In this document: positions 1 to 64,000 of the stretch, in pieces
How positions within the stretch are numbered: the first letter of the stretch is position 1
Layout: every line of letters begins with the position of its first letter
Source of the DNA: Myxococcota bacterium
GTDB taxonomy: Bacteria > Myxococcota_A > SURF-8
Assembly: GCA_965140415.1 (NCBI GenBank)
Contig: OZ223209.1
Coordinates: forward strand, 1,376,001-1,440,000
Length of the DNA: 64,000 nt
Direction of reading: 5' to 3'
The notes under the pieces: generated by a model
Database searches by the model: none
Seen by the model: the letters and a program-made list of their open reading frames with translations, nothing else
What the model was told of the DNA's origin: nothing
Program-made: the position numbers and the translations under genes

Positions 1-2
1 TG

Positions 3-812
3 CCACAGGTAGACCAGGTAGCCGCCCAGCAGCAAGCTGCCCAGCATGGCAACGATTCCTAAAAGGCCGAACAACAAGAAAGGCCGCTCCGCGAAAACAA
101 AGGCAAGATGGCTCATGATGATGGGCTTCATCTTGCTTTTGCTTTTGCCACGCTGGCGGCTGGCGAGTGTCGCAGGAATTTCCATGACCTTGTAACCCAG
201 CGCCATGATTTTGGCGAGCACTTCCAGGTGGATCTCTTTTCCGTCCGACTCGATATCCAGTCTTTCCAGCACTTCGCGACGATAGGCGCGCACCACACAG
301 GTGATCGTGTGCACGTCGCCCGGCAGGGTGCTGTTCAATAAACGGTTACCCATTTTCGAAACCAGGATCTTCACGAAATCCTTGCTTTCCACATTGCCGC
401 CAGGCATGTAGGCGCTGGCCAGCACCACGTCCACATTGGGATGTTCCAATAAGGCGTTGTACATGCGCAGAATGTGGTCGGCGGAATAACTCAGGTCGGC
501 ATCGATGGCGCAGATGATTTCCCCGCGTGCGGCGGCGAATCCGGTTTTCAAGGCGCGCCCGCGTCCCACGTTGATCGGGTAACCGGCGGGACAGATGCGC
601 TCGTCCTTGTAGGATAAGGTTTGCAGGATGGCTGCCGTGTCGTCCTTGCTGCCGTCGTTCACGGGCACGAGTTCGAAATCTGTCATTCCTGCCTGTTGCA
701 GGGTATCTGTCACGACAGAGAGGGTATGCTCCGCATTCTCGGCCTCGTTGTACATCGGAATGACAACGGATAATTTGGGTCTTTCAACGTTCTCGCTCAC
801 GGTTTTGTCCAT
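3..812 (-). CDS. Glycosyltransferase family 2 (DPM-synthase/ArnC-like), 3' end runs off the window
   Basis: Manual translation from ATG at 812 (alternative GTG at 800 overlapping the wecB stop): LSVVIPMYNE, VNDGSKD, GRGRALKTG, IDADLS (DxD), followed by a hydrophobic C-terminal segment. Not in the ORF track because no stop lies inside the window. Confidence 0.85.
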   Translation of the reverse strand, partial: MDKTVSENVERPKLSVVIPMYNEAENAEHTLSVVTDTLQQAGMTDFELVPVNDGSKDDTAAILQTLSYKDERICPAGYPINVGRGRALKTGFAAARGEIICAIDADLSYSADHILRMYNALLEHPNVDVVLASAYMPGGNVESKDFVKILVSKMGNRLLNSTLPGDVHTITCVVRAYRREVLERLDIESDGKEIHLEVLAKIMALGYKVMEIPATLASRQRGKSKSKMKPIIMSHLAFVFAERPFLLFGLLGIVAMLGSLLLGGYLVYLW

Positions 813-1927
813 TCTCGGTCTAGGATTGAAATGATCTTCTCGGCGGCGTGTCCATCGCCGTACTGTTTGCGTGGCCTGACGCGTATTGCAAGCGCCCGGT
901 TGACTGCCCGTACGATAGCCAGGGGTGTCGGGCCACACAGTCGATTCGCGCCATCTTCAAGTGTTTCGGTCCATTCTGTTTCTGTTCGAATGGTAACACA
1001 TGGTTTGGCCGCAAAGTAAGCCTCTTTTTGCAAACCGCCCGAATCGGTGATCAACAGCGAACTACAGTTGAGTGCCGTTTGCAGTTCGATATAACCCAAT
1101 GGACGAGATACACGCAGGTGCTGCTTCAATTCCTCCAAGGCTCCAATTGCTTGTAGAGCCTGTTCGGTGCGTGGATGCAGCGGCAATAGTAAAGGTAGCT
1201 TGCGGTTTATGCGCAGCAGTCCTTCCGCAATACCCAGCAGGTGTTCAGGAATATCCGTATTCTGCGGGCGGTGGATCGTCACCAGGCCAAAGCGTTCCGG
1301 CAATTTCAAGGCTTTTACCCGGCGTGGGTCGGGTACGCGGAACTGCTCCGATTGATCCAGCATGACGTCTCCGGTAAAAAACACGCCTTTGCGGATCGAG
1401 TCGCTTTTCAACTGGCGCACAGCCTGACGGGTAGGGCAGAAAAGCAGGTTGCTTATGATATCTATCGTGACGCGGTTGACTTCCTCCGGCATAAGCAGGT
1501 TGTGGCTGCGAAGCCCCGCTTCGACATGCGCCAGAGGCAGGTTATAATTGCGGGCGGCTAAGGCTCCCGCTAATGTGGAATTGGTATCGCCGTATACCAG
1601 AACGCCGGTCGGTTTTTCCTTTGCGAACAGTTCGTTTAATGCGTCGAGAATACGCCCGGTCATTTCGCCATGAGAGCCGCCGTTGATACCCATGTGGTGG
1701 TAGGGCTCGGCGATTTTCAGTTCACGAAAAATTTTTGTGGACATTTCGTAATCGAAGTGCTGCCCGGTGTGGATCAGTCGTTCGATGATAGGCGGACCAT
1801 GCTCGGCGCGATGAGCGCGGATCGCGCGTCCAAGTGGTGCGGCCTTGATGAATTGGGGCCGTGCGCCGACAATGGTGAAAATAACTCGTTTCTTGCGAGA
1901 AGTCATTTGAGCGGCTTCAATCTCCAT
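797..1927 (-). CDS. wecB: UDP-N-acetylglucosamine 2-epimerase (non-hydrolysing)
   Basis: Motifs GARPQFIK, HTGQH, VYGDTNS, HVEAGLRS, PEEVNR, TDSGGLQKEA, YGDG. Confidence 0.95.
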   Translation of the reverse strand: MEIEAAQMTSRKKRVIFTIVGARPQFIKAAPLGRAIRAHRAEHGPPIIERLIHTGQHFDYEMSTKIFRELKIAEPYHHMGINGGSHGEMTGRILDALNELFAKEKPTGVLVYGDTNSTLAGALAARNYNLPLAHVEAGLRSHNLLMPEEVNRVTIDIISNLLFCPTRQAVRQLKSDSIRKGVFFTGDVMLDQSEQFRVPDPRRVKALKLPERFGLVTIHRPQNTDIPEHLLGIAEGLLRINRKLPLLLPLHPRTEQALQAIGALEELKQHLRVSRPLGYIELQTALNCSSLLITDSGGLQKEAYFAAKPCVTIRTETEWTETLEDGANRLCGPTPLAIVRAVNRALAIRVRPRKQYGDGHAAEKIISILDREWTKP

Positions 1928-1977
1928 ATCCGAATTCGAATTGTGTGAAACTGACGACGAGCGGTTAGTCGGTTCTC

Positions 1978-2625
1978 TTAATCCAGCACATTTCGTCGTC
2001 GCAAAAAGAAAAGTCCAGCTAACAGCAGCAGGCAGAACGTACCGCTAAAAGAATTTCCTTCAAAGGCATTGGAACAGCCGCATTCCCGCGTGCAGCGCTC
2101 TTCGTAGATGATTCTTCCCTCATCCTTGTCACCATCAACGGTAATCGCGTCGCCGTCTGTGACCGTATCGCCGTCTGCATCCATGTCACCGTCGATGGCC
2201 GTGTCGCCGTCAGTGGGCGTATCACCGTCAGCAGGCGTATCACCGTCAGCAGGCGTATCACCGTCAGTGGGCGTATCACCGTCAGTTGCCGTGTCACCGT
2301 CAGTTGGTGTGTCGCCGTCAATGGGTGTATCACCGTCAGTGGGAGTATCACCGTCAATGGGTGTATCACCGTCAATGGGTGTATCGCCGTCTGTATCCGT
2401 GTCACCATCAGCAGGCATATCACCGTCTGTGGGTGTGTCGCCGTCAGTGGGCGTGTCACCGTCAGCGGGTGTATCACCGTCAGTGGGCGTGTCACCGTCA
2501 GTGGGTGTATCACCGTCAATGGGTGTATCGCCGTCAGTGGGCAATTCGATATCACCATCAGCCCAGGCCGGAATTGCAAGCAACAACACCACACAACAAA
2601 GCCAGCAGCCCCACATCCGTTTCAT
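1978..2625 (-). CDS. Secreted DGD-repeat protein with MYXO-CTERM-like C-terminal anchor
   Basis: Signal peptide MKRMWG...AIPAWA; 24 DGD motifs; C-terminus CGCS-(spacer)-hydrophobic helix-RRR. Confidence 0.8.
   Translation of the reverse strand: MKRMWGCWLCCVVLLLAIPAWADGDIELPTDGDTPIDGDTPTDGDTPTDGDTPADGDTPTDGDTPTDGDMPADGDTDTDGDTPIDGDTPIDGDTPTDGDTPIDGDTPTDGDTATDGDTPTDGDTPADGDTPADGDTPTDGDTAIDGDMDADGDTVTDGDAITVDGDKDEGRIIYEERCTRECGCSNAFEGNSFSGTFCLLLLAGLFFLRRRNVLD
2158..2535 (-). repeat. 18-bp coding tandem repeat, 21 consecutive units (DGDTP[T/I/A] consensus)
   Basis: Directly visible periodic repeat such as gtatcaccgtcagtgggc on the + strand. Confidence 0.95.
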
Positions 2626-2830
2626 ATCCTGAACTCCTGTATAAACGTTTTCGAGGATCAAACCGCATCCGGTTCGAGTGCAACCTGTGACAAATCAATA
2701 TTCAGTATAGCAGAAAACCAGGGAAAAGTCAGGTGTTGATTTAGTCAAGGTGAAATTGAATGCCGGAGACTTTTTGCCTGTGAGGATAAAGGCAAGCAAA
2801 CAGCAAAGGAGAGCAGTGGATTAACGAACG

Positions 2831-3181
2831 TTACTCGGTTTTCTCCGGCACGTATACCACCTCGCCGCTAGGCAGGCGATAAGCTACGCCCAGTCGTTGC
2901 CCGCTGCCGCCGACTTGCTCTTCGGTCATGCGAAAGCGGTCGATCTTGATACCCTTTTTCATGATGATTTCCATGTTGGCCTTGCCGGGATTCTTGACGA
3001 TCGCGACATCGGCATCGGATGAGAGCAGCTCCGGTACGCTTAGCGCCGTAAACATCGCCAGAATCAACGCCACGGCGAAGACCATCGCCACATCGAACAG
3101 GTTGGCGACCGCTCCCAACGGATCGTCGTCCGAAACATCGAGCAGGCGGCGATAACGTCTGCTGGTGGTGTCACGCTCCAT
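2831..3181 (-). CDS. DUF2149 family protein (HmuV-like)
   Basis: DDDPLGAVANLFDVAMVF, KNPGK..MEII.KKG, G.RLG.AYRL..GEVVYVPE. Confidence 0.9.
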   Translation of the reverse strand: MERDTTSRRYRRLLDVSDDDPLGAVANLFDVAMVFAVALILAMFTALSVPELLSSDADVAIVKNPGKANMEIIMKKGIKIDRFRMTEEQVGGSGQRLGVAYRLPSGEVVYVPEKTE

Positions 3182-3764
3182 GGCGATCCTCTTTCAGAGT
3201 GCGCGCCAGTCGCTCCAGATCGGCCATGTCCTTGGCATACCAGTATTGCCGGACGATCAGCATCACGTAACAGAGCGCACCAACCAATAGCCCCGCCACC
3301 GTGGTGCTGAACGCAATGATGAGATCGTTGGACATCACTGTGAGATTGCCTTTGGAGATGTTCATCAGCGCCGGTCCCATCGGGATCAGCGTGCCCATTA
3401 AACCGATCACCGGGCCGATTCGCAAACCGATGCGCAGGCGGGTCAGGCGCCTGGCCGCTTCGAATTCAACCGCTTCCAGCCAAACATCCGAAGCCTTGCT
3501 GCTTGCGTCTTTCACCGAAGTGGCGCGCACGAGTTCCGGTGCGAAAGGCAAGGACAGCCGCTCGGCGAGCGTCGCAGGCTTGCCGCTGGTCTCATGCAAC
3601 TGCGCATTCCATTTGGAAGCCTGTTTTCGCCGCTCGATCCATTCGCTTAAAAAGCCACCCGTTGCAAACAGCGACCAAACCAGCGCCGTCAGCACGGCCA
3701 GAACGACCGGCCCCTTCAGCGCCACCGTAATCGTATAGAGAATTGCTACTGCCGCTTCGATCAT
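3171..3764 (-). CDS. MotA/TolQ/ExbB proton channel family protein (HmuU-like)
   Basis: RIGPVIGLMGTLIPMGPAL and IIAFSTTVAGL motifs; overlaps the DUF2149 start. Confidence 0.9.
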   Translation of the reverse strand: MIEAAVAILYTITVALKGPVVLAVLTALVWSLFATGGFLSEWIERRKQASKWNAQLHETSGKPATLAERLSLPFAPELVRATSVKDASSKASDVWLEAVEFEAARRLTRLRIGLRIGPVIGLMGTLIPMGPALMNISKGNLTVMSNDLIIAFSTTVAGLLVGALCYVMLIVRQYWYAKDMADLERLARTLKEDRHGA

Positions 3765-3766
3765 GA

Positions 3767-6700
3767 TTACTCGTTCCGTTTCCCTTTATTACGCGAAGAT
3801 CGCCAGAAAAATCCGGCCAGGACGATCAACAGCGCCATCCCTACCACGCCAAGCAGCATAGCATGATTGTCAAGCAAGGATGCTTTTTGGCGTTCGCTTT
3901 CTTTCTTCTCCAGTTTCTTTCCCTGTACCGGCTCCCGCGACGGGTCGATCGGATGGGCGGGGACGTTCAGTTCGGCGCATCGCTTCTGGTAGGCGTCCAG
4001 CAGGGCGTCCATTTCCGGGGTCTTCGGCGCGGAAAGCGTATCGGCTACAAAGCTTTCCAATTTTTCGTTGCCGCCTTCGCGCGGACCGCCTGCTCTGCCA
4101 TGCTCGGCCACCGAACGGGCATAGGCCGTCGTCACTTCCATGCGGGTTTTCTCATCGGCGTTCCAGAACCCCTTACGCATGGTTTCAAGCAGGGTCACGG
4201 CTACTTTCTGGAAGGCATGGGGATTGTTCTTGTCGAACCAGTCTTTCAGACCAAGCTTGCGGTTGTCGCGCACGTACACGTCGGTCAGGTCGTTCCAGTT
4301 GGAATCGGCCACGCTGCGCTCGCGCATGATTTCCCAGCCCATCAGGTTGTCGACGTTCTTCGCGATGATGTTGCCGCCTGCATAGCCTTCCTTCATCATG
4401 CCTTCGATCCACTTGGGATTGGTCAGCCGGGCGCGGAAATCCCGTTGAACCGCTTCGGTGGAATCCACCAACGACGCTTCCTCCGGGTCGCGCACATCGA
4501 CGAATAGATAATCCGGTTCCTTGCCGGTGATGTGCTTGATGGCCAGTGACAGGGTGCCGTCCACCCACCAGGTGAACTTGTTGGAAAGCACGAAATCGCG
4601 GTTGTCGTACCAGCTTCTAAGAATCAGTTCCGTGTCTTGGATGGCCGAATCGAAAGACAGCGCCGACTTTTCCCCCCAGACGCCATCAGCGTAAACGTAT
4701 TTGGACTCGTCCAGGTATACATCCAGCAGATCCTCGCGGGTTTCCCATTCGCCCGAGCGCTCGGTCAGATAAAAGAACCAGTTGTGGCTGTCGATAATCT
4801 CTTCCGGTTTGGCGCCGTACATACGCGCTTTGGATAGCGCCAGCGCCTTGTCAGTGGCGATGCCCTGTCCCTCCAACTGCGTGCGTATGGCCTCGCTGTT
4901 TCGATAGACCTGGTTGTTCGGCTCCTTTAACGACGCCGCCAGCCGGATCGCCTTGTCCAGCAGGTGCATCATGGAAGGCAGCTCGTCGCGATAGACACTG
5001 CGGGCCGATAAAAAGATGTCGATGCGCGGGCGACCGAGTTCGGCGGCGGGAATCAGTTCGACATCTCGCACGCGATTTTTGGCATCCCATACGGGGCGTA
5101 CGCCGATCAGCCGCAGGATCTGCGATTCGGTAATGCCGAAGTCGCTGTAAGTGGCAAAGGGAACCAGGCTGAACGCAATTTTCTTGGGGTAGCGGCCCTT
5201 GATGGATTTCTGCTCGGCCAGGTAGTCCTCGATCAACTTCGATCCCAGTTCCCAAGAAGCCCGTGTCGGCAGTTCCGCCGGGTTGAGCACGTACATGTTG
5301 CGTCCGGTGGGCAGTACGCCGGGATTGCGCTCCGGGTTGCCGGATGGCCCCGGCGGGATGAATTTGCCGTCCAGCGCAGCCAGGATGTTTTCAACTTCCT
5401 GCGGCGCTTTGTCCAGGTTCGCATTCAGTTCAACAGCGATCGCCAGGCTTTCCGAAACGGCTTTGGGCAGTTGCCCATCAGGCGCAACGCCGCCGCAGGC
5501 TTTAATGGCCTCCATCGAACTGAGCCCCTGCTTCAGCATCATCTGAAGAATCTCTTCTCCCTTTTTCTTCAAGAAGTCATCGTCCTTCTTGTCAGCTTGG
5601 GCGAACAACGTTCTGGAGGCTTTCAGATATCGCTTGCCCATGCAGTGGACGAGATAGGGCAGGCGCAGATTTTCGGCAGGCGCTTCGCCTAAAACGTGCA
5701 TGCTGGCGGGAATGAATTCGTTACTCAAGTCGTGCAGGTATTGCGAAACGACTTGTATATCCGCCTCCGTGAAACTGCCGTCCGCTCCAGCAGTCAAGGC
5801 CAGGTCGCGGTCCAGCTTGCAGGCTTTGATTTGTTTGGCAACGGAGGAGGAGAACTTCTTTTTCAGCGCACCAGCATCCAGCGCTTCGTACTTGTTGATG
5901 GTCGATTCCAGGTTGAGCAGTTCGTCCGACAGTCCCGCCTCCATTAGCGGCGGCGGCATGAAATCGATGGTGACGGCTCTGGCTCGGCGCTTACAGGGCA
6001 GGATCTCGGAAATGTTGCTGGAGAGCCACGGGTTGATGTTGGGCATGTTGCCGATCAGCATGTCGCTCCAGTCCGAGCGCGACATCACCGCCTGTTTGCC
6101 CGGATACAGCCATTCCTGACCGTGCGAGCCGAAATGAATCAGCGCGTCGGCCTTGTATTCCCGCTGCAACCAGAAGTAGGTCGCCAGGAAATGATGTGTC
6201 GGCGGCAATAGACTTTCATTGGGATCTTGCGCTTTCATCGAGGCGGTGATGGTTTCGCCTTTTAGCGGTTGGGTCAACAGGGTCACGTTGCCCAGATCGA
6301 TTTTCGGCAGAACCAGGTATCTCTTCCCTTTGTGCGTCCACACCATGATTTCGCCGGGAACGTCGCCCCATTGCTGGATCACTTCCTCTCGCCGCCATTG
6401 CGGTACGCTTTCTTCGAACCACAGGCGATAGCTATCCTCCGGCACCAGCGCCGCTTTACCGCTGCGGGCCAACTCGTCTATCAATGCCGGTTCCCATGCG
6501 CCCATCTGCCGTCCGTGATCGATGATGCGCGCCAGCAGTTCGTCTTCGTCGGTGGGCAGGTTTTTCACTCCGTATCCCGCCGCTTTCATGGCGGCCAGGA
6601 ACTTCACCAGGCTGCGTGGCGCGTTCAGATTGTGAGCCGGTCCGCTGAGCAGCCCCGCCTTGTCCGCTTCGCGGTCGTAACCGATCACGGCGATTTTCTT

Positions 6701-7801
6701 CTTTTCGTTCGGTTTGCGCGATAAGTCGATCCAGGCTTTGGCGCGGCCGACGATGCGCCGGATGCGATCCGGTATCGGCAGGATTTCCTCGCCGCCGTCG
6801 CCGCCAGATTCCGTGCCCCCGGCGGTCAGGCATTCCGTTGCACCCTTCAATTCGGAAGAAACGATCTGGTGGAAGATCTGACCTTTGGTCATTCCCGGCT
6901 GGTTGCTTTTGCGCCAGACGTCGATGGATTCGTGGGTGAACCACAGCGCATGGATGCGTACCACGCCGAGTTTCTCCCAGAATGCGGGCGGTTCGCGCGT
7001 GTGCGAGGTGAAAATAACCAGATCGGGTTTGTATTCCAACAGGTGTTCGCGGAACTTGGGATCGTCGGCCACCAGATCCAGTGTAAGCAGTCCCTGCTTT
7101 TCCAATGCCTCCACCAGGGCTTCGATTACCTTTGGTTGATGGAACAGAACGTGATGCCGCCAGGACGCGATGGCCACTCGCGGTGCGGCCTTCACATCCC
7201 AACCGTCTTTTTCCTTTCGGCTTAAAAAAACTTCGACGCTATCCAGATCGCCGTATCGGGGATGAAAAAGTTCCACCTGCTTTCCCTGTCCGGGCGGCAC
7301 GATTTCTCCCTTTCGCCCGAAATAGGTGATCAGCGCATAGCGCAGCATTTCCTTCATCGATTCCTTGGAAAGCCCGTAATAAGCCGCCATTTTCGGATCG
7401 ATTAGAAGATGTTGTGAACCGATCCACTCGCCCCAGGCATCGCAGATCGGCTTTGGACCCACACAGAAGATTTTCAATTCCGATTTTTTAGCCAGCGCAT
7501 CCGTTACCGCCTGCTTGTAGCGATCTTTCAAATGAGCGGAGGCAAACGAGGTGATGACGGCGTCGAATTCGGAGAGATCCGGCGGCTGTTCTTCGAAGCG
7601 TCCTGGTTTCAGTTGCGTGACGCCGACATGCAATTCCTGTTCGTAGGATTTCAGCGCATCCACCGCACCGCTTGCCATACCGATGATTCCAAAGGAAACC
7701 GCGTGATCCGATTCTGTGGATTGGCACCACCCGTAACAGGGCAGCAATAGACTGATAAGCACCAGCGCCAACAACCATCGTAACGATACATCCGCTTTCA
7801 T
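3767..7801 (-). CDS. Exported CobN/Mg-chelatase-H-like protein (HmuS/BtuS-like) with C-terminal TM anchor
   Basis: IHFGSHG, LPTGRN, LGRPRID, NPKWIEGMMKEGY motifs; N-terminal signal-like segment from MKADVS (7801); C-terminal hydrophobic helix followed by a basic tail. Confidence 0.9.
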   Translation of the reverse strand: MKADVSLRWLLALVLISLLLPCYGWCQSTESDHAVSFGIIGMASGAVDALKSYEQELHVGVTQLKPGRFEEQPPDLSEFDAVITSFASAHLKDRYKQAVTDALAKKSELKIFCVGPKPICDAWGEWIGSQHLLIDPKMAAYYGLSKESMKEMLRYALITYFGRKGEIVPPGQGKQVELFHPRYGDLDSVEVFLSRKEKDGWDVKAAPRVAIASWRHHVLFHQPKVIEALVEALEKQGLLTLDLVADDPKFREHLLEYKPDLVIFTSHTREPPAFWEKLGVVRIHALWFTHESIDVWRKSNQPGMTKGQIFHQIVSSELKGATECLTAGGTESGGDGGEEILPIPDRIRRIVGRAKAWIDLSRKPNEKKKIAVIGYDREADKAGLLSGPAHNLNAPRSLVKFLAAMKAAGYGVKNLPTDEDELLARIIDHGRQMGAWEPALIDELARSGKAALVPEDSYRLWFEESVPQWRREEVIQQWGDVPGEIMVWTHKGKRYLVLPKIDLGNVTLLTQPLKGETITASMKAQDPNESLLPPTHHFLATYFWLQREYKADALIHFGSHGQEWLYPGKQAVMSRSDWSDMLIGNMPNINPWLSSNISEILPCKRRARAVTIDFMPPPLMEAGLSDELLNLESTINKYEALDAGALKKKFSSSVAKQIKACKLDRDLALTAGADGSFTEADIQVVSQYLHDLSNEFIPASMHVLGEAPAENLRLPYLVHCMGKRYLKASRTLFAQADKKDDDFLKKKGEEILQMMLKQGLSSMEAIKACGGVAPDGQLPKAVSESLAIAVELNANLDKAPQEVENILAALDGKFIPPGPSGNPERNPGVLPTGRNMYVLNPAELPTRASWELGSKLIEDYLAEQKSIKGRYPKKIAFSLVPFATYSDFGITESQILRLIGVRPVWDAKNRVRDVELIPAAELGRPRIDIFLSARSVYRDELPSMMHLLDKAIRLAASLKEPNNQVYRNSEAIRTQLEGQGIATDKALALSKARMYGAKPEEIIDSHNWFFYLTERSGEWETREDLLDVYLDESKYVYADGVWGEKSALSFDSAIQDTELILRSWYDNRDFVLSNKFTWWVDGTLSLAIKHITGKEPDYLFVDVRDPEEASLVDSTEAVQRDFRARLTNPKWIEGMMKEGYAGGNIIAKNVDNLMGWEIMRERSVADSNWNDLTDVYVRDNRKLGLKDWFDKNNPHAFQKVAVTLLETMRKGFWNADEKTRMEVTTAYARSVAEHGRAGGPREGGNEKLESFVADTLSAPKTPEMDALLDAYQKRCAELNVPAHPIDPSREPVQGKKLEKKESERQKASLLDNHAMLLGVVGMALLIVLAGFFWRSSRNKGKRNE

Positions 7802-7868
7802 ACAACCACCTATCGGCCCGCTCGGGCGCATTTCCATTTTACTCATAACCACCAAAAGACATGGATGC

Positions 7869-7885
7869 CGGATTCATTGAACCCG
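7869..7885. repeat. Degenerate copy of palindrome CGGATTCA-N-TGAATCCG
   Basis: cggattca-t-tgaacccg, one mismatch to the perfect palindrome; intergenic. Confidence 0.6.
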
Positions 7886-7899
7886 ACACAATCTATCCA

Positions 7900-10218
7900 T
7901 CAGAACGAAAGCGCCAAGGAACCACTGATCAATAGACCCGGTGCTTCGGAAGGTGTGGTCGGTACGCTGTAAACATCGTACTTTTCGTTTAACAGGTTTT
8001 CAATAGCGAGCGACCACTGGATGTAATCCGTAATTCCGCCGGACAACGCCAGATCGAGAGAAATGTAATGATCCAGTTTTTTGGTCTCCGTGTTTTCCAG
8101 ATCGACGTAGCGCTCGCCTTCGTAACGACCGCTCAAATCGATGGCGATCCATTTCAGGTATTTGAAAACGACGCCCAGCCGCGCGCGGTGCAGGGGCTCG
8201 AAGGGCAGGTAGTTATCTTCAATCGTCGCATCGGCATCATCTGAAATGACGGTGGAGTAGTTGAAGTTATATCCGCCGTACAAAGACCACATCTCGTTGA
8301 TATCGAATTGCAGTTCCGCATCCACGCCGATCGCCTGCACTTCGGTGATGTTGTCCACCTGCGACTGATTCTCGCCGATGCTGCGATAACCGATGAAATC
8401 GTAGCCTCGCGTATAGTAAGCGGTTAGGCGGCCAAGGAAGTTTTTCATGAACCACTGATCCAGGCCGATTTCACCCGACCAGGCGCTTTCCGGGTCCAGT
8501 TCCGGGTTTCCGTACAGCAGCAAGGGACCGCGCGTAAAGACGGTGTACAGTTCGAACAGCGTCGGCGCGGCGAAAGAGCGACCCGCCGAAGCACGCACGG
8601 TGGTCATATCATCGTAACGATACACGAACGACAGCTTCGGGTTAACGGCCACCCAGGAACGGTCCTGGTAATCCTCGTCAATCGGGTCGTTGGGACCGGG
8701 TGCCGTATCCACGCTTTTGCCGTCGCCGCTGCGGCTGTAGTCCATGCGCACACCGGGAGTCAGCAGGAATTTGTGTTTGCCGGCTACGAACTTCATTTCA
8801 TCCTGTGCGAACAGTGAGGTCAGTAGCTGGTTGCCTTCGGCGTTTGCCTTGCGTTCCACCAGGGCGTACTTATTATGTTTGTCCATCATGGTGAAACTGG
8901 TGTCGAGTCCGACGGTCATCGTGTTGAAGTCGGCGACTTTGAAATCGGCCTGGAACAGCTCGCCGAACTTCATGGTGTCGTCGAATTCGGAGTGCTCGTG
9001 CTGGGTGTAGTCCGGGCGGGCTCCCAGATCGACTTTCCGCATCAAGAAATGCGCGTAAGCAGAGGCCGATAGGTTGATATCGTTTTTCATCTCCCGTTCG
9101 TAGCTCAAGCTCAGCATGGCGATCTGGTTGTTCTGCTCGTCGGTAAAAATACCCCGGCTGAAATCCTCGTTGACGTAATTGACGTTCAGGGTAAGCTGCG
9201 AGCGGTCGTCCGGCAGCAGGAAGAAACGACCCATCACGCTCATATCGGTGCGGGCGTTTTTAACGTGATAGGCTTCCGGATCTTTGGCTTGAATGTAGCC
9301 GTCGGTTTTGTAAATGCCGCCGCCGATCATGTAGCCGCCTTTTTCGAACATGCCGCCTTGAAGCAGGGTGGCTGTCATTGTATTCAAACTGCCGTATCCA
9401 GCTTTGATTAGCGTTTCATTGTTGTTCTTCGGCTTTTTCGTGATGATGTTGATCACGCCGCCCATCGCGCCCGAGCCATACAGCGCGGACATGGGACCAC
9501 GAACGATCTCGATACGGTTGATGGATTCTTTGGGAATCATCGACCAGTTGACCGCGCCGGTAACGCCGTCGTTCATCGGGACGCCGTCTAAAAGAATCAG
9601 CGTGCGTTTCTGCTCGTGAATCCCGCGCAAGGTGATATCGCGGCCCGGGCCGCATTCGGCGGCGTGAACGCGCGAGAAAGAGACGCTGGGTATGCGCTTT
9701 AAGAAATCATCGACGGTTTTTTCCGGCGCGCGTTCGAGTTCTTCTTTTTCGATGACCGTCACCATGGCGGGCGCGTCTTTCCAGGAAGACTTGCGGCGGG
9801 CCGCCGTGACTACGATTTCGCCAATCGAGGCGGATTCTTCTTCCTCAGCTTTCAATTCCGTTTTATTTGCATTTTGCTCGGAAACGCTTTGAGCCTCTGT
9901 TTCTGCGGTTGGGCGCGTGTTGACCTGCTCGTTTTCATTTACGGATTCATTCGTTTCTGTTTTCTCTGGCTCAACTGCTGCCGTTTCAGCGCTTGCCGGT
10001 TCGACGGCTTTTGGTGGCTCGTTTTCAGTCGCGGCTGTCGCCTGAATTGCTTGCTCCGTTGGGCTAGCTTGTACGGCGTCGGAATCATTTTGAATTAAGG
10101 TGGCCGGCTCGACCTTGTTTTCCGCTTCGGTTTGCGCGAATCCGGATAATGGAATGCTTAGCAAACAAACGAGCATTGCGAAGAAACTGATCCGAAAACG
10201 CGCGGATTGACGTGACAT
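7900..10218 (-). CDS. TonB-dependent outer-membrane receptor
   Basis: Signal peptide, TonB box EIVVTA, plug RIEIVRGPMSALYGSGAMGGVINIIT, GNPELDPE, IENLLNEKY, terminal Phe. Confidence 0.95.
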   Translation of the reverse strand: MSRQSARFRISFFAMLVCLLSIPLSGFAQTEAENKVEPATLIQNDSDAVQASPTEQAIQATAATENEPPKAVEPASAETAAVEPEKTETNESVNENEQVNTRPTAETEAQSVSEQNANKTELKAEEEESASIGEIVVTAARRKSSWKDAPAMVTVIEKEELERAPEKTVDDFLKRIPSVSFSRVHAAECGPGRDITLRGIHEQKRTLILLDGVPMNDGVTGAVNWSMIPKESINRIEIVRGPMSALYGSGAMGGVINIITKKPKNNNETLIKAGYGSLNTMTATLLQGGMFEKGGYMIGGGIYKTDGYIQAKDPEAYHVKNARTDMSVMGRFFLLPDDRSQLTLNVNYVNEDFSRGIFTDEQNNQIAMLSLSYEREMKNDINLSASAYAHFLMRKVDLGARPDYTQHEHSEFDDTMKFGELFQADFKVADFNTMTVGLDTSFTMMDKHNKYALVERKANAEGNQLLTSLFAQDEMKFVAGKHKFLLTPGVRMDYSRSGDGKSVDTAPGPNDPIDEDYQDRSWVAVNPKLSFVYRYDDMTTVRASAGRSFAAPTLFELYTVFTRGPLLLYGNPELDPESAWSGEIGLDQWFMKNFLGRLTAYYTRGYDFIGYRSIGENQSQVDNITEVQAIGVDAELQFDINEMWSLYGGYNFNYSTVISDDADATIEDNYLPFEPLHRARLGVVFKYLKWIAIDLSGRYEGERYVDLENTETKKLDHYISLDLALSGGITDYIQWSLAIENLLNEKYDVYSVPTTPSEAPGLLISGSLALSF

Positions 10219-10468
10219 AACGCGACTTCCTCCATGAATTCCTGTACGATTTCAAAGGTATAACTAAAGAACAACTAGAAATGACCAACGCGATACTATG
10301 ACGCAGCAGGATTTGAGGTCCAATTAAAATTCATTAATGAACCGCGTTTCACTGAATCTTAACAAGCGGGGTCGGGATTTGGCAAAAGCTTGAAAGCGGA
10401 AAGGGGGTAACAGCCTGTAATTATGCGGGTATTATAGATTGTTGTCGCTCGATTGTAGCTATCTTCGG

Positions 10469-10566
10469 GTAGGTCGGATTCAATGAATCCGATAAAGAAT
10501 AAATGAAGTGATAATGAAATAAATGCAGTAGAAAGTAGTAAAACGGATTCAGTGAATCCGACCAAG
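10469..10566. repeat. Inverted pair of REP-like palindromes (GTAGG-TCGGATTCA-A-TGAATCCGA and an inverted degenerate copy)
   Basis: Perfect palindromes at 10474-10492 and 10544-10560; GTAG at 10469-10472 precedes the first. Confidence 0.65.
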
Positions 10567-10569
10567 TTT

Positions 10570-11667
10570 CTATTCCAACGTTAGCATGCGTTCAAGCGCG
10601 AGACGCGCTTCGGCGGCGATGGCCGCAGGCACTTCAATTTTTGCGCCACCGCCGTCTTGCATCACATCCAAGGTATAAGCTAAATCGTTTAACGTCGTGC
10701 GATACATATTCACGCACATCGGGCAGATATCTTTGGAAAGAGCCACGATTTTGCGGTCTGGATATTCATCAGCAAGGCGAGAAACGAGATTCAATTCCGT
10801 GCCGATGGCAATCGTCGATCCGGCGGGTTGATCTTGTACGAAAGCGACGATCTGCTTGGTCGAGCCGCTGGCGTCGGCAGCCTGAACGACTTCCTCCCGG
10901 CATTCGGGATGAACGATAATGCGAATATCCGGAGTATCTTCGCGACGTTGCTGAATCTGTTCCAGCGTAAATTCCATGTGAACGTGGCAGTGGCCTTCCC
11001 ACAAAATAACGCGCGAACGGCGAATCGCTTCGGGCGTATGACCTCCCAGCGGCAATAGCGGATTCCATTTGATGACCTGCTCGCGGTCGATCTTTAATTT
11101 GTTGCTGGTATTTCGTCCAAGATGTTGATCGGGAAAGAAAAACACCCGCTCGCCACCTTTGCGATCGAAAACGTAATTGAAGGCTTTATCCGCGTTGGAA
11201 CTGGTGCAGATCAAGCCCTTGTTTCGTCCGCAAAAGGCTTTCAACTCTGCGGTGGAGTTCATGTAAGAGATCGGATAGGTGTTGTCTAACTCTATGATAT
11301 CAGACAGTTCTTCCCAGGCTTGCAGCACTTGCTTGGCCGGGGCCATATCCGCCATGGGACAGCCTGCGAAGGGATTGGCCAAATAAACCGTTTGCTCTGC
11401 TCCGGAAAGAATATCCGCCGATTCGGCCATGAAATGCACGCCGCAAAAAACGATGTAACGCACCTGTTTCTGCGCGGCGGCTTTGGCGGAAAGATCGAAA
11501 CTGTCGCCCAGGAAATCATGAAAGGGAACGATTTCCTTACGTTGATAATGATGGACCAGGATCGCCAATTGCTCTCCCAACTCTTGTTTTCGTTTGAGAA
11601 TGATTTCCTTGCAGGCATTCTCATCGAGTTTGCGATATGCTTCCGGCAATTCAACGATCTGTGGCAT
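10570..11667 (-). CDS. nadA: Quinolinate synthase
   Basis: HHYQR, FCGVHFMAE, AGCPMADM, YMNSTA, CTSSNA, GHCHVH, HPEC, GTE, CxNM; three Fe-S cysteines. Confidence 0.97.
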   Translation of the reverse strand: MPQIVELPEAYRKLDENACKEIILKRKQELGEQLAILVHHYQRKEIVPFHDFLGDSFDLSAKAAAQKQVRYIVFCGVHFMAESADILSGAEQTVYLANPFAGCPMADMAPAKQVLQAWEELSDIIELDNTYPISYMNSTAELKAFCGRNKGLICTSSNADKAFNYVFDRKGGERVFFFPDQHLGRNTSNKLKIDREQVIKWNPLLPLGGHTPEAIRRSRVILWEGHCHVHMEFTLEQIQQRREDTPDIRIIVHPECREEVVQAADASGSTKQIVAFVQDQPAGSTIAIGTELNLVSRLADEYPDRKIVALSKDICPMCVNMYRTTLNDLAYTLDVMQDGGGAKIEVPAAIAAEARLALERMLTLE

Positions 11668-11925
11668 CAATTCCTCCGATTGAAATTCAGTACAACGATC
11701 CCCTTTCGATTAGCACAATCAACCGGTGCAGGCAAGTCTTGCGAGCAGCTTCTTTGGAAACAAAACAGGAATAACAGGTTTTATAAGGCAGCATGGGATT
11801 GCATGGTGCAGCATTGTGGATGAAAGCGCGTGATGGGGTTTTGCGAAATGGCAGGATGTTATATAAGCTGACATATGGCAGCGAACTGACAGTAGTGTAA
11901 GCTGTGCCATCTGGTGCGAAACGGG

Positions 11926-11953
11926 CACTAAACCACACTAAAACGACACTAAA
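11926..11953. promoter_or_regulatory. Three helically phased CACTAAA direct repeats
   Basis: CACTAAA at 11926, 11936 and 11947 in the divergent nadA/12496 intergenic region. Confidence 0.4.
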
Positions 11954-12146
11954 GCGCACAAGGGGACCGTAAACGAGCACTTGGATTTTGCCGGAATGTA
12001 CCAATAAATAGCCAAAGGCTGCCATGTTGCCAAAATGCATGCATGCCCGGTGCGCGTCTTCGGTCAGTTAGTGGGGCTTTGGTGTCGTTTTGCGTGCTTT
12101 TACGGTCGGATTGGGACCGCCGAAATTCTGCGATTTTGGCGTTTTC

Positions 12147-12197
12147 AGACGAGGCTCGCAGCATAAAAAAGATGACCTCATAACGACACACCGCCTC
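12147..12197. repeat. Copy 1 of a 51-bp non-coding direct repeat
   Basis: 48/51 identical to 14579-14629. Confidence 0.9.
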
Positions 12198-12495
12198 TGT
12201 CCACCCATCGGATATCGTGAAGAAATAGCTCAAAAATGATATGGTGATGCTTGAATATTGCATAGCGTGGTCGATGTTATTGACTGCAAAGGTCGCCAAA
12301 CTGGATTATTAAATATCATTGGATTCTCCGCCTGCGCAGAGCATGACATCATGATCGACATCGATAAAATCAATTTGCACTGCAATAACCAGTTTATTAG
12401 AATTCAAGAACGCTGTGTTTTTATAGCCGGTTTGTGATATAAGGTTGGAACGGAGATAATTCAATTCTTCCATTCGATGGATTAGGGAGTATTTC

Positions 12496-13962
12496 ATGCA
12501 ACATTTACAGTCGCCGTTTTATCAGGCTGCGACGTATGTCGCCGTGATTGCTTGTTGTGCTCTGATTTTGTTCACGGCCTGTGATGATCAGGACGATACG
12601 GACCCTGGCGATGGTGATATGGAATCCGACTTGGAACAAGAGGCTGGTTTCGAGGATGACGACGCGGAGTCGCTTGCGGACGGCGATATCGAAAAGGATG
12701 GAGATGTTGCCGATGCGGATGGCGATATTGATGAAGAGCCAAAGATTGACGGGGATGAAAAGGAAAATGAACTTGATGCTGACATCGAGAATGAAATAGA
12801 CGGCGACGATCCCGATGGGGATTGGGATGACGAACTCGATGCGGAATCTGAAATTGAAACATGTCCGGTGATGTGGGAAGGCCCCGCTCCGCCCGATTGC
12901 CAAATATGGGATTGTAGCTTGGAACCCTGGCCGGATTGCTGGGTTTGCGATATTGTGGCGGATATCAGTCAAAACGGAATGCCTTGCTCCTATTGTGAAG
13001 GAGAATGCGATTGCACCGAGCAGCCCTGTATCTGTCTCGATGGGGTTTGCATCAACGATCCGAGTGTCGATGGGGATGCGGAAGACAGCGATCGTGAAAT
13101 TGATACGGACAGTGAACTTAATACTGATACAGAAGATGAAGAAGAAATACAGAATGCTACGGAACGTATCGTTGTTGCAGGCGATAGCTGGTCCTGCGGT
13201 ATCGTCGCTCCAACTCGAAACATTCTCGATGAGCGTGGTTTTTCCAGTATTGAGATTACATATTCGACCACCGCAGTTGCTGGTTCCACGGCTGTAGAAT
13301 GGGTGAATAACCATGATAATAAACTGCTAAAACTTTCCGCCGCATTGGACCAGGAGCCTCAAGCCGAGTTGCTTTTATTGGTCATTGGAGGAAACGATGT
13401 GAACGCCGCGATCTACAATGACGATTTCGACGATATGTCGAACGAGCAAAGATCTCAAGTTCTGGATGGTATCCGGGATAACATCAGGGCCATAGTCGAT
13501 TTCGCTCGTCTCAATCGTCCTCATCTGTCAATCGTTCTGGTTGGATACGATTATTTCCACTATCTTTTTCTTCAGCAATTCTATGGGTTAGGGGATATGT
13601 ATCTGGATGAATACAACCAGACATTCGTTAACCTGGGGCTCCGCAAATTGGAAATCGCAAATCAAGTGGATGGCTGCTACTACGCACACAATTTCGGTGT
13701 GTTGCAATACACTTTTGGTGATCGACCTCATCCACCTTATTCCCTGCCGCTTTTTGAATACCCTCCAGGGTATGTGCCCGCTCCGGGAATTGCACCCGAT
13801 TACACTCCTTTTCCTGGTGGGTTATACCAGATCCCTTCTCCGTTAGATCAGATTCCTGATGGAATCCACCCTAATGAAGAAGGGTTCACCGCCATCATGA
13901 ATCACGTGTTTGACCAGGGGATGGAAAACTTATTGTCAGGTTACGACTGGGTCATTCCTTAA
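12496..13962 (+). CDS. Lipoprotein with acidic DGD linker, Cys-rich segment and C-terminal SGNH/GDSL hydrolase domain
   Basis: Lipobox LFTAC; GDSW (block I), GGND (block III), DGIHP (block V). Confidence 0.85.
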   Translation: MQHLQSPFYQAATYVAVIACCALILFTACDDQDDTDPGDGDMESDLEQEAGFEDDDAESLADGDIEKDGDVADADGDIDEEPKIDGDEKENELDADIENEIDGDDPDGDWDDELDAESEIETCPVMWEGPAPPDCQIWDCSLEPWPDCWVCDIVADISQNGMPCSYCEGECDCTEQPCICLDGVCINDPSVDGDAEDSDREIDTDSELNTDTEDEEEIQNATERIVVAGDSWSCGIVAPTRNILDERGFSSIEITYSTTAVAGSTAVEWVNNHDNKLLKLSAALDQEPQAELLLLVIGGNDVNAAIYNDDFDDMSNEQRSQVLDGIRDNIRAIVDFARLNRPHLSIVLVGYDYFHYLFLQQFYGLGDMYLDEYNQTFVNLGLRKLEIANQVDGCYYAHNFGVLQYTFGDRPHPPYSLPLFEYPPGYVPAPGIAPDYTPFPGGLYQIPSPLDQIPDGIHPNEEGFTAIMNHVFDQGMENLLSGYDWVIP

Positions 13963-14041
13963 TGTCAGTCGATGGGTTTAAATCCCTCGCCTTTAGGCGA
14001 AACCTTGAGGTTTTTCAATTGAGCGTGATAATGTCTTTGTC

Positions 14042-14491
14042 ATGGAGAAATATCGCACCAGTTCGCATTCGCGTTTCGACCTGAAGTATCACTTTGTTTG
14101 GATAACGAAGTATCGGAAACCCATTCTTTCCGGCGCGGTAGGCAAGCGACTAAGGGATTTGGTAATTGAAGTTTGCAAGGCGAATGAGATCGAAATACTG
14201 CAAGGGCATGTAGCCAAAGATCACGTTCATCTGTTCGTGTCGTGTCCTCCGAATTTGTCTCCAAGCAAGATCATGCAGAAGATCAAAGGAAAATCGTCAC
14301 GGAAACTGATGATGGAGTTCAAGCACGTGCAAAAAGCTTTCTGGGGTCGTCATTTGTGGGCGCGAGGCTACTTTGTTGCGAGCAGCGGTAATGTGACGGA
14401 TGAGACGATTCAGGAATATATCCGATTGCAGGAAGAAGGGGAACCGCCGGACGGTGGAGCCAATTTCAGAGTTGAGGGCGAAGATGCGTGA
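14042..14491 (+). CDS. tnpA: IS200 Y1 HUH transposase
   Basis: YHFVWITKYR, HUH motif DHVH, KGKSSR, LWARGYF, catalytic Y in EYIRLQ. Confidence 0.97.
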   Translation: MEKYRTSSHSRFDLKYHFVWITKYRKPILSGAVGKRLRDLVIEVCKANEIEILQGHVAKDHVHLFVSCPPNLSPSKIMQKIKGKSSRKLMMEFKHVQKAFWGRHLWARGYFVASSGNVTDETIQEYIRLQEEGEPPDGGANFRVEGEDA

Positions 14492-14509
14492 CGACTTGAG
14501 TCGTCACGC
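14486..14509. terminator. Hairpin overlapping the tnpA stop codon
   Basis: gcgtgacgact-tg-agtcgtcacgc, perfect 11-bp stem. Confidence 0.5.
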
Positions 14510-14578
14510 CGTTGAACGACCACCCATAAATCCTTCGCCTTTAGGCGAAGGTAGTTTAATCAAGCAGAGGGCTTCTTG

Positions 14579-14629
14579 AGACGAGGATCGCAGCTTTAAA
14601 AAGATGACCTCATAACGACACACCGCCTC
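14579..14629. repeat. Copy 2 of the 51-bp non-coding direct repeat
   Basis: 48/51 identical to 12147-12197. Confidence 0.9.
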
Positions 14630-14763
14630 CCACTATCCTGCTGATGTCGTGAGACTATGACTTAATATTGACAGGCCGATGAGAGGTGTTATGATGGCTG
14701 GCCGGACTGTTGATCTGTAAGTTTTGTAAGTGGAGTGGAGGTTTGTGTAAAACAAATAAAATC

Positions 14764-15450
14764 TTATTCGTTGGAAGAGTCGGGAGAATTCGCCTTCTCA
14801 ATTTCCTCGTTCAACTTCTCGACTAATTTATAAACAGTGGTAGATGGATTGGGGAATGGTTCAGACTCACCTAGTTTTTCATAATCGTGATACAGTTTTT
14901 TCGCACGTCGTATAGCGACCTTTTGTCTGCCTAGCAATTTATCATACATACCAGGATCATTCTTTTTGTATTTGTATCCCAGTTTTGTATCCAGTTTATC
15001 GGATAGCTGATCGCGAGTATAGCCTGTAACAGTGTGATCGAAGTGCAGTAAATACCACAACTCGAAAGCTTCATTGGAGAAGGCTATTCGGTAGACGTCC
15101 TTTCCTTTGAACGGCTTATTAAGTTCTTGTATTTTACAGAAAGCTTGATTGATTTGTTTGGGTTTGAAACCATCTCGGTCAAACACGCACCAGACATGAT
15201 CGAAAGGCCCCTCTCTCATTACTATCTTTTCAGCGTATTTGACCAGTGAAATCGTATTTCGGCCTGCTCCTTTGATGGTGATCTGGACGGTGTTTTTATG
15301 CAATTTCTGGCGAAATGAATCAAAATACTGGGGTTCGGTTTTTTCTCCTTCACAAACGATCAGAATCGTTTTAAACGACTTACGTCTCCTTTCAGGTCGC
15401 TTTGGCCGCTGCCTTCGGATACGTCCCGATTTTTTAGCACCTTTACTCAT
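14764..15450 (-). CDS. RloB-family protein (TOPRIM-like; AbiLii-like)
   Basis: IVCEGEKTEPQYF, WCVFDRD, SNEAFELWYLLHF, NPSTTVYKLVE; start overlaps the upstream ATPase stop. Confidence 0.9.
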   Translation of the reverse strand: MSKGAKKSGRIRRQRPKRPERRRKSFKTILIVCEGEKTEPQYFDSFRQKLHKNTVQITIKGAGRNTISLVKYAEKIVMREGPFDHVWCVFDRDGFKPKQINQAFCKIQELNKPFKGKDVYRIAFSNEAFELWYLLHFDHTVTGYTRDQLSDKLDTKLGYKYKKNDPGMYDKLLGRQKVAIRRAKKLYHDYEKLGESEPFPNPSTTVYKLVEKLNEEIEKANSPDSSNE

Positions 15451-16732
15451 TGCATGAGTCTCCACCTGCAAAACCACCTAAAAACGGGATTGCTCCGTAT
15501 TTTCCTCGAAGATAATTCAAGTCTAGAGCCTCATCTTTTCTGGGACTGAATTCAGCCAAGCTATACAAATCGCTGGATTGATCCTGTCGCTTCTCAGTAA
15601 ACAGGATCTGGTCACGCCTGAAGAGGTTTGTGCGCCTATTAAGCAGGTTGGAGTCGTGAGTGGTTACGATGAGTTGCGCGTTGTTTTTATTCATTTTATC
15701 CGTACGAAACAGGCGCAACAACTCCATTGTAATCAGAGGATGTAAACGGGCATCTATCTCATCTATTACCAGCACCCGACCCTCTGCTAAAGTTTTAAGG
15801 ATAGGTCCAGCTAACGCATAGAGCTTCTGTGTGCCATGTGATTCGTGCTTTTCCAGATCGAAATGAACCTGTTTTTGGCCTTCGATCTCATGAACGGTGT
15901 TTATTGATGTCACACCAATTTTTCCAGTTTTTCCGTCATGGGAAAACTCAAGTTTACCCGCCTGCAAGCCTGCCTTGAAAAACTGTTCGAACTGGTTTTC
16001 ATCTAGTAATGTTTTGTTGTAGGTGAGGTTTTTAATACCGAGATCAAGTCCACACAAAAAATTATTTATTTCTTCAGAAAACGTTCCTTTTTGATGAAGG
16101 GAGAATGTAATTCCTTTGAAGGATGCAGGGTTAAAGCCATCAATGATGATCAGTCTTCCGAAATATTTAACAACATCCCCCGCTATTCTTCCATCCATTT
16201 GAGCAACAAGGGAAAGGAAAAGGGCGTTTTCCCGGGTACGTTTCTTAAGACCAAGCCCTTCTTTAAAAGCTGCTTTGTTGATATAGTAAACGCCATCAGC
16301 GTTTCGCTCGAAGAGACGAGTTTGTCGCTTCTTGCGCCTGAACAACCATTCTTCTATTATCGCCTCTTTCGTCACTTTAAATCCATAAGTATATTCGACA
16401 TTGCCTATAAAGAAGATCAACTCAAATAGAGAAGGTTCCTGAGCCGACTTTGGATCAAGTAGAAACGGTTCAACTTCAATGGGCTCACCCTTTTGCGTGT
16501 CTTTCGAGGAGTGCATAACCATATCTTGCATGTACCGAAGTGCCTTTACAAGATTTGATTTTCCGCTGGCGTTGGCTCCATATATAGCGGCTGTGTTTAA
16601 TAGTTTATCACCGTTCGGAGCCGTGAACAAATTTGTGCGTTCCATACCTTTTAGTTTTTCTTCGGCTTCCATAAATAGGGTTGCCTGTTTACGGAAGGAA
16701 CGAAAATTTTCGACGCTAAATTGCCTTAACAT
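15443..16732 (-). CDS. AAA_21/ABC-type ATPase (RloA/AbiLi-like)
   Basis: ENFRSF, Walker A YGANASGKSN, signature ESHGTQK, Walker B VIDEIDARLHP, TTHD, YLRGKYGAIP; AT-richer than flanks. Confidence 0.9.
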   Translation of the reverse strand: MLRQFSVENFRSFRKQATLFMEAEEKLKGMERTNLFTAPNGDKLLNTAAIYGANASGKSNLVKALRYMQDMVMHSSKDTQKGEPIEVEPFLLDPKSAQEPSLFELIFFIGNVEYTYGFKVTKEAIIEEWLFRRKKRQTRLFERNADGVYYINKAAFKEGLGLKKRTRENALFLSLVAQMDGRIAGDVVKYFGRLIIIDGFNPASFKGITFSLHQKGTFSEEINNFLCGLDLGIKNLTYNKTLLDENQFEQFFKAGLQAGKLEFSHDGKTGKIGVTSINTVHEIEGQKQVHFDLEKHESHGTQKLYALAGPILKTLAEGRVLVIDEIDARLHPLITMELLRLFRTDKMNKNNAQLIVTTHDSNLLNRRTNLFRRDQILFTEKRQDQSSDLYSLAEFSPRKDEALDLNYLRGKYGAIPFLGGFAGGDSCNE

Positions 16733-16760
16733 TTGATATTCCAGTTCTAAGCTTTAAATA

Positions 16761-16813
16761 TTGTGAATTATCTGCACAAAACCCTTATAACATGCTGTTA
16801 TGGGGAGAGTCAA
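16761..16813 (-). promoter_or_regulatory. Sigma70-like promoter with downstream inverted repeat for the ATPase/RloB pair
   Basis: Minus strand TTGACT (16813-16808), 18 bp, TATAAG (16789-16784); inverted repeat TTGTG-N9-CACAA at 16761-16779. Confidence 0.45.
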
Positions 16814-17052
16814 TTGTTTTTGATTTATTCCGGATTTTTTATTGACCCATACCCAGTCGCAGGTCATGCAAATTTCTTGCCCGACACATGATAAGCATGT
16901 GGAGCGGGTCCGGAAATTAGGTTCCGACTGAGGAATTCGTAGGCTCCACCTCTCTCACCCTTCATAGCGGAAGTTTCACTTGCCTTTCAAAAAGCCGGGG
17001 GGTAGACTAACATACTGTAAAAGGGAACTATTTTCGGCACAGGAGGGAGAAG

Positions 17053-17508
17053 ATGCAGGAAAGCGGCAAGCGGATCGAAATCTTTTTCCAGGCGCGTCAG
17101 CTACAGGTTCGCGATTTGACGTACATCCTGAACAACCTGACCAGCGCTTTTCGCCACGCGGTGTTTCAACTGAATGACAGCCTGGGCGCTACCCTGAACC
17201 GCGATGAATACGTGCTGCGCCTGTCCGAAATGAATCATGGAAAAACCACTACGCTCTCTTTGCGTGTGGCCGCAACGAAAAAGGGCGTGCAACTGGCTTC
17301 GCCGGAGGCGATCGAGTCGCTGCGCTCGGAGTTGACGGCGGAACTGTTCAAGGTGCTTTCGGTGGGCGACGTGCACAAAAGGCTGCTTTCCTTCCGAAAA
17401 GCCATCGTTAAAAAAGCGCCCCGTATTTCAAAGTTTACTGTTCGTTTGATCAGCACCTCCGCTGCCGGCGAGGAAAAAATCGAAGGCGTGGAAAAGTGGA
17501 TCGATTGA
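17053..17508 (+). CDS. Hypothetical protein
   Basis: Strong RBS (aggagggaga), host-like codon usage, co-oriented upstream of mlaE; no recognised motif. Confidence 0.7.
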   Translation: MQESGKRIEIFFQARQLQVRDLTYILNNLTSAFRHAVFQLNDSLGATLNRDEYVLRLSEMNHGKTTTLSLRVAATKKGVQLASPEAIESLRSELTAELFKVLSVGDVHKRLLSFRKAIVKKAPRISKFTVRLISTSAAGEEKIEGVEKWID

Positions 17509-17542
17509 TGCGTAAGGATTATCTGCAACACCGGGAAAAGCT

Positions 17543-18355
17543 GTGCCAGTCTTGATCACCCTGTTCAACACCATTTTCCAATCCATCAAAGCGCGCCTGG
17601 AAGGCTTCGGCCTGTTCGGCATGATGATCTTCGACACGCTCGCCTGGACTTTCCGTCCGCCGTTTCGTTTCAAGCAACTGTTGCGACAACTGGAGTTTGT
17701 GGGCAGCAATTCGATGTCGATTATTCTACTAACAGGCTTTTTTACCGGTGCGGTGTTTGCCCTGCAATCGGTACTGGCTTTTCGCATCTTTAACGCCGAA
17801 AGCATGGTGGGTTCCACAGTGGCGCTGAGTTTAACGCGGGAACTCGCTCCGGTATTGACCAGCCTGATGGTCACCGGGCGCTGCGGCTCGGCCATGGCTG
17901 CGGAAATCGGCACCATGCGCGTTACCGAACAGATCGACGCGATGACCTCCATGGCGGTCAACCCGGTGCAGTATCTGATCGTCCCGCGTTTATGGGCGGC
18001 GGTGATTATGGTGCCGGTATTGACCATGGTATTCAACGCCATCGGCACGTTCGGAGCCTATGCGGTGGCGGTCTGGATCAACAACATCGATCGAGGCATT
18101 TTAATGGACAACATCTCCTGGTTCGTCGATCCGGCAGATATTTACATCGGATTGACCAAGGCGGTGATTTTCGGATTCATTATCGCCATGGTGGGCTGCT
18201 TTAAAGGATTCACCACCAAAGGCGGCGCACGCGGCGTGGGAATCGCCACGACGCAGGCTGTGGTCGTTGCCAGTGTGACGATTTTAGTGGCCGACTATTT
18301 CCTTTCGCAGTTGATCAACACGCTTTTCGAGCAGAAAACCTGGCTCGTATATTAG
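17543..18355 (+). CDS. mlaE: MlaE lipid-asymmetry ABC permease
   Basis: RELAPVLT, GSAMAAEIGTMRVTEQIDAM, VPR, GGARGVG.ATTQAVV. Confidence 0.95.
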   Translation: MPVLITLFNTIFQSIKARLEGFGLFGMMIFDTLAWTFRPPFRFKQLLRQLEFVGSNSMSIILLTGFFTGAVFALQSVLAFRIFNAESMVGSTVALSLTRELAPVLTSLMVTGRCGSAMAAEIGTMRVTEQIDAMTSMAVNPVQYLIVPRLWAAVIMVPVLTMVFNAIGTFGAYAVAVWINNIDRGILMDNISWFVDPADIYIGLTKAVIFGFIIAMVGCFKGFTTKGGARGVGIATTQAVVVASVTILVADYFLSQLINTLFEQKTWLVY

Positions 18356-18366
18356 GATCGTTTGTC

Positions 18367-19101
18367 ATGGATACCGCCGTTCGCTTTGTCAACGTCACCA
18401 AACGTTTCGGTTCCCAGCTCGTGCTGGACGAACTCTGCCTGGACATTCCCAGGGGGCGCATCACGTATATACTGGGTCGCTCCGGTGTGGGAAAAAGCGT
18501 ATTGATCAAACACATCATCGGTTTGCTGAAACCGGATGCAGGGGAAGTCTGGGTAGACGGGCAGGACGTGACCAGGCTTTCCGAGGCGCGTTTGAATGAA
18601 CTGCGCATGAAGTTCGGCATGTTGTTTCAGGATGCCGCCCTGTTCGACAGCATGACGGCATATGAAAATATCGCGTTTCCTTTGCAGGAGCACCGCGCTC
18701 TCTCCGCGAAGGAAGAACGGGAAGTCGTTGCCAGTAAGCTGGCCCAGGTCGGCTTGAGTGGCGTGGAGGAAAAATTCCCTTCGCAACTTTCCGGCGGTAT
18801 GCGCAAACGTGTCGGATTGGCACGGGCCATTGCGCTGGACCCGGAAATCATTTTGTACGATGAACCGACTACCGGGCTGGACCCCTTGATGGTTCAGCAG
18901 GTGGACGAGTTGATCGTGAAAACGCAGGAACAGCAGAAAAGCACCAGTATTGTCATCAGCCACGATATTCCTACGGCGCTGCGCTCTGCCGATCTTATTG
19001 CCGTGTTGGATGCGGGAAAGATCGTAGCGTTGGGAGAACCGGAGGAAATCCGCAAGAGCGAGCATCCCTTCGTTAAGGAGTTTCTACTGGCCGGGAATTG
19101 A
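18367..19101 (+). CDS. mlaF: MlaF/Mkl ABC ATP-binding protein
   Basis: GRSGVGKS, FQDAALFDSM, LSGGMRKRVGLARAIALDP, DEPTTGLDP. Confidence 0.93.
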   Translation: MDTAVRFVNVTKRFGSQLVLDELCLDIPRGRITYILGRSGVGKSVLIKHIIGLLKPDAGEVWVDGQDVTRLSEARLNELRMKFGMLFQDAALFDSMTAYENIAFPLQEHRALSAKEEREVVASKLAQVGLSGVEEKFPSQLSGGMRKRVGLARAIALDPEIILYDEPTTGLDPLMVQQVDELIVKTQEQQKSTSIVISHDIPTALRSADLIAVLDAGKIVALGEPEEIRKSEHPFVKEFLLAGN

Positions 19102-19239
19102 TGCGGCCATCAAACACGGGCAAACCTGCGGTTTAGCCCGCGCCACCCTGAAATCAACAAGTGCTTTTCGGCTGGCTTACACCTCGCCGCTACACCTCAA
19201 AATGACGGCGCTAATCGACCGCTAAAATTGGATTCGTTT

Positions 19240-19980
19240 TTACCCTTTGAACATGATGGCGGTTCCGGCAAAGAGCAGCACGGAATAAACGAAGATGCGG
19301 AAGCCCCTTTCGGGGAGCTTGTTGTGTATCCCTTCGCCGATAAAAATGCCCAGCGCCAATGCGGGCGAGAGTTGCAGGCTGATCATTAAGGTCGATGAGT
19401 CGATGCGCCCTGCGGTCAAATGGCCGATAAGCAGGATGAGGTTGAGGATCAACCAGACGGCGCTCAAAGTGCTGCGAAACACCCGTTTGTCCGGTAGCGA
19501 ATAGCTGGCCCAGTACGCGATTAGCGGACCGCCCGAAACCCAGAGTCCTTGAACGACGCCGCCGACCAGCAGCCACAATCCGGATGCTTTCGACTTCGGG
19601 TCGGAAAGATTCTGTGGAGGATTATGGAAGTGTCTATATAGCTCGAAAAGCGCCAGGAAGAGCACGAAGGCGCCGAACAGCGGCTTCATCCATCCCGCTT
19701 CCGCCTGGCCGAACAACCACAAGCCCAGCGGCATTCCGGCGATGGTCAGTGGAAGAATGCGCTTGATCAGCGCCTGCACATCGATGCCGCTGCGATGGCG
19801 TATTGCCAGATAAAGACAGATCACGATGTTCAACGGAACGATCACCGGGACCATCAGCGAAATGGGAAAAAGCAGCACGGAGAAGGTCAGGGAAATAATC
19901 GCGCTGCCGAAACCGACGGCTGCCCCTACCATGTAGCCGATCAAGATAATCGGAAAGAGCGCGGCATATTCAAACGACAT
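19240..19980 (-). CDS. TauE/SafE sulfite-exporter family membrane protein
   Basis: GAAVGFG in the N-terminal half and GGVVQG..SGGP in the C-terminal half; multiple TM helices. Confidence 0.85.
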   Translation of the reverse strand: MSFEYAALFPIILIGYMVGAAVGFGSAIISLTFSVLLFPISLMVPVIVPLNIVICLYLAIRHRSGIDVQALIKRILPLTIAGMPLGLWLFGQAEAGWMKPLFGAFVLFLALFELYRHFHNPPQNLSDPKSKASGLWLLVGGVVQGLWVSGGPLIAYWASYSLPDKRVFRSTLSAVWLILNLILLIGHLTAGRIDSSTLMISLQLSPALALGIFIGEGIHNKLPERGFRIFVYSVLLFAGTAIMFKG

Positions 19981-19996
19981 CGAAAATCCCCTGCAT

Positions 19997-20839
19997 TCAA
20001 GCGGATATACGCGCAGCAACGCCACGCGAGAGGAACATCACTCCGGTTACGACCAGTAACATCAGTAACACCTGCGAAAGCGTGGGAAAGATACCATAAA
20101 TCGCGATTTCCAGAAACAATGGCGTTAGAATCGTGGCGGAATTCACGGCGGATACGACTTCGATGGCCCGGCTTTTTAGAAAACCGAATTGCGTAATGAC
20201 CGTGGCGGAGGCGGCGAACAGCAGTGCGACATAAGGGTAGGGGTTATCCAGTTGGCCGGAAAAAGAGCCGCCCGCTTCCACGAGGGCGATGTCCGCAAGA
20301 AAAATGGCCAAGCCGATACAGGTACCCGCCAGACAACCGAAGGCCAGGCCATGAATGGCGCGGTAAAAGCGTGCGAGAAAGCAGGCGACTGCGCCAGCCG
20401 CAAGCAGGATGCCGATGGAGATGATCAGCCGCCCTAACGAAAAGTGACGCTCCGTGATCTCGTGGTTTCCGCCCAAATAAGCCAGGGCGGAGGTGCCTAC
20501 TACCACGAGAGCGATTCCGATGAAATCGCTTTTACCGAAACGCTCCCCGATGACGTTGACCGCATAGATTCCCAATCCGATCAGACCTACGCCGGTCATA
20601 GCCGAAACGGAAGACGGCGACTGCGAGAGCTTCAGTCCCAGCGAAAAGGGAATGGTTGCGCTGGCGGTCATTGCAAAACCCAGAATCCAGAAAATCAAGT
20701 CGCGCCGATGAGCGGAGGTCAAGATCAAGCGTCCGCTGGTGAACACATGCACGAATTGCTTCTGTACGCCTTTGCCGATGTTCATCAATAAGGCCGCGAC
20801 GATTCCGAGCATAAGCCCGTAAACAAACAGGTCGTTCAT
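19997..20839 (-). CDS. Multi-pass membrane protein, DMT-superfamily-like
   Basis: About 9 hydrophobic segments; GKGVQK and IGER patterns resembling DMT/NIPA-type transporters. Confidence 0.6.
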   Translation of the reverse strand: MNDLFVYGLMLGIVAALLMNIGKGVQKQFVHVFTSGRLILTSAHRRDLIFWILGFAMTASATIPFSLGLKLSQSPSSVSAMTGVGLIGLGIYAVNVIGERFGKSDFIGIALVVVGTSALAYLGGNHEITERHFSLGRLIISIGILLAAGAVACFLARFYRAIHGLAFGCLAGTCIGLAIFLADIALVEAGGSFSGQLDNPYPYVALLFAASATVITQFGFLKSRAIEVVSAVNSATILTPLFLEIAIYGIFPTLSQVLLMLLVVTGVMFLSRGVAARISA

Positions 20840-20847
20840 CGACTCTC

Positions 20848-22050
20848 CTATAGCAGCTTGGCCGCTTCGAGCATGAGTGTGTCGTTGGTGCCGTCCATAA
20901 TCGCCAGCAGTGGCGCGTCGCGGGAGTATTTTTCCAGTTTGTAATCCTTCGCGATACCGTAACCGCCAAGAACCTGGACCATTTCGGAGGTATGGCGAAT
21001 CGCGAGATCCGTGGTATGGATTTTACCCGTCACGCTGGTCAGCAGATCGCCGGGGAAGGCGTTCTGGCAATGCCAGCTTCCCTTCCACAACAGCGCTCGG
21101 CAGGATTCGATGGCCGTGCGACATTCGAACAGGCGCTTGGTGACGAGTTGATGTTCGATAATCGGTTTGCCCCACTGAACGCGTTCCTTGGCGTAAGCCA
21201 GCGCTTCTTCATACGCAGCGCGCATCAGGCCGACCGCCAGATAGCCGGTGCCCAGGTTTCCAACGGTCATGATGGAATGATGCAGGAAGGGATAGGCATC
21301 TCCCGGCGGGAAGATCAGGTGATCTTCGGGGACTTCGACATCATCGAAGTAAACCGGGGCCTGATTGAGTGCCCGCAGGCCGATGCGGTCTACGGCTTTG
21401 CCGCGCGTGACACCGTCTGCATCGCCCGGAATGATGAACGCGCCTGAACCCCGTATGCCCAGTTCGGGAGAGATGCAGGCGAAGATGATGTAGTTTTTGG
21501 CGATTCCGCCGTTACTGACGAAGTTCGATTTCACCCCGTTGATGACGTAGCGGTCGCCTTTTTTGACGGCGGTGGTGCGATGGCGCACTTTCGGATCGAA
21601 ATAGTTTTTTCCGTCCGAGCCGATATCGGGTTCGCTGCTGCCCCAGGCGGTGATGGCGTTGCCGGTTTCATCTTCGCAGTAGGGGCGCACGTACCGGTCG
21701 ATCAGGTCTTGATTTGTGGAGGCCAGAAATGCCGTAAGAGCCGGCACGACGGAGGCGGCCATCAGCGATGCGGTGAAGCCCGTTCCGTAGCGGGCAAGCT
21801 CTTCCCAAATCAGCGCGTTCGTTGTGGGTTCAAGCCCCAACCCGCCGAATTCTTCTCGGATGCCCATTTTGTGAAAACCGAGTTGAAAAGCCTGGGCCAT
21901 GGTCTTGCGGAAAAGCTCCGATTCGAACGCGGCTTGCGGGTCGGACATTTTATCCAGTTCGATTTCGGCGGGTTCCAGCATCTCTTTGCCGAAATCCCGA
22001 GCGGTCTTGACGAACTGAGTTTGAGTTTCGGATAGCGTAAAATCGATCAT
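20848..22050 (-). CDS. Acyl-CoA dehydrogenase family protein
   Basis: EEFGGLG, SEPDIGSD, INGVKSNFVSNG, YAKERVQWGKPI, QVLGGYG, RDA..LAIMDGT. Confidence 0.93.
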   Translation of the reverse strand: MIDFTLSETQTQFVKTARDFGKEMLEPAEIELDKMSDPQAAFESELFRKTMAQAFQLGFHKMGIREEFGGLGLEPTTNALIWEELARYGTGFTASLMAASVVPALTAFLASTNQDLIDRYVRPYCEDETGNAITAWGSSEPDIGSDGKNYFDPKVRHRTTAVKKGDRYVINGVKSNFVSNGGIAKNYIIFACISPELGIRGSGAFIIPGDADGVTRGKAVDRIGLRALNQAPVYFDDVEVPEDHLIFPPGDAYPFLHHSIMTVGNLGTGYLAVGLMRAAYEEALAYAKERVQWGKPIIEHQLVTKRLFECRTAIESCRALLWKGSWHCQNAFPGDLLTSVTGKIHTTDLAIRHTSEMVQVLGGYGIAKDYKLEKYSRDAPLLAIMDGTNDTLMLEAAKLL

Positions 22051-22059
22051 CCTATCCTC

Positions 22060-22824
22060 CTATTCGCCGCTGCTGAAGTCGGTCATTTTAAAGTAATGGG
22101 GTAAAAAGCTTTCCTGGTCCACTTCCTGAAGGATCTTGCCCGGCAGCATCGTGTTGTGACTGACGATATGGAAAGCCATGATGACGCTTAGCCCGTCCAG
22201 TTCATGCCAGGGATCGGTTTCGGAAGGTTGGAACGTGACTTGTGCGCTACCGATTTCGAGTTCGACCAGGTCGATCTCGGTTTTCTGCTCGGCCAGGAAC
22301 ACGGGACCGTCGAAGCCGGGCTTCAGATCGATGCGGGGCATCCCCTTGAAAAGATAGGTCGGACCGCTCACCGGAAGTTCCGGTAACGTGCCGGACAACT
22401 CGCCTTTGATCTCCAAGAAGCGCACACCGTTGCGTTCGACCCAGCCGTGGATGCGGTTGCCGTCCTTTTCGTAATGGATATTCGCCATCTTTTTCGGGAA
22501 GCCGAAAATGTCCCGCCCGTTGTAATTGCGCGCTTCATTGTTTATCGGCATGGAAAGACAGTATGCACCCGGTTGTCCCTTGTACTTGCAGCGGATAAAC
22601 AAAGCCGCTTCGTGATAGCCCGGTCCGAGATTGGTTTTAGGATATTCGGCGATGAAGATCAATCCACCGGGCATGTCCGCCTGTTCCAGCGGCGCGGGAA
22701 GCAGGGGCGCGGTCTGTTCGGCTGGCGAGGAAAACATCACGCCCATCATCTTGGCATTCTCGAAGCGCCGCACGCCCAGTGCGTAGTAACGTTCCAACTC
22801 TTCGGTAGTTTTCACAAAGCCCAT
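22060..22824 (-). CDS. Acetoacetate-decarboxylase (ADC)-family protein
   Basis: LLPAPLE, YHEAA, GRDIFGFPKK (Schiff-base Lys motif). Confidence 0.88.
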   Translation of the reverse strand: MGFVKTTEELERYYALGVRRFENAKMMGVMFSSPAEQTAPLLPAPLEQADMPGGLIFIAEYPKTNLGPGYHEAALFIRCKYKGQPGAYCLSMPINNEARNYNGRDIFGFPKKMANIHYEKDGNRIHGWVERNGVRFLEIKGELSGTLPELPVSGPTYLFKGMPRIDLKPGFDGPVFLAEQKTEIDLVELEIGSAQVTFQPSETDPWHELDGLSVIMAFHIVSHNTMLPGKILQEVDQESFLPHYFKMTDFSSGE

Positions 22825-22858
22825 TGTCTTACCTCCATGATTCTTGTTGGTTGCCGTT

Positions 22859-24697
22859 TCAGGAAAACTTTTTATACATCCCGATTTTCGAGGACTGCGC
22901 CTTCAAGATGGCCCACTCTACGAAACCGGGTGACAAGCGGTAAATCATCCAGCCCAATACGCCCACCTTCGTCATGATCAAGCGGCGTTTCCGTTTTCGG
23001 ATCATGTCGACGATCAGTGAAGCGGCATACGCCTGGGTATGGTGTGCGGGCCGATCCGGAGGCACCGGTGTGCCGTCTGCGGCGAGGATGCGCTTTTCCG
23101 GGTCGTGTTCGGTAAAGCCGAGATACACGACGCCCGAATGTACGCCGTCTTCCGCCAGTTCCAGGCGCAGCGATTCGCTGAATCCAGTTAGAGCGCTTTT
23201 ACTGGCGCAATACGTGGACGCGCCGGGTAAGCCGAACAGGCCTGCGATACTGGAAACGAAAACAACGTTACCCTTGTTCTTTCGCAGGTCGTCGATGGCG
23301 GCAGAGGTGGGATAGATACAGCCCATCAGGTTGGTTTGAATCGTCTGTGCGCAGACCTCCGGGGCAAGTTCGTGAAATCTGCCACGCATGGAAACCCCGG
23401 CATTGTTCACCAGAATGTCCACCGGGCCGAACGCTTCACGCGCTTTGGCGACCATGTTTTGAGCGTCATCCCAGTTGCCGACGTCCCCGGTGACCGCTTC
23501 GACCTGGCCTCCGAGTGTCCTTAATTTGGCGAGAGAATCCATCAGCCGGGTTTCCCCCCGAGCGGAAATGACGACCTTGGCCCCGCGCTTCACGAATTCG
23601 CGCGCCAACGCGTATCCGACCCCGCGACTCGCGCCCGTTACCAACACGACGCGATCCTTGAATTCATCGCGGAGGTTACTGAAAATATGGCCGTATCGCA
23701 TCAGGCTGCGCAAGGTTTCCGCAATGCCCGTTTCGATGGGTGTCTGGGGCAGGTCGAGTTCACGTATGGCTTTTTGTGAACTGTAGTAGGTGCCGCAGAT
23801 GGCAAGCTTTGCCAGAGTGCGGTTCAAACCGATACTTTTACCGGTCAGTGTTGTGATGAAACTGCCCAGCAGGCCGATCAGGAGAATCAAAAAACGCGGC
23901 AGCACGTACTTGGGCGGCGTGACACCGATTTGGCGTGCGACCTGGGTGAAGAAATCCTTATAGGTCAGGTTCGGTCCGCCGAGAATGTAGCATTCTCCGT
24001 TACGACCCTTATGCAATGCCGAGATCATGGCATCGGCGACATCCGGTGCGTAGGCGAAGTTGCGGCCACCCGCCGTGACTGCTTTCATCTGACGCACGAT
24101 GAACTGGCGGATCAATTCGCCTGAACTGGGACGCCAGTCGAGATCGCCAAGCATGAATGTCGGTGAAACGACGACGGCTTCCAGTTTCTTTTCATTGACG
24201 TACTGCAATACGAGATTCATGGCGCTGTGCTTGGATTCCATGTACGCAACGCCGTGGTAGCCTTTGGCCATCGGAGTGGTTTCGTCGCCCGGCTTCTCGA
24301 TAGAGCCGTAGCCGAAGGAACTGGCCGACCCGGTGAAAATCAGGCGGGTAACGTTCTTGGCCACGCAGGCATCCAGCACTTTCCGAGTCCCCTCAAAATT
24401 GACCTTCCACGTCAATTCGGAACTGGCCCACATATCCGTGATCGCCGCCAGGTGAAACACATAGGTGCAGCCGTCCATGCACTCCGCCAGCCCGTCGCCT
24501 TCGTCGAGCAGATCGCCTTCGACTCGCTCGATGTTCAGCCCGTCCAAGGTGGGACTGGTGCTCCCCTTTTGACTGAGAACCCTGACCTGGTACTGTTGTT
24601 CCAACAGTTTGCGGACCAGGTGGCTTCCCAGCAAGCCATCGGCACCGATGACGAGTACCCGTTCTTTCAAGTTGTCCGTTTCTGCAACCATATTCAT
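22859..24697 (-). CDS. Fusion of extended SDR (HpnA/dihydroflavonol-reductase-like) and classical SDR
   Basis: N-half GADGLLG, FHLAA, YMESK; C-half TGASRGVG, NNAG, YCASK; ATGA overlap with the activase stop (alternative start 24691). Confidence 0.9.
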   Translation of the reverse strand: MNMVAETDNLKERVLVIGADGLLGSHLVRKLLEQQYQVRVLSQKGSTSPTLDGLNIERVEGDLLDEGDGLAECMDGCTYVFHLAAITDMWASSELTWKVNFEGTRKVLDACVAKNVTRLIFTGSASSFGYGSIEKPGDETTPMAKGYHGVAYMESKHSAMNLVLQYVNEKKLEAVVVSPTFMLGDLDWRPSSGELIRQFIVRQMKAVTAGGRNFAYAPDVADAMISALHKGRNGECYILGGPNLTYKDFFTQVARQIGVTPPKYVLPRFLILLIGLLGSFITTLTGKSIGLNRTLAKLAICGTYYSSQKAIRELDLPQTPIETGIAETLRSLMRYGHIFSNLRDEFKDRVVLVTGASRGVGYALAREFVKRGAKVVISARGETRLMDSLAKLRTLGGQVEAVTGDVGNWDDAQNMVAKAREAFGPVDILVNNAGVSMRGRFHELAPEVCAQTIQTNLMGCIYPTSAAIDDLRKNKGNVVFVSSIAGLFGLPGASTYCASKSALTGFSESLRLELAEDGVHSGVVYLGFTEHDPEKRILAADGTPVPPDRPAHHTQAYAASLIVDMIRKRKRRLIMTKVGVLGWMIYRLSPGFVEWAILKAQSSKIGMYKKFS

Positions 24698-25602
24698 CCT
24701 CCCCATATCGGCTGGCAGCCTGCCAATTGAAATGCATCCACGATGCGTTGCCTGTCTTTTTCCTGTACGTTCTCGAAAGAACGGTAGTCGTTTATACGTC
24801 CGGTTCGTTCGTATTTTCCTTTGGCCCAGCCGTGGTAAGGCAATAGGTCCACGCGACCCGTATAACCGGCCTTTGCTAGAAAGGCGGACATCGTTTCGAT
24901 GCTGTGGTTATCAGTGTTGAATTCCGGAATGAGCGGAATGCGCATGATCAATTTGTCGGCTGCAGTCGAGATCAACTGCTGAAGATTTGCCATGATGGTG
25001 TCGTTACTGACACCAGTGTAACGGCGATGTGTTTCGGGATCGTGATGTTTGAAATCGAAGAGGAATAGGTCTACAGCGGAGATAAGTTCCGGGAGGAGGT
25101 TCGTGTTGAAATGTCCGCAGGTTTCGATGGCGGTATGTATGCGTTCGCTTTTCAAGCGCGCCAGGATCTCGAGCAGAAACTCGGGTTGGCGCGTCGGTTC
25201 GCCTCCACTGAAGGTCACGCCACCACCGGATGACTCATAGAATGGGCGATCGGCCAGCAAGAGCGGCATGAGATCGTCTGCATCCATGTCATATCCGATG
25301 TATTCCTGCGCCGATTCGGTGCAGGTTTCCACACAGGTTCCGCAGACTGTACAGCAGTTCAAATCCCTGCTGATGCGGCCATCGGTCAAGGATAAGGCTT
25401 GCTCGGGGCAAGTCTTCACGCAGTTGCCGCAGCCGATGCAGGTTCGGCTGCGCCAGCCGATTTCTTTCTTGTCGGATTGCGACTCGGGGTTGTGGCACCA
25501 TGCGCACTGCAAAGGACAGCCCTTTAAAAAGACGCAGGTACGGATTCCGGGGCCGTCGTAGATGGCGTTGTACTGGATGTCGAAAAGAACGCCAGTGGTC
25601 AT
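24694..25602 (-). CDS. Glycyl-radical enzyme activating enzyme (radical SAM, ferredoxin insert)
   Basis: DGPGIRT, CPLQCAWCHNPES (CX3CX2C), CIGCGNCVKTCP and CTVCGTCVETC, GGVTFSGGEP. Confidence 0.97.
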   Translation of the reverse strand: MTTGVLFDIQYNAIYDGPGIRTCVFLKGCPLQCAWCHNPESQSDKKEIGWRSRTCIGCGNCVKTCPEQALSLTDGRISRDLNCCTVCGTCVETCTESAQEYIGYDMDADDLMPLLLADRPFYESSGGGVTFSGGEPTRQPEFLLEILARLKSERIHTAIETCGHFNTNLLPELISAVDLFLFDFKHHDPETHRRYTGVSNDTIMANLQQLISTAADKLIMRIPLIPEFNTDNHSIETMSAFLAKAGYTGRVDLLPYHGWAKGKYERTGRINDYRSFENVQEKDRQRIVDAFQLAGCQPIWGG

Positions 25603-28215
25603 TTAGAAAGCTCCATGTTCGGTACGCGCGATAATTTCATCTTGAATTTCGCTTCCCAGATCCACGAAGTAGGTGCTGTATCCGCCGACCTTGACGATCA
25701 GATCCTGGTGCTTTTCGGGATTCGTTTTCGCTTCGCGCAATTGCTCCGTGGAAACGCAGGTAGGCTGTAGCTGTGCGCCTCCCATGTTGAAGTAGGTACG
25801 GATCAGTTGTATCCATTTGCGTTGCGTTTCTTCGGTTTCGCCGATTGCACTGGGGTGGAATTTCATGTTGACGGCGCTGCCCATGACATCGCCAAACGGC
25901 AGGGCAGCGACCGAGCGAAGTGCGGCTGTTGCGCCGAAACGCTCGACGTTATACGGATTGCAACTGGCCGCATAAGGAAGCGCCGCCTTGCGACCGTCCG
26001 GTCCGGCGATGGAAAGCCGCCCGTCGATGGTATGGGTAATCATGCTGATGACGTACACCACGAAAGGCCCGTTCCGGGTGGTGCGATACTTGTAGGTGAT
26101 ATCGAATAGGCGCTTGCATACGGTGGCCGCCAGTTCATCCGATTCCGGGTGCCCGTTTCCCCATTTGCCGGGAAGAGCTTTGATCTTTTTTGCAAGCTCT
26201 TCATAACCGACGAAGGAGTGATCCATGGCTTCTAAAAGTTCGCGCATGCTGCAAGCACTCTCTTCGTAAACCAGCTTTTTGATGGCATAGAGCGAATCGA
26301 CCATGTTGGCGATGGAGTTGATCATCGAAATACCAGCCAGATCGTAGGTCGCACCACCAGTAGTGACATCTTGCTTGGATTGCAGGCAGCCATCCATGAA
26401 AGCCGAGATGTAAGGTGCAGGTAGATAGCGAGAGAATAACGAATCGCGCAGGTTCGATCCATTGACGAGTTTTTCGATGAAAAATTCCGCCTGCTTGTAA
26501 AGTGCTTCCAGGAAGGATTCGAAATCCGGGAAGTCGTCGGGATCGCCCGTGCTGGGGCCTTCCTGCTTGATGATCCCAGCCAAAATCGCCGAGTCCCCGT
26601 TGCGCATGGTGATGTCGAGCAGCCGTGCCAGTTGCAGCGCATTGGCGCTCATGCTACCGGTTTTTCCGGGACAGGTCGCTTCGACACAACCCATGACAGC
26701 GTAGTTTCTCGCATCCTCTTCCAGAAAGCCTCTCTGAAGCATGGATTCGATATGCGTCGTGTCGTTGAACAGGGAATAACTGGACGTACCCTGCTTCAGG
26801 TAGTGGGCCACGGCTTGCAGAAGCTCGCTGGGCGTGTTGTCGTGAATGCGGATGGACACGTTGGTGATGGCCTTGGAATGGTGCGCCGCTTCGATGAAAA
26901 GATAGGTCAGCTCATTGGTTGCGTCCTGGCCGCTTTCGTCCACACCACCTAAGGTGATCGGGGATGATCCCAGAAAGCGGTGATAGAAATTACTTAAAAT
27001 GTTGGATTCGGGACGAATGTTCTGGCTCATGATTTTAAGTAGCAGCTCTTCCAATAACTCCAGGGCGTCCTGTTTCGATATGTCGCCGCTTTCGATGTCG
27101 CGCCGGTAATAGTCGATCAGGCTCTGATCCAAACGACCGAAGCAATGCAGATTGACCGGATGAGCCAGTTCCAGAGCGGTCTTGACCGTCCACAGCGACT
27201 GAACCGCCTGCCGGAAACTGCCGGCGGGTTCGAAGGGAACGTGGCGGCAGATGTTAAGCATGGTTTCAAGTTCGCGCTTGCGTTCGCTGTCGTTTTCCCG
27301 TTCCATTTCGTTCGCAAGCTTTTCTGCCAAGCGCTTGGAAAACACCTCGACGCCTTGCAGCGCAACAAGTTGCGACTCCAGTGCGGCTTTCTGTTCGGCT
27401 GTCAGATTCTTTTGATCCAGGGCCGCACGAAGGTTTTCAATCAATCCCTTTAATCCAAGGCGAAGGACGCTTTCGTAATCCGCAATGACGTGCCCCTGAT
27501 AGGTGGCGATGGTCGTACAGGTGGAAACCATTTGCACCTGCCGCGACGTGTTGCCCGGCAGCGCCACGGCGAAGTCGTGCATGTCCTTGGAGTACAAGCC
27601 GGATTTCAGCGTCTCCCGTTCCAGGTGATCGACCACGGTTTGGCCGTCCCAATACGGGAGAAGCTGGCTCAGTAACTCTTTTCGATCGTCTTTATTGATG
27701 TGATAGGGATTGATGTTTCGCTCGCCCATGGTTTTGAAATCCATGTTCAGCGGTTGCGATCCCGCCATTTTGGCGAGCTTCTGATTGCGCATGAAGTCAC
27801 TAAGGGTTCCCTTTTTCAGCATGTAGGAAAGCCCTTTGGCCATCGAACCGATTCTGAAACGGATCATGGAGGATTTAGTCAATTCAGCCTGAAAGACCTT
27901 GTTGAACACGCCGCGCTCGATGTCGATGGGAACGCCAAGGAAGAATTCGGTCCAGCTACCGGCTATGCGTTCGTCCCGGTCGAGGTAGATCGTCATGTTT
28001 TCGAAAACGTGCTTCATTGCATGGGCCACGCGCAGAGGTAGCGGCATTCCCGAGTTTTCCGTTTGCTGCCAGCTTTGCGTGTAGTAGCGGGCGCGTTCGA
28101 CGGAAATCATGGCGGGTCCGAACTGGTAGCGATGCTTCATCCTGGCGATGCGGCTATCCGGTTCGTTTAGGTAGCGATCCGTTTCTGCTGATAGCTGATG
28201 TGTGGTTTCCAACAC
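25603..28215 (-). CDS. Glycyl-radical enzyme (PFL2/eliminase-like, divergent)
   Basis: ERA..T, GRLDQ, TLGG, DATNELT, Cys loop GCVE, KWGN, PDGR, Gly loop IVKVGGYSTYF, QDEIIART. Confidence 0.95.
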   Translation of the reverse strand: MLETTHQLSAETDRYLNEPDSRIARMKHRYQFGPAMISVERARYYTQSWQQTENSGMPLPLRVAHAMKHVFENMTIYLDRDERIAGSWTEFFLGVPIDIERGVFNKVFQAELTKSSMIRFRIGSMAKGLSYMLKKGTLSDFMRNQKLAKMAGSQPLNMDFKTMGERNINPYHINKDDRKELLSQLLPYWDGQTVVDHLERETLKSGLYSKDMHDFAVALPGNTSRQVQMVSTCTTIATYQGHVIADYESVLRLGLKGLIENLRAALDQKNLTAEQKAALESQLVALQGVEVFSKRLAEKLANEMERENDSERKRELETMLNICRHVPFEPAGSFRQAVQSLWTVKTALELAHPVNLHCFGRLDQSLIDYYRRDIESGDISKQDALELLEELLLKIMSQNIRPESNILSNFYHRFLGSSPITLGGVDESGQDATNELTYLFIEAAHHSKAITNVSIRIHDNTPSELLQAVAHYLKQGTSSYSLFNDTTHIESMLQRGFLEEDARNYAVMGCVEATCPGKTGSMSANALQLARLLDITMRNGDSAILAGIIKQEGPSTGDPDDFPDFESFLEALYKQAEFFIEKLVNGSNLRDSLFSRYLPAPYISAFMDGCLQSKQDVTTGGATYDLAGISMINSIANMVDSLYAIKKLVYEESACSMRELLEAMDHSFVGYEELAKKIKALPGKWGNGHPESDELAATVCKRLFDITYKYRTTRNGPFVVYVISMITHTIDGRLSIAGPDGRKAALPYAASCNPYNVERFGATAALRSVAALPFGDVMGSAVNMKFHPSAIGETEETQRKWIQLIRTYFNMGGAQLQPTCVSTEQLREAKTNPEKHQDLIVKVGGYSTYFVDLGSEIQDEIIARTEHGAF

Positions 28216-28225
28216 GTCCTCGCTT

Positions 28226-28840
28226 TCACTTTTCCGGCGGTCCGTTCTCGACGGAATCGATCAGTACGTTTGCAAGCCAGCTTAAATGCAGCTTGCGCTC
28301 TTTGACCAACGCCTTTGACATCGGGTCTTTATTGAGCAGGCGGCTGAGCAACTCGTCGTAGGTGAAATAGCTGATGATCGCGCCGTAATAGCTGACGAGT
28401 AGATGCTCGGCAGCGGTTTCTCCCTTTTTCGTCTTCGGGTAGACGTCTTTTAGCGCCCGGATTCCGAGATCGAAGAGCGGGGTCATATGCGTGGCGATAC
28501 GATCCAGGTGAGCGCCCCCGGCGGCTTCCCGCTGGACGATGCGCCCGAAATTCCGATTCTCGATTAGGAAATCGACGTACGCATCGATCAGGGTTTGCAG
28601 GCGCTCGCGTAAGGTGACGTCCTGGGAAAGGGTGCTTTGCAACTGTTGACCTAGTTTCACGTAGTATCGGTCCAGTAGTTCGGTTAAAAGCCCCTGCTTG
28701 CTTTGAAAGTGGTAATGGATCAATGCCTTGTTCACGTTCGCACGTTCCGCAATTTCGCGGGTGGTTGTGGCATCGAAACCGATTTCACCGAACAGTTCAT
28801 CCGCTGCTTCAAGAATTTTCTCTTTTGCATTCGTACTCAT
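28226..28840 (-). CDS. TetR/AcrR-family transcriptional regulator
   Basis: KILEAADELF..GFDATTTREIAERANVNKALIHYHFQSK helix-turn-helix. Confidence 0.95.
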   Translation of the reverse strand: MSTNAKEKILEAADELFGEIGFDATTTREIAERANVNKALIHYHFQSKQGLLTELLDRYYVKLGQQLQSTLSQDVTLRERLQTLIDAYVDFLIENRNFGRIVQREAAGGAHLDRIATHMTPLFDLGIRALKDVYPKTKKGETAAEHLLVSYYGAIISYFTYDELLSRLLNKDPMSKALVKERKLHLSWLANVLIDSVENGPPEK

Positions 28841-28871
28841 AATCGACTCGCTCTATGAATGTGTGCGTGAA

Positions 28872-28927
28872 AATTAACCGGTCGCCCAATTAATTTCAAT
28901 TATCAGCATACCGCAGGGAATTGTCAA
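28872..28927 (-). promoter_or_regulatory. Sigma70-like promoter with a candidate TetR operator
   Basis: Minus strand TTGACA (28927-28922), 17 bp, GATAAT (28904-28899); imperfect palindrome aattaaccggtcgcccaatt at 28872-28891. Confidence 0.55.
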
Positions 28928-29146
28928 GTCTATTCGTAAAAGGAAAAAATCAGCGAATTTGGCGGCGGTTACAAAGAAGAAATACCCTAGCCTTACGCTA
29001 CTGAAGATTGCGAAAAATCTCGTGTAGTGATGCAGCTACACACGGCCTCCCGGAATTTTCATTCCGTGAGACCATGGCACAGCTCCGATTGTTTGTCACG
29101 CGAGAAAGAAGGCGCTCCGGCAATGATCGATGCCTAAACCGGTTGG

Positions 29147-30571
29147 CTATGGTTCCAATTTTCCCGGATTCAGGATGCGATTCGGATCGAGCAGGTTTTT
29201 TACGCCCTCGATGACGTCGAGCATGGCTGGGTTGATCTTTTCGGCCATGCGCTTCCAGGCCCAGCTTGGCGTTTTGTACATCAGGAAACCCTTTTCGCTG
29301 AGCATGGTAAGCAATTCGCTGTTCAGCGCTTTGATGGCCTCGACTTCCTTTTCGTTCTTCTTGTCGAAAATGGCGATGAAGCGCAGAACGCCGAAGTGAC
29401 CGCCGCGCATGGGGCGGGAAACGATGATCGGTGGGAAACCATGGCGTGTCATGATTTCGATGCCCGCCTCTGCGCCTTCCTGAAATTTGGACAGGGGACC
29501 GTAGGTGCCGATCCAGGTCAAGCCGCCGCCGCCGTGGTCGGTGAGAAAATCCAGGTCCGTCGGGAATTCCGCGAACTTGTTCATCTTCGGGTTCACCTTG
29601 ACCAGCGTTTCGATATCCAGTGGGTCTTCGTAGCGTTCGCCATCTGCCCGTAACTCGTGGATGACGGAAAGCAGAATCTTCTCTTTGACCTTCATTTCTT
29701 CTTCGATCTCCGCCGTCAGATCGATGTAGAGGAAAAACTGCGGTTCGCCTTCGGAGGGGACCGGATGCGGTCGCTTGACGCCCATCATCATCTTGCCCGA
29801 AGGCCAGCTCAGTCCGCCGATGTCATCGCAGATTTCTTTTTTGACAAGTCGCCGCATGGCGCGATAGGTCGCCTGGGGATCGTAGGTCAAAATAAAGAGC
29901 CGCTTATTCAACGGATGGGCGGGCCAGAGCTGGAAGGCCATTTTGACGGCAACGCCCGTGGTGCCCTGCCAGCCGATGAACAAGCCGGTCAGATCTGGAA
30001 AAGGCACGAGTCCGAATGGTGTTGTGTTTTGATGCGCCCAGGCACCGGTTTTTAAGATGTCGCCATTGGGCATAACGACTTCCAGCCCGGAAATCCAGTC
30101 CGACTGATCACCGTATTTCAGCGAGCGGTTGGTCAAGCCGCCCAGCAAAGCATTGGCGAAAATCGAGGTGTTCGGCGGCGCCAGAGAATATCCCAATGTC
30201 AACGGCAGGTCGTGTTCGATGAGATAATCTTTGATGATCTGCTGGGTGACACCGGGCTCGATGATGGCGTACATGTCGTCTACGTTGACTTCCAGCACCC
30301 GATTCATGCGTGTCATGTCGAGCACCACACCGCCGCGCTCGGGGATGGTCAGCCCTCCGACATTGGTGCCGTAGGCACGCGGGGTAAGTGGCATTTTCAA
30401 CTCGTTGGCATGGGCGACGATTTTCCGTACCTGTTCCGCATTATCCACCATGGCCACAAATTGAGGATCGTGGGCGGGGGCCTCGGTAAAGTCCTCGCGA
30501 TATTTCGCGATGTCGTCCGTTTGTGTGAGCACATTTTCAGCGCCGAGCAGATCGATTAAAAATTGTTTCAC
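29147..30571 (-). CDS. FAD-linked oxidoreductase (VAO/PCMH family; GlcD-like)
   Basis: GTNVGG, LDMTRMNRVLEV, EPGVT, GLEVVMPNG, GWQGTTG, C-terminal LDPNRILNPGK. Confidence 0.9.
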   Translation of the reverse strand: MKQFLIDLLGAENVLTQTDDIAKYREDFTEAPAHDPQFVAMVDNAEQVRKIVAHANELKMPLTPRAYGTNVGGLTIPERGGVVLDMTRMNRVLEVNVDDMYAIIEPGVTQQIIKDYLIEHDLPLTLGYSLAPPNTSIFANALLGGLTNRSLKYGDQSDWISGLEVVMPNGDILKTGAWAHQNTTPFGLVPFPDLTGLFIGWQGTTGVAVKMAFQLWPAHPLNKRLFILTYDPQATYRAMRRLVKKEICDDIGGLSWPSGKMMMGVKRPHPVPSEGEPQFFLYIDLTAEIEEEMKVKEKILLSVIHELRADGERYEDPLDIETLVKVNPKMNKFAEFPTDLDFLTDHGGGGLTWIGTYGPLSKFQEGAEAGIEIMTRHGFPPIIVSRPMRGGHFGVLRFIAIFDKKNEKEVEAIKALNSELLTMLSEKGFLMYKTPSWAWKRMAEKINPAMLDVIEGVKNLLDPNRILNPGKLEP

Positions 30572-30640
30572 GGTATTGCTCTCCTTGATCGTCTGGTAAG
30601 AGATGGAATGCCTTTGTAAATTGAATCGATCGAAGCTGCA

Positions 30641-31012
30641 TCAGGTAGTAATCAAAGGCAGCATTTTCAGCAGGGCAAACGGATTGCCGCCGATCTTCAG
30701 CTTCCCGGCCATAAAGGGTGCGACCATTCCCGCTCCTGTGACTACACCGAGCAGTGAGGTCATGGTGCCGGCTACTCGTGCTTTGGATTGGCCCGTATCG
30801 CCGCGAATGATCGTCAGTTGACCGTCGGCAAAGCGCAGCGTGACCGACATATCCGCTGCCTTTACCAGGATGTCTCCGCTCATCGAGCAGGCGCGCGCGT
30901 ACTTGTGCTCGTCGGCGAGATTGTTGGAGAGCAGCCCGTGCATCAAAAGGCCAAGGATGCTCATTTTTTCCGGTTCCGCAAGGACCACCCGCTCATTGAC
31001 ATCTCGTTGCAT
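30641..31012 (-). CDS. SCP2 sterol/lipid-binding domain protein
   Basis: 123 aa; C-terminal FMAGKLKIGGN typical of SCP2. Confidence 0.7.
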   Translation of the reverse strand: MQRDVNERVVLAEPEKMSILGLLMHGLLSNNLADEHKYARACSMSGDILVKAADMSVTLRFADGQLTIIRGDTGQSKARVAGTMTSLLGVVTGAGMVAPFMAGKLKIGGNPFALLKMLPLITT

Positions 31013-31035
31013 GTTGTTCCCTCGATTTCATCATG

Positions 31036-33180
31036 TTATCTGGATAGTGACGTTCTACAGTCGATTCCCTCCACAAAACAAGGGCCGTCGTTGCAGTGCA
31101 TCACGATGCGTCCCTCCTCACCCTTGGCGAAATAGTCGGCAACCTGTTGGTATACTTCCTCGTTGCAGCGCAGGGCATGATGCGCGCCGTTATCGAAAGT
31201 ATCTGCGTTACTGTAACTGGGTTCCTCTTTGCCGGCGTCGTAGAGCACCATACCGGAACTTCCTGCTTGCGTTGGAGTTGAGATGGTCGCGGTCGCGCCG
31301 AAGATTTCATGCGTGCTCGGCAATACGAGAGGAATGTCCGCAGAGCGTAAGAGGGCATATGCGCCGAAATCGGGGGCGTTGGCATCGTGATAGGAAACCT
31401 GCCAAAGCAGATTCTTTTCGGATTTTCCGTCTAGACGGGATATTAAGAAACGCTCTCGCCAGTTGATGGGGTCGATGGGGTCCAGTGCTCGCTGGACCAG
31501 GGCGAGAATGATCTGCTGATGAATGGGATTCGGTTGAAAGATTTCCAGCATCGCCTGAAAATCCGTGAATTCGGCGGAATGCTGCAATAACGAGGAAAAC
31601 ATGGCGCTGGGCACGTGCAATACCGCCGTGCCGATATCTTCCGACAATGCAATACCGACTGCACCGGCTATGGCTCCCAGGCTGATTCCGAAGTAATAGG
31701 TTCGATTCGGATCGATCAGGGAATCGCCTGCACTGTTCAAAAGCAAAGGATCTTGCTTCAAGGTGGTATTGACGAAGTCCGCCATGCGGTCGTAATCGAG
31801 CATGCCTTGAATCAGGCTGTCGTGCAGCATCCACATGCGGTCGAAGGTTTGCAGGATCGTGACGATGTCGCCAAGGTCCGCAGTGGCCATGCCTTTGAAG
31901 TCCGCACCAATGGCAAACACGCCCAGCTCATCAGCCATTTCCAAGGTGCCGTTTTCGTCGCGATCCGTCATGATATAGCGCCAGGCGGCGGACATCAGCC
32001 CGTGACCGACGAGCATGGTGGGGACGGAGGCGCTTGCACTCTGGCGCGTGGAAACGGGTAAGGCGGCGGCAATGGCCACTCGTTCGTTTTGCTGGAAAAC
32101 GGGAGAGCCGTTCTGCCAGTTCATGACGCCGTTTTCCATGAGATAGCTGGGTAACAGGACCGATCCTTCCATGCGACGCCATATGCTTTGATGCAGGTCG
32201 GGATTTTCCGAGCAGTTAAAGGTTTCCCGATCCGCTAGATCGGCAGCGATGCAGGTGGTTTCGTACTCCAAATCACTTGTTGCGGTTTGTTTGCGTACGG
32301 CGTCTAGAGCGGCCAGCAGTGGTGCTTCGGCAAAGTCTCTGCTCATGGTGATGAATTCCCAGGCAAGCACAATCGAGCTTTTCTCTACATCGTTTGTTTG
32401 CAGGAATTCGAAAAGATCCTCATAGTCGCTGAGCTGGGATTCGATCTGGTTGCTGTCCGTCGGATTGCCGTCTAACAGAGCCTGCATGGCGTGTGGAATC
32501 GGTAATGCATCACCCGTGTCGGTTTTAACTTTGTCTGTGACCACCACAGCGTATCGATGACTCCAGCGCAAGGCTTGCTGAGGTCGGATGATCATGCTGC
32601 GCTGCTCGTCAATCCAAGTACCGGACGCATCACGCGCGTAGTTGTCCATCTCGGCCCAGACCGGAATCCGTTCGCCCGTTTCCCGGTCGAGAATCTGAAC
32701 CGACGAATTCATCGTAACACTTTCGGCGAGAGTATGCAGCGAAGGCAAGCTACTTTCATCGACGTGCACATCGGGGAAAATCGCCAGAATCGGACTAGCT
32801 ATGGAGAAGCCGTCGGCAGCGTTGAAGCGTTGCAGGAAGTAGTCCCGGCCTTCCTTTGAACTTACTTCAAAGGGCAGCATTTCGGGAGTCAAGGCGACCC
32901 TGTAGCCGGTTGGGGACGTCTGCTCGGTTTGTAGTTGCGCCATCGACGGATAGGGGTACATGCAGACTTCGGAAATCAAGTGGGCGCAACCGGCTTCGGT
33001 GGAAAGAGTGACGATCTCTTTTTCCGTATCCGATTCGCTAGCGTATTCCAACTCGTTATCGCCATCGGTAGCTGTATCCTCCGGGTCGCTTTGACAGGCG
33101 CAAACAACCAGCAGAAAACAAGCTATGATTGACAGCGATAGCAAAGCAGATTTCAATTTTAGGCGCGTATTTTCGTTCAC
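31036..33180 (-). CDS. Lipase-like lipoprotein (Ig-like N-terminal region plus alpha/beta hydrolase)
   Basis: GTG start at 33180 overlapping the upstream stop; lipobox VCAC; PYPS, DGFS, IIRP..L, HGL, nucleophile elbow GISLG, DP motif, late His. Confidence 0.75.
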   Translation of the reverse strand: MNENTRLKLKSALLSLSIIACFLLVVCACQSDPEDTATDGDNELEYASESDTEKEIVTLSTEAGCAHLISEVCMYPYPSMAQLQTEQTSPTGYRVALTPEMLPFEVSSKEGRDYFLQRFNAADGFSIASPILAIFPDVHVDESSLPSLHTLAESVTMNSSVQILDRETGERIPVWAEMDNYARDASGTWIDEQRSMIIRPQQALRWSHRYAVVVTDKVKTDTGDALPIPHAMQALLDGNPTDSNQIESQLSDYEDLFEFLQTNDVEKSSIVLAWEFITMSRDFAEAPLLAALDAVRKQTATSDLEYETTCIAADLADRETFNCSENPDLHQSIWRRMEGSVLLPSYLMENGVMNWQNGSPVFQQNERVAIAAALPVSTRQSASASVPTMLVGHGLMSAAWRYIMTDRDENGTLEMADELGVFAIGADFKGMATADLGDIVTILQTFDRMWMLHDSLIQGMLDYDRMADFVNTTLKQDPLLLNSAGDSLIDPNRTYYFGISLGAIAGAVGIALSEDIGTAVLHVPSAMFSSLLQHSAEFTDFQAMLEIFQPNPIHQQIILALVQRALDPIDPINWRERFLISRLDGKSEKNLLWQVSYHDANAPDFGAYALLRSADIPLVLPSTHEIFGATATISTPTQAGSSGMVLYDAGKEEPSYSNADTFDNGAHHALRCNEEVYQQVADYFAKGEEGRIVMHCNDGPCFVEGIDCRTSLSR

Positions 33181-34355
33181 GGTTTTACATCCATTCGGTT
33201 TTGCAGATACCACAAGGCATACAGAAACTGGAAATTGCAGCCGGAGCAGTAAAATTCGGGATCTTCGGGGAGCGCCACTCTTCCGTCCATCCAATGGTGC
33301 AGGATGCGGCCTTCTTCCGGCTCATACAGATAATCGCGCACGAACAGTATGATGGATTCGATTTCGGAGAGATACGATGTGTCTTCTGTGATTTCGATCA
33401 GCATCATCAGCGCCAGAATCGTATAGTTCATGCTGGACAGGGTGGTGTAATTGTCGGTGGTGGCCCCCATGTGTTTGGCGCTGTAGGGACTGTGGTAGCG
33501 ATTTCCCTCCGGGTCTTTCAAGTCTTGAATTGCCTGGTAAAGCAACAGGCTGCGGGTTTTGTAAGCTTCCTTTTCCGTCAGCTTATAGGCGATGCAATGG
33601 GAAAGCATCATCATGATATTCGGATAGAGATAGAGAGCTTCCGTGTCCGAGTTGAAGCGATAGTAGTTTCCCATGAAGGCTTTTTCATTGATGGTAACCA
33701 TGATGCCTTCTGCAAAGTCGATCCGCTCCTGCTTGCGTGGCGTGTCGAGCATTTCCGCATAGCGCAGATTGATTAAAACCAGCACACCCGCAATGGTTGT
33801 AGGACCGTAAGTTGACAGCGCATACGAGCCGATATCGAGTTCGATATACGTACCGAAAGAGGTCAGCGTATCGTTGGCGAGATCGAGGAATTCATCGACG
33901 GTGGCCAGCGGTGCGGTGTCTCCGGTGACGTACATGTATTCGATGAGCCCCAGTTCGGCCATCATCAGTTCTTCCAGGTTGTCGATGAAGCCAACGAAGT
34001 CGTCTTTGCTGTCGTTAATGATCGTGATGTTACGATCCTTGACTTCGGTCGCCCGAGCGATGTAATCCTCCCTGGATTCGCTGGTACCGGCATTGATGTA
34101 GTAGGCCAGACCGTAATAGGCGGCATCTCCGAAATCCAGAGTCCAGTCTCCGGATTCGATCGGATAGGACCAGGCGCTATCCCGCAGTTCCATATAGAAG
34201 GCTTCGATTTCCGAGGGTTGGTAATCCTCGGATTCATTTTCGACGTCTCCATCGGGCAGGCTTATCGTATCGTCAGAACTCGAACAGGAAAAGACCAACA
34301 TGATTGTGCATGGAATCAGCCAGCAAATGAAAACTTTTGAAAGCGACAAAAACAT
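33177..34355 (-). CDS. Lipoprotein with probable (alpha/alpha)6 toroid fold (GH76/AGE-like), function unknown
   Basis: RBS plus ATG at 34355; lipobox VFSC; DGD motif after Cys; helical repeats with aromatic/acidic motifs. Fold call is tentative. Confidence 0.5.
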   Translation of the reverse strand: MFLSLSKVFICWLIPCTIMLVFSCSSSDDTISLPDGDVENESEDYQPSEIEAFYMELRDSAWSYPIESGDWTLDFGDAAYYGLAYYINAGTSESREDYIARATEVKDRNITIINDSKDDFVGFIDNLEELMMAELGLIEYMYVTGDTAPLATVDEFLDLANDTLTSFGTYIELDIGSYALSTYGPTTIAGVLVLINLRYAEMLDTPRKQERIDFAEGIMVTINEKAFMGNYYRFNSDTEALYLYPNIMMMLSHCIAYKLTEKEAYKTRSLLLYQAIQDLKDPEGNRYHSPYSAKHMGATTDNYTTLSSMNYTILALMMLIEITEDTSYLSEIESIILFVRDYLYEPEEGRILHHWMDGRVALPEDPEFYCSGCNFQFLYALWYLQNRMDVKP

Positions 34356-34386
34356 GCTCTTTCTCCATTTTCCTAGGCGATTGCAA

Positions 34387-35208
34387 TCACTCATCCTTTT
34401 CTTTGAGATCACCGATCATTTTCATGCCACGTCTGGCTCCCCACAGTCGAACCGACAGGGGAATCCATTTTAAGAACCAGATTCCAAGCGCGTTCATAAA
34501 ACCCGTGATAATCGTACGGCGCCTGGTTGCCATGGCGTTCAGGGCGATTTCAGCAACCCGCTGCGAAGGCATCATGGCGAGTGATACGGCGGATGAAAGC
34601 CGATATCCGGCAGTGGACCAGAACTCGGATTCCGTAGCACCTGGATGCACCACGGTGACGTTCACCCCTGTACCCTGTAGTTCGCAGCCGAGGGCCTGTC
34701 CGAAACTGGTGACAAACGCCTTGGACGCGCCGTAGGCGGCGAAGCCGGGCATCGGTGAATAGGCGACACCGGAGGAGATCAGTAGCACGTCGCCAGAGCT
34801 GTTTCGAATCATACTGGGAAGGAGAAGGTGAGTCAGCACGGTGAGCGTCATCACGTTCAGTTGAAGCATGGCCTGGATGCGCGGCCAGTCGCAGTCTATG
34901 AAATCGCCGCCGATTCCCACTCCCGCATTGTTGACCAGCAGATCCACGCTTTTCTCAAGCGTTTCGATTCGTTCGACAAGGCGCTCGGCTGCGTCGTAGT
35001 CGGCCAGATCCGCAGCAAGCACATGAATTTGAATGCCATGCTTTTCCGCAAGATCGTTTGCGAGCTTCGTCAGCAGTTCTTCGCGCCTGGCGACCAGAAT
35101 CAGGTTACAGCCCGCAGCGGCGAGCAGGCAGGTCATATCCAGTCCAATACCCGAACTGGCCCCTGTAACCAGAGCGGTTTTACCTTTCCACTTCGCAAGA
35201 CGGTCCAT
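34387..35208 (-). CDS. Short-chain dehydrogenase/reductase
   Basis: TGASSGIG, VARR, NNAG, YGASK, HPG.T. Confidence 0.93.
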   Translation of the reverse strand: MDRLAKWKGKTALVTGASSGIGLDMTCLLAAAGCNLILVARREELLTKLANDLAEKHGIQIHVLAADLADYDAAERLVERIETLEKSVDLLVNNAGVGIGGDFIDCDWPRIQAMLQLNVMTLTVLTHLLLPSMIRNSSGDVLLISSGVAYSPMPGFAAYGASKAFVTSFGQALGCELQGTGVNVTVVHPGATESEFWSTAGYRLSSAVSLAMMPSQRVAEIALNAMATRRRTIITGFMNALGIWFLKWIPLSVRLWGARRGMKMIGDLKEKDE

Positions 35209-35409
35209 CTGCGGCCTCCAGTGCTAGTGGGTATCGATTTCGATATTGCGGCTGTTCAATACACGGATCATACCGCAAACTCAGCCGTTTACAAGAAAAT
35301 TCCCAAGCAGTTCCAAATTGCTGCAAAGAATAGTAATCTTACAAGTGCTGTTATGGAATGGGTTGATGGGAGATGTTTTTGGGAAAACACACTTAGACCC
35401 TATAAGGTT

Positions 35410-36378
35410 TCACGGTGTGGCGTGGGGCGAGGCGGGGGCGAGTGTTTTCCCGACGAAGTCCTTTATCAGCGATACCAGCTTTTTCGGCGATTCGAGTTGC
35501 GGCATGTGGCCGACGCGATCCAAAACCACCATGCTTGAATTGGGGATGTTCTTTTGCAGTGACTCCCCGGCGGCAAGTGGAATCCAGTGGTCCTGTTTGC
35601 CCCACACAATCAGAGTCGGTGCGGAAATGCTAGTGATTCGTTTCCAGGGAACCGGCTCGCTTTTGATTTCGATGAGCTGCCGAATCATGAAGGATCTTGC
35701 ACCGGAGGTATTCAAGGGCAGGTAGCGTTCTTCCGCTTCCTGATCGGTAACGACGGAAGCCTGGTGTACCGCCGATTTCAAGGCGAGGCGATGAACGAAG
35801 CGTCCCAGCGCCTGGGCGGCCAGATCGTTGATGGCGTCGACGGAGAGCAGTTTGATCACCCAACCCGAACGGTTGATATCCATCGGCACTGCCGCATCGA
35901 TGGGAATCAGCGCGATTACACGCTTGGGGTAGGTCGCCGCAAATTGCAGCGAAGCGCCGCCACCCATCGAATTCCCAGCGATGACGGCCTGCTCGATACC
36001 CAGTTCATCGAGCGTGGCGGCCAGGACATCCGCCATTTCCGAAAAGGGGACGGCTTCTGCCGGTTTGGACGAATACCCGAAGCCCGGCCAGTCCAGGGCA
36101 ATTACTCGGTAATGTTCGGCGAGCGGGGGGATCACGTGGCGCCATGTAAAGCTGGAATCGCACCAGCCGTGCAGTAATACGATCGGTGTGCCCTTTCCTT
36201 GATCCAACACTCGCACGTGATGACCGTTGACGTTTAACGTTTTAGAGACAGAAACGGTGTCCACGAGCCATTGGCTGGTGGTCGGATCGGTTTCCGAGAT
36301 GCCGCGATCGTTCAGCCATAAGGCGATCAGCAGAAGCGGTAAGGCGAAAAAGAGGACTTTTTTCATGGCGGTTCCCAT
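35410..36378 (-). CDS. Membrane-anchored alpha/beta hydrolase
   Basis: N-terminal hydrophobic segment, LHGW, DWPGFGYS, GNSMGG, WGKQD, GHMPQLE. Confidence 0.92.
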   Translation of the reverse strand: MGTAMKKVLFFALPLLLIALWLNDRGISETDPTTSQWLVDTVSVSKTLNVNGHHVRVLDQGKGTPIVLLHGWCDSSFTWRHVIPPLAEHYRVIALDWPGFGYSSKPAEAVPFSEMADVLAATLDELGIEQAVIAGNSMGGGASLQFAATYPKRVIALIPIDAAVPMDINRSGWVIKLLSVDAINDLAAQALGRFVHRLALKSAVHQASVVTDQEAEERYLPLNTSGARSFMIRQLIEIKSEPVPWKRITSISAPTLIVWGKQDHWIPLAAGESLQKNIPNSSMVVLDRVGHMPQLESPKKLVSLIKDFVGKTLAPASPHATP

Positions 36379-36597
36379 CCGATTGATAGGTTGAATGGCT
36401 AAACTACGGAAACTCGGTCGAAAACAGCAGGATGACGATATAAAGGTTATGTTTAGTTATAGTGCGAAAGGGGACTGCTTTGTCAAAGAGTTTCTATCAA
36501 CAGGGAATTAATCCGAATTACTTGCGAAACTCGGCAGTTTACTTATACTGGTAAAACTGACCGCACCGCTTCGTTGTTTTGTTTGATTGGCGAGGAT

Positions 36598-38115
36598 ATG
36601 CAGAATTACCTAACCCCACTTCGGGTGGGAGTCGTGCTGATTATCGGCATTGCGGCTTTCATCTGGTATGTGTTCGAGACATCGGACAGCCCCATTACGC
36701 GCGGCGACGGCTACCGTGTGCAGGCGGTTTTCAACGATGCCATGGGGTTGGTGCGAAAATCCCGCGTGGTGATTGCGGGCATCTCGGTCGGAGAAATCGA
36801 GAACATCGAACTGGAAGGCGGACGGGCGCGGGTGCATTTGAAGATACATAAGAGCATCGTGCTGCACCAGGATGCTTCGATCCGAAAAATCCCCGAATCG
36901 ATTTTAGGCACCAGCCTGCTGGAACTTTCGGCGGGCAATCCCAACCTGCCACCGTTAAAGGATGGCGATGAAATCACGCGCATCGTAGCCAGCACCGGAA
37001 TGGACGATCTGATGGCGCGCATGGGCGATATTACCAATAACGTGCGTGATATCACCGATGTGGCGCGTGGCATGATGGAAGCCAAAGATCCCGATCAAGG
37101 CTCGGTGCGGGGCATGGTAGACGATCTTTCGCGCATTATTGCCGTACTGGCTGGGACAATCGAGCAGAACAACCAGAATATCACGCGCATCCTGCAAAAT
37201 TCGGAGCGCATCAGCGAGCAGGTCGTCGGCTTGACCTCCGAAAGCCGGGGTGAAGTGCGCGACATCCTGCGGGAAATCAGTTCGATCACCAAAACCGCGC
37301 GGGAATTGACCGATAACAATCGCGGTAAAGTGGATGAGACGATGCAGCGCTTGACCACAGTAATGGAAAAACTGGAAAACAACCTGGATCGCTTGCAGGA
37401 TACCTTGGGGCATACCGCCAGCATCGCCAAAAAAATCGACGAAGGCGAGGGCGCGGTAGGTACGCTGATCAACGACGAACAGGTGGCCGAGGACATTCGC
37501 ACCATTACCGGAAAAGCCAGCGATTACGTTCGCAAGCTGGATCAACTGAAAACGGCCTTCCACATTCAGAGCGATTTCTACCCGCGTGCGATGTCCTTCA
37601 AGACGGCTGCTTCATTACGCCTGATTCCGCGAAAAGACAAGTACTACATGATCGGCATCGTCGACGATCACAAGGGGCGCACGACTCGCAGCCAGACCAT
37701 CATCATGACCAGTAATTCGGAGGACGATGCCTTTATCCGCGAGGAGCGCATCAAAACCAGTTACGATATCAAATTCGATCTGCAATACGCCCAGCGTTTC
37801 AAATTCGCCACGCTACGTTTCGGTATCATCGAAAGCACCGGTGGGCTGGGACTAGACTTTCAGTTCTTCGACGACCGCCTGATTATCCGCAACGACGTGT
37901 ACGAGTTCACCTCCGGCGAAACCTATCCTCGCTGGAAAACCCAGCTGAACATCCGGCTTTGGAAAGGGATTTTCATTTCCGGCGGCGTGGATGATGTCAT
38001 CAACAACAACACGCGCGACTATTTCGTGGGAGCGGGAATTCTCTTTTACGACGAAGACCTCATCACGCTCTTCGCGTCCGGCGCAGGTGGTGCGGCGGGA
38101 GCAGTGGCGCGCTAG
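36598..38115 (+). CDS. mlaD: MlaD/MCE-family protein with long helical region and beta-rich C-terminus
   Basis: N-terminal TM; F.DA.GL...SRV.IAGI.VGEI MCE motif; G.GAVGTLIND. Confidence 0.9.
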   Translation: MQNYLTPLRVGVVLIIGIAAFIWYVFETSDSPITRGDGYRVQAVFNDAMGLVRKSRVVIAGISVGEIENIELEGGRARVHLKIHKSIVLHQDASIRKIPESILGTSLLELSAGNPNLPPLKDGDEITRIVASTGMDDLMARMGDITNNVRDITDVARGMMEAKDPDQGSVRGMVDDLSRIIAVLAGTIEQNNQNITRILQNSERISEQVVGLTSESRGEVRDILREISSITKTARELTDNNRGKVDETMQRLTTVMEKLENNLDRLQDTLGHTASIAKKIDEGEGAVGTLINDEQVAEDIRTITGKASDYVRKLDQLKTAFHIQSDFYPRAMSFKTAASLRLIPRKDKYYMIGIVDDHKGRTTRSQTIIMTSNSEDDAFIREERIKTSYDIKFDLQYAQRFKFATLRFGIIESTGGLGLDFQFFDDRLIIRNDVYEFTSGETYPRWKTQLNIRLWKGIFISGGVDDVINNNTRDYFVGAGILFYDEDLITLFASGAGGAAGAVAR

Positions 38116-38190
38116 GGTGGACTAGACGCTTCCCCGCCAACCTTTCCTAATATCGTAACCCGTGAAAAAGACACGAAAGAGATAGAGTTC

Positions 38191-38880
38191 ATGCGCGCCC
38201 ATTATCTGCAACATGTGCCTTTCGAAGGACTAGGCAGTATCGAGAATTGGTTGCGGCAGGCTGGGTATGACATAAGCTGCACTCGTTTCTACGAATCCGA
38301 ACCGTTACCTCCCGTTTCGGACGTGGATCTTCTAGTCGTCATGGGTGGTCCCATGAGTGTTCACGACGAAGACCGTTATCCCTGGCTCGTTTTAGAAAAG
38401 GCATTTATAAAAGCGTTTATCGACTCCGGCAAACCTGTGCTGGGAGTTTGCCTGGGAGCGCAGCTCATTGCGACCGTCGCGGGTGGTTCGGTAAAGACCA
38501 ATAAAGAAAAGGAAATCGGTTGGTTTCCCATTCGCTCAGTGGTTCGTTCCGAAGAAGATGACTTCGTTTTTCCGGAAAATGTGGAGGTTTTTCACTGGCA
38601 TGGTGAAACCTTCGATCTGCCGCCGGGAGCGAAACGACTGGCTGAAAGCGTGGCTTGTAAAAATCAGGCGTTCCAACTCGGATCGTCCGTGATTGGTCTG
38701 CAATTTCACTTGGAAAGCACGCCGAATTCGGTGAAGCAGCTAGTATCCAATTGCCGGGACGAATTGGTCTTCGCTCCCTTCGTTCAAAGCGAGGAAGAGA
38801 TTCTATCAAAGGCAAAGGCGGATTATGCTGCCATCAATCGATTGATGGGAGATGTCCTTTCGTTTCTGTTGCGGGGGTAG
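38191..38880 (+). CDS. Class I glutamine amidotransferase (GuaA-N-like)
   Basis: QHVPFEGLG, MGGPMS, GVCLGAQL, WHGETF, QFHLE. Confidence 0.92.
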   Translation: MRAHYLQHVPFEGLGSIENWLRQAGYDISCTRFYESEPLPPVSDVDLLVVMGGPMSVHDEDRYPWLVLEKAFIKAFIDSGKPVLGVCLGAQLIATVAGGSVKTNKEKEIGWFPIRSVVRSEEDDFVFPENVEVFHWHGETFDLPPGAKRLAESVACKNQAFQLGSSVIGLQFHLESTPNSVKQLVSNCRDELVFAPFVQSEEEILSKAKADYAAINRLMGDVLSFLLRG

Positions 38881-39033
38881 CTCTTAACGAGGGATGCATC
38901 TCCGTTATATCGTGATTCCCACACGTAGCCTTATTTTTCGTACACACTATAGTTGGACAAAATTCCCGTTCTTGAGTAGGATAGGCGCACGTTTTTCTCG
39001 ATCGATTCCAACAACGATACACAAGCAGATTGT

Positions 39034-40548
39034 ATGACCAAACGAACCCGCTCGACATCGGCAGACGGCCAAGCCTATATTCTGCCTTTAACTCCCGCTC
39101 ATTTAGTGGGATTGGGGGCGTTTCAACTGGCGATCCCTCTGGCGTTCTGGCAGCCTTGGCTGGCGGCGATTCCACTGGCGATCTTCGTGCTGCTTTGCCT
39201 GATTGCGCCTTTCTGCTGGCGCATCCCCTTTTTCCTGCCCGTGATTTTTCACGGTCCCCGAGATCGTCGCCGAGTGGCGCTGACGTTTGATGACGGTCCC
39301 GACCCGGCAACGACGATTCGCTTATTGGAGTTGCTGCGCGAGCAGAAGATCCGTGCCTGCTTCTTTTTAGTCGGCGAGCGTATCAAGGAAAATCCGCAAC
39401 TGGTGCGAGCCATTCTGGCGGACGGGCACGAGATCGGCAATCACAGCCAGCGGCACGATCCGTTGTTGATGCTGAGGAAAACGGCTACCCTGAGGCAGGA
39501 TATCGACGCCTGCCAGGCAGAGTTACAGGCTTTGGGTGTTCGGGCGCTTGCGTTTCGACCCCCTATCGGCATCGTAAACCCGCGCCTCTGGCGTCTGTTG
39601 TTGCAACGCGGGCTCTTCTGTGTGAACTTCAGCCGCCGCGCACTGGATTTCGGCAATCGCCGCATGGCAGGGTGTGCAAGGAAGATCATCAAAGGGGTGC
39701 GCTCGGGCGATATCATTATGATGCATGACCGCCTGCCAAGTAGAGAGCAGGATATCGAGGCATGGTTGCTGGAGGTGTCTACCGTGATTCATGGCGTTCA
39801 GGCGCGAGGACTGCGATTTGAGCCGTTGTCTGCCGTGATCGGTCGTCCTGTATGTATGCCGGAACGTGAAAACGCGAGGGTGGGTGCGGTGACCGGTTTT
39901 TACGATGCCCTGGCCAAGCAATACGATACCGAGCAGCGCCGCGCCTCGCATGCGCTGATGCGCCGCCTGGAGCGCCGACAGGTTGAACGAAACCTGTATC
40001 CGAGCCTGGATTCATCCGATTGTGTGCTGGAAATTGGTGCTGGGACGGGACGGTTTTCCATTCCGCTGGCTCAGCAGACTTCGCAGGTGACAGCCCTGGA
40101 TATTTCGTCGTTGATGTTGGCGCGGTTGAAGGAGAAAGCCGAAGCGGAGAATCTTTCAAATCTGCAACTGGTTGAAGGGGATTATACAAGCATTAGAGAA
40201 CAAGAGCGCTATAACTGTGTTTGCAGCTTTTCCGCATTGGAATATATTCCGGATTTGGAACCGTTCTTTAAACAAGCCTGTTCCTGTTTGCAACCAGGGG
40301 GCATCTTGTATTTCACGACCGCTCATCGAAGCTTTTTCCGATTCTGGACGCAGGTTGGGAATGCATTGCGACAGGGGATCTGGTTGTGCGCGCGCAGCAA
40401 ACGCAAGCTGAAACGACAACTGAAAGCTGCCGGATTCGAAGTTGAAATCATGCAGGATCTCGGTTTGAAGTCGCTTTTCAGCAGCGGAATGCTTGTGGAA
40501 GTACGGGCAAGAAAGCCGGAAGAGAAGAACGAGGCACATCGGTTATAA
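39034..40548 (+). CDS. Polysaccharide deacetylase (NodB/CE4) fused to class I SAM methyltransferase
   Basis: Two N-terminal TM segments; TFDDGP, HEIGNHSQRH, FRPP, MHD; then VLEIGAGTG, ALDIS..ML, LQPGG. Confidence 0.88.
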   Translation: MTKRTRSTSADGQAYILPLTPAHLVGLGAFQLAIPLAFWQPWLAAIPLAIFVLLCLIAPFCWRIPFFLPVIFHGPRDRRRVALTFDDGPDPATTIRLLELLREQKIRACFFLVGERIKENPQLVRAILADGHEIGNHSQRHDPLLMLRKTATLRQDIDACQAELQALGVRALAFRPPIGIVNPRLWRLLLQRGLFCVNFSRRALDFGNRRMAGCARKIIKGVRSGDIIMMHDRLPSREQDIEAWLLEVSTVIHGVQARGLRFEPLSAVIGRPVCMPERENARVGAVTGFYDALAKQYDTEQRRASHALMRRLERRQVERNLYPSLDSSDCVLEIGAGTGRFSIPLAQQTSQVTALDISSLMLARLKEKAEAENLSNLQLVEGDYTSIREQERYNCVCSFSALEYIPDLEPFFKQACSCLQPGGILYFTTAHRSFFRFWTQVGNALRQGIWLCARSKRKLKRQLKAAGFEVEIMQDLGLKSLFSSGMLVEVRARKPEEKNEAHRL

Positions 40549-40578
40549 CTTTCCAGAATCATACTGAACCGCTTTTGT

Positions 40579-40608
40579 TTGACAGCATTCGTTGTTTAAT
40601 CGTATCAT
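40579..40608 (+). promoter_or_regulatory. Sigma70-like promoter
   Basis: TTGACA, 18 bp, TATCAT upstream of 40659. Confidence 0.5.
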
Positions 40609-40658
40609 AAAAGCAATCGCCTATCTGGACTCGGGACCATTCCATTCATGGGGAACGT

Positions 40659-43082
40659 ATGATGAAAATCAAGATAACCGTGGTTTTCTTGTTTGCGCTT
40701 TGTTGCACTGCAATCATCGGTTGTAACGGAGAGGATGAAGACATCATTTTCGATGGCGACACAACCGAGTCCGAAGAAACGCTGCCGGATGGTGACATGG
40801 AAAATATGGATGGCGATTTCGATTCCGATATCGAGTTCGAGCAGGACGGCGATTTGGATATGGATTTGTATGATTCCTACGATGCGGTGGATACTACGGA
40901 GTTCGTCGATGACGATGTGATCGACCGCATCGAAAATTGTGGAGATTCGGATCCGGAGCCGGATATATTGCCTACAGCCTGTGTGGGTCTGGCGGATTGG
41001 AGTGCTTGCGATGATGAAAACTCTGATACGATTCGCGATGTCTGCCTGGAGGAAATCTGTACCGGCGTAGAAAGTTCGCTTGGGGGTTTGTGTAGTTCAG
41101 CCTCGGATTGCAAAGGCGAAAGTTACTGCGCCATCCGGAGCGGGGACACTTCCGGGCGCTGTCGTGCACGAGTGCAGCTTTTGGCTCCTGCTTCTACAGC
41201 TATTGCACTCGATCCTACGGGAACCGTTGTGGCGACTGATGTCGGCGGCTTGATTTACATCTACCATGTGGCAGACGGAAGAGTCGTACGGATTCTGGAG
41301 TGCAACGGCTCAATCGATAGCTTGGCGTTTACCCCGGACGGTCGAAGTTTATTGAGCGGACATTTGGACGACCGGGCGGTGTTGTGGAATCTGGGCGACG
41401 AAAGCGCCACGTTTGAAATTTCGCTTACGTCTTCTGTAGAGGATGTGGCCGTTTCGCCTGGCGGCACCCGACTTGCTATTGCGCATCAACAGGGAGTTGG
41501 CGTTTACGACGCTTCCACCGGCGGATCTCTTGTGAACTTGTATCCCACACGATCGTATGCCTTGCCATCGGCAAAACTGCGTTTCGGTTCGAACGACGAT
41601 CTGCTTTTCGTAGTCGGTTACGATAGTGTCAATGGGAAAGTCGACCGCTGGGATCTCAGTCAACCGCTGGTTCCCCGCAGGTACAGTTCATATGGTTTGG
41701 AAGTATTCGACCTGTGGCCCATCGGTGATAGCTATCTTTTACTTGCCGGTGTGCAGCCTTCCTTCCCTTTGGATGGCGATATCGACGGCGTTCCCTCCGT
41801 AACCGAAGACAAGGGGGAATTTATAATTCTCGATTTGGATAGCGGTGATATGGTCGGTCCCACTCATGAACTTCCTGGTACCGTAAGCGCCATTCGCGCA
41901 ACCGCAGACGGCAGCCGGGTTTTCGTTTCCGTTTCCAACGATTTGGATGAGAATCCTGCTGTACAGGACGCCACCGGTTGGCTTTATAGCTATACGCTCT
42001 CTGCTAATCCCGTTCAACTTGCTGAATCCTGGAGTGTGGCGAGTAAACGAGAATTTTTCGATGATCTAGTGTTATCGCCGGACGATCAATGGTTGGTTTC
42101 CACCGGTAGAAATGGCTTGTTACAGCAGTTTAGTGCGGCAGATGGCAGCGCCATGAAAGATATCAATGCCTATTTCATCCCGAACGGCTTACGCAGCAGG
42201 GGAAATTTTGTGGCAGCGGCTGGTCATCAGGGAAACTGGCAGGATATTGGAGCCTATGGGGTATGGTGGCTCGATACGCTTTCTTCGGCCTACCAGCATC
42301 GCTTTAGCTATTATGAAAGCAGAAACCTGCGCAGTGTAGCCATCAGTAGCGACTGTAGTAAAATGGCCATCAGTTCGGCAATAGGAGATGTGTACGAGAT
42401 GCACCTCCCGGATGGTCCCGGTCCCTATGCAAGCTATTTCCACAATGGACCGTTTGTGCTGCGCTTTGCACCGGATCGCTATCTGCTTGCCAGTGCCGGA
42501 CAGGACGAGCGTATTCTGTTCTCTCCCTTTGCCGCTCCCGGGCAGCCGCGCGTGGTACGTCCACACTCGGTGCCGATCATGACGATTGACATTACGGACA
42601 ATCTCCGTTTCGCAAGCGGAGCCTACGGGTCGAGTCGTGACACGACGGCTGAGATATTCGTTTGGGATCTGCCGGAAGAAGGCGACCCGATAATTGTACA
42701 GGATCTTTCAGACGGTTACGCAAGGGTCAATCAGGTGCTGTTCTCCAAAGATGGAGCCTATCTGGCGGCGGGTGGCTATTCCACTTCGATGCAGCCCCAG
42801 GTTTCCGTATGGCGCACAAGCGATTGGCAGCGGCTGGGGCTTTTGGAGGACAACGTTGTCGCTTTCACACCCGACGGCGAACATGTGATCACCTCCCGGC
42901 TTTCGGCTTCCGAAACGATTCGAATCTATTCCCTGCCGGGGTTGGACCTAGTGCGGGAAATAGAGGGTGAATTCGCTTCTGCCTTGGAAGTAAGCGATGA
43001 TGGTCGCTGGCTGATCGGTCTTGCCTACGGCAGAATGCTTCGTCTTTGGGACATCGAAGATCTACAAAGTGGTCCGAACTGA
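40659..43082 (+). CDS. Lipoprotein with DGD-rich linker, Cys-rich segment and WD40/beta-propeller domains
   Basis: Lipobox IIGC; repeated AFTPDG, VSPGG, FSKDG, LWD motifs. Confidence 0.85.
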   Translation: MMKIKITVVFLFALCCTAIIGCNGEDEDIIFDGDTTESEETLPDGDMENMDGDFDSDIEFEQDGDLDMDLYDSYDAVDTTEFVDDDVIDRIENCGDSDPEPDILPTACVGLADWSACDDENSDTIRDVCLEEICTGVESSLGGLCSSASDCKGESYCAIRSGDTSGRCRARVQLLAPASTAIALDPTGTVVATDVGGLIYIYHVADGRVVRILECNGSIDSLAFTPDGRSLLSGHLDDRAVLWNLGDESATFEISLTSSVEDVAVSPGGTRLAIAHQQGVGVYDASTGGSLVNLYPTRSYALPSAKLRFGSNDDLLFVVGYDSVNGKVDRWDLSQPLVPRRYSSYGLEVFDLWPIGDSYLLLAGVQPSFPLDGDIDGVPSVTEDKGEFIILDLDSGDMVGPTHELPGTVSAIRATADGSRVFVSVSNDLDENPAVQDATGWLYSYTLSANPVQLAESWSVASKREFFDDLVLSPDDQWLVSTGRNGLLQQFSAADGSAMKDINAYFIPNGLRSRGNFVAAAGHQGNWQDIGAYGVWWLDTLSSAYQHRFSYYESRNLRSVAISSDCSKMAISSAIGDVYEMHLPDGPGPYASYFHNGPFVLRFAPDRYLLASAGQDERILFSPFAAPGQPRVVRPHSVPIMTIDITDNLRFASGAYGSSRDTTAEIFVWDLPEEGDPIIVQDLSDGYARVNQVLFSKDGAYLAAGGYSTSMQPQVSVWRTSDWQRLGLLEDNVVAFTPDGEHVITSRLSASETIRIYSLPGLDLVREIEGEFASALEVSDDGRWLIGLAYGRMLRLWDIEDLQSGPN

Positions 43083-43117
43083 GCGAGGTGATTTACAAGA
43101 TTGTTTTTAACCTCTGA

Positions 43118-43143
43118 TCGAGCGGGATTGCAATCCCGCTCGA
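43118..43143. terminator. Perfect 26-bp palindrome between convergent genes
   Basis: tcgagcgggattgcaatcccgctcga equals its own reverse complement. Confidence 0.6.
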
Positions 43144-43153
43144 ATGGAGAGAC

Positions 43154-46100
43154 CTAGCCAATTCGTTGCCTTCGTCTTACGCGGAGGATGAGAACCAGCG
43201 TGAGTAAGAGCCATGCAGGGTTGGAACTTGTCGTAGTATGACAGCCGCCAGCACTGCCGTCGGTGTCTTCCTGATCGCCCTCGATGGCGGTGTCCGCAGC
43301 GTTTTCCGCATCGCCGTCAATGATGAATTCGAAATCCGAATCCGACTCATTTGATTCGATGTTTTCGACGAGATCATAATCACCCGCTGTGTCGATAGGG
43401 TCGAAATCCTTATCCGCTTTCTCGAAAGTGTCCTGATCAGCATCGCCATCCGTGTTGTCCGAATCGGCAACTTCAAAAGCATCCTGATCCCCATCCAGAG
43501 TTTCCCACTCGATCCAGTCGGTGTCCAGATCGCCATTCGGGGAATCGATTTCTGCTGTTTCTGTGTCACCGTCTGCAAAATCTCCGTCAAGATCGTCGGT
43601 ATCCCATTCGTATTCGAGCCGGTCTGCGTCTTCCCATTCCAGCTCGAAGTCTGCGTTTTCAATATCCAGATCGCCCTCAAGGAAATCGGTGTCGCCGGAC
43701 TCTCCCTCGATCCAGTCGCCATCGCTGCTGTGGTATTCATCGATTAATAGCGTATAGCCGGATGTGGTGGCGCGTTGTCCGCCTAAGTTTAACACCTGTA
43801 GTCTTTCCGCGTATGAGGCCATTTCGAAAATGGCGTGCTCCGTTTCACCGGAAGATGCATCATTCAGCCAGCCGAAACAGGTATCATCGGATGCATTACA
43901 GCTTTCCCAAATGACGAGCGCCAGATCCTGACCGGTATGCGGGGTAAGCGTGATTTCGTATTGATTGCCTGCTTGCAAAGGAAGATCGAAAAAGGCGTCC
44001 GCTCCGCTCTGGTCTTCTCCGGCGCAGGAAGCCGGTGCCGTCAGGTAGGCATGGAAACCGGAAAGATCTCCTTCAAATGGAATGCCGAGCGTCAGTGCAT
44101 GAGCCGTTTCACAGGTGTCCTGTTCGCCGAGTGTTTCGCATGCGCCATTGAAGCAGGCTCCCTCATCACACAGGTGCCAATCGGGATAGGCAGCATAGAG
44201 GCATTCCCCGCTCTGCGGTTCACATACACCTGCCTGGTGACAGTCTTCCGCTTGCGGGCAGGTTACAGCAGGTTCGCTCTGTTCGCAGGCGCCAGCCAGG
44301 CAAGAATAGATGCCATTGCACAAGTTGCCATCGTCGCAGCTTGTATTGTTGGGCAAGTGGTTACTCTGGCAAACTCCGAGTTCATCACAGGTATCTTGTG
44401 CGGAACAATCGCTGGGACCGTCCCCACAATCATTTCCAATGTGCGAGGTCGGATCCTTCACACAGCTATATTCATCTTCACCGTCGGATTGGCAGATGCC
44501 GGTGTTGCAATCATCGTTTTCTGCGGAGCAATCGGGTGCATCACCAGCAACACAACTTCCCGACTGGCAACTGTCGTTGACGGTGCAGCCGTTGCTGTCG
44601 GCGTTGCAGCTTGCGCCTTCGTGCGTTGTCGGATCTTTCACGCAGCTATACTCGTTTTCGCCATCGGATTGGCAGATGCCTGTGTTGCAATCGTCGTTTT
44701 CTGCGGAGCAATCGGGTGCATCTCCCGCGATGCAGCTTCCCGACTGGCAACTGTCGTTGACGGTGCAGCCGTTGCTGTCGGCGTTGCAGCTTGCGCCTTC
44801 GTGCGCTGTCGGATCCTTCACACAGCTATATTCATCTTCACCGTCGGATTGGCAGATGCCGGTGTTGCAATCGTCGTTTTTAGCCGAGCAGTCGGGAAGA
44901 TCACCAGCGACACAATTTCCAGACTGGCAACTGTCGTTGACGGTGCAGCCGTTGCTGTCGGCGTTGCAGCTTGCGCCTTCATGCGGAGTGGGATCCTTCA
45001 CGCAGCTATATTCATCTTCACCGTCGGATTGGCAGATGCCGGTGTTGCAATCGTCGTTTTCTGCGGAGCAATCGGGTGCATCGCCCGCGACACAATTTCC
45101 CGACTGGCAACTGTCTCCGACGGTGCAGCCGTTGCTGTCGGCGTTGCAGCTTGCGCCTTCATGCGGAGTGGGATCTTTTTCACAGGTGTAATCGTTTTCT
45201 CCATCGGACTGGCAGACGCCGGTGTTGCAGGCATCGTTTTTAGCCGAGCAGTCGGGAAGATCACCAGCGACACAATTTCCAGACTGGCAACTGTCGTTGA
45301 CGGTGCAGCCGTTGCTGTCGGCGTTACAGCTTGCGCCTTCATGCGGAGTGGGATCGGCAAGGCAGGTTGAGCTGCCATCGCCGTTGTCGTGGCAATAGCC
45401 AGAATTGCATACATCGTTCAGATGGCTGCAATCCACGTTATAGCAGGGATCGGGAACGCAGTTCGGATATCCCTTGTAACCGGTGGCGCACAGGGTGCAA
45501 TCCGTTCCATCATAGCCTTCAATGCAGGTGCAGGCGGAAGGTGCGAGATCCAGAATCAGCATTCCACTTTGATAGGCTGTCAGATAGGCCTTGCGATTTG
45601 CAACGAAGCTTTCGCGATTAAAATCCGGTGTGTCGTACTCGCTTATAAGCGTGGGTAAAGCAGGATCGGAAACGTCGTAAATCTGAAGACCGTTATCTCC
45701 AAGCGACAAATATGCGCGATTGCTTTCTACGAAAATACTTATTGAACCGCTTTCAATATCGAGATGACTCAACGATACCGGCGCCAAGGGATCCTGTACG
45801 TTGAGAATGTCCATGCCTTCGCTGCTGGCCATATAAGCCAGCGAGCCCACGACTTGAACGTCGCGTGCATAGCCGTCTAAATATTTCCTGTTGAGTGAGC
45901 CTGGATCCGCCGGATTCGATACATCCACCATATGAAGATCGCCTGTCGAGTCGGCAATATAAGCGATTCCACCGTGAACCTCGATAGCATTTCCCCAGCA
46001 ACCCAAATCCGGGCGATAAAGGCTGCCTACTCTTACCGGCATGGAAGGATCTGAAACATTGAAGATCAGCAGAGCCGTGACCGAGCCGAACGTGATATGC

Positions 46101-49100
46101 TTGCTTGCGGTTACATATGCCAGATTCCCAACCACATAAACATCGATGGCTTCATAGGTGCCAGGATCGCCACTTCCAACAAGCACCGGTGCGCCTGGAT
46201 CGGAGACATCGATTATCTGTAAACCGCTTTCCCCGTCTGCGATATAAACCATGGAATCCTTGACGAAAAGATTGCGGGCGAAATCCGGTGTGTCGATTCC
46301 ACCCAGAGTCACGGGTGTGGAAGGATCGGAAACATCGACGATCCACAGCCCGTCTGCGCCGGAAGCGAAATAGGCAATTTCCCCAACGACCTGTACGCGG
46401 TAGGACAACCCTGCAAGGCTTCCCAGCAGTTGAGGGGTTACTTCATCGCATTGACAGGCAGCAATTCCGCTTGAGTCGTCACAGACCGCATAGCCGCAGT
46501 CCATCTCGCTATTGGAGCAGCCGGGCAGGCAGATGCTGTCGTCGTTATTGTCCTGGAAGCCTTCGGTGCAAAGTTCACAGGATTCCCCGACATATTCCTC
46601 CAGGCACAGGCAGCTTCCATCTCCGCCGCAGATGCCGGAAGCGGGACAACTGTAAATCGTTCCACCGCAAGCGCCGGCAGTGCATATGTCGTCATAAGAA
46701 CAGGGGTTGAAGTCGTTGCAGGATTCGCCTTCATTCGGATCGGAGGATTGTATGCAGCTATAGCTGCCATCGCCATTATCCTGGCAGACACCGGTCAGAC
46801 AGACGTCGTCCTCATCGCTGCAATCCACGCCGTAGCAGGGATCGGGAACGCAGTCCGGGTAATTCTTGTAGCCTTCGGCGCAACTGTCGCAATTCGGTTC
46901 GGCATATCCTTCCAAACATGAGCATACCGCCACGCCGCTGCTGTTGTCGCAAGACTCATGTTCCTGGCAGGGGTCAGGATGGCAGGGATCGTCGATGCAG
47001 AGACCGGAGTCGCCTGGGTATTCAAAGAAGCCAAAGTCGCAGACTGTGCAATCGTCTCCCGCGTATCCCTCCATGCAATCGCAGCCGGGAGCTTGATAAA
47101 GTTGTAAACCACCGTAACGCTCCGCGACGTAAAGTACTCGACCGGAGATAGCGACTTTGTACGGCATGTCATATGTGTCTAAGCTGTGAAGCAATACGGG
47201 TGCGGCGAAGTTGGATATGTCGATGACTTCCACGTTGCCGTAATTGCCGTCAGCCACATAGACTCTTTGCCCTCTCCTGGTAACGCCCAATGCGTTATGA
47301 GCCGTGTCATAGCTGCCAAGTAATGCTGGAGCCACAGGATCGCTGACATCGACAATCTGCAAACCGCCGGGAGAACCGTCTGCAAGATAAGCCGTGTGCT
47401 TGGACACGACGACATCGTAGCCGTAGCCGGGAGAATCGTAACGCCCCACATAATCAGGATCGGTAGGATCGGAAACATCCACGATATACATTCCCGCCGT
47501 GGAGTTGGCTACGGCGTATAGCATCCCGTTCTGAACGACGATTCTTCTGGCGCCGATCTCTTCATTTGCACCCAGAAAGAGCGGTGAGGAAGGATCCGAA
47601 ACGTCATAAATCATGAGCCCATCGTAGTTTAGCCCCACATAGGCTTTGTTATCCTGGACGAACACGCCGGAGGCTTCATCTCCCATTGTGACATTGGCAA
47701 GCGGTAACGGTGTGGTCGGATCGGAAATATCCAGAATAAAAAGCTTTCCCTCCGTATCCGTGACGTAAAGCGTGGAACCGTCTGCAAAAACGCCACCAAC
47801 TTCCGCTTCCGTGTAGTAATGGTGGTAGAAAACGGGAGCATCCGGATTGGCAACACCATACAGCAACAAGCCTCTATTATCATCAACCACATAGGCGATA
47901 TCGTCCCATACGGAGACCTGAGTGGCGAATTGGGGAATATCGAAATAACCCAGTTGCACCGGTGCACTCGTATCGGAAGTGTTGAATACCTGTAATCCCT
48001 TGTTCTTATCTGCGATGTAAATCGTATCGCCGGAAACGGCAACAGCCTGTGGTGAATCCGGTGTGTCGTAGCTGCCAAGCAATTGAGGAGCGTTGCTGAT
48101 TGAAATATCGAAAATCTCATACTGTCCAAGCGAGGTGCCGTAAACCACGTACAACTTATTGCCTTCCAGTGCAAGACCGTAACCGCGAGTCGGCGTTTCA
48201 TGGCTACCTACTAATGTCGGTGTGGTGGGGTCGGACACATCGATGATTTTCAACCCGCCGGTATAAGCGTCGGCGACATATGCGATATCGTCTCGAACGA
48301 TTACTTCATAGGCCCAGCCAATGTCCCAGAAATGACCGATCTGAGAAATTGCGGATGGTGTAGAGACATCGAAAATTTTCATTCCGCCGTTTTCATCTCC
48401 AAGATACAACGTTTCTCCATATAGAAACAGGTTGCTTGCATAGCCGGAAGTATCAAAACTGTCCAGCAGGACCGGGGCGGCTGGATCGCTGACGTTTAGA
48501 GTCAATACTCCTTGTTGTTTCGCAGCCAGATAGGCGATGCCGTCTTTTGCAATCACGTCGAGAAGATAGCTCGTAGTGGCATAGCTGCCCAGGAAAGCAG
48601 GTGCGGTCGGATCGGTGACATCGATGATCTGTAAGCCCCCGTCTTCATCCGCAATGTAGGCCGTGGTGCCATCCACGTACACGTTCAGAGCCTCTCCGGG
48701 AGTATCATAGTTACCCAGTAATGCGATGTGGGATGGGTCCGACACGTCGAAGATGTACAATCCACCATATTCATTAGCGACGTAAGCCAGATCGCCTTCT
48801 ACTTGAACATCCATGGTGTCGCCATAGATGCCAAACATAAATTCCGGTGTTTCACCACCACAGACGCATTGGGCCGGACCCAGCGAATCATTGCAGGCGA
48901 TATTTCCACAATCGACATCGGGATGAGTGCAGGCAATTTCGCAGGTGCCGTTTTGATCGTTGTCTTGATAATCCGTATCGCAAAGTTCGCAGAGATCTCC
49001 GGTGTAGCCGGGATCGCAGCTTGGATTCTTGGACGAACGTTTATTGGTTGTATTTATTGTTGAGAAGGAATTCGCCTGCAAGAGTGCAGTTGCATGCCTT

Positions 49101-49231
49101 GGTGCTTTGCCGCCAGCGAGACCCGATTCATTATTGTCTGCTTGTGTCCCGGAAGTCAGGTCGGAACAGGATAGCAATAAACTGAATGATAGAATCATGC
49201 ACCACAAGACATGGATGTATGACGAATACAC
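43154..49231 (-). CDS. Large surface protein: LVIVD repeats, EGF-like and Cys-rich repeats, acidic DGD stalk, MYXO-CTERM-like tail
   Basis: Many AYVA..GLQIIDVSDP.P..LGSYDT units; C..GY.G..C..C EGF-like units; C-terminus GGCH...WLLLTLVLILRVRRR. Confidence 0.9.
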   Translation of the reverse strand: MYSSYIHVLWCMILSFSLLLSCSDLTSGTQADNNESGLAGGKAPRHATALLQANSFSTINTTNKRSSKNPSCDPGYTGDLCELCDTDYQDNDQNGTCEIACTHPDVDCGNIACNDSLGPAQCVCGGETPEFMFGIYGDTMDVQVEGDLAYVANEYGGLYIFDVSDPSHIALLGNYDTPGEALNVYVDGTTAYIADEDGGLQIIDVTDPTAPAFLGSYATTSYLLDVIAKDGIAYLAAKQQGVLTLNVSDPAAPVLLDSFDTSGYASNLFLYGETLYLGDENGGMKIFDVSTPSAISQIGHFWDIGWAYEVIVRDDIAYVADAYTGGLKIIDVSDPTTPTLVGSHETPTRGYGLALEGNKLYVVYGTSLGQYEIFDISISNAPQLLGSYDTPDSPQAVAVSGDTIYIADKNKGLQVFNTSDTSAPVQLGYFDIPQFATQVSVWDDIAYVVDDNRGLLLYGVANPDAPVFYHHYYTEAEVGGVFADGSTLYVTDTEGKLFILDISDPTTPLPLANVTMGDEASGVFVQDNKAYVGLNYDGLMIYDVSDPSSPLFLGANEEIGARRIVVQNGMLYAVANSTAGMYIVDVSDPTDPDYVGRYDSPGYGYDVVVSKHTAYLADGSPGGLQIVDVSDPVAPALLGSYDTAHNALGVTRRGQRVYVADGNYGNVEVIDISNFAAPVLLHSLDTYDMPYKVAISGRVLYVAERYGGLQLYQAPGCDCMEGYAGDDCTVCDFGFFEYPGDSGLCIDDPCHPDPCQEHESCDNSSGVAVCSCLEGYAEPNCDSCAEGYKNYPDCVPDPCYGVDCSDEDDVCLTGVCQDNGDGSYSCIQSSDPNEGESCNDFNPCSYDDICTAGACGGTIYSCPASGICGGDGSCLCLEEYVGESCELCTEGFQDNNDDSICLPGCSNSEMDCGYAVCDDSSGIAACQCDEVTPQLLGSLAGLSYRVQVVGEIAYFASGADGLWIVDVSDPSTPVTLGGIDTPDFARNLFVKDSMVYIADGESGLQIIDVSDPGAPVLVGSGDPGTYEAIDVYVVGNLAYVTASKHITFGSVTALLIFNVSDPSMPVRVGSLYRPDLGCWGNAIEVHGGIAYIADSTGDLHMVDVSNPADPGSLNRKYLDGYARDVQVVGSLAYMASSEGMDILNVQDPLAPVSLSHLDIESGSISIFVESNRAYLSLGDNGLQIYDVSDPALPTLISEYDTPDFNRESFVANRKAYLTAYQSGMLILDLAPSACTCIEGYDGTDCTLCATGYKGYPNCVPDPCYNVDCSHLNDVCNSGYCHDNGDGSSTCLADPTPHEGASCNADSNGCTVNDSCQSGNCVAGDLPDCSAKNDACNTGVCQSDGENDYTCEKDPTPHEGASCNADSNGCTVGDSCQSGNCVAGDAPDCSAENDDCNTGICQSDGEDEYSCVKDPTPHEGASCNADSNGCTVNDSCQSGNCVAGDLPDCSAKNDDCNTGICQSDGEDEYSCVKDPTAHEGASCNADSNGCTVNDSCQSGSCIAGDAPDCSAENDDCNTGICQSDGENEYSCVKDPTTHEGASCNADSNGCTVNDSCQSGSCVAGDAPDCSAENDDCNTGICQSDGEDEYSCVKDPTSHIGNDCGDGPSDCSAQDTCDELGVCQSNHLPNNTSCDDGNLCNGIYSCLAGACEQSEPAVTCPQAEDCHQAGVCEPQSGECLYAAYPDWHLCDEGACFNGACETLGEQDTCETAHALTLGIPFEGDLSGFHAYLTAPASCAGEDQSGADAFFDLPLQAGNQYEITLTPHTGQDLALVIWESCNASDDTCFGWLNDASSGETEHAIFEMASYAERLQVLNLGGQRATTSGYTLLIDEYHSSDGDWIEGESGDTDFLEGDLDIENADFELEWEDADRLEYEWDTDDLDGDFADGDTETAEIDSPNGDLDTDWIEWETLDGDQDAFEVADSDNTDGDADQDTFEKADKDFDPIDTAGDYDLVENIESNESDSDFEFIIDGDAENAADTAIEGDQEDTDGSAGGCHTTTSSNPAWLLLTLVLILRVRRRQRIG
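44451..45350 (-). repeat. Five tandem 180-bp coding repeats (60-aa Cys-rich unit)
   Basis: Unit starts ggatc at 44451, 44631, 44811, 44991, 45171 (next at 45351); protein unit HEGASCNADSNGCTVNDSCQSG.C.AGD.PDCSA.ND.CNTG.CQSDGE. Confidence 0.95.
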
Positions 49232-49448
49232 ATTGGCCTCCTACACATACGACAAGCACATTTGTGCGAATTATTGACTGCTCGGGCAGTGTTGAAATGT
49301 ATCGAATATCAATGGTCACATACTCGTGCACATGGAGGGACTTGTCAAGCAAAACGCAAGTGTTTCACTAGGTTTGCTATGAATTCTAAAGCCTGAAAAA
49401 TCCGTTAGGACTGGCAAGGTGATGCAGAGAGTGCAAGTCGTAGAGATA

Positions 49449-50777
49449 TTATGTTTTCACACGTTCCAGTATCGCCAGGGATTCAACGTGGCGCGTCTGC
49501 GAAAAGAAATCGAATGCGGTGACTCGTTGCAAACGATAACCGCCCAGCAACAAGGGACGCAAATCGCGCGCCTGGGTGGCGGGATCGCAGGAAAGGTAAA
49601 CCACCAAGTGAGGTTTCAGCGCCAGGATATGCTCCATTCCGTCGGGGCATCCTGCGCGTGGCGGATCTAAAAACAATACGTCCGGTTTGGGTTCGTTCTC
49701 ATCTTGAAGCAGGCGGGTCAAGCCGTCTGCCGCGCCTGCCGCCAAGGGGATGATCTGTGCCGGAGAATGTTGCATGTTTTGCTGCGCCATCGACACCGCG
49801 CGCTCATCCAATTCGACGCTCACCACGCGCCTGCAATGCGCCGCCAGCACCGAGGTGAAATTCCCCGACCCGGAGAATAACTCGATTGCAGCGGGCTTTT
49901 GTTCGCGGTCGTTAAAACGCACTTCAAGTTCTTCTGCTACTTGTTGTTGAACCAGGCCGTTCAATGCAGCGTTGGCCTGCCAGAAACTGTCGATCTGATG
50001 ATGGACGCCCGCTATATCTTTCGTTCCAAGTTGCACTGCGCTATTGCCAAAGACTTCCCGCTGCTTCCCGCTGCTCCACACGACACCACAGAGTTTGGGA
50101 ACGGATTGCAGCAGGGTATCGATTGCGTTGTCCTCGGCTGGCTTTGCGGCGCTTAGTGCAAGTACGCAGCGGTCTTTGTATTCCGAATAGCCGATCTCCA
50201 TGAAATTGAAATCAAGCTTATTGCGAGTAAGGAATTCTTTGACTTGTTTCAGTGTGGCGTCCAGTTCGGGCAGCAGGGCAGGGCAGCTTTCGAAAGGAAC
50301 GACCGCATGGCTTTTTCTGGCGAAGAAGCCGACTTCTCCCTTGTGGTTATTATGCAGTCTGGCTTTGCTGCGGGTGCCGTACGGATCTTGCGCTCCGATG
50401 ATTTCAACCGGAACGTCCGGTATACCTGCGAATTTTCGCAATGCATCCACCACGATGCGCCGCTTTTCCTGTAACTGCCGCTGATAGTCGATGTGCTGCC
50501 AGTGGCAGCCACCGCAGGTTCCGAATACTGGGCAACGGGGTTGCACGCGATCCGGCGAAGGCGCCAGTACCTCAACGCACTGCGCTTCATCGAATTTCCT
50601 GGCCGTTTTGGTGATGCGTGCCCGGACGAAGTCTCCGGGGCAGCCATCTTGCACGAAAACCACTTTTCCAAGCAAGCGCCCCACCGCCAGGCCGCTGGAG
50701 GCCAGACCGTCTAAAGGCAGGTCGATCAAGCGTTCCGATACAGGTTTCTTGGGTGTTCGTTTTCGTTTGGTTTTCAT
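49449..50777 (-). CDS. rlmD: 23S rRNA m5U methyltransferase (RlmD/TrmA family)
   Basis: TRAM N-terminus, CPVFGTCGGC Fe-S motif, FWQAN, ELFSGSG, DPPRAG, YLSCDPAT, HVE. Confidence 0.9.
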   Translation of the reverse strand: MKTKRKRTPKKPVSERLIDLPLDGLASSGLAVGRLLGKVVFVQDGCPGDFVRARITKTARKFDEAQCVEVLAPSPDRVQPRCPVFGTCGGCHWQHIDYQRQLQEKRRIVVDALRKFAGIPDVPVEIIGAQDPYGTRSKARLHNNHKGEVGFFARKSHAVVPFESCPALLPELDATLKQVKEFLTRNKLDFNFMEIGYSEYKDRCVLALSAAKPAEDNAIDTLLQSVPKLCGVVWSSGKQREVFGNSAVQLGTKDIAGVHHQIDSFWQANAALNGLVQQQVAEELEVRFNDREQKPAAIELFSGSGNFTSVLAAHCRRVVSVELDERAVSMAQQNMQHSPAQIIPLAAGAADGLTRLLQDENEPKPDVLFLDPPRAGCPDGMEHILALKPHLVVYLSCDPATQARDLRPLLLGGYRLQRVTAFDFFSQTRHVESLAILERVKT

Positions 50778-50809
50778 GAGGCTGCCCTGGCTTTAAAAGA
50801 GGCGATATA

Positions 50810-51733
50810 TTACACGCGACGAAACTGAATCAGGCTCCATTCGCCCTTGTGGCGCGTCAGTTCCGCCTTTAATCCATGTTCTTCAAAGGCTTGTTGTACG
50901 TCCTGTTCGTCATCGGTGAGAATGCCGGAGAGCAGCAGGCGACCGCCGGGAGCTACGACTCGCACGAGATCCTCCTTCAATCGCAACAGCACCGACGAAA
51001 TAATGTTGGCAATGACGAAATCGAATGGACCGGCGACTTGCGCCAATGGAGTCAAGGAAACCTGGATGGTGTTTCGTGAAACCTCATTAAGCTCCAGGTT
51101 CTCTACTGTGACACGTTCACATTCCGGGTCGTTGTCGATAGCAACGATTTCCGGTACACCCAGCTTGGCTGCGGCGATACTCAGAACTCCGGAACCCGTG
51201 CCGACATCCAATAGGTTTTGCGGCAGCGCATTTTCACGCGCCAGTTCTTCCAGCCGTTGTAGAACGAGAGAGGTAGTTTCATGACCGCCGGTGCCGAAAG
51301 CCATGCCGGGATCGATGCGAACCACTGCCGCGCCCGGTTCGGCTTCGACCTCTTCCCAACTGGGTGAAATCCACAGGCGCTCGCCGATGCGAATCGGGTG
51401 GAAGAAGGCTTTCCAAGCCGTTTTCCAATCCTGGTTGTCCAGCGGTTGGATGTGAAGTGGAAAGTTTTGTGCAGCCTGTTCGTTATTGGCAAGGCAATCC
51501 TGCCATGCCTGCCGTACGAGTTGCACCTGGGGATCTTCGGAGCGATCGGCTTGAATGTACCAGATCAACCTGGCCCGGTCTGCGGCGGGCGGGTCGCTTT
51601 CGCCGGGAGGAAGGCAGTCCGCCGTGATCGTCTGTACGCCGCCGATTTCTGCATCCATCAGTGCATCGCACATCGTTTCCACCAATTCCAAGGGGAGTTC
51701 CCCCTTGACTTCCAGCCATTTTTCTTCCGCCAT
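50810..51733 (-). CDS. prmA: Ribosomal protein L11 methyltransferase
   Basis: DWKTAWK..FHP, IDPGMAFGTGGHETT, DVGTGSGVL, IANI, LSGIL. Confidence 0.95.
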   Translation of the reverse strand: MAEEKWLEVKGELPLELVETMCDALMDAEIGGVQTITADCLPPGESDPPAADRARLIWYIQADRSEDPQVQLVRQAWQDCLANNEQAAQNFPLHIQPLDNQDWKTAWKAFFHPIRIGERLWISPSWEEVEAEPGAAVVRIDPGMAFGTGGHETTSLVLQRLEELARENALPQNLLDVGTGSGVLSIAAAKLGVPEIVAIDNDPECERVTVENLELNEVSRNTIQVSLTPLAQVAGPFDFVIANIISSVLLRLKEDLVRVVAPGGRLLLSGILTDDEQDVQQAFEEHGLKAELTRHKGEWSLIQFRRV

Positions 51734-51793
51734 TCGATCCTCATTTCCGTATGTCGTGCATGCGTCCAAGATGGACGTTGATTTGTGTGCTGT

Positions 51794-52384
51794 TTAATAC
51801 GAGTCGATTTCCGCCTTGTTGCCTGATGGCGCGTTGCGCACCCGAAACGAAAACCAGCCGTGCAGTTCTCCGCGTGCGGCCTGATCTTCCCTGCCGATCA
51901 AGGGACAGGAAAAGCTTGCCGCCACATCGTTTCCGACTTCATTGCCGAATCCGGTAAAGGTGATCGTAGATGCAGGTTCTTCGCAAGCCAGCGGGTAATA
52001 AGAAAACCCGAAGCTTTGTAGTAAATGCACCTGCAAACGCAACTCTTCGCGTTCGCCCAGCGGCAGTGCCTGTCCGATTTGCTGCTTTAAATTATCCGGC
52101 GATTCGACGCTCAACGTCAGGTTGTCACTGTCGGATGGCCATCCGTTTGAGCTTAGAATCTCAATGGTTGCGTGCGTGCCGATGTTCTCCAAGGTGAAAA
52201 ATGAAGCGTCCATGGTGTAGGATTCGCAGTCTTGCGGATCATCGGGATTGACGCAGACCGTACCGGAAATTTCGCCCTCGCCGTCGCCCCAGTCGTCACC
52301 GCAGCCTGCTGCCATTGCAAACGGCAGCAGCAATAAGACGCTCATAATCGCGTTTCTGAAAATCGGACAACGGCAAGGCATCAT
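51794..52384 (-). CDS. Hypothetical lipoprotein
   Basis: Hydrophobic stretch plus AAGC lipobox; co-oriented between the peptidase and prmA. Confidence 0.7.
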   Translation of the reverse strand: MMPCRCPIFRNAIMSVLLLLPFAMAAGCGDDWGDGEGEISGTVCVNPDDPQDCESYTMDASFFTLENIGTHATIEILSSNGWPSDSDNLTLSVESPDNLKQQIGQALPLGEREELRLQVHLLQSFGFSYYPLACEEPASTITFTGFGNEVGNDVAASFSCPLIGREDQAARGELHGWFSFRVRNAPSGNKAEIDSY

Positions 52385-52403
52385 GCGTGTTTCCTGTTAC
52401 TCC

Positions 52404-54998
52404 TTAATCCGCTTTCGGACCGACTTCCGCCAGCGAATAGGCATCGGATCGGATCAGGTGTTTGGCAACGTCAACCACGTGTTCCAGGGTGATGCCGGAA
52501 ATGATTTCCGGGTATTTCAAGTGGTTGGCGTAGCCGATGTCGTACAACTCGTTCATCAGTAATAGTCCGCTGACGGCGGAATTGGTTTGCAGACCGATGG
52601 CGTGGGAGCCGATCAGGTAGCGCTTGGCATCTTCCACTTCTTTTTCCGAGATGTCACCATCCACCAGCCGCTGCAACTCCTTCAGGATTCCTGTAATAGC
52701 CTGTTCGCGTTTTTCAGGACTGGAGCCGATATATACGGCGAAAAAGCCGGGATCGATGGATTCGAGGTGATTGGAGGACACGGAGTAGGCCAGGCTCTGC
52801 TTGTCGCGCAGCTCCATGAACAGCCGCCCGCCCTGCCCGGCGATAATGGCATTCAATACATCCAGTGCATAGCGCTTGGAGTCGTAAAAGGTCAGACCGG
52901 GAAAACCGAGCACGAGATGCAACTGCATTTTGTCCAGGAGTTTGTGGTTGCGCCGGATTTCCGTTTGAGGCGTTTCGGGCGTCGGCTGGGGCAATTCCTG
53001 GGTAGAGGGAAGCAGGTCGCCGAAACGTGCTTCGACGTTTTTAAGCACCAGATCGGGGGAGATATTTCCCACCACCGAGATGACCAGACGATCCGCCGAA
53101 AGGTGCTTGAAGTAGTAGTCGTGCAGGATCTCGGAGCTGATGCCCTCCACCGATTCCAGGCTGCCCATCGGGTCCATGCGGAAGGGGTGCTCCTTGTACA
53201 ACGTGCGGTTGAACAGGTCGAACGCGGCGTGGGCTGGGCTTTCATCGCGCGCCCGGATTTCCTCTTTTACCAGGTACTTCTCTTTTTCCAATTCACTTTC
53301 TGGCAGAGCGGGAGAAAGCAGGCATTCGGAGAACAGGTCGAAACCTTTTTCGAAATTGCGGCTGACGAAAACGCCTTTCAGTCCCAGCGTGTTGCGTCCG
53401 GAGAAGCCGCCCAGGCTGCCCGCCATGCCATCGACCAGTTCGGCGATCTTGCGCGCGTCTTTCGTGGCCGTTCCCAATGTCAGCATACGAGAAAGCAGGT
53501 TGTTCACGCCGTTATTGGTTTCATCTTCCATGCGCAGCCCGGCTAGGAATGCGGCTTGAACGCTCACCAGCGGCACGGAGTCGTTCTGTTTGATCAGCAC
53601 CCGCACACCGTTTTTAAGCGTGCAGCGAGCGATTCCATGCTCATCCGTTTCGATAGCAGGGCGGGATAGCTGGTTGGCTAACTCGAAGCCTTTATTTACG
53701 GCGTCCAGTAATTGCTGCTTCTCTGGCTGTGCTTCCATTTCCGTGGGCAAAAGCGCCACAACATTAGCGGCTTGCGGACGGAAATAGCGGCGTGCGGCAT
53801 CGAGCAGATCGGCGGCGGTCAGATTTTTCACCCGTGTAATGAAGTTCTGGTGAAAACCGAGATCGCCTGTGGCACTGTAAAAATAACCCAGCCGCCTTGC
53901 CTTGCCCTGGGCCGTCTGTTGCTGATAAATCGCCTCGTTTTCCACGATGGTCTTGGCTTTTTCGATTTCCGCCTGGCTGGGCGGCTCGACTTGGAACAGG
54001 AAGGCTTCATGTGCCAGTTCCTGCAAGGCTTCCAAGGTGTTATCGGGGGAGAGTTCCGCTTCCAGCATGAACAGGCCGTGGCTTTTTCCCGCATAAGGAT
54101 AGGCGTAGGCGTCGTTAACGAGTGTGCGGTCGCGTTGCAGGCGCTGCACCAGGCGGCAGCTATCGCCCTGGCCCAGCAGGATGCCCAACACTTCCAGCGC
54201 CGGGACATCCTCGTGGGTGACGCCGACAGCCGGGAAGGTGATTGCCACGTGCGCTTGCGACACGGAATCGGTCAACAGCGAAACGCGGGGCGTGGTTTGT
54301 TCGGGTTCGTGCGTCGGCTGATGTTGGGCGACTTCGCCATTCTGGAAGGAACTGAAAAACTGTGGCAGCTTGCCCTTTAACTCTTCCGTATCGAAGTCGC
54401 CGACCATCACCAGGGTCATGTTCTGCGGCGCGTACCATTTCTGGTAAAAGGCGTTCACTTTTTCCCGGGTGAAGGAGCGTACCGATTCATCCGTTCCGAT
54501 TACCGGATTGCGATAGGGATGATCGCTGAAAGAGATTCGGAAGGTTTCCTCGCTGATGCGCCGCTGCGGAGAATCCATGCCGCGCTTGATTTCCTCCCGG
54601 ATGACTTCCAGTTCCTGCGCCAGTTCGGTTTTATCCAGCGCTGCATGTTGAATGGCGTCAGAAAGGATATCCAGGCCCTGATCGATTTCGTTACTGGGCA
54701 TCACGATGTGATACACGGTTTCATCGAACGAGGTCCAGGCGTTGATATCGCCGCCTGCGGATTCGATATCGCGAGCGATTTCGCCCACGCCGCGCTTGGC
54801 GGTGCCTTTGAACAGCATATGTTCCATCACGTGCGCCAGGCCGGCTTCGTCGGGGTGTTCGTCGGCGCTGCCGACCTGCACCCAGATCTGATAAGCCACG
54901 ACCGGTGCGAAATGATCTTCTTTCAAAATGACGTGTAACCCGTTGTCCAGGTCGAATTGCACGATGTTCACGTCGGATGCTGATTGTCTGTTCGTCAT
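52404..54998 (-). CDS. M16 family zinc peptidase (two-half pitrilysin-like)
   Basis: GLAHVMEHMLFKGT (HxxEH), NAWTSFDET; second half lacks the Zn motif. Confidence 0.95.
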   Translation of the reverse strand: MTNRQSASDVNIVQFDLDNGLHVILKEDHFAPVVAYQIWVQVGSADEHPDEAGLAHVMEHMLFKGTAKRGVGEIARDIESAGGDINAWTSFDETVYHIVMPSNEIDQGLDILSDAIQHAALDKTELAQELEVIREEIKRGMDSPQRRISEETFRISFSDHPYRNPVIGTDESVRSFTREKVNAFYQKWYAPQNMTLVMVGDFDTEELKGKLPQFFSSFQNGEVAQHQPTHEPEQTTPRVSLLTDSVSQAHVAITFPAVGVTHEDVPALEVLGILLGQGDSCRLVQRLQRDRTLVNDAYAYPYAGKSHGLFMLEAELSPDNTLEALQELAHEAFLFQVEPPSQAEIEKAKTIVENEAIYQQQTAQGKARRLGYFYSATGDLGFHQNFITRVKNLTAADLLDAARRYFRPQAANVVALLPTEMEAQPEKQQLLDAVNKGFELANQLSRPAIETDEHGIARCTLKNGVRVLIKQNDSVPLVSVQAAFLAGLRMEDETNNGVNNLLSRMLTLGTATKDARKIAELVDGMAGSLGGFSGRNTLGLKGVFVSRNFEKGFDLFSECLLSPALPESELEKEKYLVKEEIRARDESPAHAAFDLFNRTLYKEHPFRMDPMGSLESVEGISSEILHDYYFKHLSADRLVISVVGNISPDLVLKNVEARFGDLLPSTQELPQPTPETPQTEIRRNHKLLDKMQLHLVLGFPGLTFYDSKRYALDVLNAIIAGQGGRLFMELRDKQSLAYSVSSNHLESIDPGFFAVYIGSSPEKREQAITGILKELQRLVDGDISEKEVEDAKRYLIGSHAIGLQTNSAVSGLLLMNELYDIGYANHLKYPEIISGITLEHVVDVAKHLIRSDAYSLAEVGPKAD

Positions 54999-55279
54999 CT
55001 CTTCTGATTCCTCCCGAAAAAGAAACGGTATTCAAACCGAAGGTAGCATTAATGAGGCGGTAGCGCCAAAGAACATTCCATATATAGACCGAGATTTCCG
55101 CCGGAATTACCATTTGAAACCTTAAAGTGGGTCGTATTGCCACAAATGCGGCCAGGGTATGGAAACAATTGTTTTTAAAAGGAAATTGAAAGTGTGGGCC
55201 AATGGTGATATGCTATTGTGCGTAAAAAATGGCGGATAAATTCAGCTACTGCCGCTTACCGAACGAGGAAAGGGCGTCG

Positions 55280-56701
55280 ATGTCCGAGCAAGTGACCACT
55301 CGCAAGCCGCGCAGGTTCAAGCGCGCGATTGCGATTTCGATTTTATTGATCCTGCTGATGCTGGTGTTCCCGGCGCTGTATTTCAATGGCGATGCCGCGA
55401 AAATCTGGCGTGCCTTGCGCACCTGGATGCCCGTTGTCGGTCCGATGATATATATCGTCAGTGCGATCATACTGATGGTGGTGATTCAGTTGATTCGTAC
55501 GCATCTGAAAAACAAACGGGAGCAGAAGGAGCAGGCGGAGAAAGTGCGCATGACGCGGGAACTGGACCGGGCCGATCGCGCCGTTCCGTCTGTTTCCAGT
55601 AAACTGGCCGCCGAGCGCAAAGCCGCACGGGAACAACTGGAGGCGCGTGCAAAGGCGGAAGTCGCCGCGCGCTTGCAGGATCCGGTGGAGCCGCGTTTTG
55701 CAAAAGTCACATCCGAACCGAGCCCGGAACGCATTCCGATCGACAGAAACCAGCTGAAAGACGTCTTCGAGCAGGAAATTCAACAGCGTTTCGCCAGCAA
55801 GCCGGAATTCCCGGATTCGTTGCAGTCTGCCGCTCCACCTGTTACGGCTTCTGCTTCTACGGAAACGGAACCGCAGATATGGGACGCTCCCCCGGAGTCC
55901 ATTTTTCAGCGTTCCCAGGGCCAGGAAGAGATCTTGCAGGATCCCATACAGCAGGCACAGCGCGATCTGGCTTCAGGCTTTTTCGCTCGCAGCGAAGTAG
56001 AGGAGCATTCGGCAGAGGATGCGCCGCTTTCGCCCCCCACGATACCGGAGGAACCGGTTGTGGCGGATCAGTCTCCACCGCCGGAAGTGTTGCTACGCGG
56101 CAGCGCAACGGAGGATTCCTCCGGCATAGGAAATGGAATGAACGGAAACGGGCGGCACTTCGAACCGGAAGAACCGGCGGCGTTTTCACGAGAGAGCGAA
56201 GTCGATTGGACCGCTCGCATGGCCAATGCCGCACAGCAGGGCAAGGGTGCTCCGGATGTGACTGCTTCCGATCCGGCGGCGGAAGACAACGATTTTGAGA
56301 ATATGTTCGCCGATGAGGGGTGGAAGGCCCGTTCCGGCAATGGAGCAAGCCCCGGTGCTTCTGATACGGAAACGAATGGCCAGGAAAGCAATTCGACGCA
56401 GCCTCCGCCTCCGCCACAGCCAGAAACAGCCACGCCCCCGATGCCCTTTACCGATCAGGAGCGGCAACGCCTGGAATGGGCGCTGACGACTTTGGGTATT
56501 ACCGATGAAGATGTGGAGATGGTCGATCTTACCCGAGACGATATCAATCGATTCTACCGTTTACGCGCCTTATTGTACCACCCCGACAAGCATTCCATTC
56601 CTACCGAAAAAAGCAAGAACTGGGCCGAGCAGAAAATGCGCGAATTGAACGAAGCCAGAAAATTGTTATTCACCCTTGTAGGTGATGAAGCCAGAGGGTA
56701 G
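55280..56701 (+). CDS. Membrane protein with long low-complexity linker and C-terminal J-domain
   Basis: Two N-terminal TM helices; C-terminal LGI...YRLRALLYHPDK...MRELNEA. Confidence 0.8.
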   Translation: MSEQVTTRKPRRFKRAIAISILLILLMLVFPALYFNGDAAKIWRALRTWMPVVGPMIYIVSAIILMVVIQLIRTHLKNKREQKEQAEKVRMTRELDRADRAVPSVSSKLAAERKAAREQLEARAKAEVAARLQDPVEPRFAKVTSEPSPERIPIDRNQLKDVFEQEIQQRFASKPEFPDSLQSAAPPVTASASTETEPQIWDAPPESIFQRSQGQEEILQDPIQQAQRDLASGFFARSEVEEHSAEDAPLSPPTIPEEPVVADQSPPPEVLLRGSATEDSSGIGNGMNGNGRHFEPEEPAAFSRESEVDWTARMANAAQQGKGAPDVTASDPAAEDNDFENMFADEGWKARSGNGASPGASDTETNGQESNSTQPPPPPQPETATPPMPFTDQERQRLEWALTTLGITDEDVEMVDLTRDDINRFYRLRALLYHPDKHSIPTEKSKNWAEQKMRELNEARKLLFTLVGDEARG

Positions 56702-57124
56702 AATGGCAGAGTAGAGGTGATGTTTTTTCGCATTCGCCCGGTCTTTGTCAATGTGAATGGGAGCACATCCGTTCCGAGCGATTGAAGAGCGACAATCGCT
56801 CCGTTCATTGCGAGAGAAGTTGTGGCTTATTGTTAGCGATGGTGTTTTTCGGCGGGTTTACGCTCCGCCGCTGCGGCAATCATCAAAACTCTGTTGCTAA
56901 TGATCAAGAGCTGCTGTTCTTAGAAAACATTGTAAAATCGGTGTGTTAGCTTGATGGAAGGAGTGTTAGTGAATCCTAATTATGGTATAATTAAATAAAG
57001 TTTGATAAAAAATTGCAAAAATATCTTGAATTTATTTTGCAAGTAGGTAAAATATACCCAGTAGCTAATGCTTTTCTTGTGAAACGCAACCAAGCTTTTT
57101 CCGAATGAGCGGTGGAGGTGTCCA

Positions 57125-57841
57125 ATGGCCGGAAACGTAAACGATCTCGCAATCGGAAGATTATTGGAGATCAACAGGGCTCGCAAGCAGGAAACACAAG
57201 ACGATCCTTTCGAGCGCGCCCCGTTGAACGTGGGAATGGAGATGTATATCGATACCAAAATCGGTTTTTCTCCGAATAAGCCCATGAAATCTCTGCTGGT
57301 CGGATACATGAAAAACCAGTATCTGATTGTCACCACGCCGCGCATCGAGGGTCTTTCCGCCAAATATGCGGATTCCTCCAATATCGTGGTTCGCTACATT
57401 TCGCGCCGCAGCGTTTATTCTTTCCGTACGCAGGCGCTACGCACCATGGGACCGCCGTTCCACCTGACGTTTTTGCAATTCCCCGAAAAGGTAGAGGAAA
57501 CCGCCTTGCGCGCCAGTCCGCGTTTGCAGGTCGGTATTCCTTTCGGTCGCAGCGATGTCGAACCGAACCGGGAATTCATCATGAATCTGTCGTCGACCGG
57601 AGCGCTGTTGAAAATGGCTCAGCAGGTACCGATGGACTCCACTCTGATCGTCAGTTTCCACCTGCCCAACGGCCAGTTGCTGGAAAACGTGCCTTGCATG
57701 GTCAAACGTGTCGAGGCCAGTGGCAATGGTGTGTTAGCCGGTGTCATGTTCGATCCGAAGTATCCGCGCATTCGCCTGATCAGCGACTATGTGCGCTTCG
57801 TGCTGGAGGGCATCAGTTCGGAGACTTCGCTGGTGCGCTAA
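57125..57841 (+). CDS. PilZ-domain c-di-GMP effector (YcgR/flagellar-brake-like)
   Basis: RASPR (RxxxR) and NLSSTG (D/NxSxxG) after a PilZN-like N-domain. Confidence 0.85.
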   Translation: MAGNVNDLAIGRLLEINRARKQETQDDPFERAPLNVGMEMYIDTKIGFSPNKPMKSLLVGYMKNQYLIVTTPRIEGLSAKYADSSNIVVRYISRRSVYSFRTQALRTMGPPFHLTFLQFPEKVEETALRASPRLQVGIPFGRSDVEPNREFIMNLSSTGALLKMAQQVPMDSTLIVSFHLPNGQLLENVPCMVKRVEASGNGVLAGVMFDPKYPRIRLISDYVRFVLEGISSETSLVR

Positions 57842-57870
57842 GAATCCTCATAGGGTTTTACGAGACACAA

Positions 57871-57898
57871 AAAATCCCGCCACGTTCGGCGGGATTTT
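57871..57898. terminator. Bidirectional rho-independent terminator
   Basis: aaaatcccgcc-acgttc-ggcgggatttt between convergent PilZ and aspS genes. Confidence 0.85.
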
Positions 57899-57923
57899 GC
57901 TTATAGGGCATGTTCGATTTTCT

Positions 57924-59729
57924 TTATTCTTCCTTCGCTTTTTCTTCCTTGGGTGCCAGTTGCAGGCCCAACTCTTTTAATTGTCCCAGATCCACTTCGG
58001 AGGGGGCCTCGGTCATCAGGCAGTTACCCTGGGTGGTCTTCGGGAAGGCAATGACGTCGCGAATGGAGTTGGTGCCGGCCAGCAGCATGATCAGGCGATC
58101 CATACCGAAGGCGATGCCGCCGTGCGGTGGAGCGCCGAATTGCAGGGCGTCAAGCAGGAAGCCGAACTTGATGCGGGCTTCTTCTTCGCTGATTCCCAGG
58201 GCGGTGAACACCTGCTTCTGGATGTCGGCGCGATGAATACGGATCGAGCCGCCGCCGACTTCCAGACCGTTGAGCACCATGTCATAGGCGCGCGCACGCA
58301 CCGCCCCCGGATCGCTTTGCAACTTGTCCAGGTCTTCCGGTTTCGGATGCGTGAAGGGATGGTGGGTGCTGACCCAGCGGTTTTCCTCTTCACTGTAGTC
58401 GAACAGCGGGAAATCCGTAACCCACAGGAAATTCCACAGCGATTCGTCGATCAGGCCCATGGTTTTGCCGGCGTGCAGGCGCAGATGAGCCAAGGAGTCG
58501 TTGGTGACTTTAGCGCTATCGGCGACAAAGAACAGCACCGACTCCGGCTGTGCGCCGACGCGCTCGTTGACTTTGGCGACCAGTTCGGGATCGAAGAACT
58601 TGCCGATGCCGCCCTGCCAGCCGTCCGCAGTGACGCGCGTCCAGGCCAGTCCTTTTGCGCCATACACCTTGACTACCGCCTGGAAGTCTTTTTCGATGAA
58701 GCTGCGGGACAGTTTCTTGTCCGGATCGGCTACGCATAAGCCCTTGACGAGCCCGCCGTTGCTGATCGTATTCGAGAAGACTTTGAAGCCGCAGTCTGCA
58801 AACAGGTCGTTAAAACCATACAGTTTACAGTCGAAGCGCGTATCGGGACGGTCGATGCCGTAGCTTTCGATGGCTTGCTTGTAGTCCAGGCGCGGGAAGG
58901 GACGCGGCAGGTCGATTCCCTTGGTTTCTTTCCAGATGGCGGCGACCAGTCCCTCGAAGATGTCGTAAATGGTTTCTTCGGTCGGGAAAGACAGTTCGCA
59001 GTCGATCTGGGTGAATTCCGGTTGCCGGTCGTTGCGCATGTCTTCGTCGCGGAAGCAGCGCACGATCTGGAAATAGCGGTCGAAACCGGCAACTTGCAGA
59101 ATCTGCTTGAAAAGCTGCGGCGACTGCGGCAGCGCGTAGAAGTCGCCTTTATGAATGCGGCTGGGCACCAGAAAGTCGCGCGCGCCTTCCGGCGTGCTTT
59201 TCGTCAGATACGGCGTTTCGATTTCCAGGAAATTCTGTTCGCTTAAATAGCGTCGCGTGATCTGGTTGACCTGGTGGCGAAGCAGCATGATGTCCTGTAG
59301 GGGTTTACGGCGCAAGTCGAGGTAGCGATACTTCAGCCGCGTGACCTCGGTGGCGTCGGTTTCGTCTTCGATCTGCAACGGCAAAGGTTCGGATCGAGCC
59401 AGAACTTCGAAACGCTGCGCCTTGATTTCGATTTCACCGGTAGCCAGACGGGTATTGATGTTGCCGCCGCGTCCGATGACTTCGCCCTGCACCGCCAGCA
59501 CGAACTCATCGCGGATGGCGTTGGCGCCGGTGACGTCCTGACCCAGATCGTTGTAATCGAATACCACCTGCGTAAAACCGTAACGGTCGCGCAGATCGAT
59601 GAAAAGGCAGCCGCCGTGATCGCGCCAGGATTTCACCCAGCCTTTGAGCACGACCTGCTCGCCTATATGTTCTTTTCTCAATTCTCCGCAAGTATGGGTG
59701 CGGGCCACTGTTTCCAGGCTCGTCGTCAT
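57924..59729 (-). CDS. aspS: Aspartate-tRNA ligase (probably non-discriminating)
   Basis: RTHTCG, RDHGG, LKYRYLDLR, STPEGARDF, LPQSPQLFKQ, FRDED, HHPFT, PPHGGIAFG; His in RDHGG suggests the non-discriminating type. Confidence 0.98.
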   Translation of the reverse strand: MTTSLETVARTHTCGELRKEHIGEQVVLKGWVKSWRDHGGCLFIDLRDRYGFTQVVFDYNDLGQDVTGANAIRDEFVLAVQGEVIGRGGNINTRLATGEIEIKAQRFEVLARSEPLPLQIEDETDATEVTRLKYRYLDLRRKPLQDIMLLRHQVNQITRRYLSEQNFLEIETPYLTKSTPEGARDFLVPSRIHKGDFYALPQSPQLFKQILQVAGFDRYFQIVRCFRDEDMRNDRQPEFTQIDCELSFPTEETIYDIFEGLVAAIWKETKGIDLPRPFPRLDYKQAIESYGIDRPDTRFDCKLYGFNDLFADCGFKVFSNTISNGGLVKGLCVADPDKKLSRSFIEKDFQAVVKVYGAKGLAWTRVTADGWQGGIGKFFDPELVAKVNERVGAQPESVLFFVADSAKVTNDSLAHLRLHAGKTMGLIDESLWNFLWVTDFPLFDYSEEENRWVSTHHPFTHPKPEDLDKLQSDPGAVRARAYDMVLNGLEVGGGSIRIHRADIQKQVFTALGISEEEARIKFGFLLDALQFGAPPHGGIAFGMDRLIMLLAGTNSIRDVIAFPKTTQGNCLMTEAPSEVDLGQLKELGLQLAPKEEKAKEE

Positions 59730-59925
59730 CCGGTCCTCCTTCTTCTTCTGATGCCTGAGCGATCGAACCGCTTAAGGGGGGGATTATGTCGGTTGCGCGT
59801 AACGGAGTCAAGCTTTGTTCGGTGAACCTAAGGATTTTCCTTGCAAAGCCCCCCGTTCAGGCTAACATGGTATTGACGTCCCGAGGACGCTTAGGGTAGT
59901 TCGAAAAAATGGAATCGGCAGGGGA

Positions 59926-60669
59926 ATGTTTCGACAATTGCTGGCTTTTATTGCGTTTGTAGTGATCCGGCTCTGGTGCCTGACGCTGCGATATCGCTTC
60001 ATTGATGGTCATCATAGCTTGTTGAAAGTTCAGGACGGCTACTCGGTTCTGTATGCCTTCTGGCATGGCAAGCAGTTGATGTTGTTCGGTTATCCCGGTC
60101 CCCGTCCGATGGTGCAGATGGTTTCGCTGTCCAAAGACGGCGATTTGCAGAAAGCGATTCTTGGGTGGTTCGGTTTTTCCGTGGTGCGCGGTTCACCGAA
60201 AAAGCGTGGTGAACAGGCGCTGTACGAAATGACGGAACAGGTGCTGCAAGGCTATCACGGCGCGTTGGCGGTGGATGGCTCGCGTGGTCCGGTGTGCCAG
60301 GTCAAACCGGGAATCGTGCATGTCGCGCGCGACACCGGAGCGGTCATCATTCCCATTGCTGCTGCGGCGCGTTACCGGACGGTGCTTAAAAGCACCTGGG
60401 ATCAGTACGAAATTCCCTGGCTTTTCTCTCCCACGGTGATTGTGGAAGGCCAGCCTATCGAAGTCGATCAGGAAATCGACGACGACGAATTGGAGCGTAT
60501 CCGCAAGCAACTGGAGTTGCGCTTGCGCATGTTGAATCTGAAGGCCGAAGAAATGGTGCGGCCTGAAAAGCAGAAGTCAGCGGATGATGAGCAGAACGTG
60601 GACGCGAAGGGCGATGACGAGTCTGAAGACCGCAGCAGCGACCGGGCAGAGAAAGATGTAAGGCCATGA
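59926..60669 (+). CDS. DUF374 lysophospholipid acyltransferase family protein (LpxJ-like)
   Basis: FWHG, S.SKDGD, VRGS, VDG.RGP, WD...IP..FS. Confidence 0.85.
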   Translation: MFRQLLAFIAFVVIRLWCLTLRYRFIDGHHSLLKVQDGYSVLYAFWHGKQLMLFGYPGPRPMVQMVSLSKDGDLQKAILGWFGFSVVRGSPKKRGEQALYEMTEQVLQGYHGALAVDGSRGPVCQVKPGIVHVARDTGAVIIPIAAAARYRTVLKSTWDQYEIPWLFSPTVIVEGQPIEVDQEIDDDELERIRKQLELRLRMLNLKAEEMVRPEKQKSADDEQNVDAKGDDESEDRSSDRAEKDVRP

Positions 60670-61943
60670 AACGCATGTACAAATGGTTCAGTTCAGCAAG
60701 CGCTTTGCCGGTCGCGTTGTATTCGTTGTCCAAATCGGATTTGCGCGCGGGTGTGCTGCGGCGCTACTGGCCGGAAAAGATCAATACCGAGGTCGAGGCT
60801 TCCGGGGCCAATCGTTTGTGGGTGCAGGCAGCCAGCGCCGGGGAAGTGCAGCTGGCGAATCTCTTTGCTACGCATTACATGCAGCACCATCCCGATGCCG
60901 AATTGCTGCTGACCTGCAATACATCATCCGGTGTGAAAGTTGCCGGAAACGGACCCTGGCAGCACGTGCGGCGCTTTCCGTTCGATGCGCATCCGAGCCT
61001 GCTTCGACTCTTCGAGCAGTTCAAGCCGACCGGTATCGTAACGGTCGAAATGGAATTGTGGCCGGGTCTGCTTCAGATCGCGCGGGAGCGGCGGGTGCCG
61101 GTAAGCGTGATCAATGCCCGCATGGCCGAATCGAGTGTGGCTCGGTACCGCTCGTTGAATGAGAAATTCGATGGTTTGTTTGCCTATCCGCTGTATCTGA
61201 CTCGCCAGGATGCCGACATGGAAAATCTGGCTGCCGTAGGCGTACCGCTGGAGCAGTTGTTGATCACCGGTGAAATGAAAGTGGATATGACGGTCGAGCG
61301 CTTTGTGACAAGCGAAAACAAGCAACCAAGGGAAGCGATCAAGCGCGAGTTTTTATTGGGAGTCAGTACGCATCGAGGCGAAGAGCAGATTTTACTGGAT
61401 GCGTTTTCTCAACTGAAGCCGCATTTTCCCGAATTGCGCCTGCTGCTTGCGCCTCGACATCAGCGCCGGGCGGCGCACGTCATGCAGTTGGCGATGAAAG
61501 CCGGGTTCACCTGCGCCAGGCTCAGCCGTTCGGATATTCAGGATCAGGATTGGACCGACGTGCTGATCGAGGATCGCTTTGGCTATATGGAATACTGGTT
61601 TTCTCGGGCGATCATTGCCTTTGTGGGCGGATCGCTGGTGCAGTCGGGCGGGCACAACGTGCTTGAGCCATTGTTTTTCCTTACTCCGGTGTTAACCGGT
61701 CCGCATGTGGCCAACTGGGAACATTGGGTCAAATTGTTGGATGATTCCGGCGCGTTGTCCATGGTGGAAAATGCTACCGATATTGCAAGAATTACCGGAA
61801 TCGTGATAGAAGAAGAGAAGGAGTTGTTGCCGATGCTGGTGTCTGCCAAAATGAGGGTGGAACAGCAACTGGGAGCAACCGATCGCAACGTGGATCTCGT
61901 ATCCCGACTGCTGCAAGGAGCGTCGCCTGGTGGCCCTAACTGA
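60666..61943 (+). CDS. waaA: 3-deoxy-D-manno-octulosonate (Kdo) transferase
   Basis: AASAGE, EMELWP, NARM, STHRGEE, APRH..R, FVGGSL..GGHNVLEP. Confidence 0.92.
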   Translation: MKRMYKWFSSASALPVALYSLSKSDLRAGVLRRYWPEKINTEVEASGANRLWVQAASAGEVQLANLFATHYMQHHPDAELLLTCNTSSGVKVAGNGPWQHVRRFPFDAHPSLLRLFEQFKPTGIVTVEMELWPGLLQIARERRVPVSVINARMAESSVARYRSLNEKFDGLFAYPLYLTRQDADMENLAAVGVPLEQLLITGEMKVDMTVERFVTSENKQPREAIKREFLLGVSTHRGEEQILLDAFSQLKPHFPELRLLLAPRHQRRAAHVMQLAMKAGFTCARLSRSDIQDQDWTDVLIEDRFGYMEYWFSRAIIAFVGGSLVQSGGHNVLEPLFFLTPVLTGPHVANWEHWVKLLDDSGALSMVENATDIARITGIVIEEEKELLPMLVSAKMRVEQQLGATDRNVDLVSRLLQGASPGGPN

Positions 61944-62991
61944 CGACAAATGGTACAAGGGATTGCTGGAACCGCTGGCGGCAATATACCGCAGTGCGGC
62001 CAGTGCGCGGCGGCAGTCCTACGAAATGGGCAAGCGGCCTCAGCATAAGCTTCCCCGCCCGGTGATCAGTGTCGGCAATCTGACTGTCGGTGGCACCGGA
62101 AAAACACCGTTGACGCTATATCTCTGCGAAAAATTCTCTGGCTGGTGCAATGTTGCGATACTGAGTCGCGGGTACGGGCGCAAGGGAAAACGTTCCTATG
62201 CGCGTGTGCCGGACGTGCGCCTGCTCGATGAACGGGCGGCTCTCTTTTTTGGAGATGAACCGGTGATGCTGGCGCGTCGTGCGCCCAATGCCTCGGTGCA
62301 TGTCGGCCCTTCCCGCTACAACTCCGGATTGAATGCCCTGGCGGCCACGGCGGTCGATCTGTTCGTATTGGACGACGGCTTCCAGCATATCGAACTGCAC
62401 CGCGACCTGGATATCGTGGTATTGGATGGCGAGGACGATCCGCGTAGCCTGTCACCGTTGCCTGCGGGACCGTTGCGCGAGCCGGTAGAGGCGATCGGAC
62501 GGGCGGATATTGTGGTGATCAACCACTGCGATCCCGACGGCAAACACGCCATCGACATGTACTGGCTGCGCAGCCAGTGTCCGACTGCCCCGATTGTACT
62601 GAGTAATTACAAATTCGATGACTATGTCGAATTGAAGAGCCAGGTGCATTTGGAACAGGAGGAAATCGAGCCGCATCCGCTGTTCGCTTTTTGCGGAATC
62701 GGCAAGCCGGATGTTTTCCTGAAGCAGTTGAAGGGACAGAAACTTAATGTGGTCGGGCACCGCTTTTTTGCCGATCACCACGTCTTTTCAGGTCGTGAAC
62801 TGAAGCAGATCGAGCAGGAGGCCATTTCCGTCGGTGCGGCGGGATTGATTACGACCGAAAAGGACGCCATGCGGATAGCGACTTCCAAAATTCGCGGTCT
62901 GCCGATTTACACCATGTCGGTTTCATTGAATATCCTCCAAGGCGAAGAAGCGATGTGGGAGCGCATCGGAGAGGTGTTGCATGTCGGCTAG
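61930..62991 (+). CDS. lpxK: Tetraacyldisaccharide 4'-kinase
   Basis: VISVGNLTVGGTGKTP, SRGYG, GDEP, LDDGFQH, GPLRE, DHH, TTEKD. Confidence 0.96.
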   Translation: MALTDDKWYKGLLEPLAAIYRSAASARRQSYEMGKRPQHKLPRPVISVGNLTVGGTGKTPLTLYLCEKFSGWCNVAILSRGYGRKGKRSYARVPDVRLLDERAALFFGDEPVMLARRAPNASVHVGPSRYNSGLNALAATAVDLFVLDDGFQHIELHRDLDIVVLDGEDDPRSLSPLPAGPLREPVEAIGRADIVVINHCDPDGKHAIDMYWLRSQCPTAPIVLSNYKFDDYVELKSQVHLEQEEIEPHPLFAFCGIGKPDVFLKQLKGQKLNVVGHRFFADHHVFSGRELKQIEQEAISVGAAGLITTEKDAMRIATSKIRGLPIYTMSVSLNILQGEEAMWERIGEVLHVG

Positions 62992-63880
62992 GCCGATTTT
63001 CCGCTTGCTTCTTGCCTTCTTTCGCATCCTTCCCGAATCGTTGGCCCTGTTTCTTGGCAGACTATTGGGCTATTTCTGGTATTACATCGTTCCAATTCGG
63101 CGCACGGTGGTGCAAGAGCAACTACGCCGTGCACTGGGGACAGAGCGCCCACCGGATGAATTGCGGCACATCGCTCGCGGAGTCTTCGTCAACCTGACAA
63201 TGAATCTTGTCGAATTCCTGCGCCTGAACCCGGAGCAGCCGGAACGCATTCTGCAAAAAGTGAGCAGACAGGCAATGGAGCGTTTCGAGGCTGCTGCCGC
63301 CAAAGGCAAGGGCGTATTGGTGCTGACGGCACATTTTGGCAACTGGGACTTGCTCTGCTGTTCGCAGTCGCTGGCGGGACATCCGATCACGATTCTGTCC
63401 AAGCAGATCAAGCCGGACTGGCTAAACGAGTATTGGATGTCTACCCGTTCCCGTTGCGGGGTGCGAATCCTGCCCACGCGTCACGTCCGTACGGAATTAT
63501 TGCAGCGATTGACCGATGATCAGGTGATCGGGTTCGTCATCGATCAGCACATGCCGGAAAAGCGCGGTATCGCAAGCGAATTCTTTGGGCGACCGGCTTC
63601 TACGACTCCCGGATTGGCGGAGTTGTCCCTGGACAGCGGAGCGCCTGTCGTCCCGATTTTCATTGAACGGTTGGAAAACGGACGCCACCGGATGTGGGTT
63701 GAGGAAGCGATTGAACCTATTTTGGATGCTGAGCGCAGTGAATGCGTGCAGCGCTTGACCGACCGCTATAATCAGGTGCTCGAAGAGGTGGTGCGTCAAC
63801 GTCCCGATCACTGGCTCTGGCTGCATCGCCGATGGAAAATTGCCCAGAAATCCGAGCCGCAGACTAAAAAAAGGGGATAG
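62981..63880 (+). CDS. lpxL: Lipid A secondary acyltransferase (LpxL/HtrB family)
   Basis: AHFGNWD, DQ, FFGRPA, P..WLWLHRRWK. Confidence 0.88.
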   Translation: MSARPIFRLLLAFFRILPESLALFLGRLLGYFWYYIVPIRRTVVQEQLRRALGTERPPDELRHIARGVFVNLTMNLVEFLRLNPEQPERILQKVSRQAMERFEAAAAKGKGVLVLTAHFGNWDLLCCSQSLAGHPITILSKQIKPDWLNEYWMSTRSRCGVRILPTRHVRTELLQRLTDDQVIGFVIDQHMPEKRGIASEFFGRPASTTPGLAELSLDSGAPVVPIFIERLENGRHRMWVEEAIEPILDAERSECVQRLTDRYNQVLEEVVRQRPDHWLWLHRRWKIAQKSEPQTKKRG

Positions 63881-64000
63881 ATTCTTAATCATTTTTTGCG
63901 ACATGTATTGTTTAAATTTCTGTAGCGGCGAGGCGTCAGCCCGCCGACGTGTGGCATGGGCCAAGCGGAGAGAAACGAAGCTTGCCCATGTGGCCCTTGA

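Follow-up and report, generated by a model that had tools for sequence, protein, structure and literature searches.

A TetR-led operon linking a divergent glycyl-radical enzyme to SDR, ADC-like and ACAD-like proteins: a candidate undescribed anaerobic catabolic pathway

Among the closest described systems to the locus reported here are three sets of glycyl-radical enzymes (GREs), namely, B12-independent glycerol dehydratase (GD) and propanediol dehydratase (PD), the C-S lyases HpsG, IseG, and IslA, and YbiW and PflD, which open the ring of 1,5-anhydrohexitol-6-phosphate. According to a review (PMC13450708), the C-O eliminases and isomerases all retain a Cys-x-Glu (CxE) motif, His164 of GD is the proton donor to the leaving hydroxyl, in YbiW and PflD a deprotonated hydroxyl drives the heterolytic breakage of the ether C-O bond beside it, which provides a precedent for ether cleavage, and an Arg/Gln/Arg sulfonate triad is common to all three solved C-S lyases. 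Our literature searches found no paper on the gene cluster described below.

The window (the whole 64,000-nucleotide stretch of Myxococcota DNA analyzed) carries on its minus strand, between 19240 and 28840, eight co-oriented open frames running from tetR to the TauE gene with gaps of no more than 34 nt, as the first-pass annotation had stated. The control elements and genes are, in gene order, as follows.

28899..28927, minus strand: sigma-70-like promoter (TTGACA-17-GATAAT) upstream of tetR, matching at 11/12 positions
28871..28896, minus strand: candidate TetR operator, an imperfect inverted repeat (AAATTAATTGG-4 nt-CCGGTTAATTT) found by eye
28226..28840, minus strand: TetR-family regulator, 204 aa (PF00440, 69.1 bits)
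25603..28215, minus strand: GRE, 870 aa (PF02901, 477.9 bits; PF01228, 73 bits)
24694..25602, minus strand: GRE-activating radical-SAM enzyme (activase), 302 aa (TIGR02494, 330.6 bits; cutoff, 174.35)
22859..24706, minus strand: fused double SDR (Epimerase/3Beta_HSD, residues 17 to 266; adh_short, residues 352 to 535)
22060..22824, minus strand: acetoacetate-decarboxylase-family (ADC-like) protein, 254 aa (PF06314, 150.6 bits)
20848..22050, minus strand: acyl-CoA-dehydrogenase-family flavoprotein (ACAD-like), 400 aa (all three ACAD Pfam domains)
19997..20839, minus strand: polytopic membrane protein, 280 aa, EamA/NIPA-like (DMT) by ESM Atlas features only
19240..20025, minus strand: TauE/SafE-family anion permease, 261 aa (PF01925, 97.9 bits)

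Reading the sequence confirmed both of the tight junctions that had been claimed: the GRE stop codon (TAA, 25605-25603) directly abuts the activase ATG at 25602, and the activase TGA (24696-24694) overlaps an ATG (24697-24695) in an ATGA, with GGGGAGGA preceding that ATG, which is likely the start of the fused SDR (ATG 24697). The remaining intergenic gaps are 8 to 34 nt. The operon contains no unassigned space that could hold small subunits, and BMC shell genes gave 0 matches across the whole genome (93.7% complete), in agreement with the earlier reading on both points. The promoter reported ahead of tetR is present and well placed, being the best-scoring of 5 promoter-like sites in the region and lying 59 nt ahead of the tetR ATG; the number of such sites is not above that in shuffles (6.5 ± 3.0), and hence position, not statistics, makes the promoter plausible. 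Right after its -10 hexamer sits the inverted repeat, with 9/11 arm positions complementary. A repeat search at seed 6 did not return it and its pattern was not found in the related loci in which it was looked for, and its role as the TetR operator is conjectural.

Three more genes, possibly associated, lie upstream on the same strand across a 306-nt gap from the operon.

29147-30571, minus strand: VAO/PCMH-like FAD_binding_4 flavoprotein
30641-31012, minus strand: SCP2 lipid-carrier-like protein
31036-33294, minus strand: 752-aa secreted protein with a GISLG elbow motif

These are not conserved beside the GRE in general, the exception being a FAD_binding_4 protein (30 to 33% identical) that directly follows the GRE in two Asgard loci, and their membership in the operon is uncertain.

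The GRE starts at GTG 28215 or TTG 28212; homologs align from residue 3 to 22 onward, and the 835-aa database call is therefore too short. Members of its family, 55 to 73% identical, occur in Myxococcota, Desulfobacterota, Hydrogenedentota, Syntrophomonadaceae, and Asgard archaea. Its distance from every characterized class, as first proposed, is borne out: identity to solved GREs does not exceed 28%, the best PDB sequence match scores 337 bits (the five best spanning only 313 to 337 bits), and against the NCBIfam equivalogs it scores below every cutoff, at less than half of each. An AF2 model (pLDDT, 85.6; pTM, 0.89) has as its best Foldseek matches 5i2g, 1r8w, and 9rco (TMq, 0.80 to 0.82; 27 to 28% identity). 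Two elements are family specific, a helical insert of ~50 residues at about 112 to 150 and a loop after beta-1 that is 12 residues longer and holds a nearly invariant Ser224-Arg225-Gln226 just upstream of His242; these residues could still bind an anion. The GRE thus represents a discrete, widespread, and uncharacterized family, by its motifs of the 1,2-eliminase type. The host genome holds three GREs, another one of which adjoins two aminotransferase genes. It also encodes DsrA (580 bits), DsrB (514 bits), AprA (900.7 bits), and Sat (383.5 bits), all above their cutoffs; the host, which is uncultured, looks like an anaerobe and is probably sulfate reducing.

Across 120 GRE sequences, Gly845, Cys510, and His242 are invariant (120/120) and Glu512 is present in 117; the CxE motif reads GCVE (C510/E512), as previously noted. 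His242 aligns to His164 of GD, the general acid of that enzyme, and hand mapping on the alignments places A237, H242, and Y721 at the positions of the HpsG triad R183/Q187/R672, replacements that are conserved in the family. Because His242 is present and the Arg/Gln/Arg sulfonate triad is absent, we read the GRE as a probable C-O 1,2-eliminase, one that either dehydrates a diol or splits a beta-hydroxy ether; the eliminases being near-equal by sequence and fold, the term "dehydratase-like" depends mainly on these two features. Of the C-O, C-S, and C-N cleavages originally left open, they favor the first and disfavor the second. Residues S282, Y339, and D447 of GD, which we take to be those contacting glycerol, are replaced by L356, S417, and A524, again conserved in the family. 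As these are smaller or apolar, they suggest that the substrate is without charge and exceeds glycerol in size; candidates would be longer diols and 3-substituted propane-1,2-diols, the latter including ethers, esters, and glycosides of glycerol.

C-N elimination, in which the GRE, like CutC acting on choline, would strip an amino alcohol (such as a sphingoid base or a head group of the ethanolamine type) of ammonia or an amine, strikes us as highly improbable, even though CutC is among the best PDB matches (334.3 bits), sphingoid bases had been proposed earlier, and CxE is common to CutC, HplG, and the GRE. The CutC model TIGR04394 gives 377 bits against a cutoff of 1050, and the conserved core has no aminotransferase or amine-handling gene, although a different GRE of this genome lies beside two aminotransferases. 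The position of GD His164 is occupied by His and not by Asp, as in CutC.

To assess neighborhood conservation, we compared 30 GRE-anchored loci, which contain ADC in 21, ACAD in 20, SDR in 20, TetR in 18, and activase in 16 cases; in the 17 fully flanked loci (5 kb or more to either side), the counts are 13, 13, 14, 13, and 10, respectively. ADC and ACAD genes accompany this GRE in several phyla, and their order differs between loci. Homologs therefore do retain the TetR, SDR, ADC, and ACAD neighbors (13 to 14 of 17); the part of the original claim that is not supported concerns the TauE (4/17) and DMT-like (6/17) genes. Counted over all 30 loci, TauE is found in 4 and the EamA/NIPA-like permease in 6, and both are lineage-specific accessories outside the conserved core. 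The 280-aa protein has no Pfam or NCBIfam match, and its "DMT-like" label is a lead from ESM Atlas feature neighbors carrying EamA/NIPA (score, 0.95). Individual loci depart from the common pattern: the nearest relatives (L003 and L025, 73% identical) have no adjacent activase and no extended SDR domain, four fully flanked loci (L024, L026, L027, and L030) are without ADC, and L002, L008, and L027 carry, in the vicinity of the GRE, aldehyde:ferredoxin oxidoreductase genes that fall into a single blastp cluster (Pfam scan covering L002 and L027).

The activase has a CxxxCxxC motif and a ferredoxin-like insert (Pfam Radical_SAM and Fer4). The fused SDR comprises an extended SDR (HpnA/3beta-HSD-like, residues about 1 to 345; GxxGxxG and YxxxK) and a classical SDR (about 346 to 615; TGxxxGxG, NNAG, and YxxxK), and several related loci encode the two halves as separate genes. 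The ADC-like protein keeps the Schiff-base Lys111-Lys112 pair and Glu72, with Lys and Glu invariant in 18/18 sequences. In the ACAD-like protein, Asp386 aligns to the catalytic Glu of butyryl-CoA dehydrogenase (E367 of 1buc) and is kept as MD[GA]T in 18/18, being invariant in A2 too. ACAD is present in 74 of 79 ADC-anchored loci, and the pair occurs without the window GRE family in 14 of the 32 that are fully flanked; ADC-ACAD is thus a portable two-gene module. Prediction of an ADC-ACAD complex gave an ipSAE of 0.53 (best of 3 controls, 0.00), a mark reached by 58/80 solved complexes and 2/110 mismatched pairs, of which at scores of ≤0.60 only 7 of the 80 solved complexes and both mismatches remain; with at least 95% of contacts in agreement between runs and a partner pLDDT of at least 90, it lends weak support to an interaction.

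This portability raises the question of whether the GRE and SDRs form one pathway and ADC-ACAD is a self-contained carbonyl/acyl-CoA module hitchhiking beside several GRE types. The GRE-free loci hold AraC with an anion-type MFS and TauE, enoyl-CoA hydratases, an AMP-ligase, or a biotin-carboxylase set; ADC is missing from the four loci named above; and the pair also adjoins other CxE/His GREs only 25 to 33% identical to that of the window (L132, L142, and L183). Against this, the window genes form one operon with spacings of 9 to 34 nt, and the co-occurrence in 13/17 loci from several phyla in varying order is a signature of functional coupling, and the repeated pairing with different His-type GREs speaks for the module handling a GRE product. 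We consider such independence unlikely, with the reservation that, given the 14 GRE-free loci, the pair may serve a substrate not derived from the GRE.

The permease gene bears on another reading, that the operon degrades an organosulfonate and that sulfite, or the sulfonate itself, passes via TauE. Cleavage of the C-S bond would then fall to the GRE, using a different anion site (Arg225/Gln226), to the ADC-like Schiff-base enzyme, acting downstream on a beta-sulfo aldehyde by beta-elimination, or to the ACAD-like protein in the role of a desulfinase. HpsG is the top match of the GRE both in the PDB (337.4 bits) and among NCBIfam equivalogs (428 bits), but the latter score faces a cutoff of 1000 and barely exceeds those of PD, CutC, and GD; and the near-invariance of Arg225-Gln226 has to be set against the Ala/His/Tyr replacement of the sulfonate triad and the dehydratase-type His242. 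Against 3-sulfinopropanoyl-CoA desulfinase the ACAD-like protein reaches 151.9 bits, less than the 196 bits that it obtains against acryloyl-CoA reductase. TauE lies within the window operon, and permeases of its family track the ADC-ACAD pair even without this GRE (6 loci, one cluster of 8 proteins, whose one scanned representative matches PF01925 at 116.6 bits); yet the window type is found in just 4/30 GRE-anchored and 8/79 ADC-anchored loci, and the family is broad. With DsrAB, AprA, and Sat the host could respire sulfite, and exporting it would serve no obvious purpose in a sulfate reducer. On balance, an organosulfonate route appears improbable.

With modest confidence, we instead favor an inducible catabolic operon whose first step is a radical C-O elimination. 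The genes present, the conserved motifs and neighbors, and the separateness of the family are direct observations, from which we infer its chemistry, step order, and substrate class as follows. Repression of the promoter by TetR presumably lasts until the regulator binds the substrate or one of the early intermediates. The activase would place a glycyl radical on Gly845, from which it would move to Cys510; Cys510 would take hydrogen from the hydroxyl-bearing substrate carbon, Glu512 would accept the hydroxyl proton, and His242, in the role of GD His164, would protonate the oxygen leaving group on the adjacent carbon. A vicinal diol would thereby be dehydrated, or a beta-hydroxy ether or ester cleaved, to an aldehyde or ketone. 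The two SDR domains may process this carbonyl product, with HpnA, SdmB, and OleD, lipid beta-hydroxy/beta-keto-acid enzymes, as the closest relatives of the N-terminal one, and the obligate pair would follow, the ADC-like protein forming a Schiff base via Lys111 and the ACAD-like protein using Asp386 as its probable base. Genes for a CoA ligase or transferase and for an acylating aldehyde dehydrogenase are absent from the operon, which counts against this reading where the origin of an ACAD substrate is concerned. The hydrophobic substrate originally envisaged fits the lipid affinities of the N-terminal SDR, whereas the transporters that other genomes place next to the cluster (GPH, anion-type MFS, and TauE) suit small soluble molecules; alkylglycerol ethers, sulfonolipids, and sphingoid bases are guesses.

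The N-terminal SDR domain best matches HpnA (229 bits), SdmB (134), and OleD types (85 to 95) among NCBIfam models, below all cutoffs (367.65, 600, and 580, respectively); all three are lipid-pathway enzymes, but here the extended SDR is fused to a classical one inside a GRE operon. The ADC-like protein shares with acetoacetate decarboxylase (3BH2 and 3BGT) the Pfam family, the Lys-Lys pair, and the counterpart of Glu76 (K111, K112, and E72). It has Ala24 and Ile56 in place of Arg29 and Glu61, the alignments to 3bh2/3bgt showing no counterpart of the carboxylate-binding Arg29 of the clostridial enzyme (CaADC), and scores just 26 to 40 bits against the PDB entries and 59.1 bits against NF002614 (cutoff, 150); unlike that of acetoacetate decarboxylase, its gene invariably comes with an ACAD-like partner. 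The ADC-like aldolase-dehydratases Sbi00515, Swit_4259, and MppR are also near systems. The ACAD-like protein has the three-domain fold of short-chain acyl-CoA dehydrogenases (1BUC), with Glu367 replaced by Asp386 in every family member examined, an arrangement as in nitroalkane oxidase, which has Asp at the catalytic-base position. Its best equivalog, the acryloyl-CoA reductase AcrC, gives 196 bits with a cutoff of 640, and no ETF genes adjoin it.

As for the GRE, the ten-stranded fold, Gly-radical loop, CxE, general-acid His, and an activase with a ferredoxin-like insert are common to it and to GD (1R8W) and propanediol dehydratase (5I2A/5I2G and 9RCO), to which it scores 332 to 334 bits. 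These have RVAGYS instead of KVGGYS in the Gly loop and are without the helical insert and the longer beta-1 loop, and neither a 1,3-propanediol dehydrogenase context nor microcompartment genes occur in the host genome. With HpsG (6LON), IseG (5YMR), and IslA (7KQ3) it shares CxE and a nearby TauE-family gene but not the Arg/Gln/Arg sulfonate anchor at the aligned positions; with YbiW and PflD (PDB, 270 to 297 bits; PRK09983, 350.4 bits, cutoff 1109) it shares CxE chemistry but not the sugar-phosphate context. Belonging to none of these classes and retaining its own core neighbors, the GRE and its operon stand, as the first-pass annotation proposed, as a candidate undescribed anaerobic catabolic pathway.

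The open reading frames between 19240 and 28840 form a head-to-tail series of eight genes on the minus strand, as the first-pass annotation had described, and each product belongs to the family named there except the 280-aa membrane protein, for which the one line of support for a "DMT-like" designation comes from language-model neighbors in the ESM Atlas that carry EamA/NIPA.

Genes of the operon (window positions, strand, product, and profile scores)
28226-28840, minus, TetR regulator
25603-28215, minus, glycyl radical enzyme (GRE), 870 aa; PF02901, 477.9 bits, and PF01228, 73 bits
24694-25602, minus, GRE activase; TIGR02494, 330.6 bits (cutoff, 174.35)
22859-24706, minus, extended SDR fused to a classical SDR
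22060-22824, minus, acetoacetate-decarboxylase-family protein (ADC-like)
20848-22050, minus, acyl-CoA-dehydrogenase-family protein (ACAD-like)
19997-20839, minus, 280-aa membrane protein (280-aa permease)
19240-20025, minus, TauE-family permease; PF01925, 97.9 bits (cutoff, 32.6)

The activase ATG directly follows the GRE stop codon, and the activase stop overlaps the next ATG (ATGA, with GGGGAGGA 5' of that ATG), so both junctions are as first read; the remaining intergenic gaps measure 8 to 34 nt. The PF01925 score assigns the last product, by its sequence, to the TauE/SafE family. The proposed TTGACA-17-GATAAT promoter was found at 28927-28899, where it matches at 11 of 12 positions and is the best in the region, but the number of promoter-like sites there (5) is no higher than chance (6.5 ± 3.0 in shuffles). 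Immediately 3' of its -10 hexamer, we read an imperfect inverted repeat (28896-28871) that may be a TetR operator; a repeat search of the region did not report it, and the candidate operator pattern is absent from the related loci. Matches of the TetR protein to PDB entries were mostly confined to the DNA-binding domain and gave no clue to a ligand.

The GRE has the architecture of its superfamily, with a PFL-like barrel (PF02901) and a C-terminal glycine-radical domain (PF01228), and adjoins the cognate radical-SAM activase, which is predicted to install the radical. From 37 family sequences, AlphaFold2 gave a confident model (pLDDT, 85.6; pTM, 0.89), which recovered diol dehydratases as top matches in Foldseek (5I2G, 1R8W, and 9RCO; TMq, 0.80 to 0.82; 27 to 28% identity), with the remaining eliminases close behind and solved GREs at a TMq of ~0.8. 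The top sequence matches in the PDB are likewise all eliminases and are nearly tied: HpsG (337.4 bits), propanediol dehydratase (PD; 334.5), CutC (334.3), glycerol dehydratase (GD; 332.1), IseG (313.3), and HypD (312.1), with BSS, MASS, and HPAD at only 153 to 177 bits. The claim that the enzyme falls outside the characterized classes was upheld, as no NCBIfam equivalog was approached and identity to the best Foldseek matches is at most 28%. Its scores against the respective cutoffs were 428.1 versus 1000 bits for HpsG (NF048011), 396.6 versus 1100 for HypD (NF043068), 388 versus 1000 for HpfG, 377.1 versus 1050 for CutC (TIGR04394), 350 versus 1109 for the PflD-type model, and 96.5 versus 994 for PFL; the TIGR01774 PFL2-3 subfamily model gave 458.8 bits, below its cutoff of 678.2. 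Pfam and NCBIfam scans found no P5C reductase, the HypD-type neighbor, in the operon, and with gaps of at most 34 nt there is no unassigned coding space that could encode Bss or decarboxylase small subunits, both as had been claimed.

The available text of a June 2026 review (PMC13450708) counts GD, PD, HpfG, HypD, HpyG (once printed HypG), HpzG, CutC, IslA/IseG, and HpsG as GRE eliminases and HplG, YbiW, and PflD as isomerases, and notes that no function has been assigned to entire clades or to any archaeal PFL-like GRE. The gene context of the window operon matches none of the characterized GREs in that text (PMC13450708). Full-text literature searches, covering main texts, found no paper on the gene cluster; queries combining a GRE with ADC and ACAD, or GRE similarity networks with uncharacterized members and an SDR, returned nothing, those on GREs with ether lipids, Hydrogenedentes, or PEG/phenoxyethanol/ether cleavage returned only irrelevant papers, those on the ADC-like superfamily nothing useful, and those on GD residues only the review (PMC13450708). 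The part of a limonene GRE paper available to us describes a fumarate-adding enzyme, and we set it aside as unrelated.

The family to which this GRE belongs is large and sharply bounded. At least 119 clusters (90% level) of the protein database are 59 to 73% identical to it, and species-representative genomes yielded 30 GRE-anchored loci, 26 of them at 55 to 73% identity, the rest being two Asgard sequences at 47%, one fragment at 43%, and the next GRE at only 32%; the family boundary thus lies in the fall from 47 to 32%. In the GRE tree, a long branch leads to the family, whose members group tightly, and Asgard sequences occupy two separate places within it. The family spans at least six bacterial phyla and the Asgard archaea, a spread attributed to transfer, and is found in 5 of the 301 genomes searched from the window's own phylum, the host included. 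This patchy distribution across phyla is consistent with a transferable catabolic module. None of the related loci, whether anchored on the GRE or among 79 anchored on the ADC-like protein, derives from a cultured host; all belong to MAGs or uncultured bins.

To evaluate how far the neighbors are retained, we compared the window proteins by tblastn with the 30 GRE-anchored loci. Many of these loci end at contig edges, and 17 are flanked by 5 kb or more on each side.

Window proteins recovered in GRE-anchored loci (all loci; fully flanked loci)
ADC: 21/30; 13/17
ACAD: 20/30; 13/17
SDR: 20/30; 14/17
TetR: 18/30; 13/17
Activase: 16/30; 10/17
280-aa permease: 6/30; 6/17
TauE: 4/30; 4/17

The expectation that homologues retain these neighbors therefore held for the TetR/SDR/ADC/ACAD core but failed for the two permeases (TauE in 4 and the 280-aa permease in 6 of the 17), and on these counts we define the core as TetR, GRE, (activase), two SDRs, ADC, and ACAD, with both permeases as accessory. 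The fully flanked loci without ADC are L024, L026, L027, and L030. Gene order differs among the loci, ADC-ACAD lying 5' of TetR in some and the SDRs being divergent in others, and this variability argues for selection on co-location. Aldehyde:ferredoxin oxidoreductase genes forming one blastp cluster occur near the GRE in L002, L008, and L027 (Pfam scans covered L002 and L027), which fits an aldehyde product. In the closest relatives, from two Myxococcota MAGs (L003 and L025; GRE 73% identical to that of the window), the operon is without an adjacent activase and without the extended-SDR half of the fusion and keeps TetR, GRE, classical SDR, ADC, ACAD, 280-aa permease, and TauE.

The ADC-like and ACAD-like proteins have a wider distribution as a pair. 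A scan anchored on the ADC-like protein returned 80 loci, of which L022 was omitted as already counted; the remaining 79 share contigs with the GRE-anchored set, and the two sets are thus not independent. ACAD is in the same locus in 74 of the 79 and a window-type GRE in 37; among the 32 loci that are flanked by 8 kb on each side, 14 lack such a GRE. Without a window-type GRE, the pair is found beside an AraC regulator, an anion-type MFS protein, and a TauE-family permease in Desulfobacterales loci, elsewhere beside enoyl-CoA hydratases or an AMP-ligase, and also with a biotin-carboxylase set, an MFS protein, and two TauE genes. From these contexts, TauE-family permeases track ADC-ACAD and not the window-type GRE. 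That the module acts independently of the GRE is an improbable account of the operon. Examples of such portable pairs are L141, L144, L145, L150, L154, L159, L165, L180, and L181; the order AraC followed by ADC-ACAD-MFS-TauE is recurrent, with the MFS slot sometimes taken by a 462-aa protein having no Pfam or NCBIfam match, and in L180 and L181 the pair adjoins biotin carboxyl carrier, biotin carboxylase, and carboxyltransferase genes. Divergent CxE GREs with a GD-type His, 25 to 33% identical to that of the window, adjoin ADC-ACAD at L132:4025-6727, L142:4030-6543, and L183:922-3840, with their own activase in L132 and L142.

The ADC-like protein passes the Pfam ADC model and scores 59.1 bits with NF002614, below the cutoff of 150; its ESM Atlas neighbors are generic ADC clusters only. 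Aligned to the clostridial enzyme, it keeps K111 and K112, which we take to be the Schiff-base Lys pair, and E72, the counterpart of Glu76, and has Ala24 at the position of Arg29, presumably the carboxylate-binding residue; the Lys and Glu are invariant in 18/18 sequences. The ACAD-like protein has all three ACAD domains and reaches no equivalog cutoff. Its Asp386, invariant in 18/18 sequences, aligns with Glu367 of butyryl-CoA dehydrogenase (1BUC), and an Asp base is the arrangement of nitroalkane oxidase. Complex prediction gave an ipSAE of 0.53 for ADC-ACAD versus 0.00 for the best of 3 controls. For comparison, 58 of 80 solved complexes and 2 of 110 mismatched pairs reach the mark, but at an ipSAE of ≤0.60 only 7 of the 80 solved complexes and both mismatches do so. 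Contact agreement between runs is at least 95%, and the partner pLDDT is at least 90. Overall, the modeling gives weak support to a physical complex.

Both SDR domains retain the cofactor and catalytic motifs. The N-terminal domain alone scores 229 bits with HpnA, 134 with SdmB (a sterol demethylase component), and 85 to 95 with OleD-type 2-alkyl-3-oxoalkanoate reductases, all below the cutoffs; these lipid-enzyme relatives are the best hint of what may be a lipid-like or beta-hydroxy/beta-keto-acid intermediate. Membrane anchoring of the SDR was considered as evidence of a lipid substrate and rejected: the hydrophobic segment at 267-290 is not conserved in homologues and the C-terminal tail is only amphipathic, so neither was counted. 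The SDR relatives, together with the SCP2 and secreted hydrolase-like genes upstream of the operon (in the window's own genome only), hint at lipids; the transporters near the cluster elsewhere (GPH symporters, MFS, and TauE) suit soluble compounds.

The window lies in one 5.98-Mb contig of a genome with 93.7% completeness, whose aspartyl-tRNA synthetase is closest, among named genomes, to that of a Myxococcota MAG (70% identity). This genome encodes DsrA (580 bits), DsrB (514), AprA (900.7), and Sat (383.5), each above its curated cutoff, and three PFL-like GREs; in agreement with the first-pass annotation, PF00936 (BMC shell) had no match in the whole genome at that completeness. Judging from these gene contents, the host is therefore probably a sulfate-reducing anaerobe, a setting in which GRE chemistry makes sense. 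The DsrAB locus (L192:6262-8772) lies ~10 kb past the window end, with aprA at 1297621-1299474 and sat at 2457000-2458154 of the host genome (G000), so that the markers of dissimilatory sulfate reduction form a complete set. The two further GREs, likewise uncharacterized and of the CxE/His type, are encoded at L031:9601-12096 (plus strand; 32% identity to the window GRE) and L032:9299-11815 (minus strand; 30%) and fall below every NCBIfam equivalog cutoff. The L031 enzyme has no adjacent activase. That of L032 neighbors an activase, a GntR/FadR-like regulator, and two class-III aminotransferases and is also near a Zn-dependent dehydrogenase, an MFS protein, and a CocE/NonD hydrolase, a context that suggests an amine-bearing substrate.

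Several other features of the window were recorded. Just upstream of the tetR promoter (29147-33294, minus strand) are genes for a VAO/PCMH-like flavoprotein, for a protein resembling SCP2 lipid carriers, and for a secreted protein of 752 aa that carries a GISLG nucleophile-elbow motif and has no Pfam match. A link of the flavoprotein to AGPS and ether-lipid synthesis was discarded, as the protein is VAO/PCMH-like and its alkyl-DHAP synthase match reaches only E = 1e-06. In the Asgard loci L013 and L015, a FAD_binding_4 protein 30 to 33% identical to this flavoprotein is encoded directly 3' of the GRE. On the opposite strand, Mla-type lipid-transport parts (MlaE permease, ABC ATPase, and MlaD-domain protein) lie to either side of the operon region (17543-19101 and 36574-38115, plus strand). 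An RloB-like protein (PF13707) is paired with an AAA_21 ATPase (14764-16732, minus strand) in a stretch between 10 and 18 kb with a GC content of 0.445 to 0.485, against ~0.54 elsewhere; this pair looks like a small acquired defense or abortive-infection-type island. A 2025-aa protein consisting mostly of LVIVD repeats (PF08309, 344 bits) is encoded at 43154-49231 (minus strand), and a 1362-aa CobN/Mg-chelatase-like protein adjoins a TonB-dependent receptor and a MotA/ExbB-like protein at 3767-10218 (minus strand), a possible metal-porphyrinoid uptake or chelation unit.

To examine the chemistry, GRE residues were mapped by hand on HMMER alignments and their conservation was checked in 120 family sequences. 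Gly845 (loop KVGGYS), Cys510, and His242 are invariant (120/120), and the Cys-x-Glu motif that had been reported is present as C510-V-E512, with Glu512 in 117 of the 120 sequences and Asp in 3. In the sections of the review that define this motif (5.6 and 5.7), CxE is kept by all C-O eliminases (PMC13450708). His242 aligns with His164 of GD, described there as the protonator of the leaving hydroxyl (PMC13450708), and with the GH motif of PD. Of the C-O, C-S, and C-N cleavages originally proposed, the position of His242 favors C-O, and the other two are kept only as rivals, C-N elimination by the GRE being highly unlikely.

We accordingly lean, with modest confidence, toward a reading in which radical C-O elimination comes first and is followed by the SDRs and ADC-ACAD under TetR sensing. 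Cys510 would take a hydrogen from the carbinol carbon, Glu512 would deprotonate its hydroxyl, and His242 would protonate an oxygen leaving group on the adjacent carbon, giving an aldehyde or ketone. Besides hydroxide, as in diol dehydration, the leaving group could be an alkoxide or an acyloxy group; for ether cleavage, the precedent is set by YbiW and PflD in the available text of the review (PMC13450708). The SDRs and the ADC-ACAD pair would process the carbonyl product, and TetR would sense the substrate or an intermediate. The original observation is confirmed and its interpretation partly supported.

A bolder version, which we regard as a long shot, would make the GRE the first ether lyase of the glycyl-radical type to act on free lipids or lipid head groups, cutting the C-O bond next to a free hydroxyl of glycerol monoethers or related beta-hydroxy ethers (e.g., alkylglycerols, lyso-ether lipids, or glyceryl glycosides), with the SDRs, the ADC-like Schiff-base enzyme, and the ACAD-like flavoprotein channeling the fragments into central metabolism. 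If true, this would mean oxygen-independent ether-lipid breakdown in anoxic sediments, including by Asgard archaea and sulfate reducers. Time and again, previously unknown anaerobic metabolism has come to light through a new GRE function, examples being choline, hydroxyproline, isethionate, DHPS, and anhydro-sugars. The present family offers a conserved pathway with two unusual enzymes, one ADC-like and the other ACAD-like with an Asp base, and the TetR gene beside the GRE in 18 of the 30 loci means that screening for ligands would be a low-cost way to find the substrate. Once known, that substrate would add a new anaerobic sink for carbon in sediments and digesters and assign a new type of reaction to the ADC-ACAD pair.

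Comparison with the characterized eliminases bears on the nature of this substrate. In all three solved C-S lyases, the sulfonate is anchored by two Arg and one Gln (HpsG R183, Q187, and R672), according to the available text of the review (PMC13450708); the counterparts in the window GRE are Ala237, His242, and Tyr721, so that, unlike IslA, IseG, and HpsG, it is without the Arg/Gln/Arg triad at the aligned positions. The family also has two insertions, a basic, partly amphipathic segment of ~50 residues (112-150) modeled as two helices and a loop after beta-1 that is 12 residues longer and carries a nearly invariant Ser224-Arg225-Gln226; the latter loop lines the substrate channel (PMC13450708). 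The conserved Arg225-Gln226, shortly before His242 in the sequence, is our main reservation against excluding an anionic substrate. An organosulfonate route as the function of the operon could draw on Arg225, the TauE gene, the Dsr-bearing host, and HpsG as the top sequence match, but the missing triad, the presence of His242, and the rarity of TauE in related loci make it unlikely. Relative to GD and PD, the window GRE under the favored C-O elimination shares the general-acid His, whereas the positions contacting glycerol or propanediol are substituted: GD S282, Y339, and D447, which we take to be the glycerol-contacting residues, correspond to Leu356 (kept in at least 116/120 family sequences), Ser417, and Ala524 (each in 119/120), suggesting a substrate that may be uncharged and larger than glycerol. 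On this reading, the window GRE is an eliminase in mechanism, like these enzymes, but its family is distinct and its downstream module is new.

Follow-up and report, generated by a model that had tools for sequence, protein, structure and literature searches.

Glycyl radical enzymes (GREs) carry out chemically difficult anaerobic reactions, and the newly assigned clades CutC, HypD, IslA and HpsG each revealed an unsuspected route of carbon, nitrogen or sulfur cycling. GREs carry a C-terminal Gly-loop fingerprint, RVxG[FWY], followed by a conserved downstream pattern. The described systems closest to the enzyme considered here are the B12-independent glycerol dehydratase of Clostridium butyricum (1r8w), the GRE 1,2-propanediol dehydratase (5i2a, 9rco), the dihydroxypropanesulfonate dehydratase HpsG (6lon), the isethionate sulfite-lyase IseG/IslA (5ymr, 7kq3), the choline TMA-lyase CutC (5fau, 9f3w) and the hydroxyproline dehydratase HypD (6vxc). 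In glycerol dehydratase, His281, Ser282, Tyr339, Asp447 and Tyr640 are the substrate-binding residues, and in IseG-type enzymes a pair of arginines and a glutamine hold the sulfonate.

We analyzed a PFL2-type GRE, P0001, encoded in a 64,000-nucleotide stretch of Myxococcota DNA (hereafter the window; Table 1). A first-pass annotation had described this ORF as a GRE with a non-canonical Gly loop and several unusual motifs, and we found the ORF and all the quoted motifs, at the coordinates where it had given any; HPVNLHCFGR, NFYHRFLGSS and YVISMITH, also quoted there, occupy residues 352–361, 409–418 and 721–728. Two details needed correction: the full string IVKVGGYS is present but spans nucleotides 25675–25698, with KVGGYS alone (residues 842–847) occupying 25675–25692, and GSMSAN (residues 520–525) does follow GCVE but begins 7 residues downstream rather than immediately. 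The translation matched the Pfam domains PFL-like (E = 7.8e-143) and Gly_radical (E = 3.3e-20, 73 bits versus a cut-off of 22.2), and its Gly loop fits the GRE fingerprint, downstream pattern included, with Lys for Arg as the sole departure. An AlphaFold2 model (pLDDT 94.3, pTM 0.94) has the predicted ten-stranded alpha/beta barrel of GREs. Searching with this model in Foldseek gave 98 matches at E <= 0.001, the best 39 of which were all GREs (target TM 0.78–0.93), with glycerol dehydratase 1r8w on top (TM 0.82/0.90). The ORF encodes a complete GRE that is probably functional, in which Cys510 is the predicted thiyl radical site and Glu512 the predicted general base of eliminase-type GREs.

Table 1. 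The GRE gene, its sequence features and the surrounding operon (window coordinates).
Feature	Coordinates	Strand	Remarks
Sigma-70-like promoter (TTGACA, 17-nt spacer, GATAAT)	28899..28927	(-)	Before TetR gene; 11/12 consensus matches
TetR-family regulator	28226..28840	(-)	First operon gene; Pfam TetR_N E 2.7e-19; stop 10 nt before GRE start
Glycyl radical enzyme (P0001)	25603..28215	(-)	870 aa, PFL2-type ORF
Clade-specific 48-residue insertion	27736..27879	(-)	Residues 113–160 by alignment
His242	27490..27492	(-)	Aligns with His164 of glycerol dehydratase (pairwise, 1r8w)
FYHR loop with Arg413	26977..26988	(-)	Residues 410–413; Arg invariant in clade
Cys loop GCVE	26680..26691	(-)	Residues 509–512; Cys510 and Glu512 align with Cys433 and Glu435 of 1r8w
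Gly loop KVGGY	25678..25692	(-)	Residues 842–846; Gly845, predicted radical site, aligns with Gly763 of 1r8w
GRE-activating radical SAM enzyme	24694..25602	(-)	Starts at base directly past GRE stop
Short-chain dehydrogenase (SDR) fusion	22859..24706	(-)	Extended SDR (epimerase/3-beta-HSD type, ~16–340) and classical SDR (~350–600)
ADC-like (acetoacetate-decarboxylase-family) protein	22060..22824	(-)	Pfam ADC E 6.9e-44; GFPKK lysine pair kept
ACAD-like flavoprotein	20848..22050	(-)	Acyl-CoA-dehydrogenase (ACAD) fold; Pfam Acyl-CoA_dh N, M and C domains; closest solved structure butyryl-CoA dehydrogenase 1buc
Polytopic membrane protein, probably DMT-type (EamA/NIPA-like) permease	19997..20839	(-)	Eight hydrophobic segments; weak EamA match, E 0.029
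TSUP/TauE-family permease	19240..20025	(-)	Final operon gene; Pfam TauE E 9.3e-28

The best relatives by fold were dehydratases and eliminases (TM 0.80–0.85 on the query, 0.84–0.93 on the target), and by sequence the best solved relatives, each scoring about 330 bits, were HpsG, propanediol dehydratase, CutC and glycerol dehydratase. Glycerol and propanediol dehydratases took Foldseek ranks 1–10 (TM up to 0.83 query, 0.90 target) and have in common with P0001 and its homologues, hereafter the clade, the ten-stranded barrel, the GCVE Cys loop, the His164 equivalent, the register of the Gly loop and an adjacent PFLE_PFLC-type activase. However, identity to them is 27–28%, the clade Gly loop has Lys for Arg and Gly for Ala, and the clade adds a 48-residue basic hairpin and an invariant Arg413. 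The operon also differs, with no microcompartment or propanediol-pathway genes close by; a Pfam scan of 35 window ORFs (7900–54998) detected no microcompartment, 1,3-propanediol or sulfite-reductase genes. HpsG was the best solved sequence match (337 bits) and the best NCBIfam equivalog (428 bits versus a cut-off of 1000). HpsG and IseG/IslA share with the clade a His at position 728 (beta-strand loop), but they lack the insertion and have Gln or a gap where the clade carries the dehydratase-type Gly-His. The sulfonate-binding arginine positions align with Ile236 or Ala237 and with Tyr721, and the glutamine with Gln240 or a gap; near residues 236–242 the pairwise HMMER alignments to HpsG and to IseG conflict with each other, and such alignments may contain local errors. 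CutC (377 bits versus 1050) and HypD (397 versus 1100) have the same fold and the Cys and Glu dyad; CutC has a Tyr aligned with His242 and a Phe aligned with Ser417, whereas HypD is set apart from the clade by its score.

The active site had been described as remodelled, and the alignments bear this out. All five glycerol-binding positions, in the order given above, are replaced in a pairwise alignment to 1r8w by Asn355, Leu356, Ser417, Ala524 and Ile723, while the Cys, Glu and His of the eliminase machinery match. The catalytic Cys is invariant (122/122 clade sequences and 59/59 outgroup rows). The two marks of GRE 1,2-eliminases are likewise present: the Glu two residues after the Cys, Glu512, occurs in 118 of 122 clade sequences (Asp in 3, Asn in 1), and the equivalent of His164, His242, is His in 121 of 122 as well as in 49/59 outgroup rows. 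Arg413 is found in every one of the 122 clade sequences, at a column that is Gly in 44/59 outgroup rows. The putative pocket residues specific to the clade are mostly polar or cationic, comprising the invariant Arg413 together with His412, His357, Cys358 and His728.

These features delimit a group of proteins. The Gly-loop Lys occurs in 122/122 rows of the clade alignment and in 120/120 close homologues among the matches listed (118 KVGGY and 2 KIGGY). The same position in 139 outgroup representatives is Arg in 114, Lys in 10 and Leu in 1, with the loop unrecognisable in 14, so that Lys also occurs in 10 of 125 recognisable outgroup loops. The conservation of both Lys and insertion across the clade indicates that these features are real and clade-defining rather than products of chance or sequencing noise. 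The clade was monophyletic in a FastTree phylogeny (41 rows, SH-like support 100) and separated by a gap in bit score, its representatives scoring 1076 and, for the most distant member, 762, versus 436 for the next protein. P0001 scored below every NCBIfam cut-off, including that of the PFL2-3 subfamily (TIGR01774, 458.8 versus 678.2 bits) and those of the equivalogs CutC, HypD, HpsG/HpfG, PflD-type and the indoleacetate and hydroxyphenylacetate decarboxylases (219–428 bits versus 1000–1150). Two uncharacterised proteins at 35–37% identity, P0128 and P0130, the latter the sister of the clade (FastTree, SH-like 99), have the KVGGY loop, His242 and Glu512 in common with it, but they lack the insertion and the FYHR loop and reach no NCBIfam family at E 1e-250. 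A full-text literature search found no description of the clade. The suggestion of a new GRE subclass is thus upheld: judged from sequence, this is a distinct, uncharacterised clade within the PFL2/eliminase branch of GREs. In one divergent sub-clade (P0124) the insertion, FYHR loop and Lys persist but positions 242 and 512 are both Asn, indicating that the clade signature is not tied to eliminase chemistry.

The insertion is 48 residues long and gap-free in 33/33 clade rows, and the corresponding columns hold 0–9 residues in 120 of 121 outgroup representatives; the lone exception (P0245) carries 40 unrelated residues at this point. The basic stretch noted in the first-pass annotation corresponds to residues 115–150 (nucleotides 27766–27873). 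In the AlphaFold2 model the insertion folds as two helices, 114–135 and 138–150, followed by a loop (pLDDT 92–96, then 84). A basic residue occurs at positions 114, 121, 127, 134, 135, 143, 146 and 149 in 106–121 of 122 sequences, and these conserved basic positions alternate with conserved hydrophobic ones. The inserted helices carry 9 K/R versus 2 D/E, and a search of the insertion for a transmembrane segment found none. An amphipathic insertion of about 45 residues had been proposed; the insertion exists, but the hydrophobic moments of its helices (0.24 and 0.28) lie mid-range for the model's 30 helices, making it no more amphipathic than the others. The insertion is, as modelled, an ordered and strongly basic helical hairpin; the simplest reading makes it a surface on which an anionic partner, or an anionic portion of the substrate, would dock.

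The genes around the GRE are closely packed: one pair abuts, others overlap by 13 or 29 nt, and the intergenic gaps measure 8–34 nt. The candidate promoter was the best of 5 sites in its region, where shuffled sequences average 6.3 sites, and is therefore a consensus match only. The activase matched NCBIfam TIGR02494 (330.6 bits versus a cut-off of 174.35) and Pfam Radical_SAM and Fer4, and its translation contains a CxxxCxxC motif. Across 33 core loci with at least 5 kb of 3' flank, we found the SDR in 29, the ADC-like protein in 27, the ACAD-like protein in 27 and the activase in 17, counts that are not independent, as MAGs and metagenomes partly duplicate each other. The SDR halves are split, or one half stands alone, at some loci. 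When aligned to 3bgt and 3c8w, the ADC-like protein keeps the lysine pair, Arg19 and Glu72, and among 14 orthologues Lys111 is invariant and Lys112 at least 90% conserved. The ACAD-like protein has Asp386 at the usual position of the catalytic Glu, invariant in 18/18 orthologues; lacking the canonical Glu, it may have some function other than dehydrogenation. A TetR homologue was present in 16/37 core loci (at least 40% identity, at least 1 kb of 5' flank) and in 22/30 genome loci at a looser threshold. Both permeases are lineage-restricted: the DMT-like protein, which has EamA/NIPA clusters as its Atlas neighbours (0.95, no more than a lead), is found in 9/33 loci, and the TSUP permease in 3/33 at 40% identity or more and in 6/30 genome loci at the looser threshold. 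An aldehyde:ferredoxin oxidoreductase lies within 10 kb of the GRE in four loci (L002, L008, L027 and L028), which fits an aldehyde product. In the loci examined, the ACAD-like gene has no CoA ligase or transferase as a conserved neighbour, which leaves a gap in the downstream pathway proposed here.

On balance we favor, with some reserve, the reading that P0001 catalyses a radical 1,2-elimination on a small hydroxylated molecule, new and probably anionic, and that it represents a distinct PFL2/eliminase clade with its own activase. The activase would install a radical on Gly845, from which it would pass to Cys510, and the resulting thiyl radical would take a hydrogen from the hydroxyl-bearing carbon of the substrate. 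Glu512 and His242 would then aid a 1,2-elimination, either dehydration or loss of another leaving group, to give a carbonyl product. Compared with those of glycerol dehydratase, propanediol dehydratase, CutC, HpsG and IseG, the putative pocket appears rebuilt from large polar to small or apolar residues, with the clade-invariant Arg413 joined by His412, His357 and Cys358; this combination suggests a substrate that is new, larger than glycerol and probably equipped with an anionic group. The SDR domains, the ADC-type Schiff-base decarboxylase and the ACAD-like flavoprotein, in which Asp is the putative base, may process the carbonyl product through a beta-hydroxy- or beta-keto-acid stage. The presence of a TetR repressor and, in this lineage, of two permeases suggests inducible catabolism of a small solute, and the conserved four-enzyme context together with the regulator offers a direct handle on inducer and substrate.

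A more far-reaching proposal, which we regard as unlikely, is that the substrate is not free but anionic and presented by a carrier or a membrane, as a hydroxyacyl-CoA, hydroxyacyl-ACP or lipid head group. It would be recruited by the basic hairpin and would open a new anaerobic pathway through the ADC-type decarboxylase and the Asp-type ACAD-like flavoenzyme, a pathway that sediment bacteria and Asgard archaea would share through horizontal transfer. In its carrier-bound form, with the hairpin docking the phosphates of CoA or an acidic carrier protein to bring in a hydroxylated acyl-CoA or acyl-ACP, the proposal is rather doubtful. The conserved pairing of an ACAD-fold enzyme with a 3-hydroxyacyl-type SDR beside the GRE, unaccompanied by a CoA ligase or transferase, speaks for it, as do the prolyl-carrier-protein dehydrogenases among the ACAD family matches, the conserved basic surface of the insertion and the invariance of Arg413. 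But the operon has no carrier-protein gene, the ACAD-like protein departs from the canonical Glu, ADC-type enzymes are expected to act on free beta-keto acids, and the pockets of known GREs are buried and small. If true, this would be the first GRE working on a thioester-linked substrate.

The membrane alternative, raised in the first-pass annotation, holds that the inserted helices attach P0001 peripherally to the membrane and that its substrate is a lipid, for instance the head group of a glycerolipid or ether lipid with a free vicinal diol. The eight conserved basic positions alternating with hydrophobic ones form a pattern able to bind anionic membranes, and peripheral binding through the basic face of the hairpin is conceivable. 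The changes Tyr339 to Ser, Tyr640 to Ile, Asp447 to Ala and Ser282 to Leu also suit a lipid. Just upstream is a gene for an FAD_binding_4 oxidase, from the family that includes alkyl-DHAP synthase, and two Asgard loci have such a gene directly after their GRE. Other parts of the window encode an alpha/beta hydrolase and a GDSL lipase-like protein. However, these three genes and those for two upstream proteins of unknown function showed linkage to the GRE in 0/54 core loci (at least 40% identity). The hairpin, with its mid-range moments and no transmembrane segment, is modelled as ordered, and the clade-specific residues near the putative pocket are polar or cationic. The partner enzymes are soluble, the ACAD-like protein being closest to short-chain (butyryl-CoA) enzymes, and permeases of the DMT, TSUP and MFS types suggest a small solute. 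Membrane association through the inserted helix and a lipid substrate are therefore not supported, and we consider this combination improbable.

We judge it similarly improbable that the enzyme performs no elimination and instead resembles X-succinate synthases or decarboxylases, as environmental and Asgard GREs are often annotated. The account of Hermodarchaeota proteins in PMC8163825 reads Asgard GREs as alkyl- or benzylsuccinate synthases from about 30% identity. The divergent sub-clade without His242 and Glu512 would fit this reading, and beta-oxidation of an adduct would be a fitting task for the ACAD-like partner. Against it, P0001 scores only 177 bits with benzylsuccinate synthase (4pkc), 175 with methylalkylsuccinate synthase (9o8u) and 154 with hydroxyphenylacetate decarboxylase, about half of the eliminases' values. 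The core clade also retains both residues, and neither a small-subunit gene (among ORFs of at least 90 aa) nor a CoA ligase or mutase recurs in the loci. That its sequence differences are functionally meaningless, P0001 being a standard dehydratase of diols or glycerol or a sulfonate dehydratase of the HpsG type, is very improbable: its closest solved relatives, the conserved Cys, Glu and His and the TauE-family permease, a feature shared with sulfonate systems yet rare among the loci, would fit, but it falls short of the HpsG, HypD and CutC cut-offs by more than half, all five glycerol-binding positions and the sulfonate arginines are replaced, and the microcompartment, 1,3-propanediol and sulfite-reductase genes sought in the scan are missing from the scanned ORFs.

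The clade comprises at least 120 clusters at 90% identity, with hosts in Myxococcota, Hydrogenedentota, Gemmatimonadota, Nitrospirales, Syntrophomonadaceae and Promethearchaeota. Bacterial loci with the partner genes come from Myxococcota, Hydrogenedentota, Gemmatimonadota, Syntrophomonadaceae and unclassified bacteria, and in Asgard loci these genes are mostly absent. Distribution within the host phylum is patchy, the clade GRE occurring in 4 of 201 genomes searched. The clear sequence signature makes the clade recognisable in metagenomes, where similarity alone should not lead to environmental GREs being named 'pyruvate formate-lyase', 'hydroxyproline dehydratase' or 'alkylsuccinate synthase'. 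Source names of these three kinds occur among the clade homologues listed.

The glycyl radical enzyme (GRE) gene has an 870-codon open frame that begins with GTG at window position 28215 (the next codon, at 28212, is TTG), and a GAGGA sequence lies 1–4 nt ahead of this start, immediately past the TetR stop codon. The public gene call for the same protein (P0002, 835 aa) starts 35 codons further downstream. We preferred the longer start because homologue alignments begin at residues 1–22 of the 870-aa protein; homologues conserve the residues absent from the shorter call, which also align with HpsG. Pfam searches identified PFL-like (E = 7.8e-143) and Gly_radical (E = 3.3e-20) domains. Every motif named in the first-pass annotation was found where it had been placed, with a single correction: the Gly-loop motif IVKVGGYS is present and spans 25675–25698, the range originally reported covering KVGGYS only.

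Judged by its sequence, this GRE belongs to none of the known classes. It fell under every curated NCBIfam cut-off, including those for the PFL2-3 subfamily (458.8 against a cut-off of 678.2), HpsG (428 against 1000), HypD (397 against 1100) and CutC (377 against 1050), and the closest solved structures by sequence, HpsG (6lon), propanediol dehydratase (5i2a), CutC (9f3w) and glycerol dehydratase (1r8w), each matched at ~330 bits. A HMMER scan of 1.84 billion cluster representatives returned P0122 (1076 bits, 55% identity) and P0124 (762 bits, 41%) as full-length relatives, and the first protein after P0124 scored 436 bits (35% identity). Among the matches listed by a word-indexed search were at least 120 proteins of 835–919 aa at 59–100% identity, which carry database names including 'pyruvate formate lyase family protein', 'formate C-acetyltransferase' and 'trans-4-hydroxy-L-proline dehydratase'. 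In a FastTree phylogeny of 100 rows with an arbitrary root, the GRE and the relatives sharing its KVGGY-type Gly loop, FYHR loop and 48-residue insertion (the clade) formed one group of 41 rows with an SH-like support of 100 and a stem length of 0.41; under this rooting its sister was the uncharacterised protein P0130 (support 99). For the 60 nearest outgroup representatives, NCBIfam (E <= 1e-250) gave a single protein above an equivalog cut-off, P0163 (HpsG). The proposal of a new GRE subclass was thus borne out by the scores below all NCBIfam cut-offs, the drop from 762 to 436 bits and the monophyly of the group at a support of 100.

Within a full-text literature that includes few subscription journals, we came across no description of the clade, of its motif or of its operon, including in the contexts of ether lipids, ADC plus acyl-CoA dehydrogenase, Asgard, Hydrogenedentes, GRE sequence-similarity networks, the KVGGY motif and CutC open and closed forms. 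A published sequence-similarity network could already show the clade as an unnamed node. A report on Guaymas genomes mentions unassigned GREs (PMC6258724). For enzyme discovery the clade is well worth pursuing, though no surprise in principle. The genome that contains the window carries two more PFL2-type GRE genes outside it (G000:C1:1768618-1770669 (+) and 2492778-2494307 (-)), whose open frames are 848 and 839 aa long; over the parts that were scanned, neither reached any NCBIfam equivalog cut-off.

Conserved residues were counted in an alignment of 122 clade sequences, with outgroup columns compared in 59 rows. Lys842, Gly844 and Gly845 of the Gly loop were present in 122/122 sequences and Tyr846 in 121/122, as were Cys510 in 122, His242 in 121 and Glu512 in 118 (Asp in 3, Asn in 1). 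Arg413 and His728 (122 each), Tyr411 (121), Ala524 and Ile723 (119 each), Cys358 (118), His412 (115) and His357 (109) complete the signature. The outgroup rows hold Gly at column 413 (44/59), Ser at 358 (41/59), Ile, Val or Leu at 357 (39/59), Ala at 844 (38/59) and Arg at 842 (53/59, with Lys in 6/59). Among 139 outgroup representatives, 114 have Arg at the Gly-loop Lys/Arg position, 10 have Lys and 1 has Leu, with 14 unrecognisable, and KVGGY itself also occurs in P0128 and P0130, the two nearest outgroups. The Gly-loop Lys is therefore a minority state that predates the clade and is not exclusive to it.

A divergent sub-clade at ~47% identity, partly Asgard (Promethearchaeota), consists of P0124 and the loci L027, L028, L063, L064 and L065. 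Its members keep the insertion, the FYHR loop and the Lys (in a KVGGF Gly loop) and carry Asn at both 242 and 512, so the clade signature is compatible with more than one chemistry. This sub-clade is linked to an activase only; the GRE of L027 additionally has an aldehyde:ferredoxin oxidoreductase and an MFS_2 transporter beside it.

The first-pass annotation had described an amphipathic insertion in the N-terminal region. By alignment, the insertion occupies residues 113–160 and is 48 residues long in 33/33 clade rows, compared with 0–9 residues at these columns in 120 of 121 outgroup representatives, and the segment is nearly without gaps across the 122 clade sequences. An AlphaFold2 model built on a 100-sequence alignment (A1; mean pLDDT 94.3, pTM 0.94) places it in two helices, 114–135 and 138–150 (block pLDDT 96, 92, 93 and 94; 84 in the following loop). 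Positions 114, 121, 127, 134, 135, 143, 146 and 149 are each basic in 106–121 of the 122 sequences, and residue 140 is the single conserved acidic position. Compared with the model's 28 other helices, the two inserted ones have net charges (+6 and +2) that are out of range and hydrophobic moments (0.24 and 0.28, with 11-residue maxima of 0.55 and 0.42) that are not. The insertion is thus genuine, basic and, in the model, ordered; its moments, within the range of other helices, give no support for an amphipathic membrane anchor. P0245, an outgroup GRE with a RISGY Gly loop, carries an unrelated insert of ~40 residues at the same N-terminal site, which therefore apparently tolerates additions. 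A published description of a general half-barrel pivot makes no mention of the insertion site in the passages concerned (PMC12756279).

One use for the basic hairpin would be as a dock for CoA or ACP, a variant that the hairpin keeps alive and that we regard as improbable. The hairpin likewise keeps alive the earlier proposal of a membrane-bound GRE with a lipid substrate, which we consider very unlikely, as it has no positive evidence: a search of the GRE sequence for a transmembrane-like segment found none, the hydrophobic moments are ordinary and the signature residues are mostly polar or cationic.

We compared the active site with that of glycerol dehydratase by pairwise alignment to 1r8w, with residue roles as in the literature on that enzyme. 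The catalytic positions are kept (Cys433 as Cys510, Glu435 as Glu512, His164 as His242 and Gly763 as Gly845). Five pocket positions are replaced (His281 by Asn355, Ser282 by Leu356, Tyr339 by Ser417, Asp447 by Ala524 and Tyr640 by Ile723). At position 417, CutC has Phe and IseG has Trp, so the Ser of the clade is much smaller. In the alignments, Ile236 or Ala237, together with Tyr721, take the places of the IseG and HpsG arginines, and the clade has a dehydratase-type Gly-His where IseG and HpsG show Gln or a gap. Foldseek ranked glycerol dehydratase, propanediol dehydratases, HypD and CutC first. The catalytic core thus looks like that of a dehydratase-type 1,2-eliminase with a rebuilt specificity pocket. 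The polar or cationic nature of most of the new conserved residues argues for a substrate that is probably anionic or polar and larger than glycerol, not a lipid tail. A TMA-lyase of the carnitine or choline type was also considered and dropped, since the CutC Tyr and Phe positions are His242 and Ser417 and a BCCT transporter was not found. A sulfonate substrate, suggested by the TauE-family permease, was downgraded because the permease occurs in 3/33 loci and other residues stand at the positions that bind sulfonate.

The GRE lies within a tight minus-strand operon of eight genes, and a promoter-like site ahead of the TetR gene matches at 11/12 positions. Conservation of the partners was assessed in 30 loci from genome contigs and 32 from metagenome contigs, 54 of which hold a GRE of at least 55% identity (core loci). 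We counted partners by tblastn because ORF clustering sometimes took antisense shadow ORFs over the gene resembling acetoacetate decarboxylase (ADC). An aldehyde:ferredoxin oxidoreductase is found near the GRE in L002, L008, L027 and L028, and MFS or GPH transporters in L013, L017, L027 and L028. Among ORFs of at least 90 aa in the collected loci, there was no recurrent gene for a small GRE subunit, a carrier protein, a CoA ligase or a microcompartment shell.

Features of the window, with the number of core loci holding each operon partner (at least 40% identity by tblastn, 33 core loci with at least 5 kb of 3' flank; counts are non-independent, as some metagenome loci duplicate MAG loci). SDR, short-chain dehydrogenase; ACAD, acyl-CoA dehydrogenase.
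Feature	Window position	Strand	Core loci	Remark
1 TetR	28226-28840	-	14/33	
2 GRE	25603-28215	-		
3 activase	24694-25602	-	17/33	abuts GRE stop
4 extended SDR + classical SDR fusion	22859-24706	-	29/33	
5 ADC-family protein	22060-22824	-	27/33	
6 ACAD-fold protein	20848-22050	-	27/33	
7 polytopic permease	19997-20839	-	9/33	probably DMT-type
8 TSUP/TauE permease	19240-20025	-	3/33	
FAD_binding_4 / FAD-oxidase_C protein	29147-30571	-		GlcD-like; immediately upstream of operon
Two large proteins	31036-34412	-		752 and 411 aa
AAA_21 ATPase and RloB-like protein	14764-16732	-		429 and 237 aa; overlapping
Very large open frame	43154-49231	-		2025 aa
Very large open frame	3767-7855	-		1362 aa

In alignments with 3bgt and 3c8w, the lysine pair (GFPKK) found in true acetoacetate decarboxylases is also present in the ADC-like protein. 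Across 14 orthologues, Lys111 is invariant and Lys112, Arg19 and Glu72 are invariant or at least 90% conserved; these residues have catalytic roles in acetoacetate decarboxylases. The nearest families to the ACAD-like protein are butyryl- and short-chain acyl-CoA dehydrogenases. Its Asp386, invariant in 18/18 orthologues (from L001–L025), presumably sits where short- and medium-chain acyl-CoA dehydrogenases have their catalytic Glu. Nitroalkane oxidase has Asp at this position, and the operon protein could be something other than an ordinary acyl-CoA dehydrogenase.

The reading that we favor, and consider reasonably probable, is that the operon is an inducible catabolic module around a new eliminase-type GRE. 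The GRE would convert a hydroxylated, probably anionic solute to a carbonyl compound, on which the SDR domains, the Schiff-base decarboxylase and the unusual ACAD-fold flavoprotein would then act, plausibly by way of a beta-hydroxy- or beta-keto-acid stage. Most of the doubt in this module concerns the substrate and the order of the downstream steps.

Clade hosts include Myxococcota, Hydrogenedentota, Gemmatimonadota, Nitrospirales, Syntrophomonadaceae, UBP15 and Promethearchaeota. Within the phylum to which the window belongs, a clade member was present in just 4 of the 201 genomes searched (68–100% identity), and 8 further genomes hold only a paralogue type at 35–36% identity. This patchy occurrence over distant phyla suggests that the clade spread by horizontal transfer.

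Linkage of the GRE to the genes upstream of the operon (the FAD oxidase, the 752-aa and 411-aa proteins, an SDR and a hydrolase) was rejected, with 0/54 core loci at 40% identity or above. A FAD_binding_4 gene, 30–33% identical, lies right after the GRE in two Asgard loci (L013:3286-4824 and L015:12136-13674) and was not found in the other 52 core loci at an identity of at least 40%. The 752-aa and 411-aa proteins, encoded between the SDR and the FAD oxidase and unlinked to the GRE in other loci, matched no Pfam family at E <= 0.001, and each has an N-terminal hydrophobic segment. Elsewhere, the window contains two very large open frames and a gene pair for an AAA_21 ATPase and an RloB-like protein, a combination typical of abortive-infection or OLD-type defence modules.
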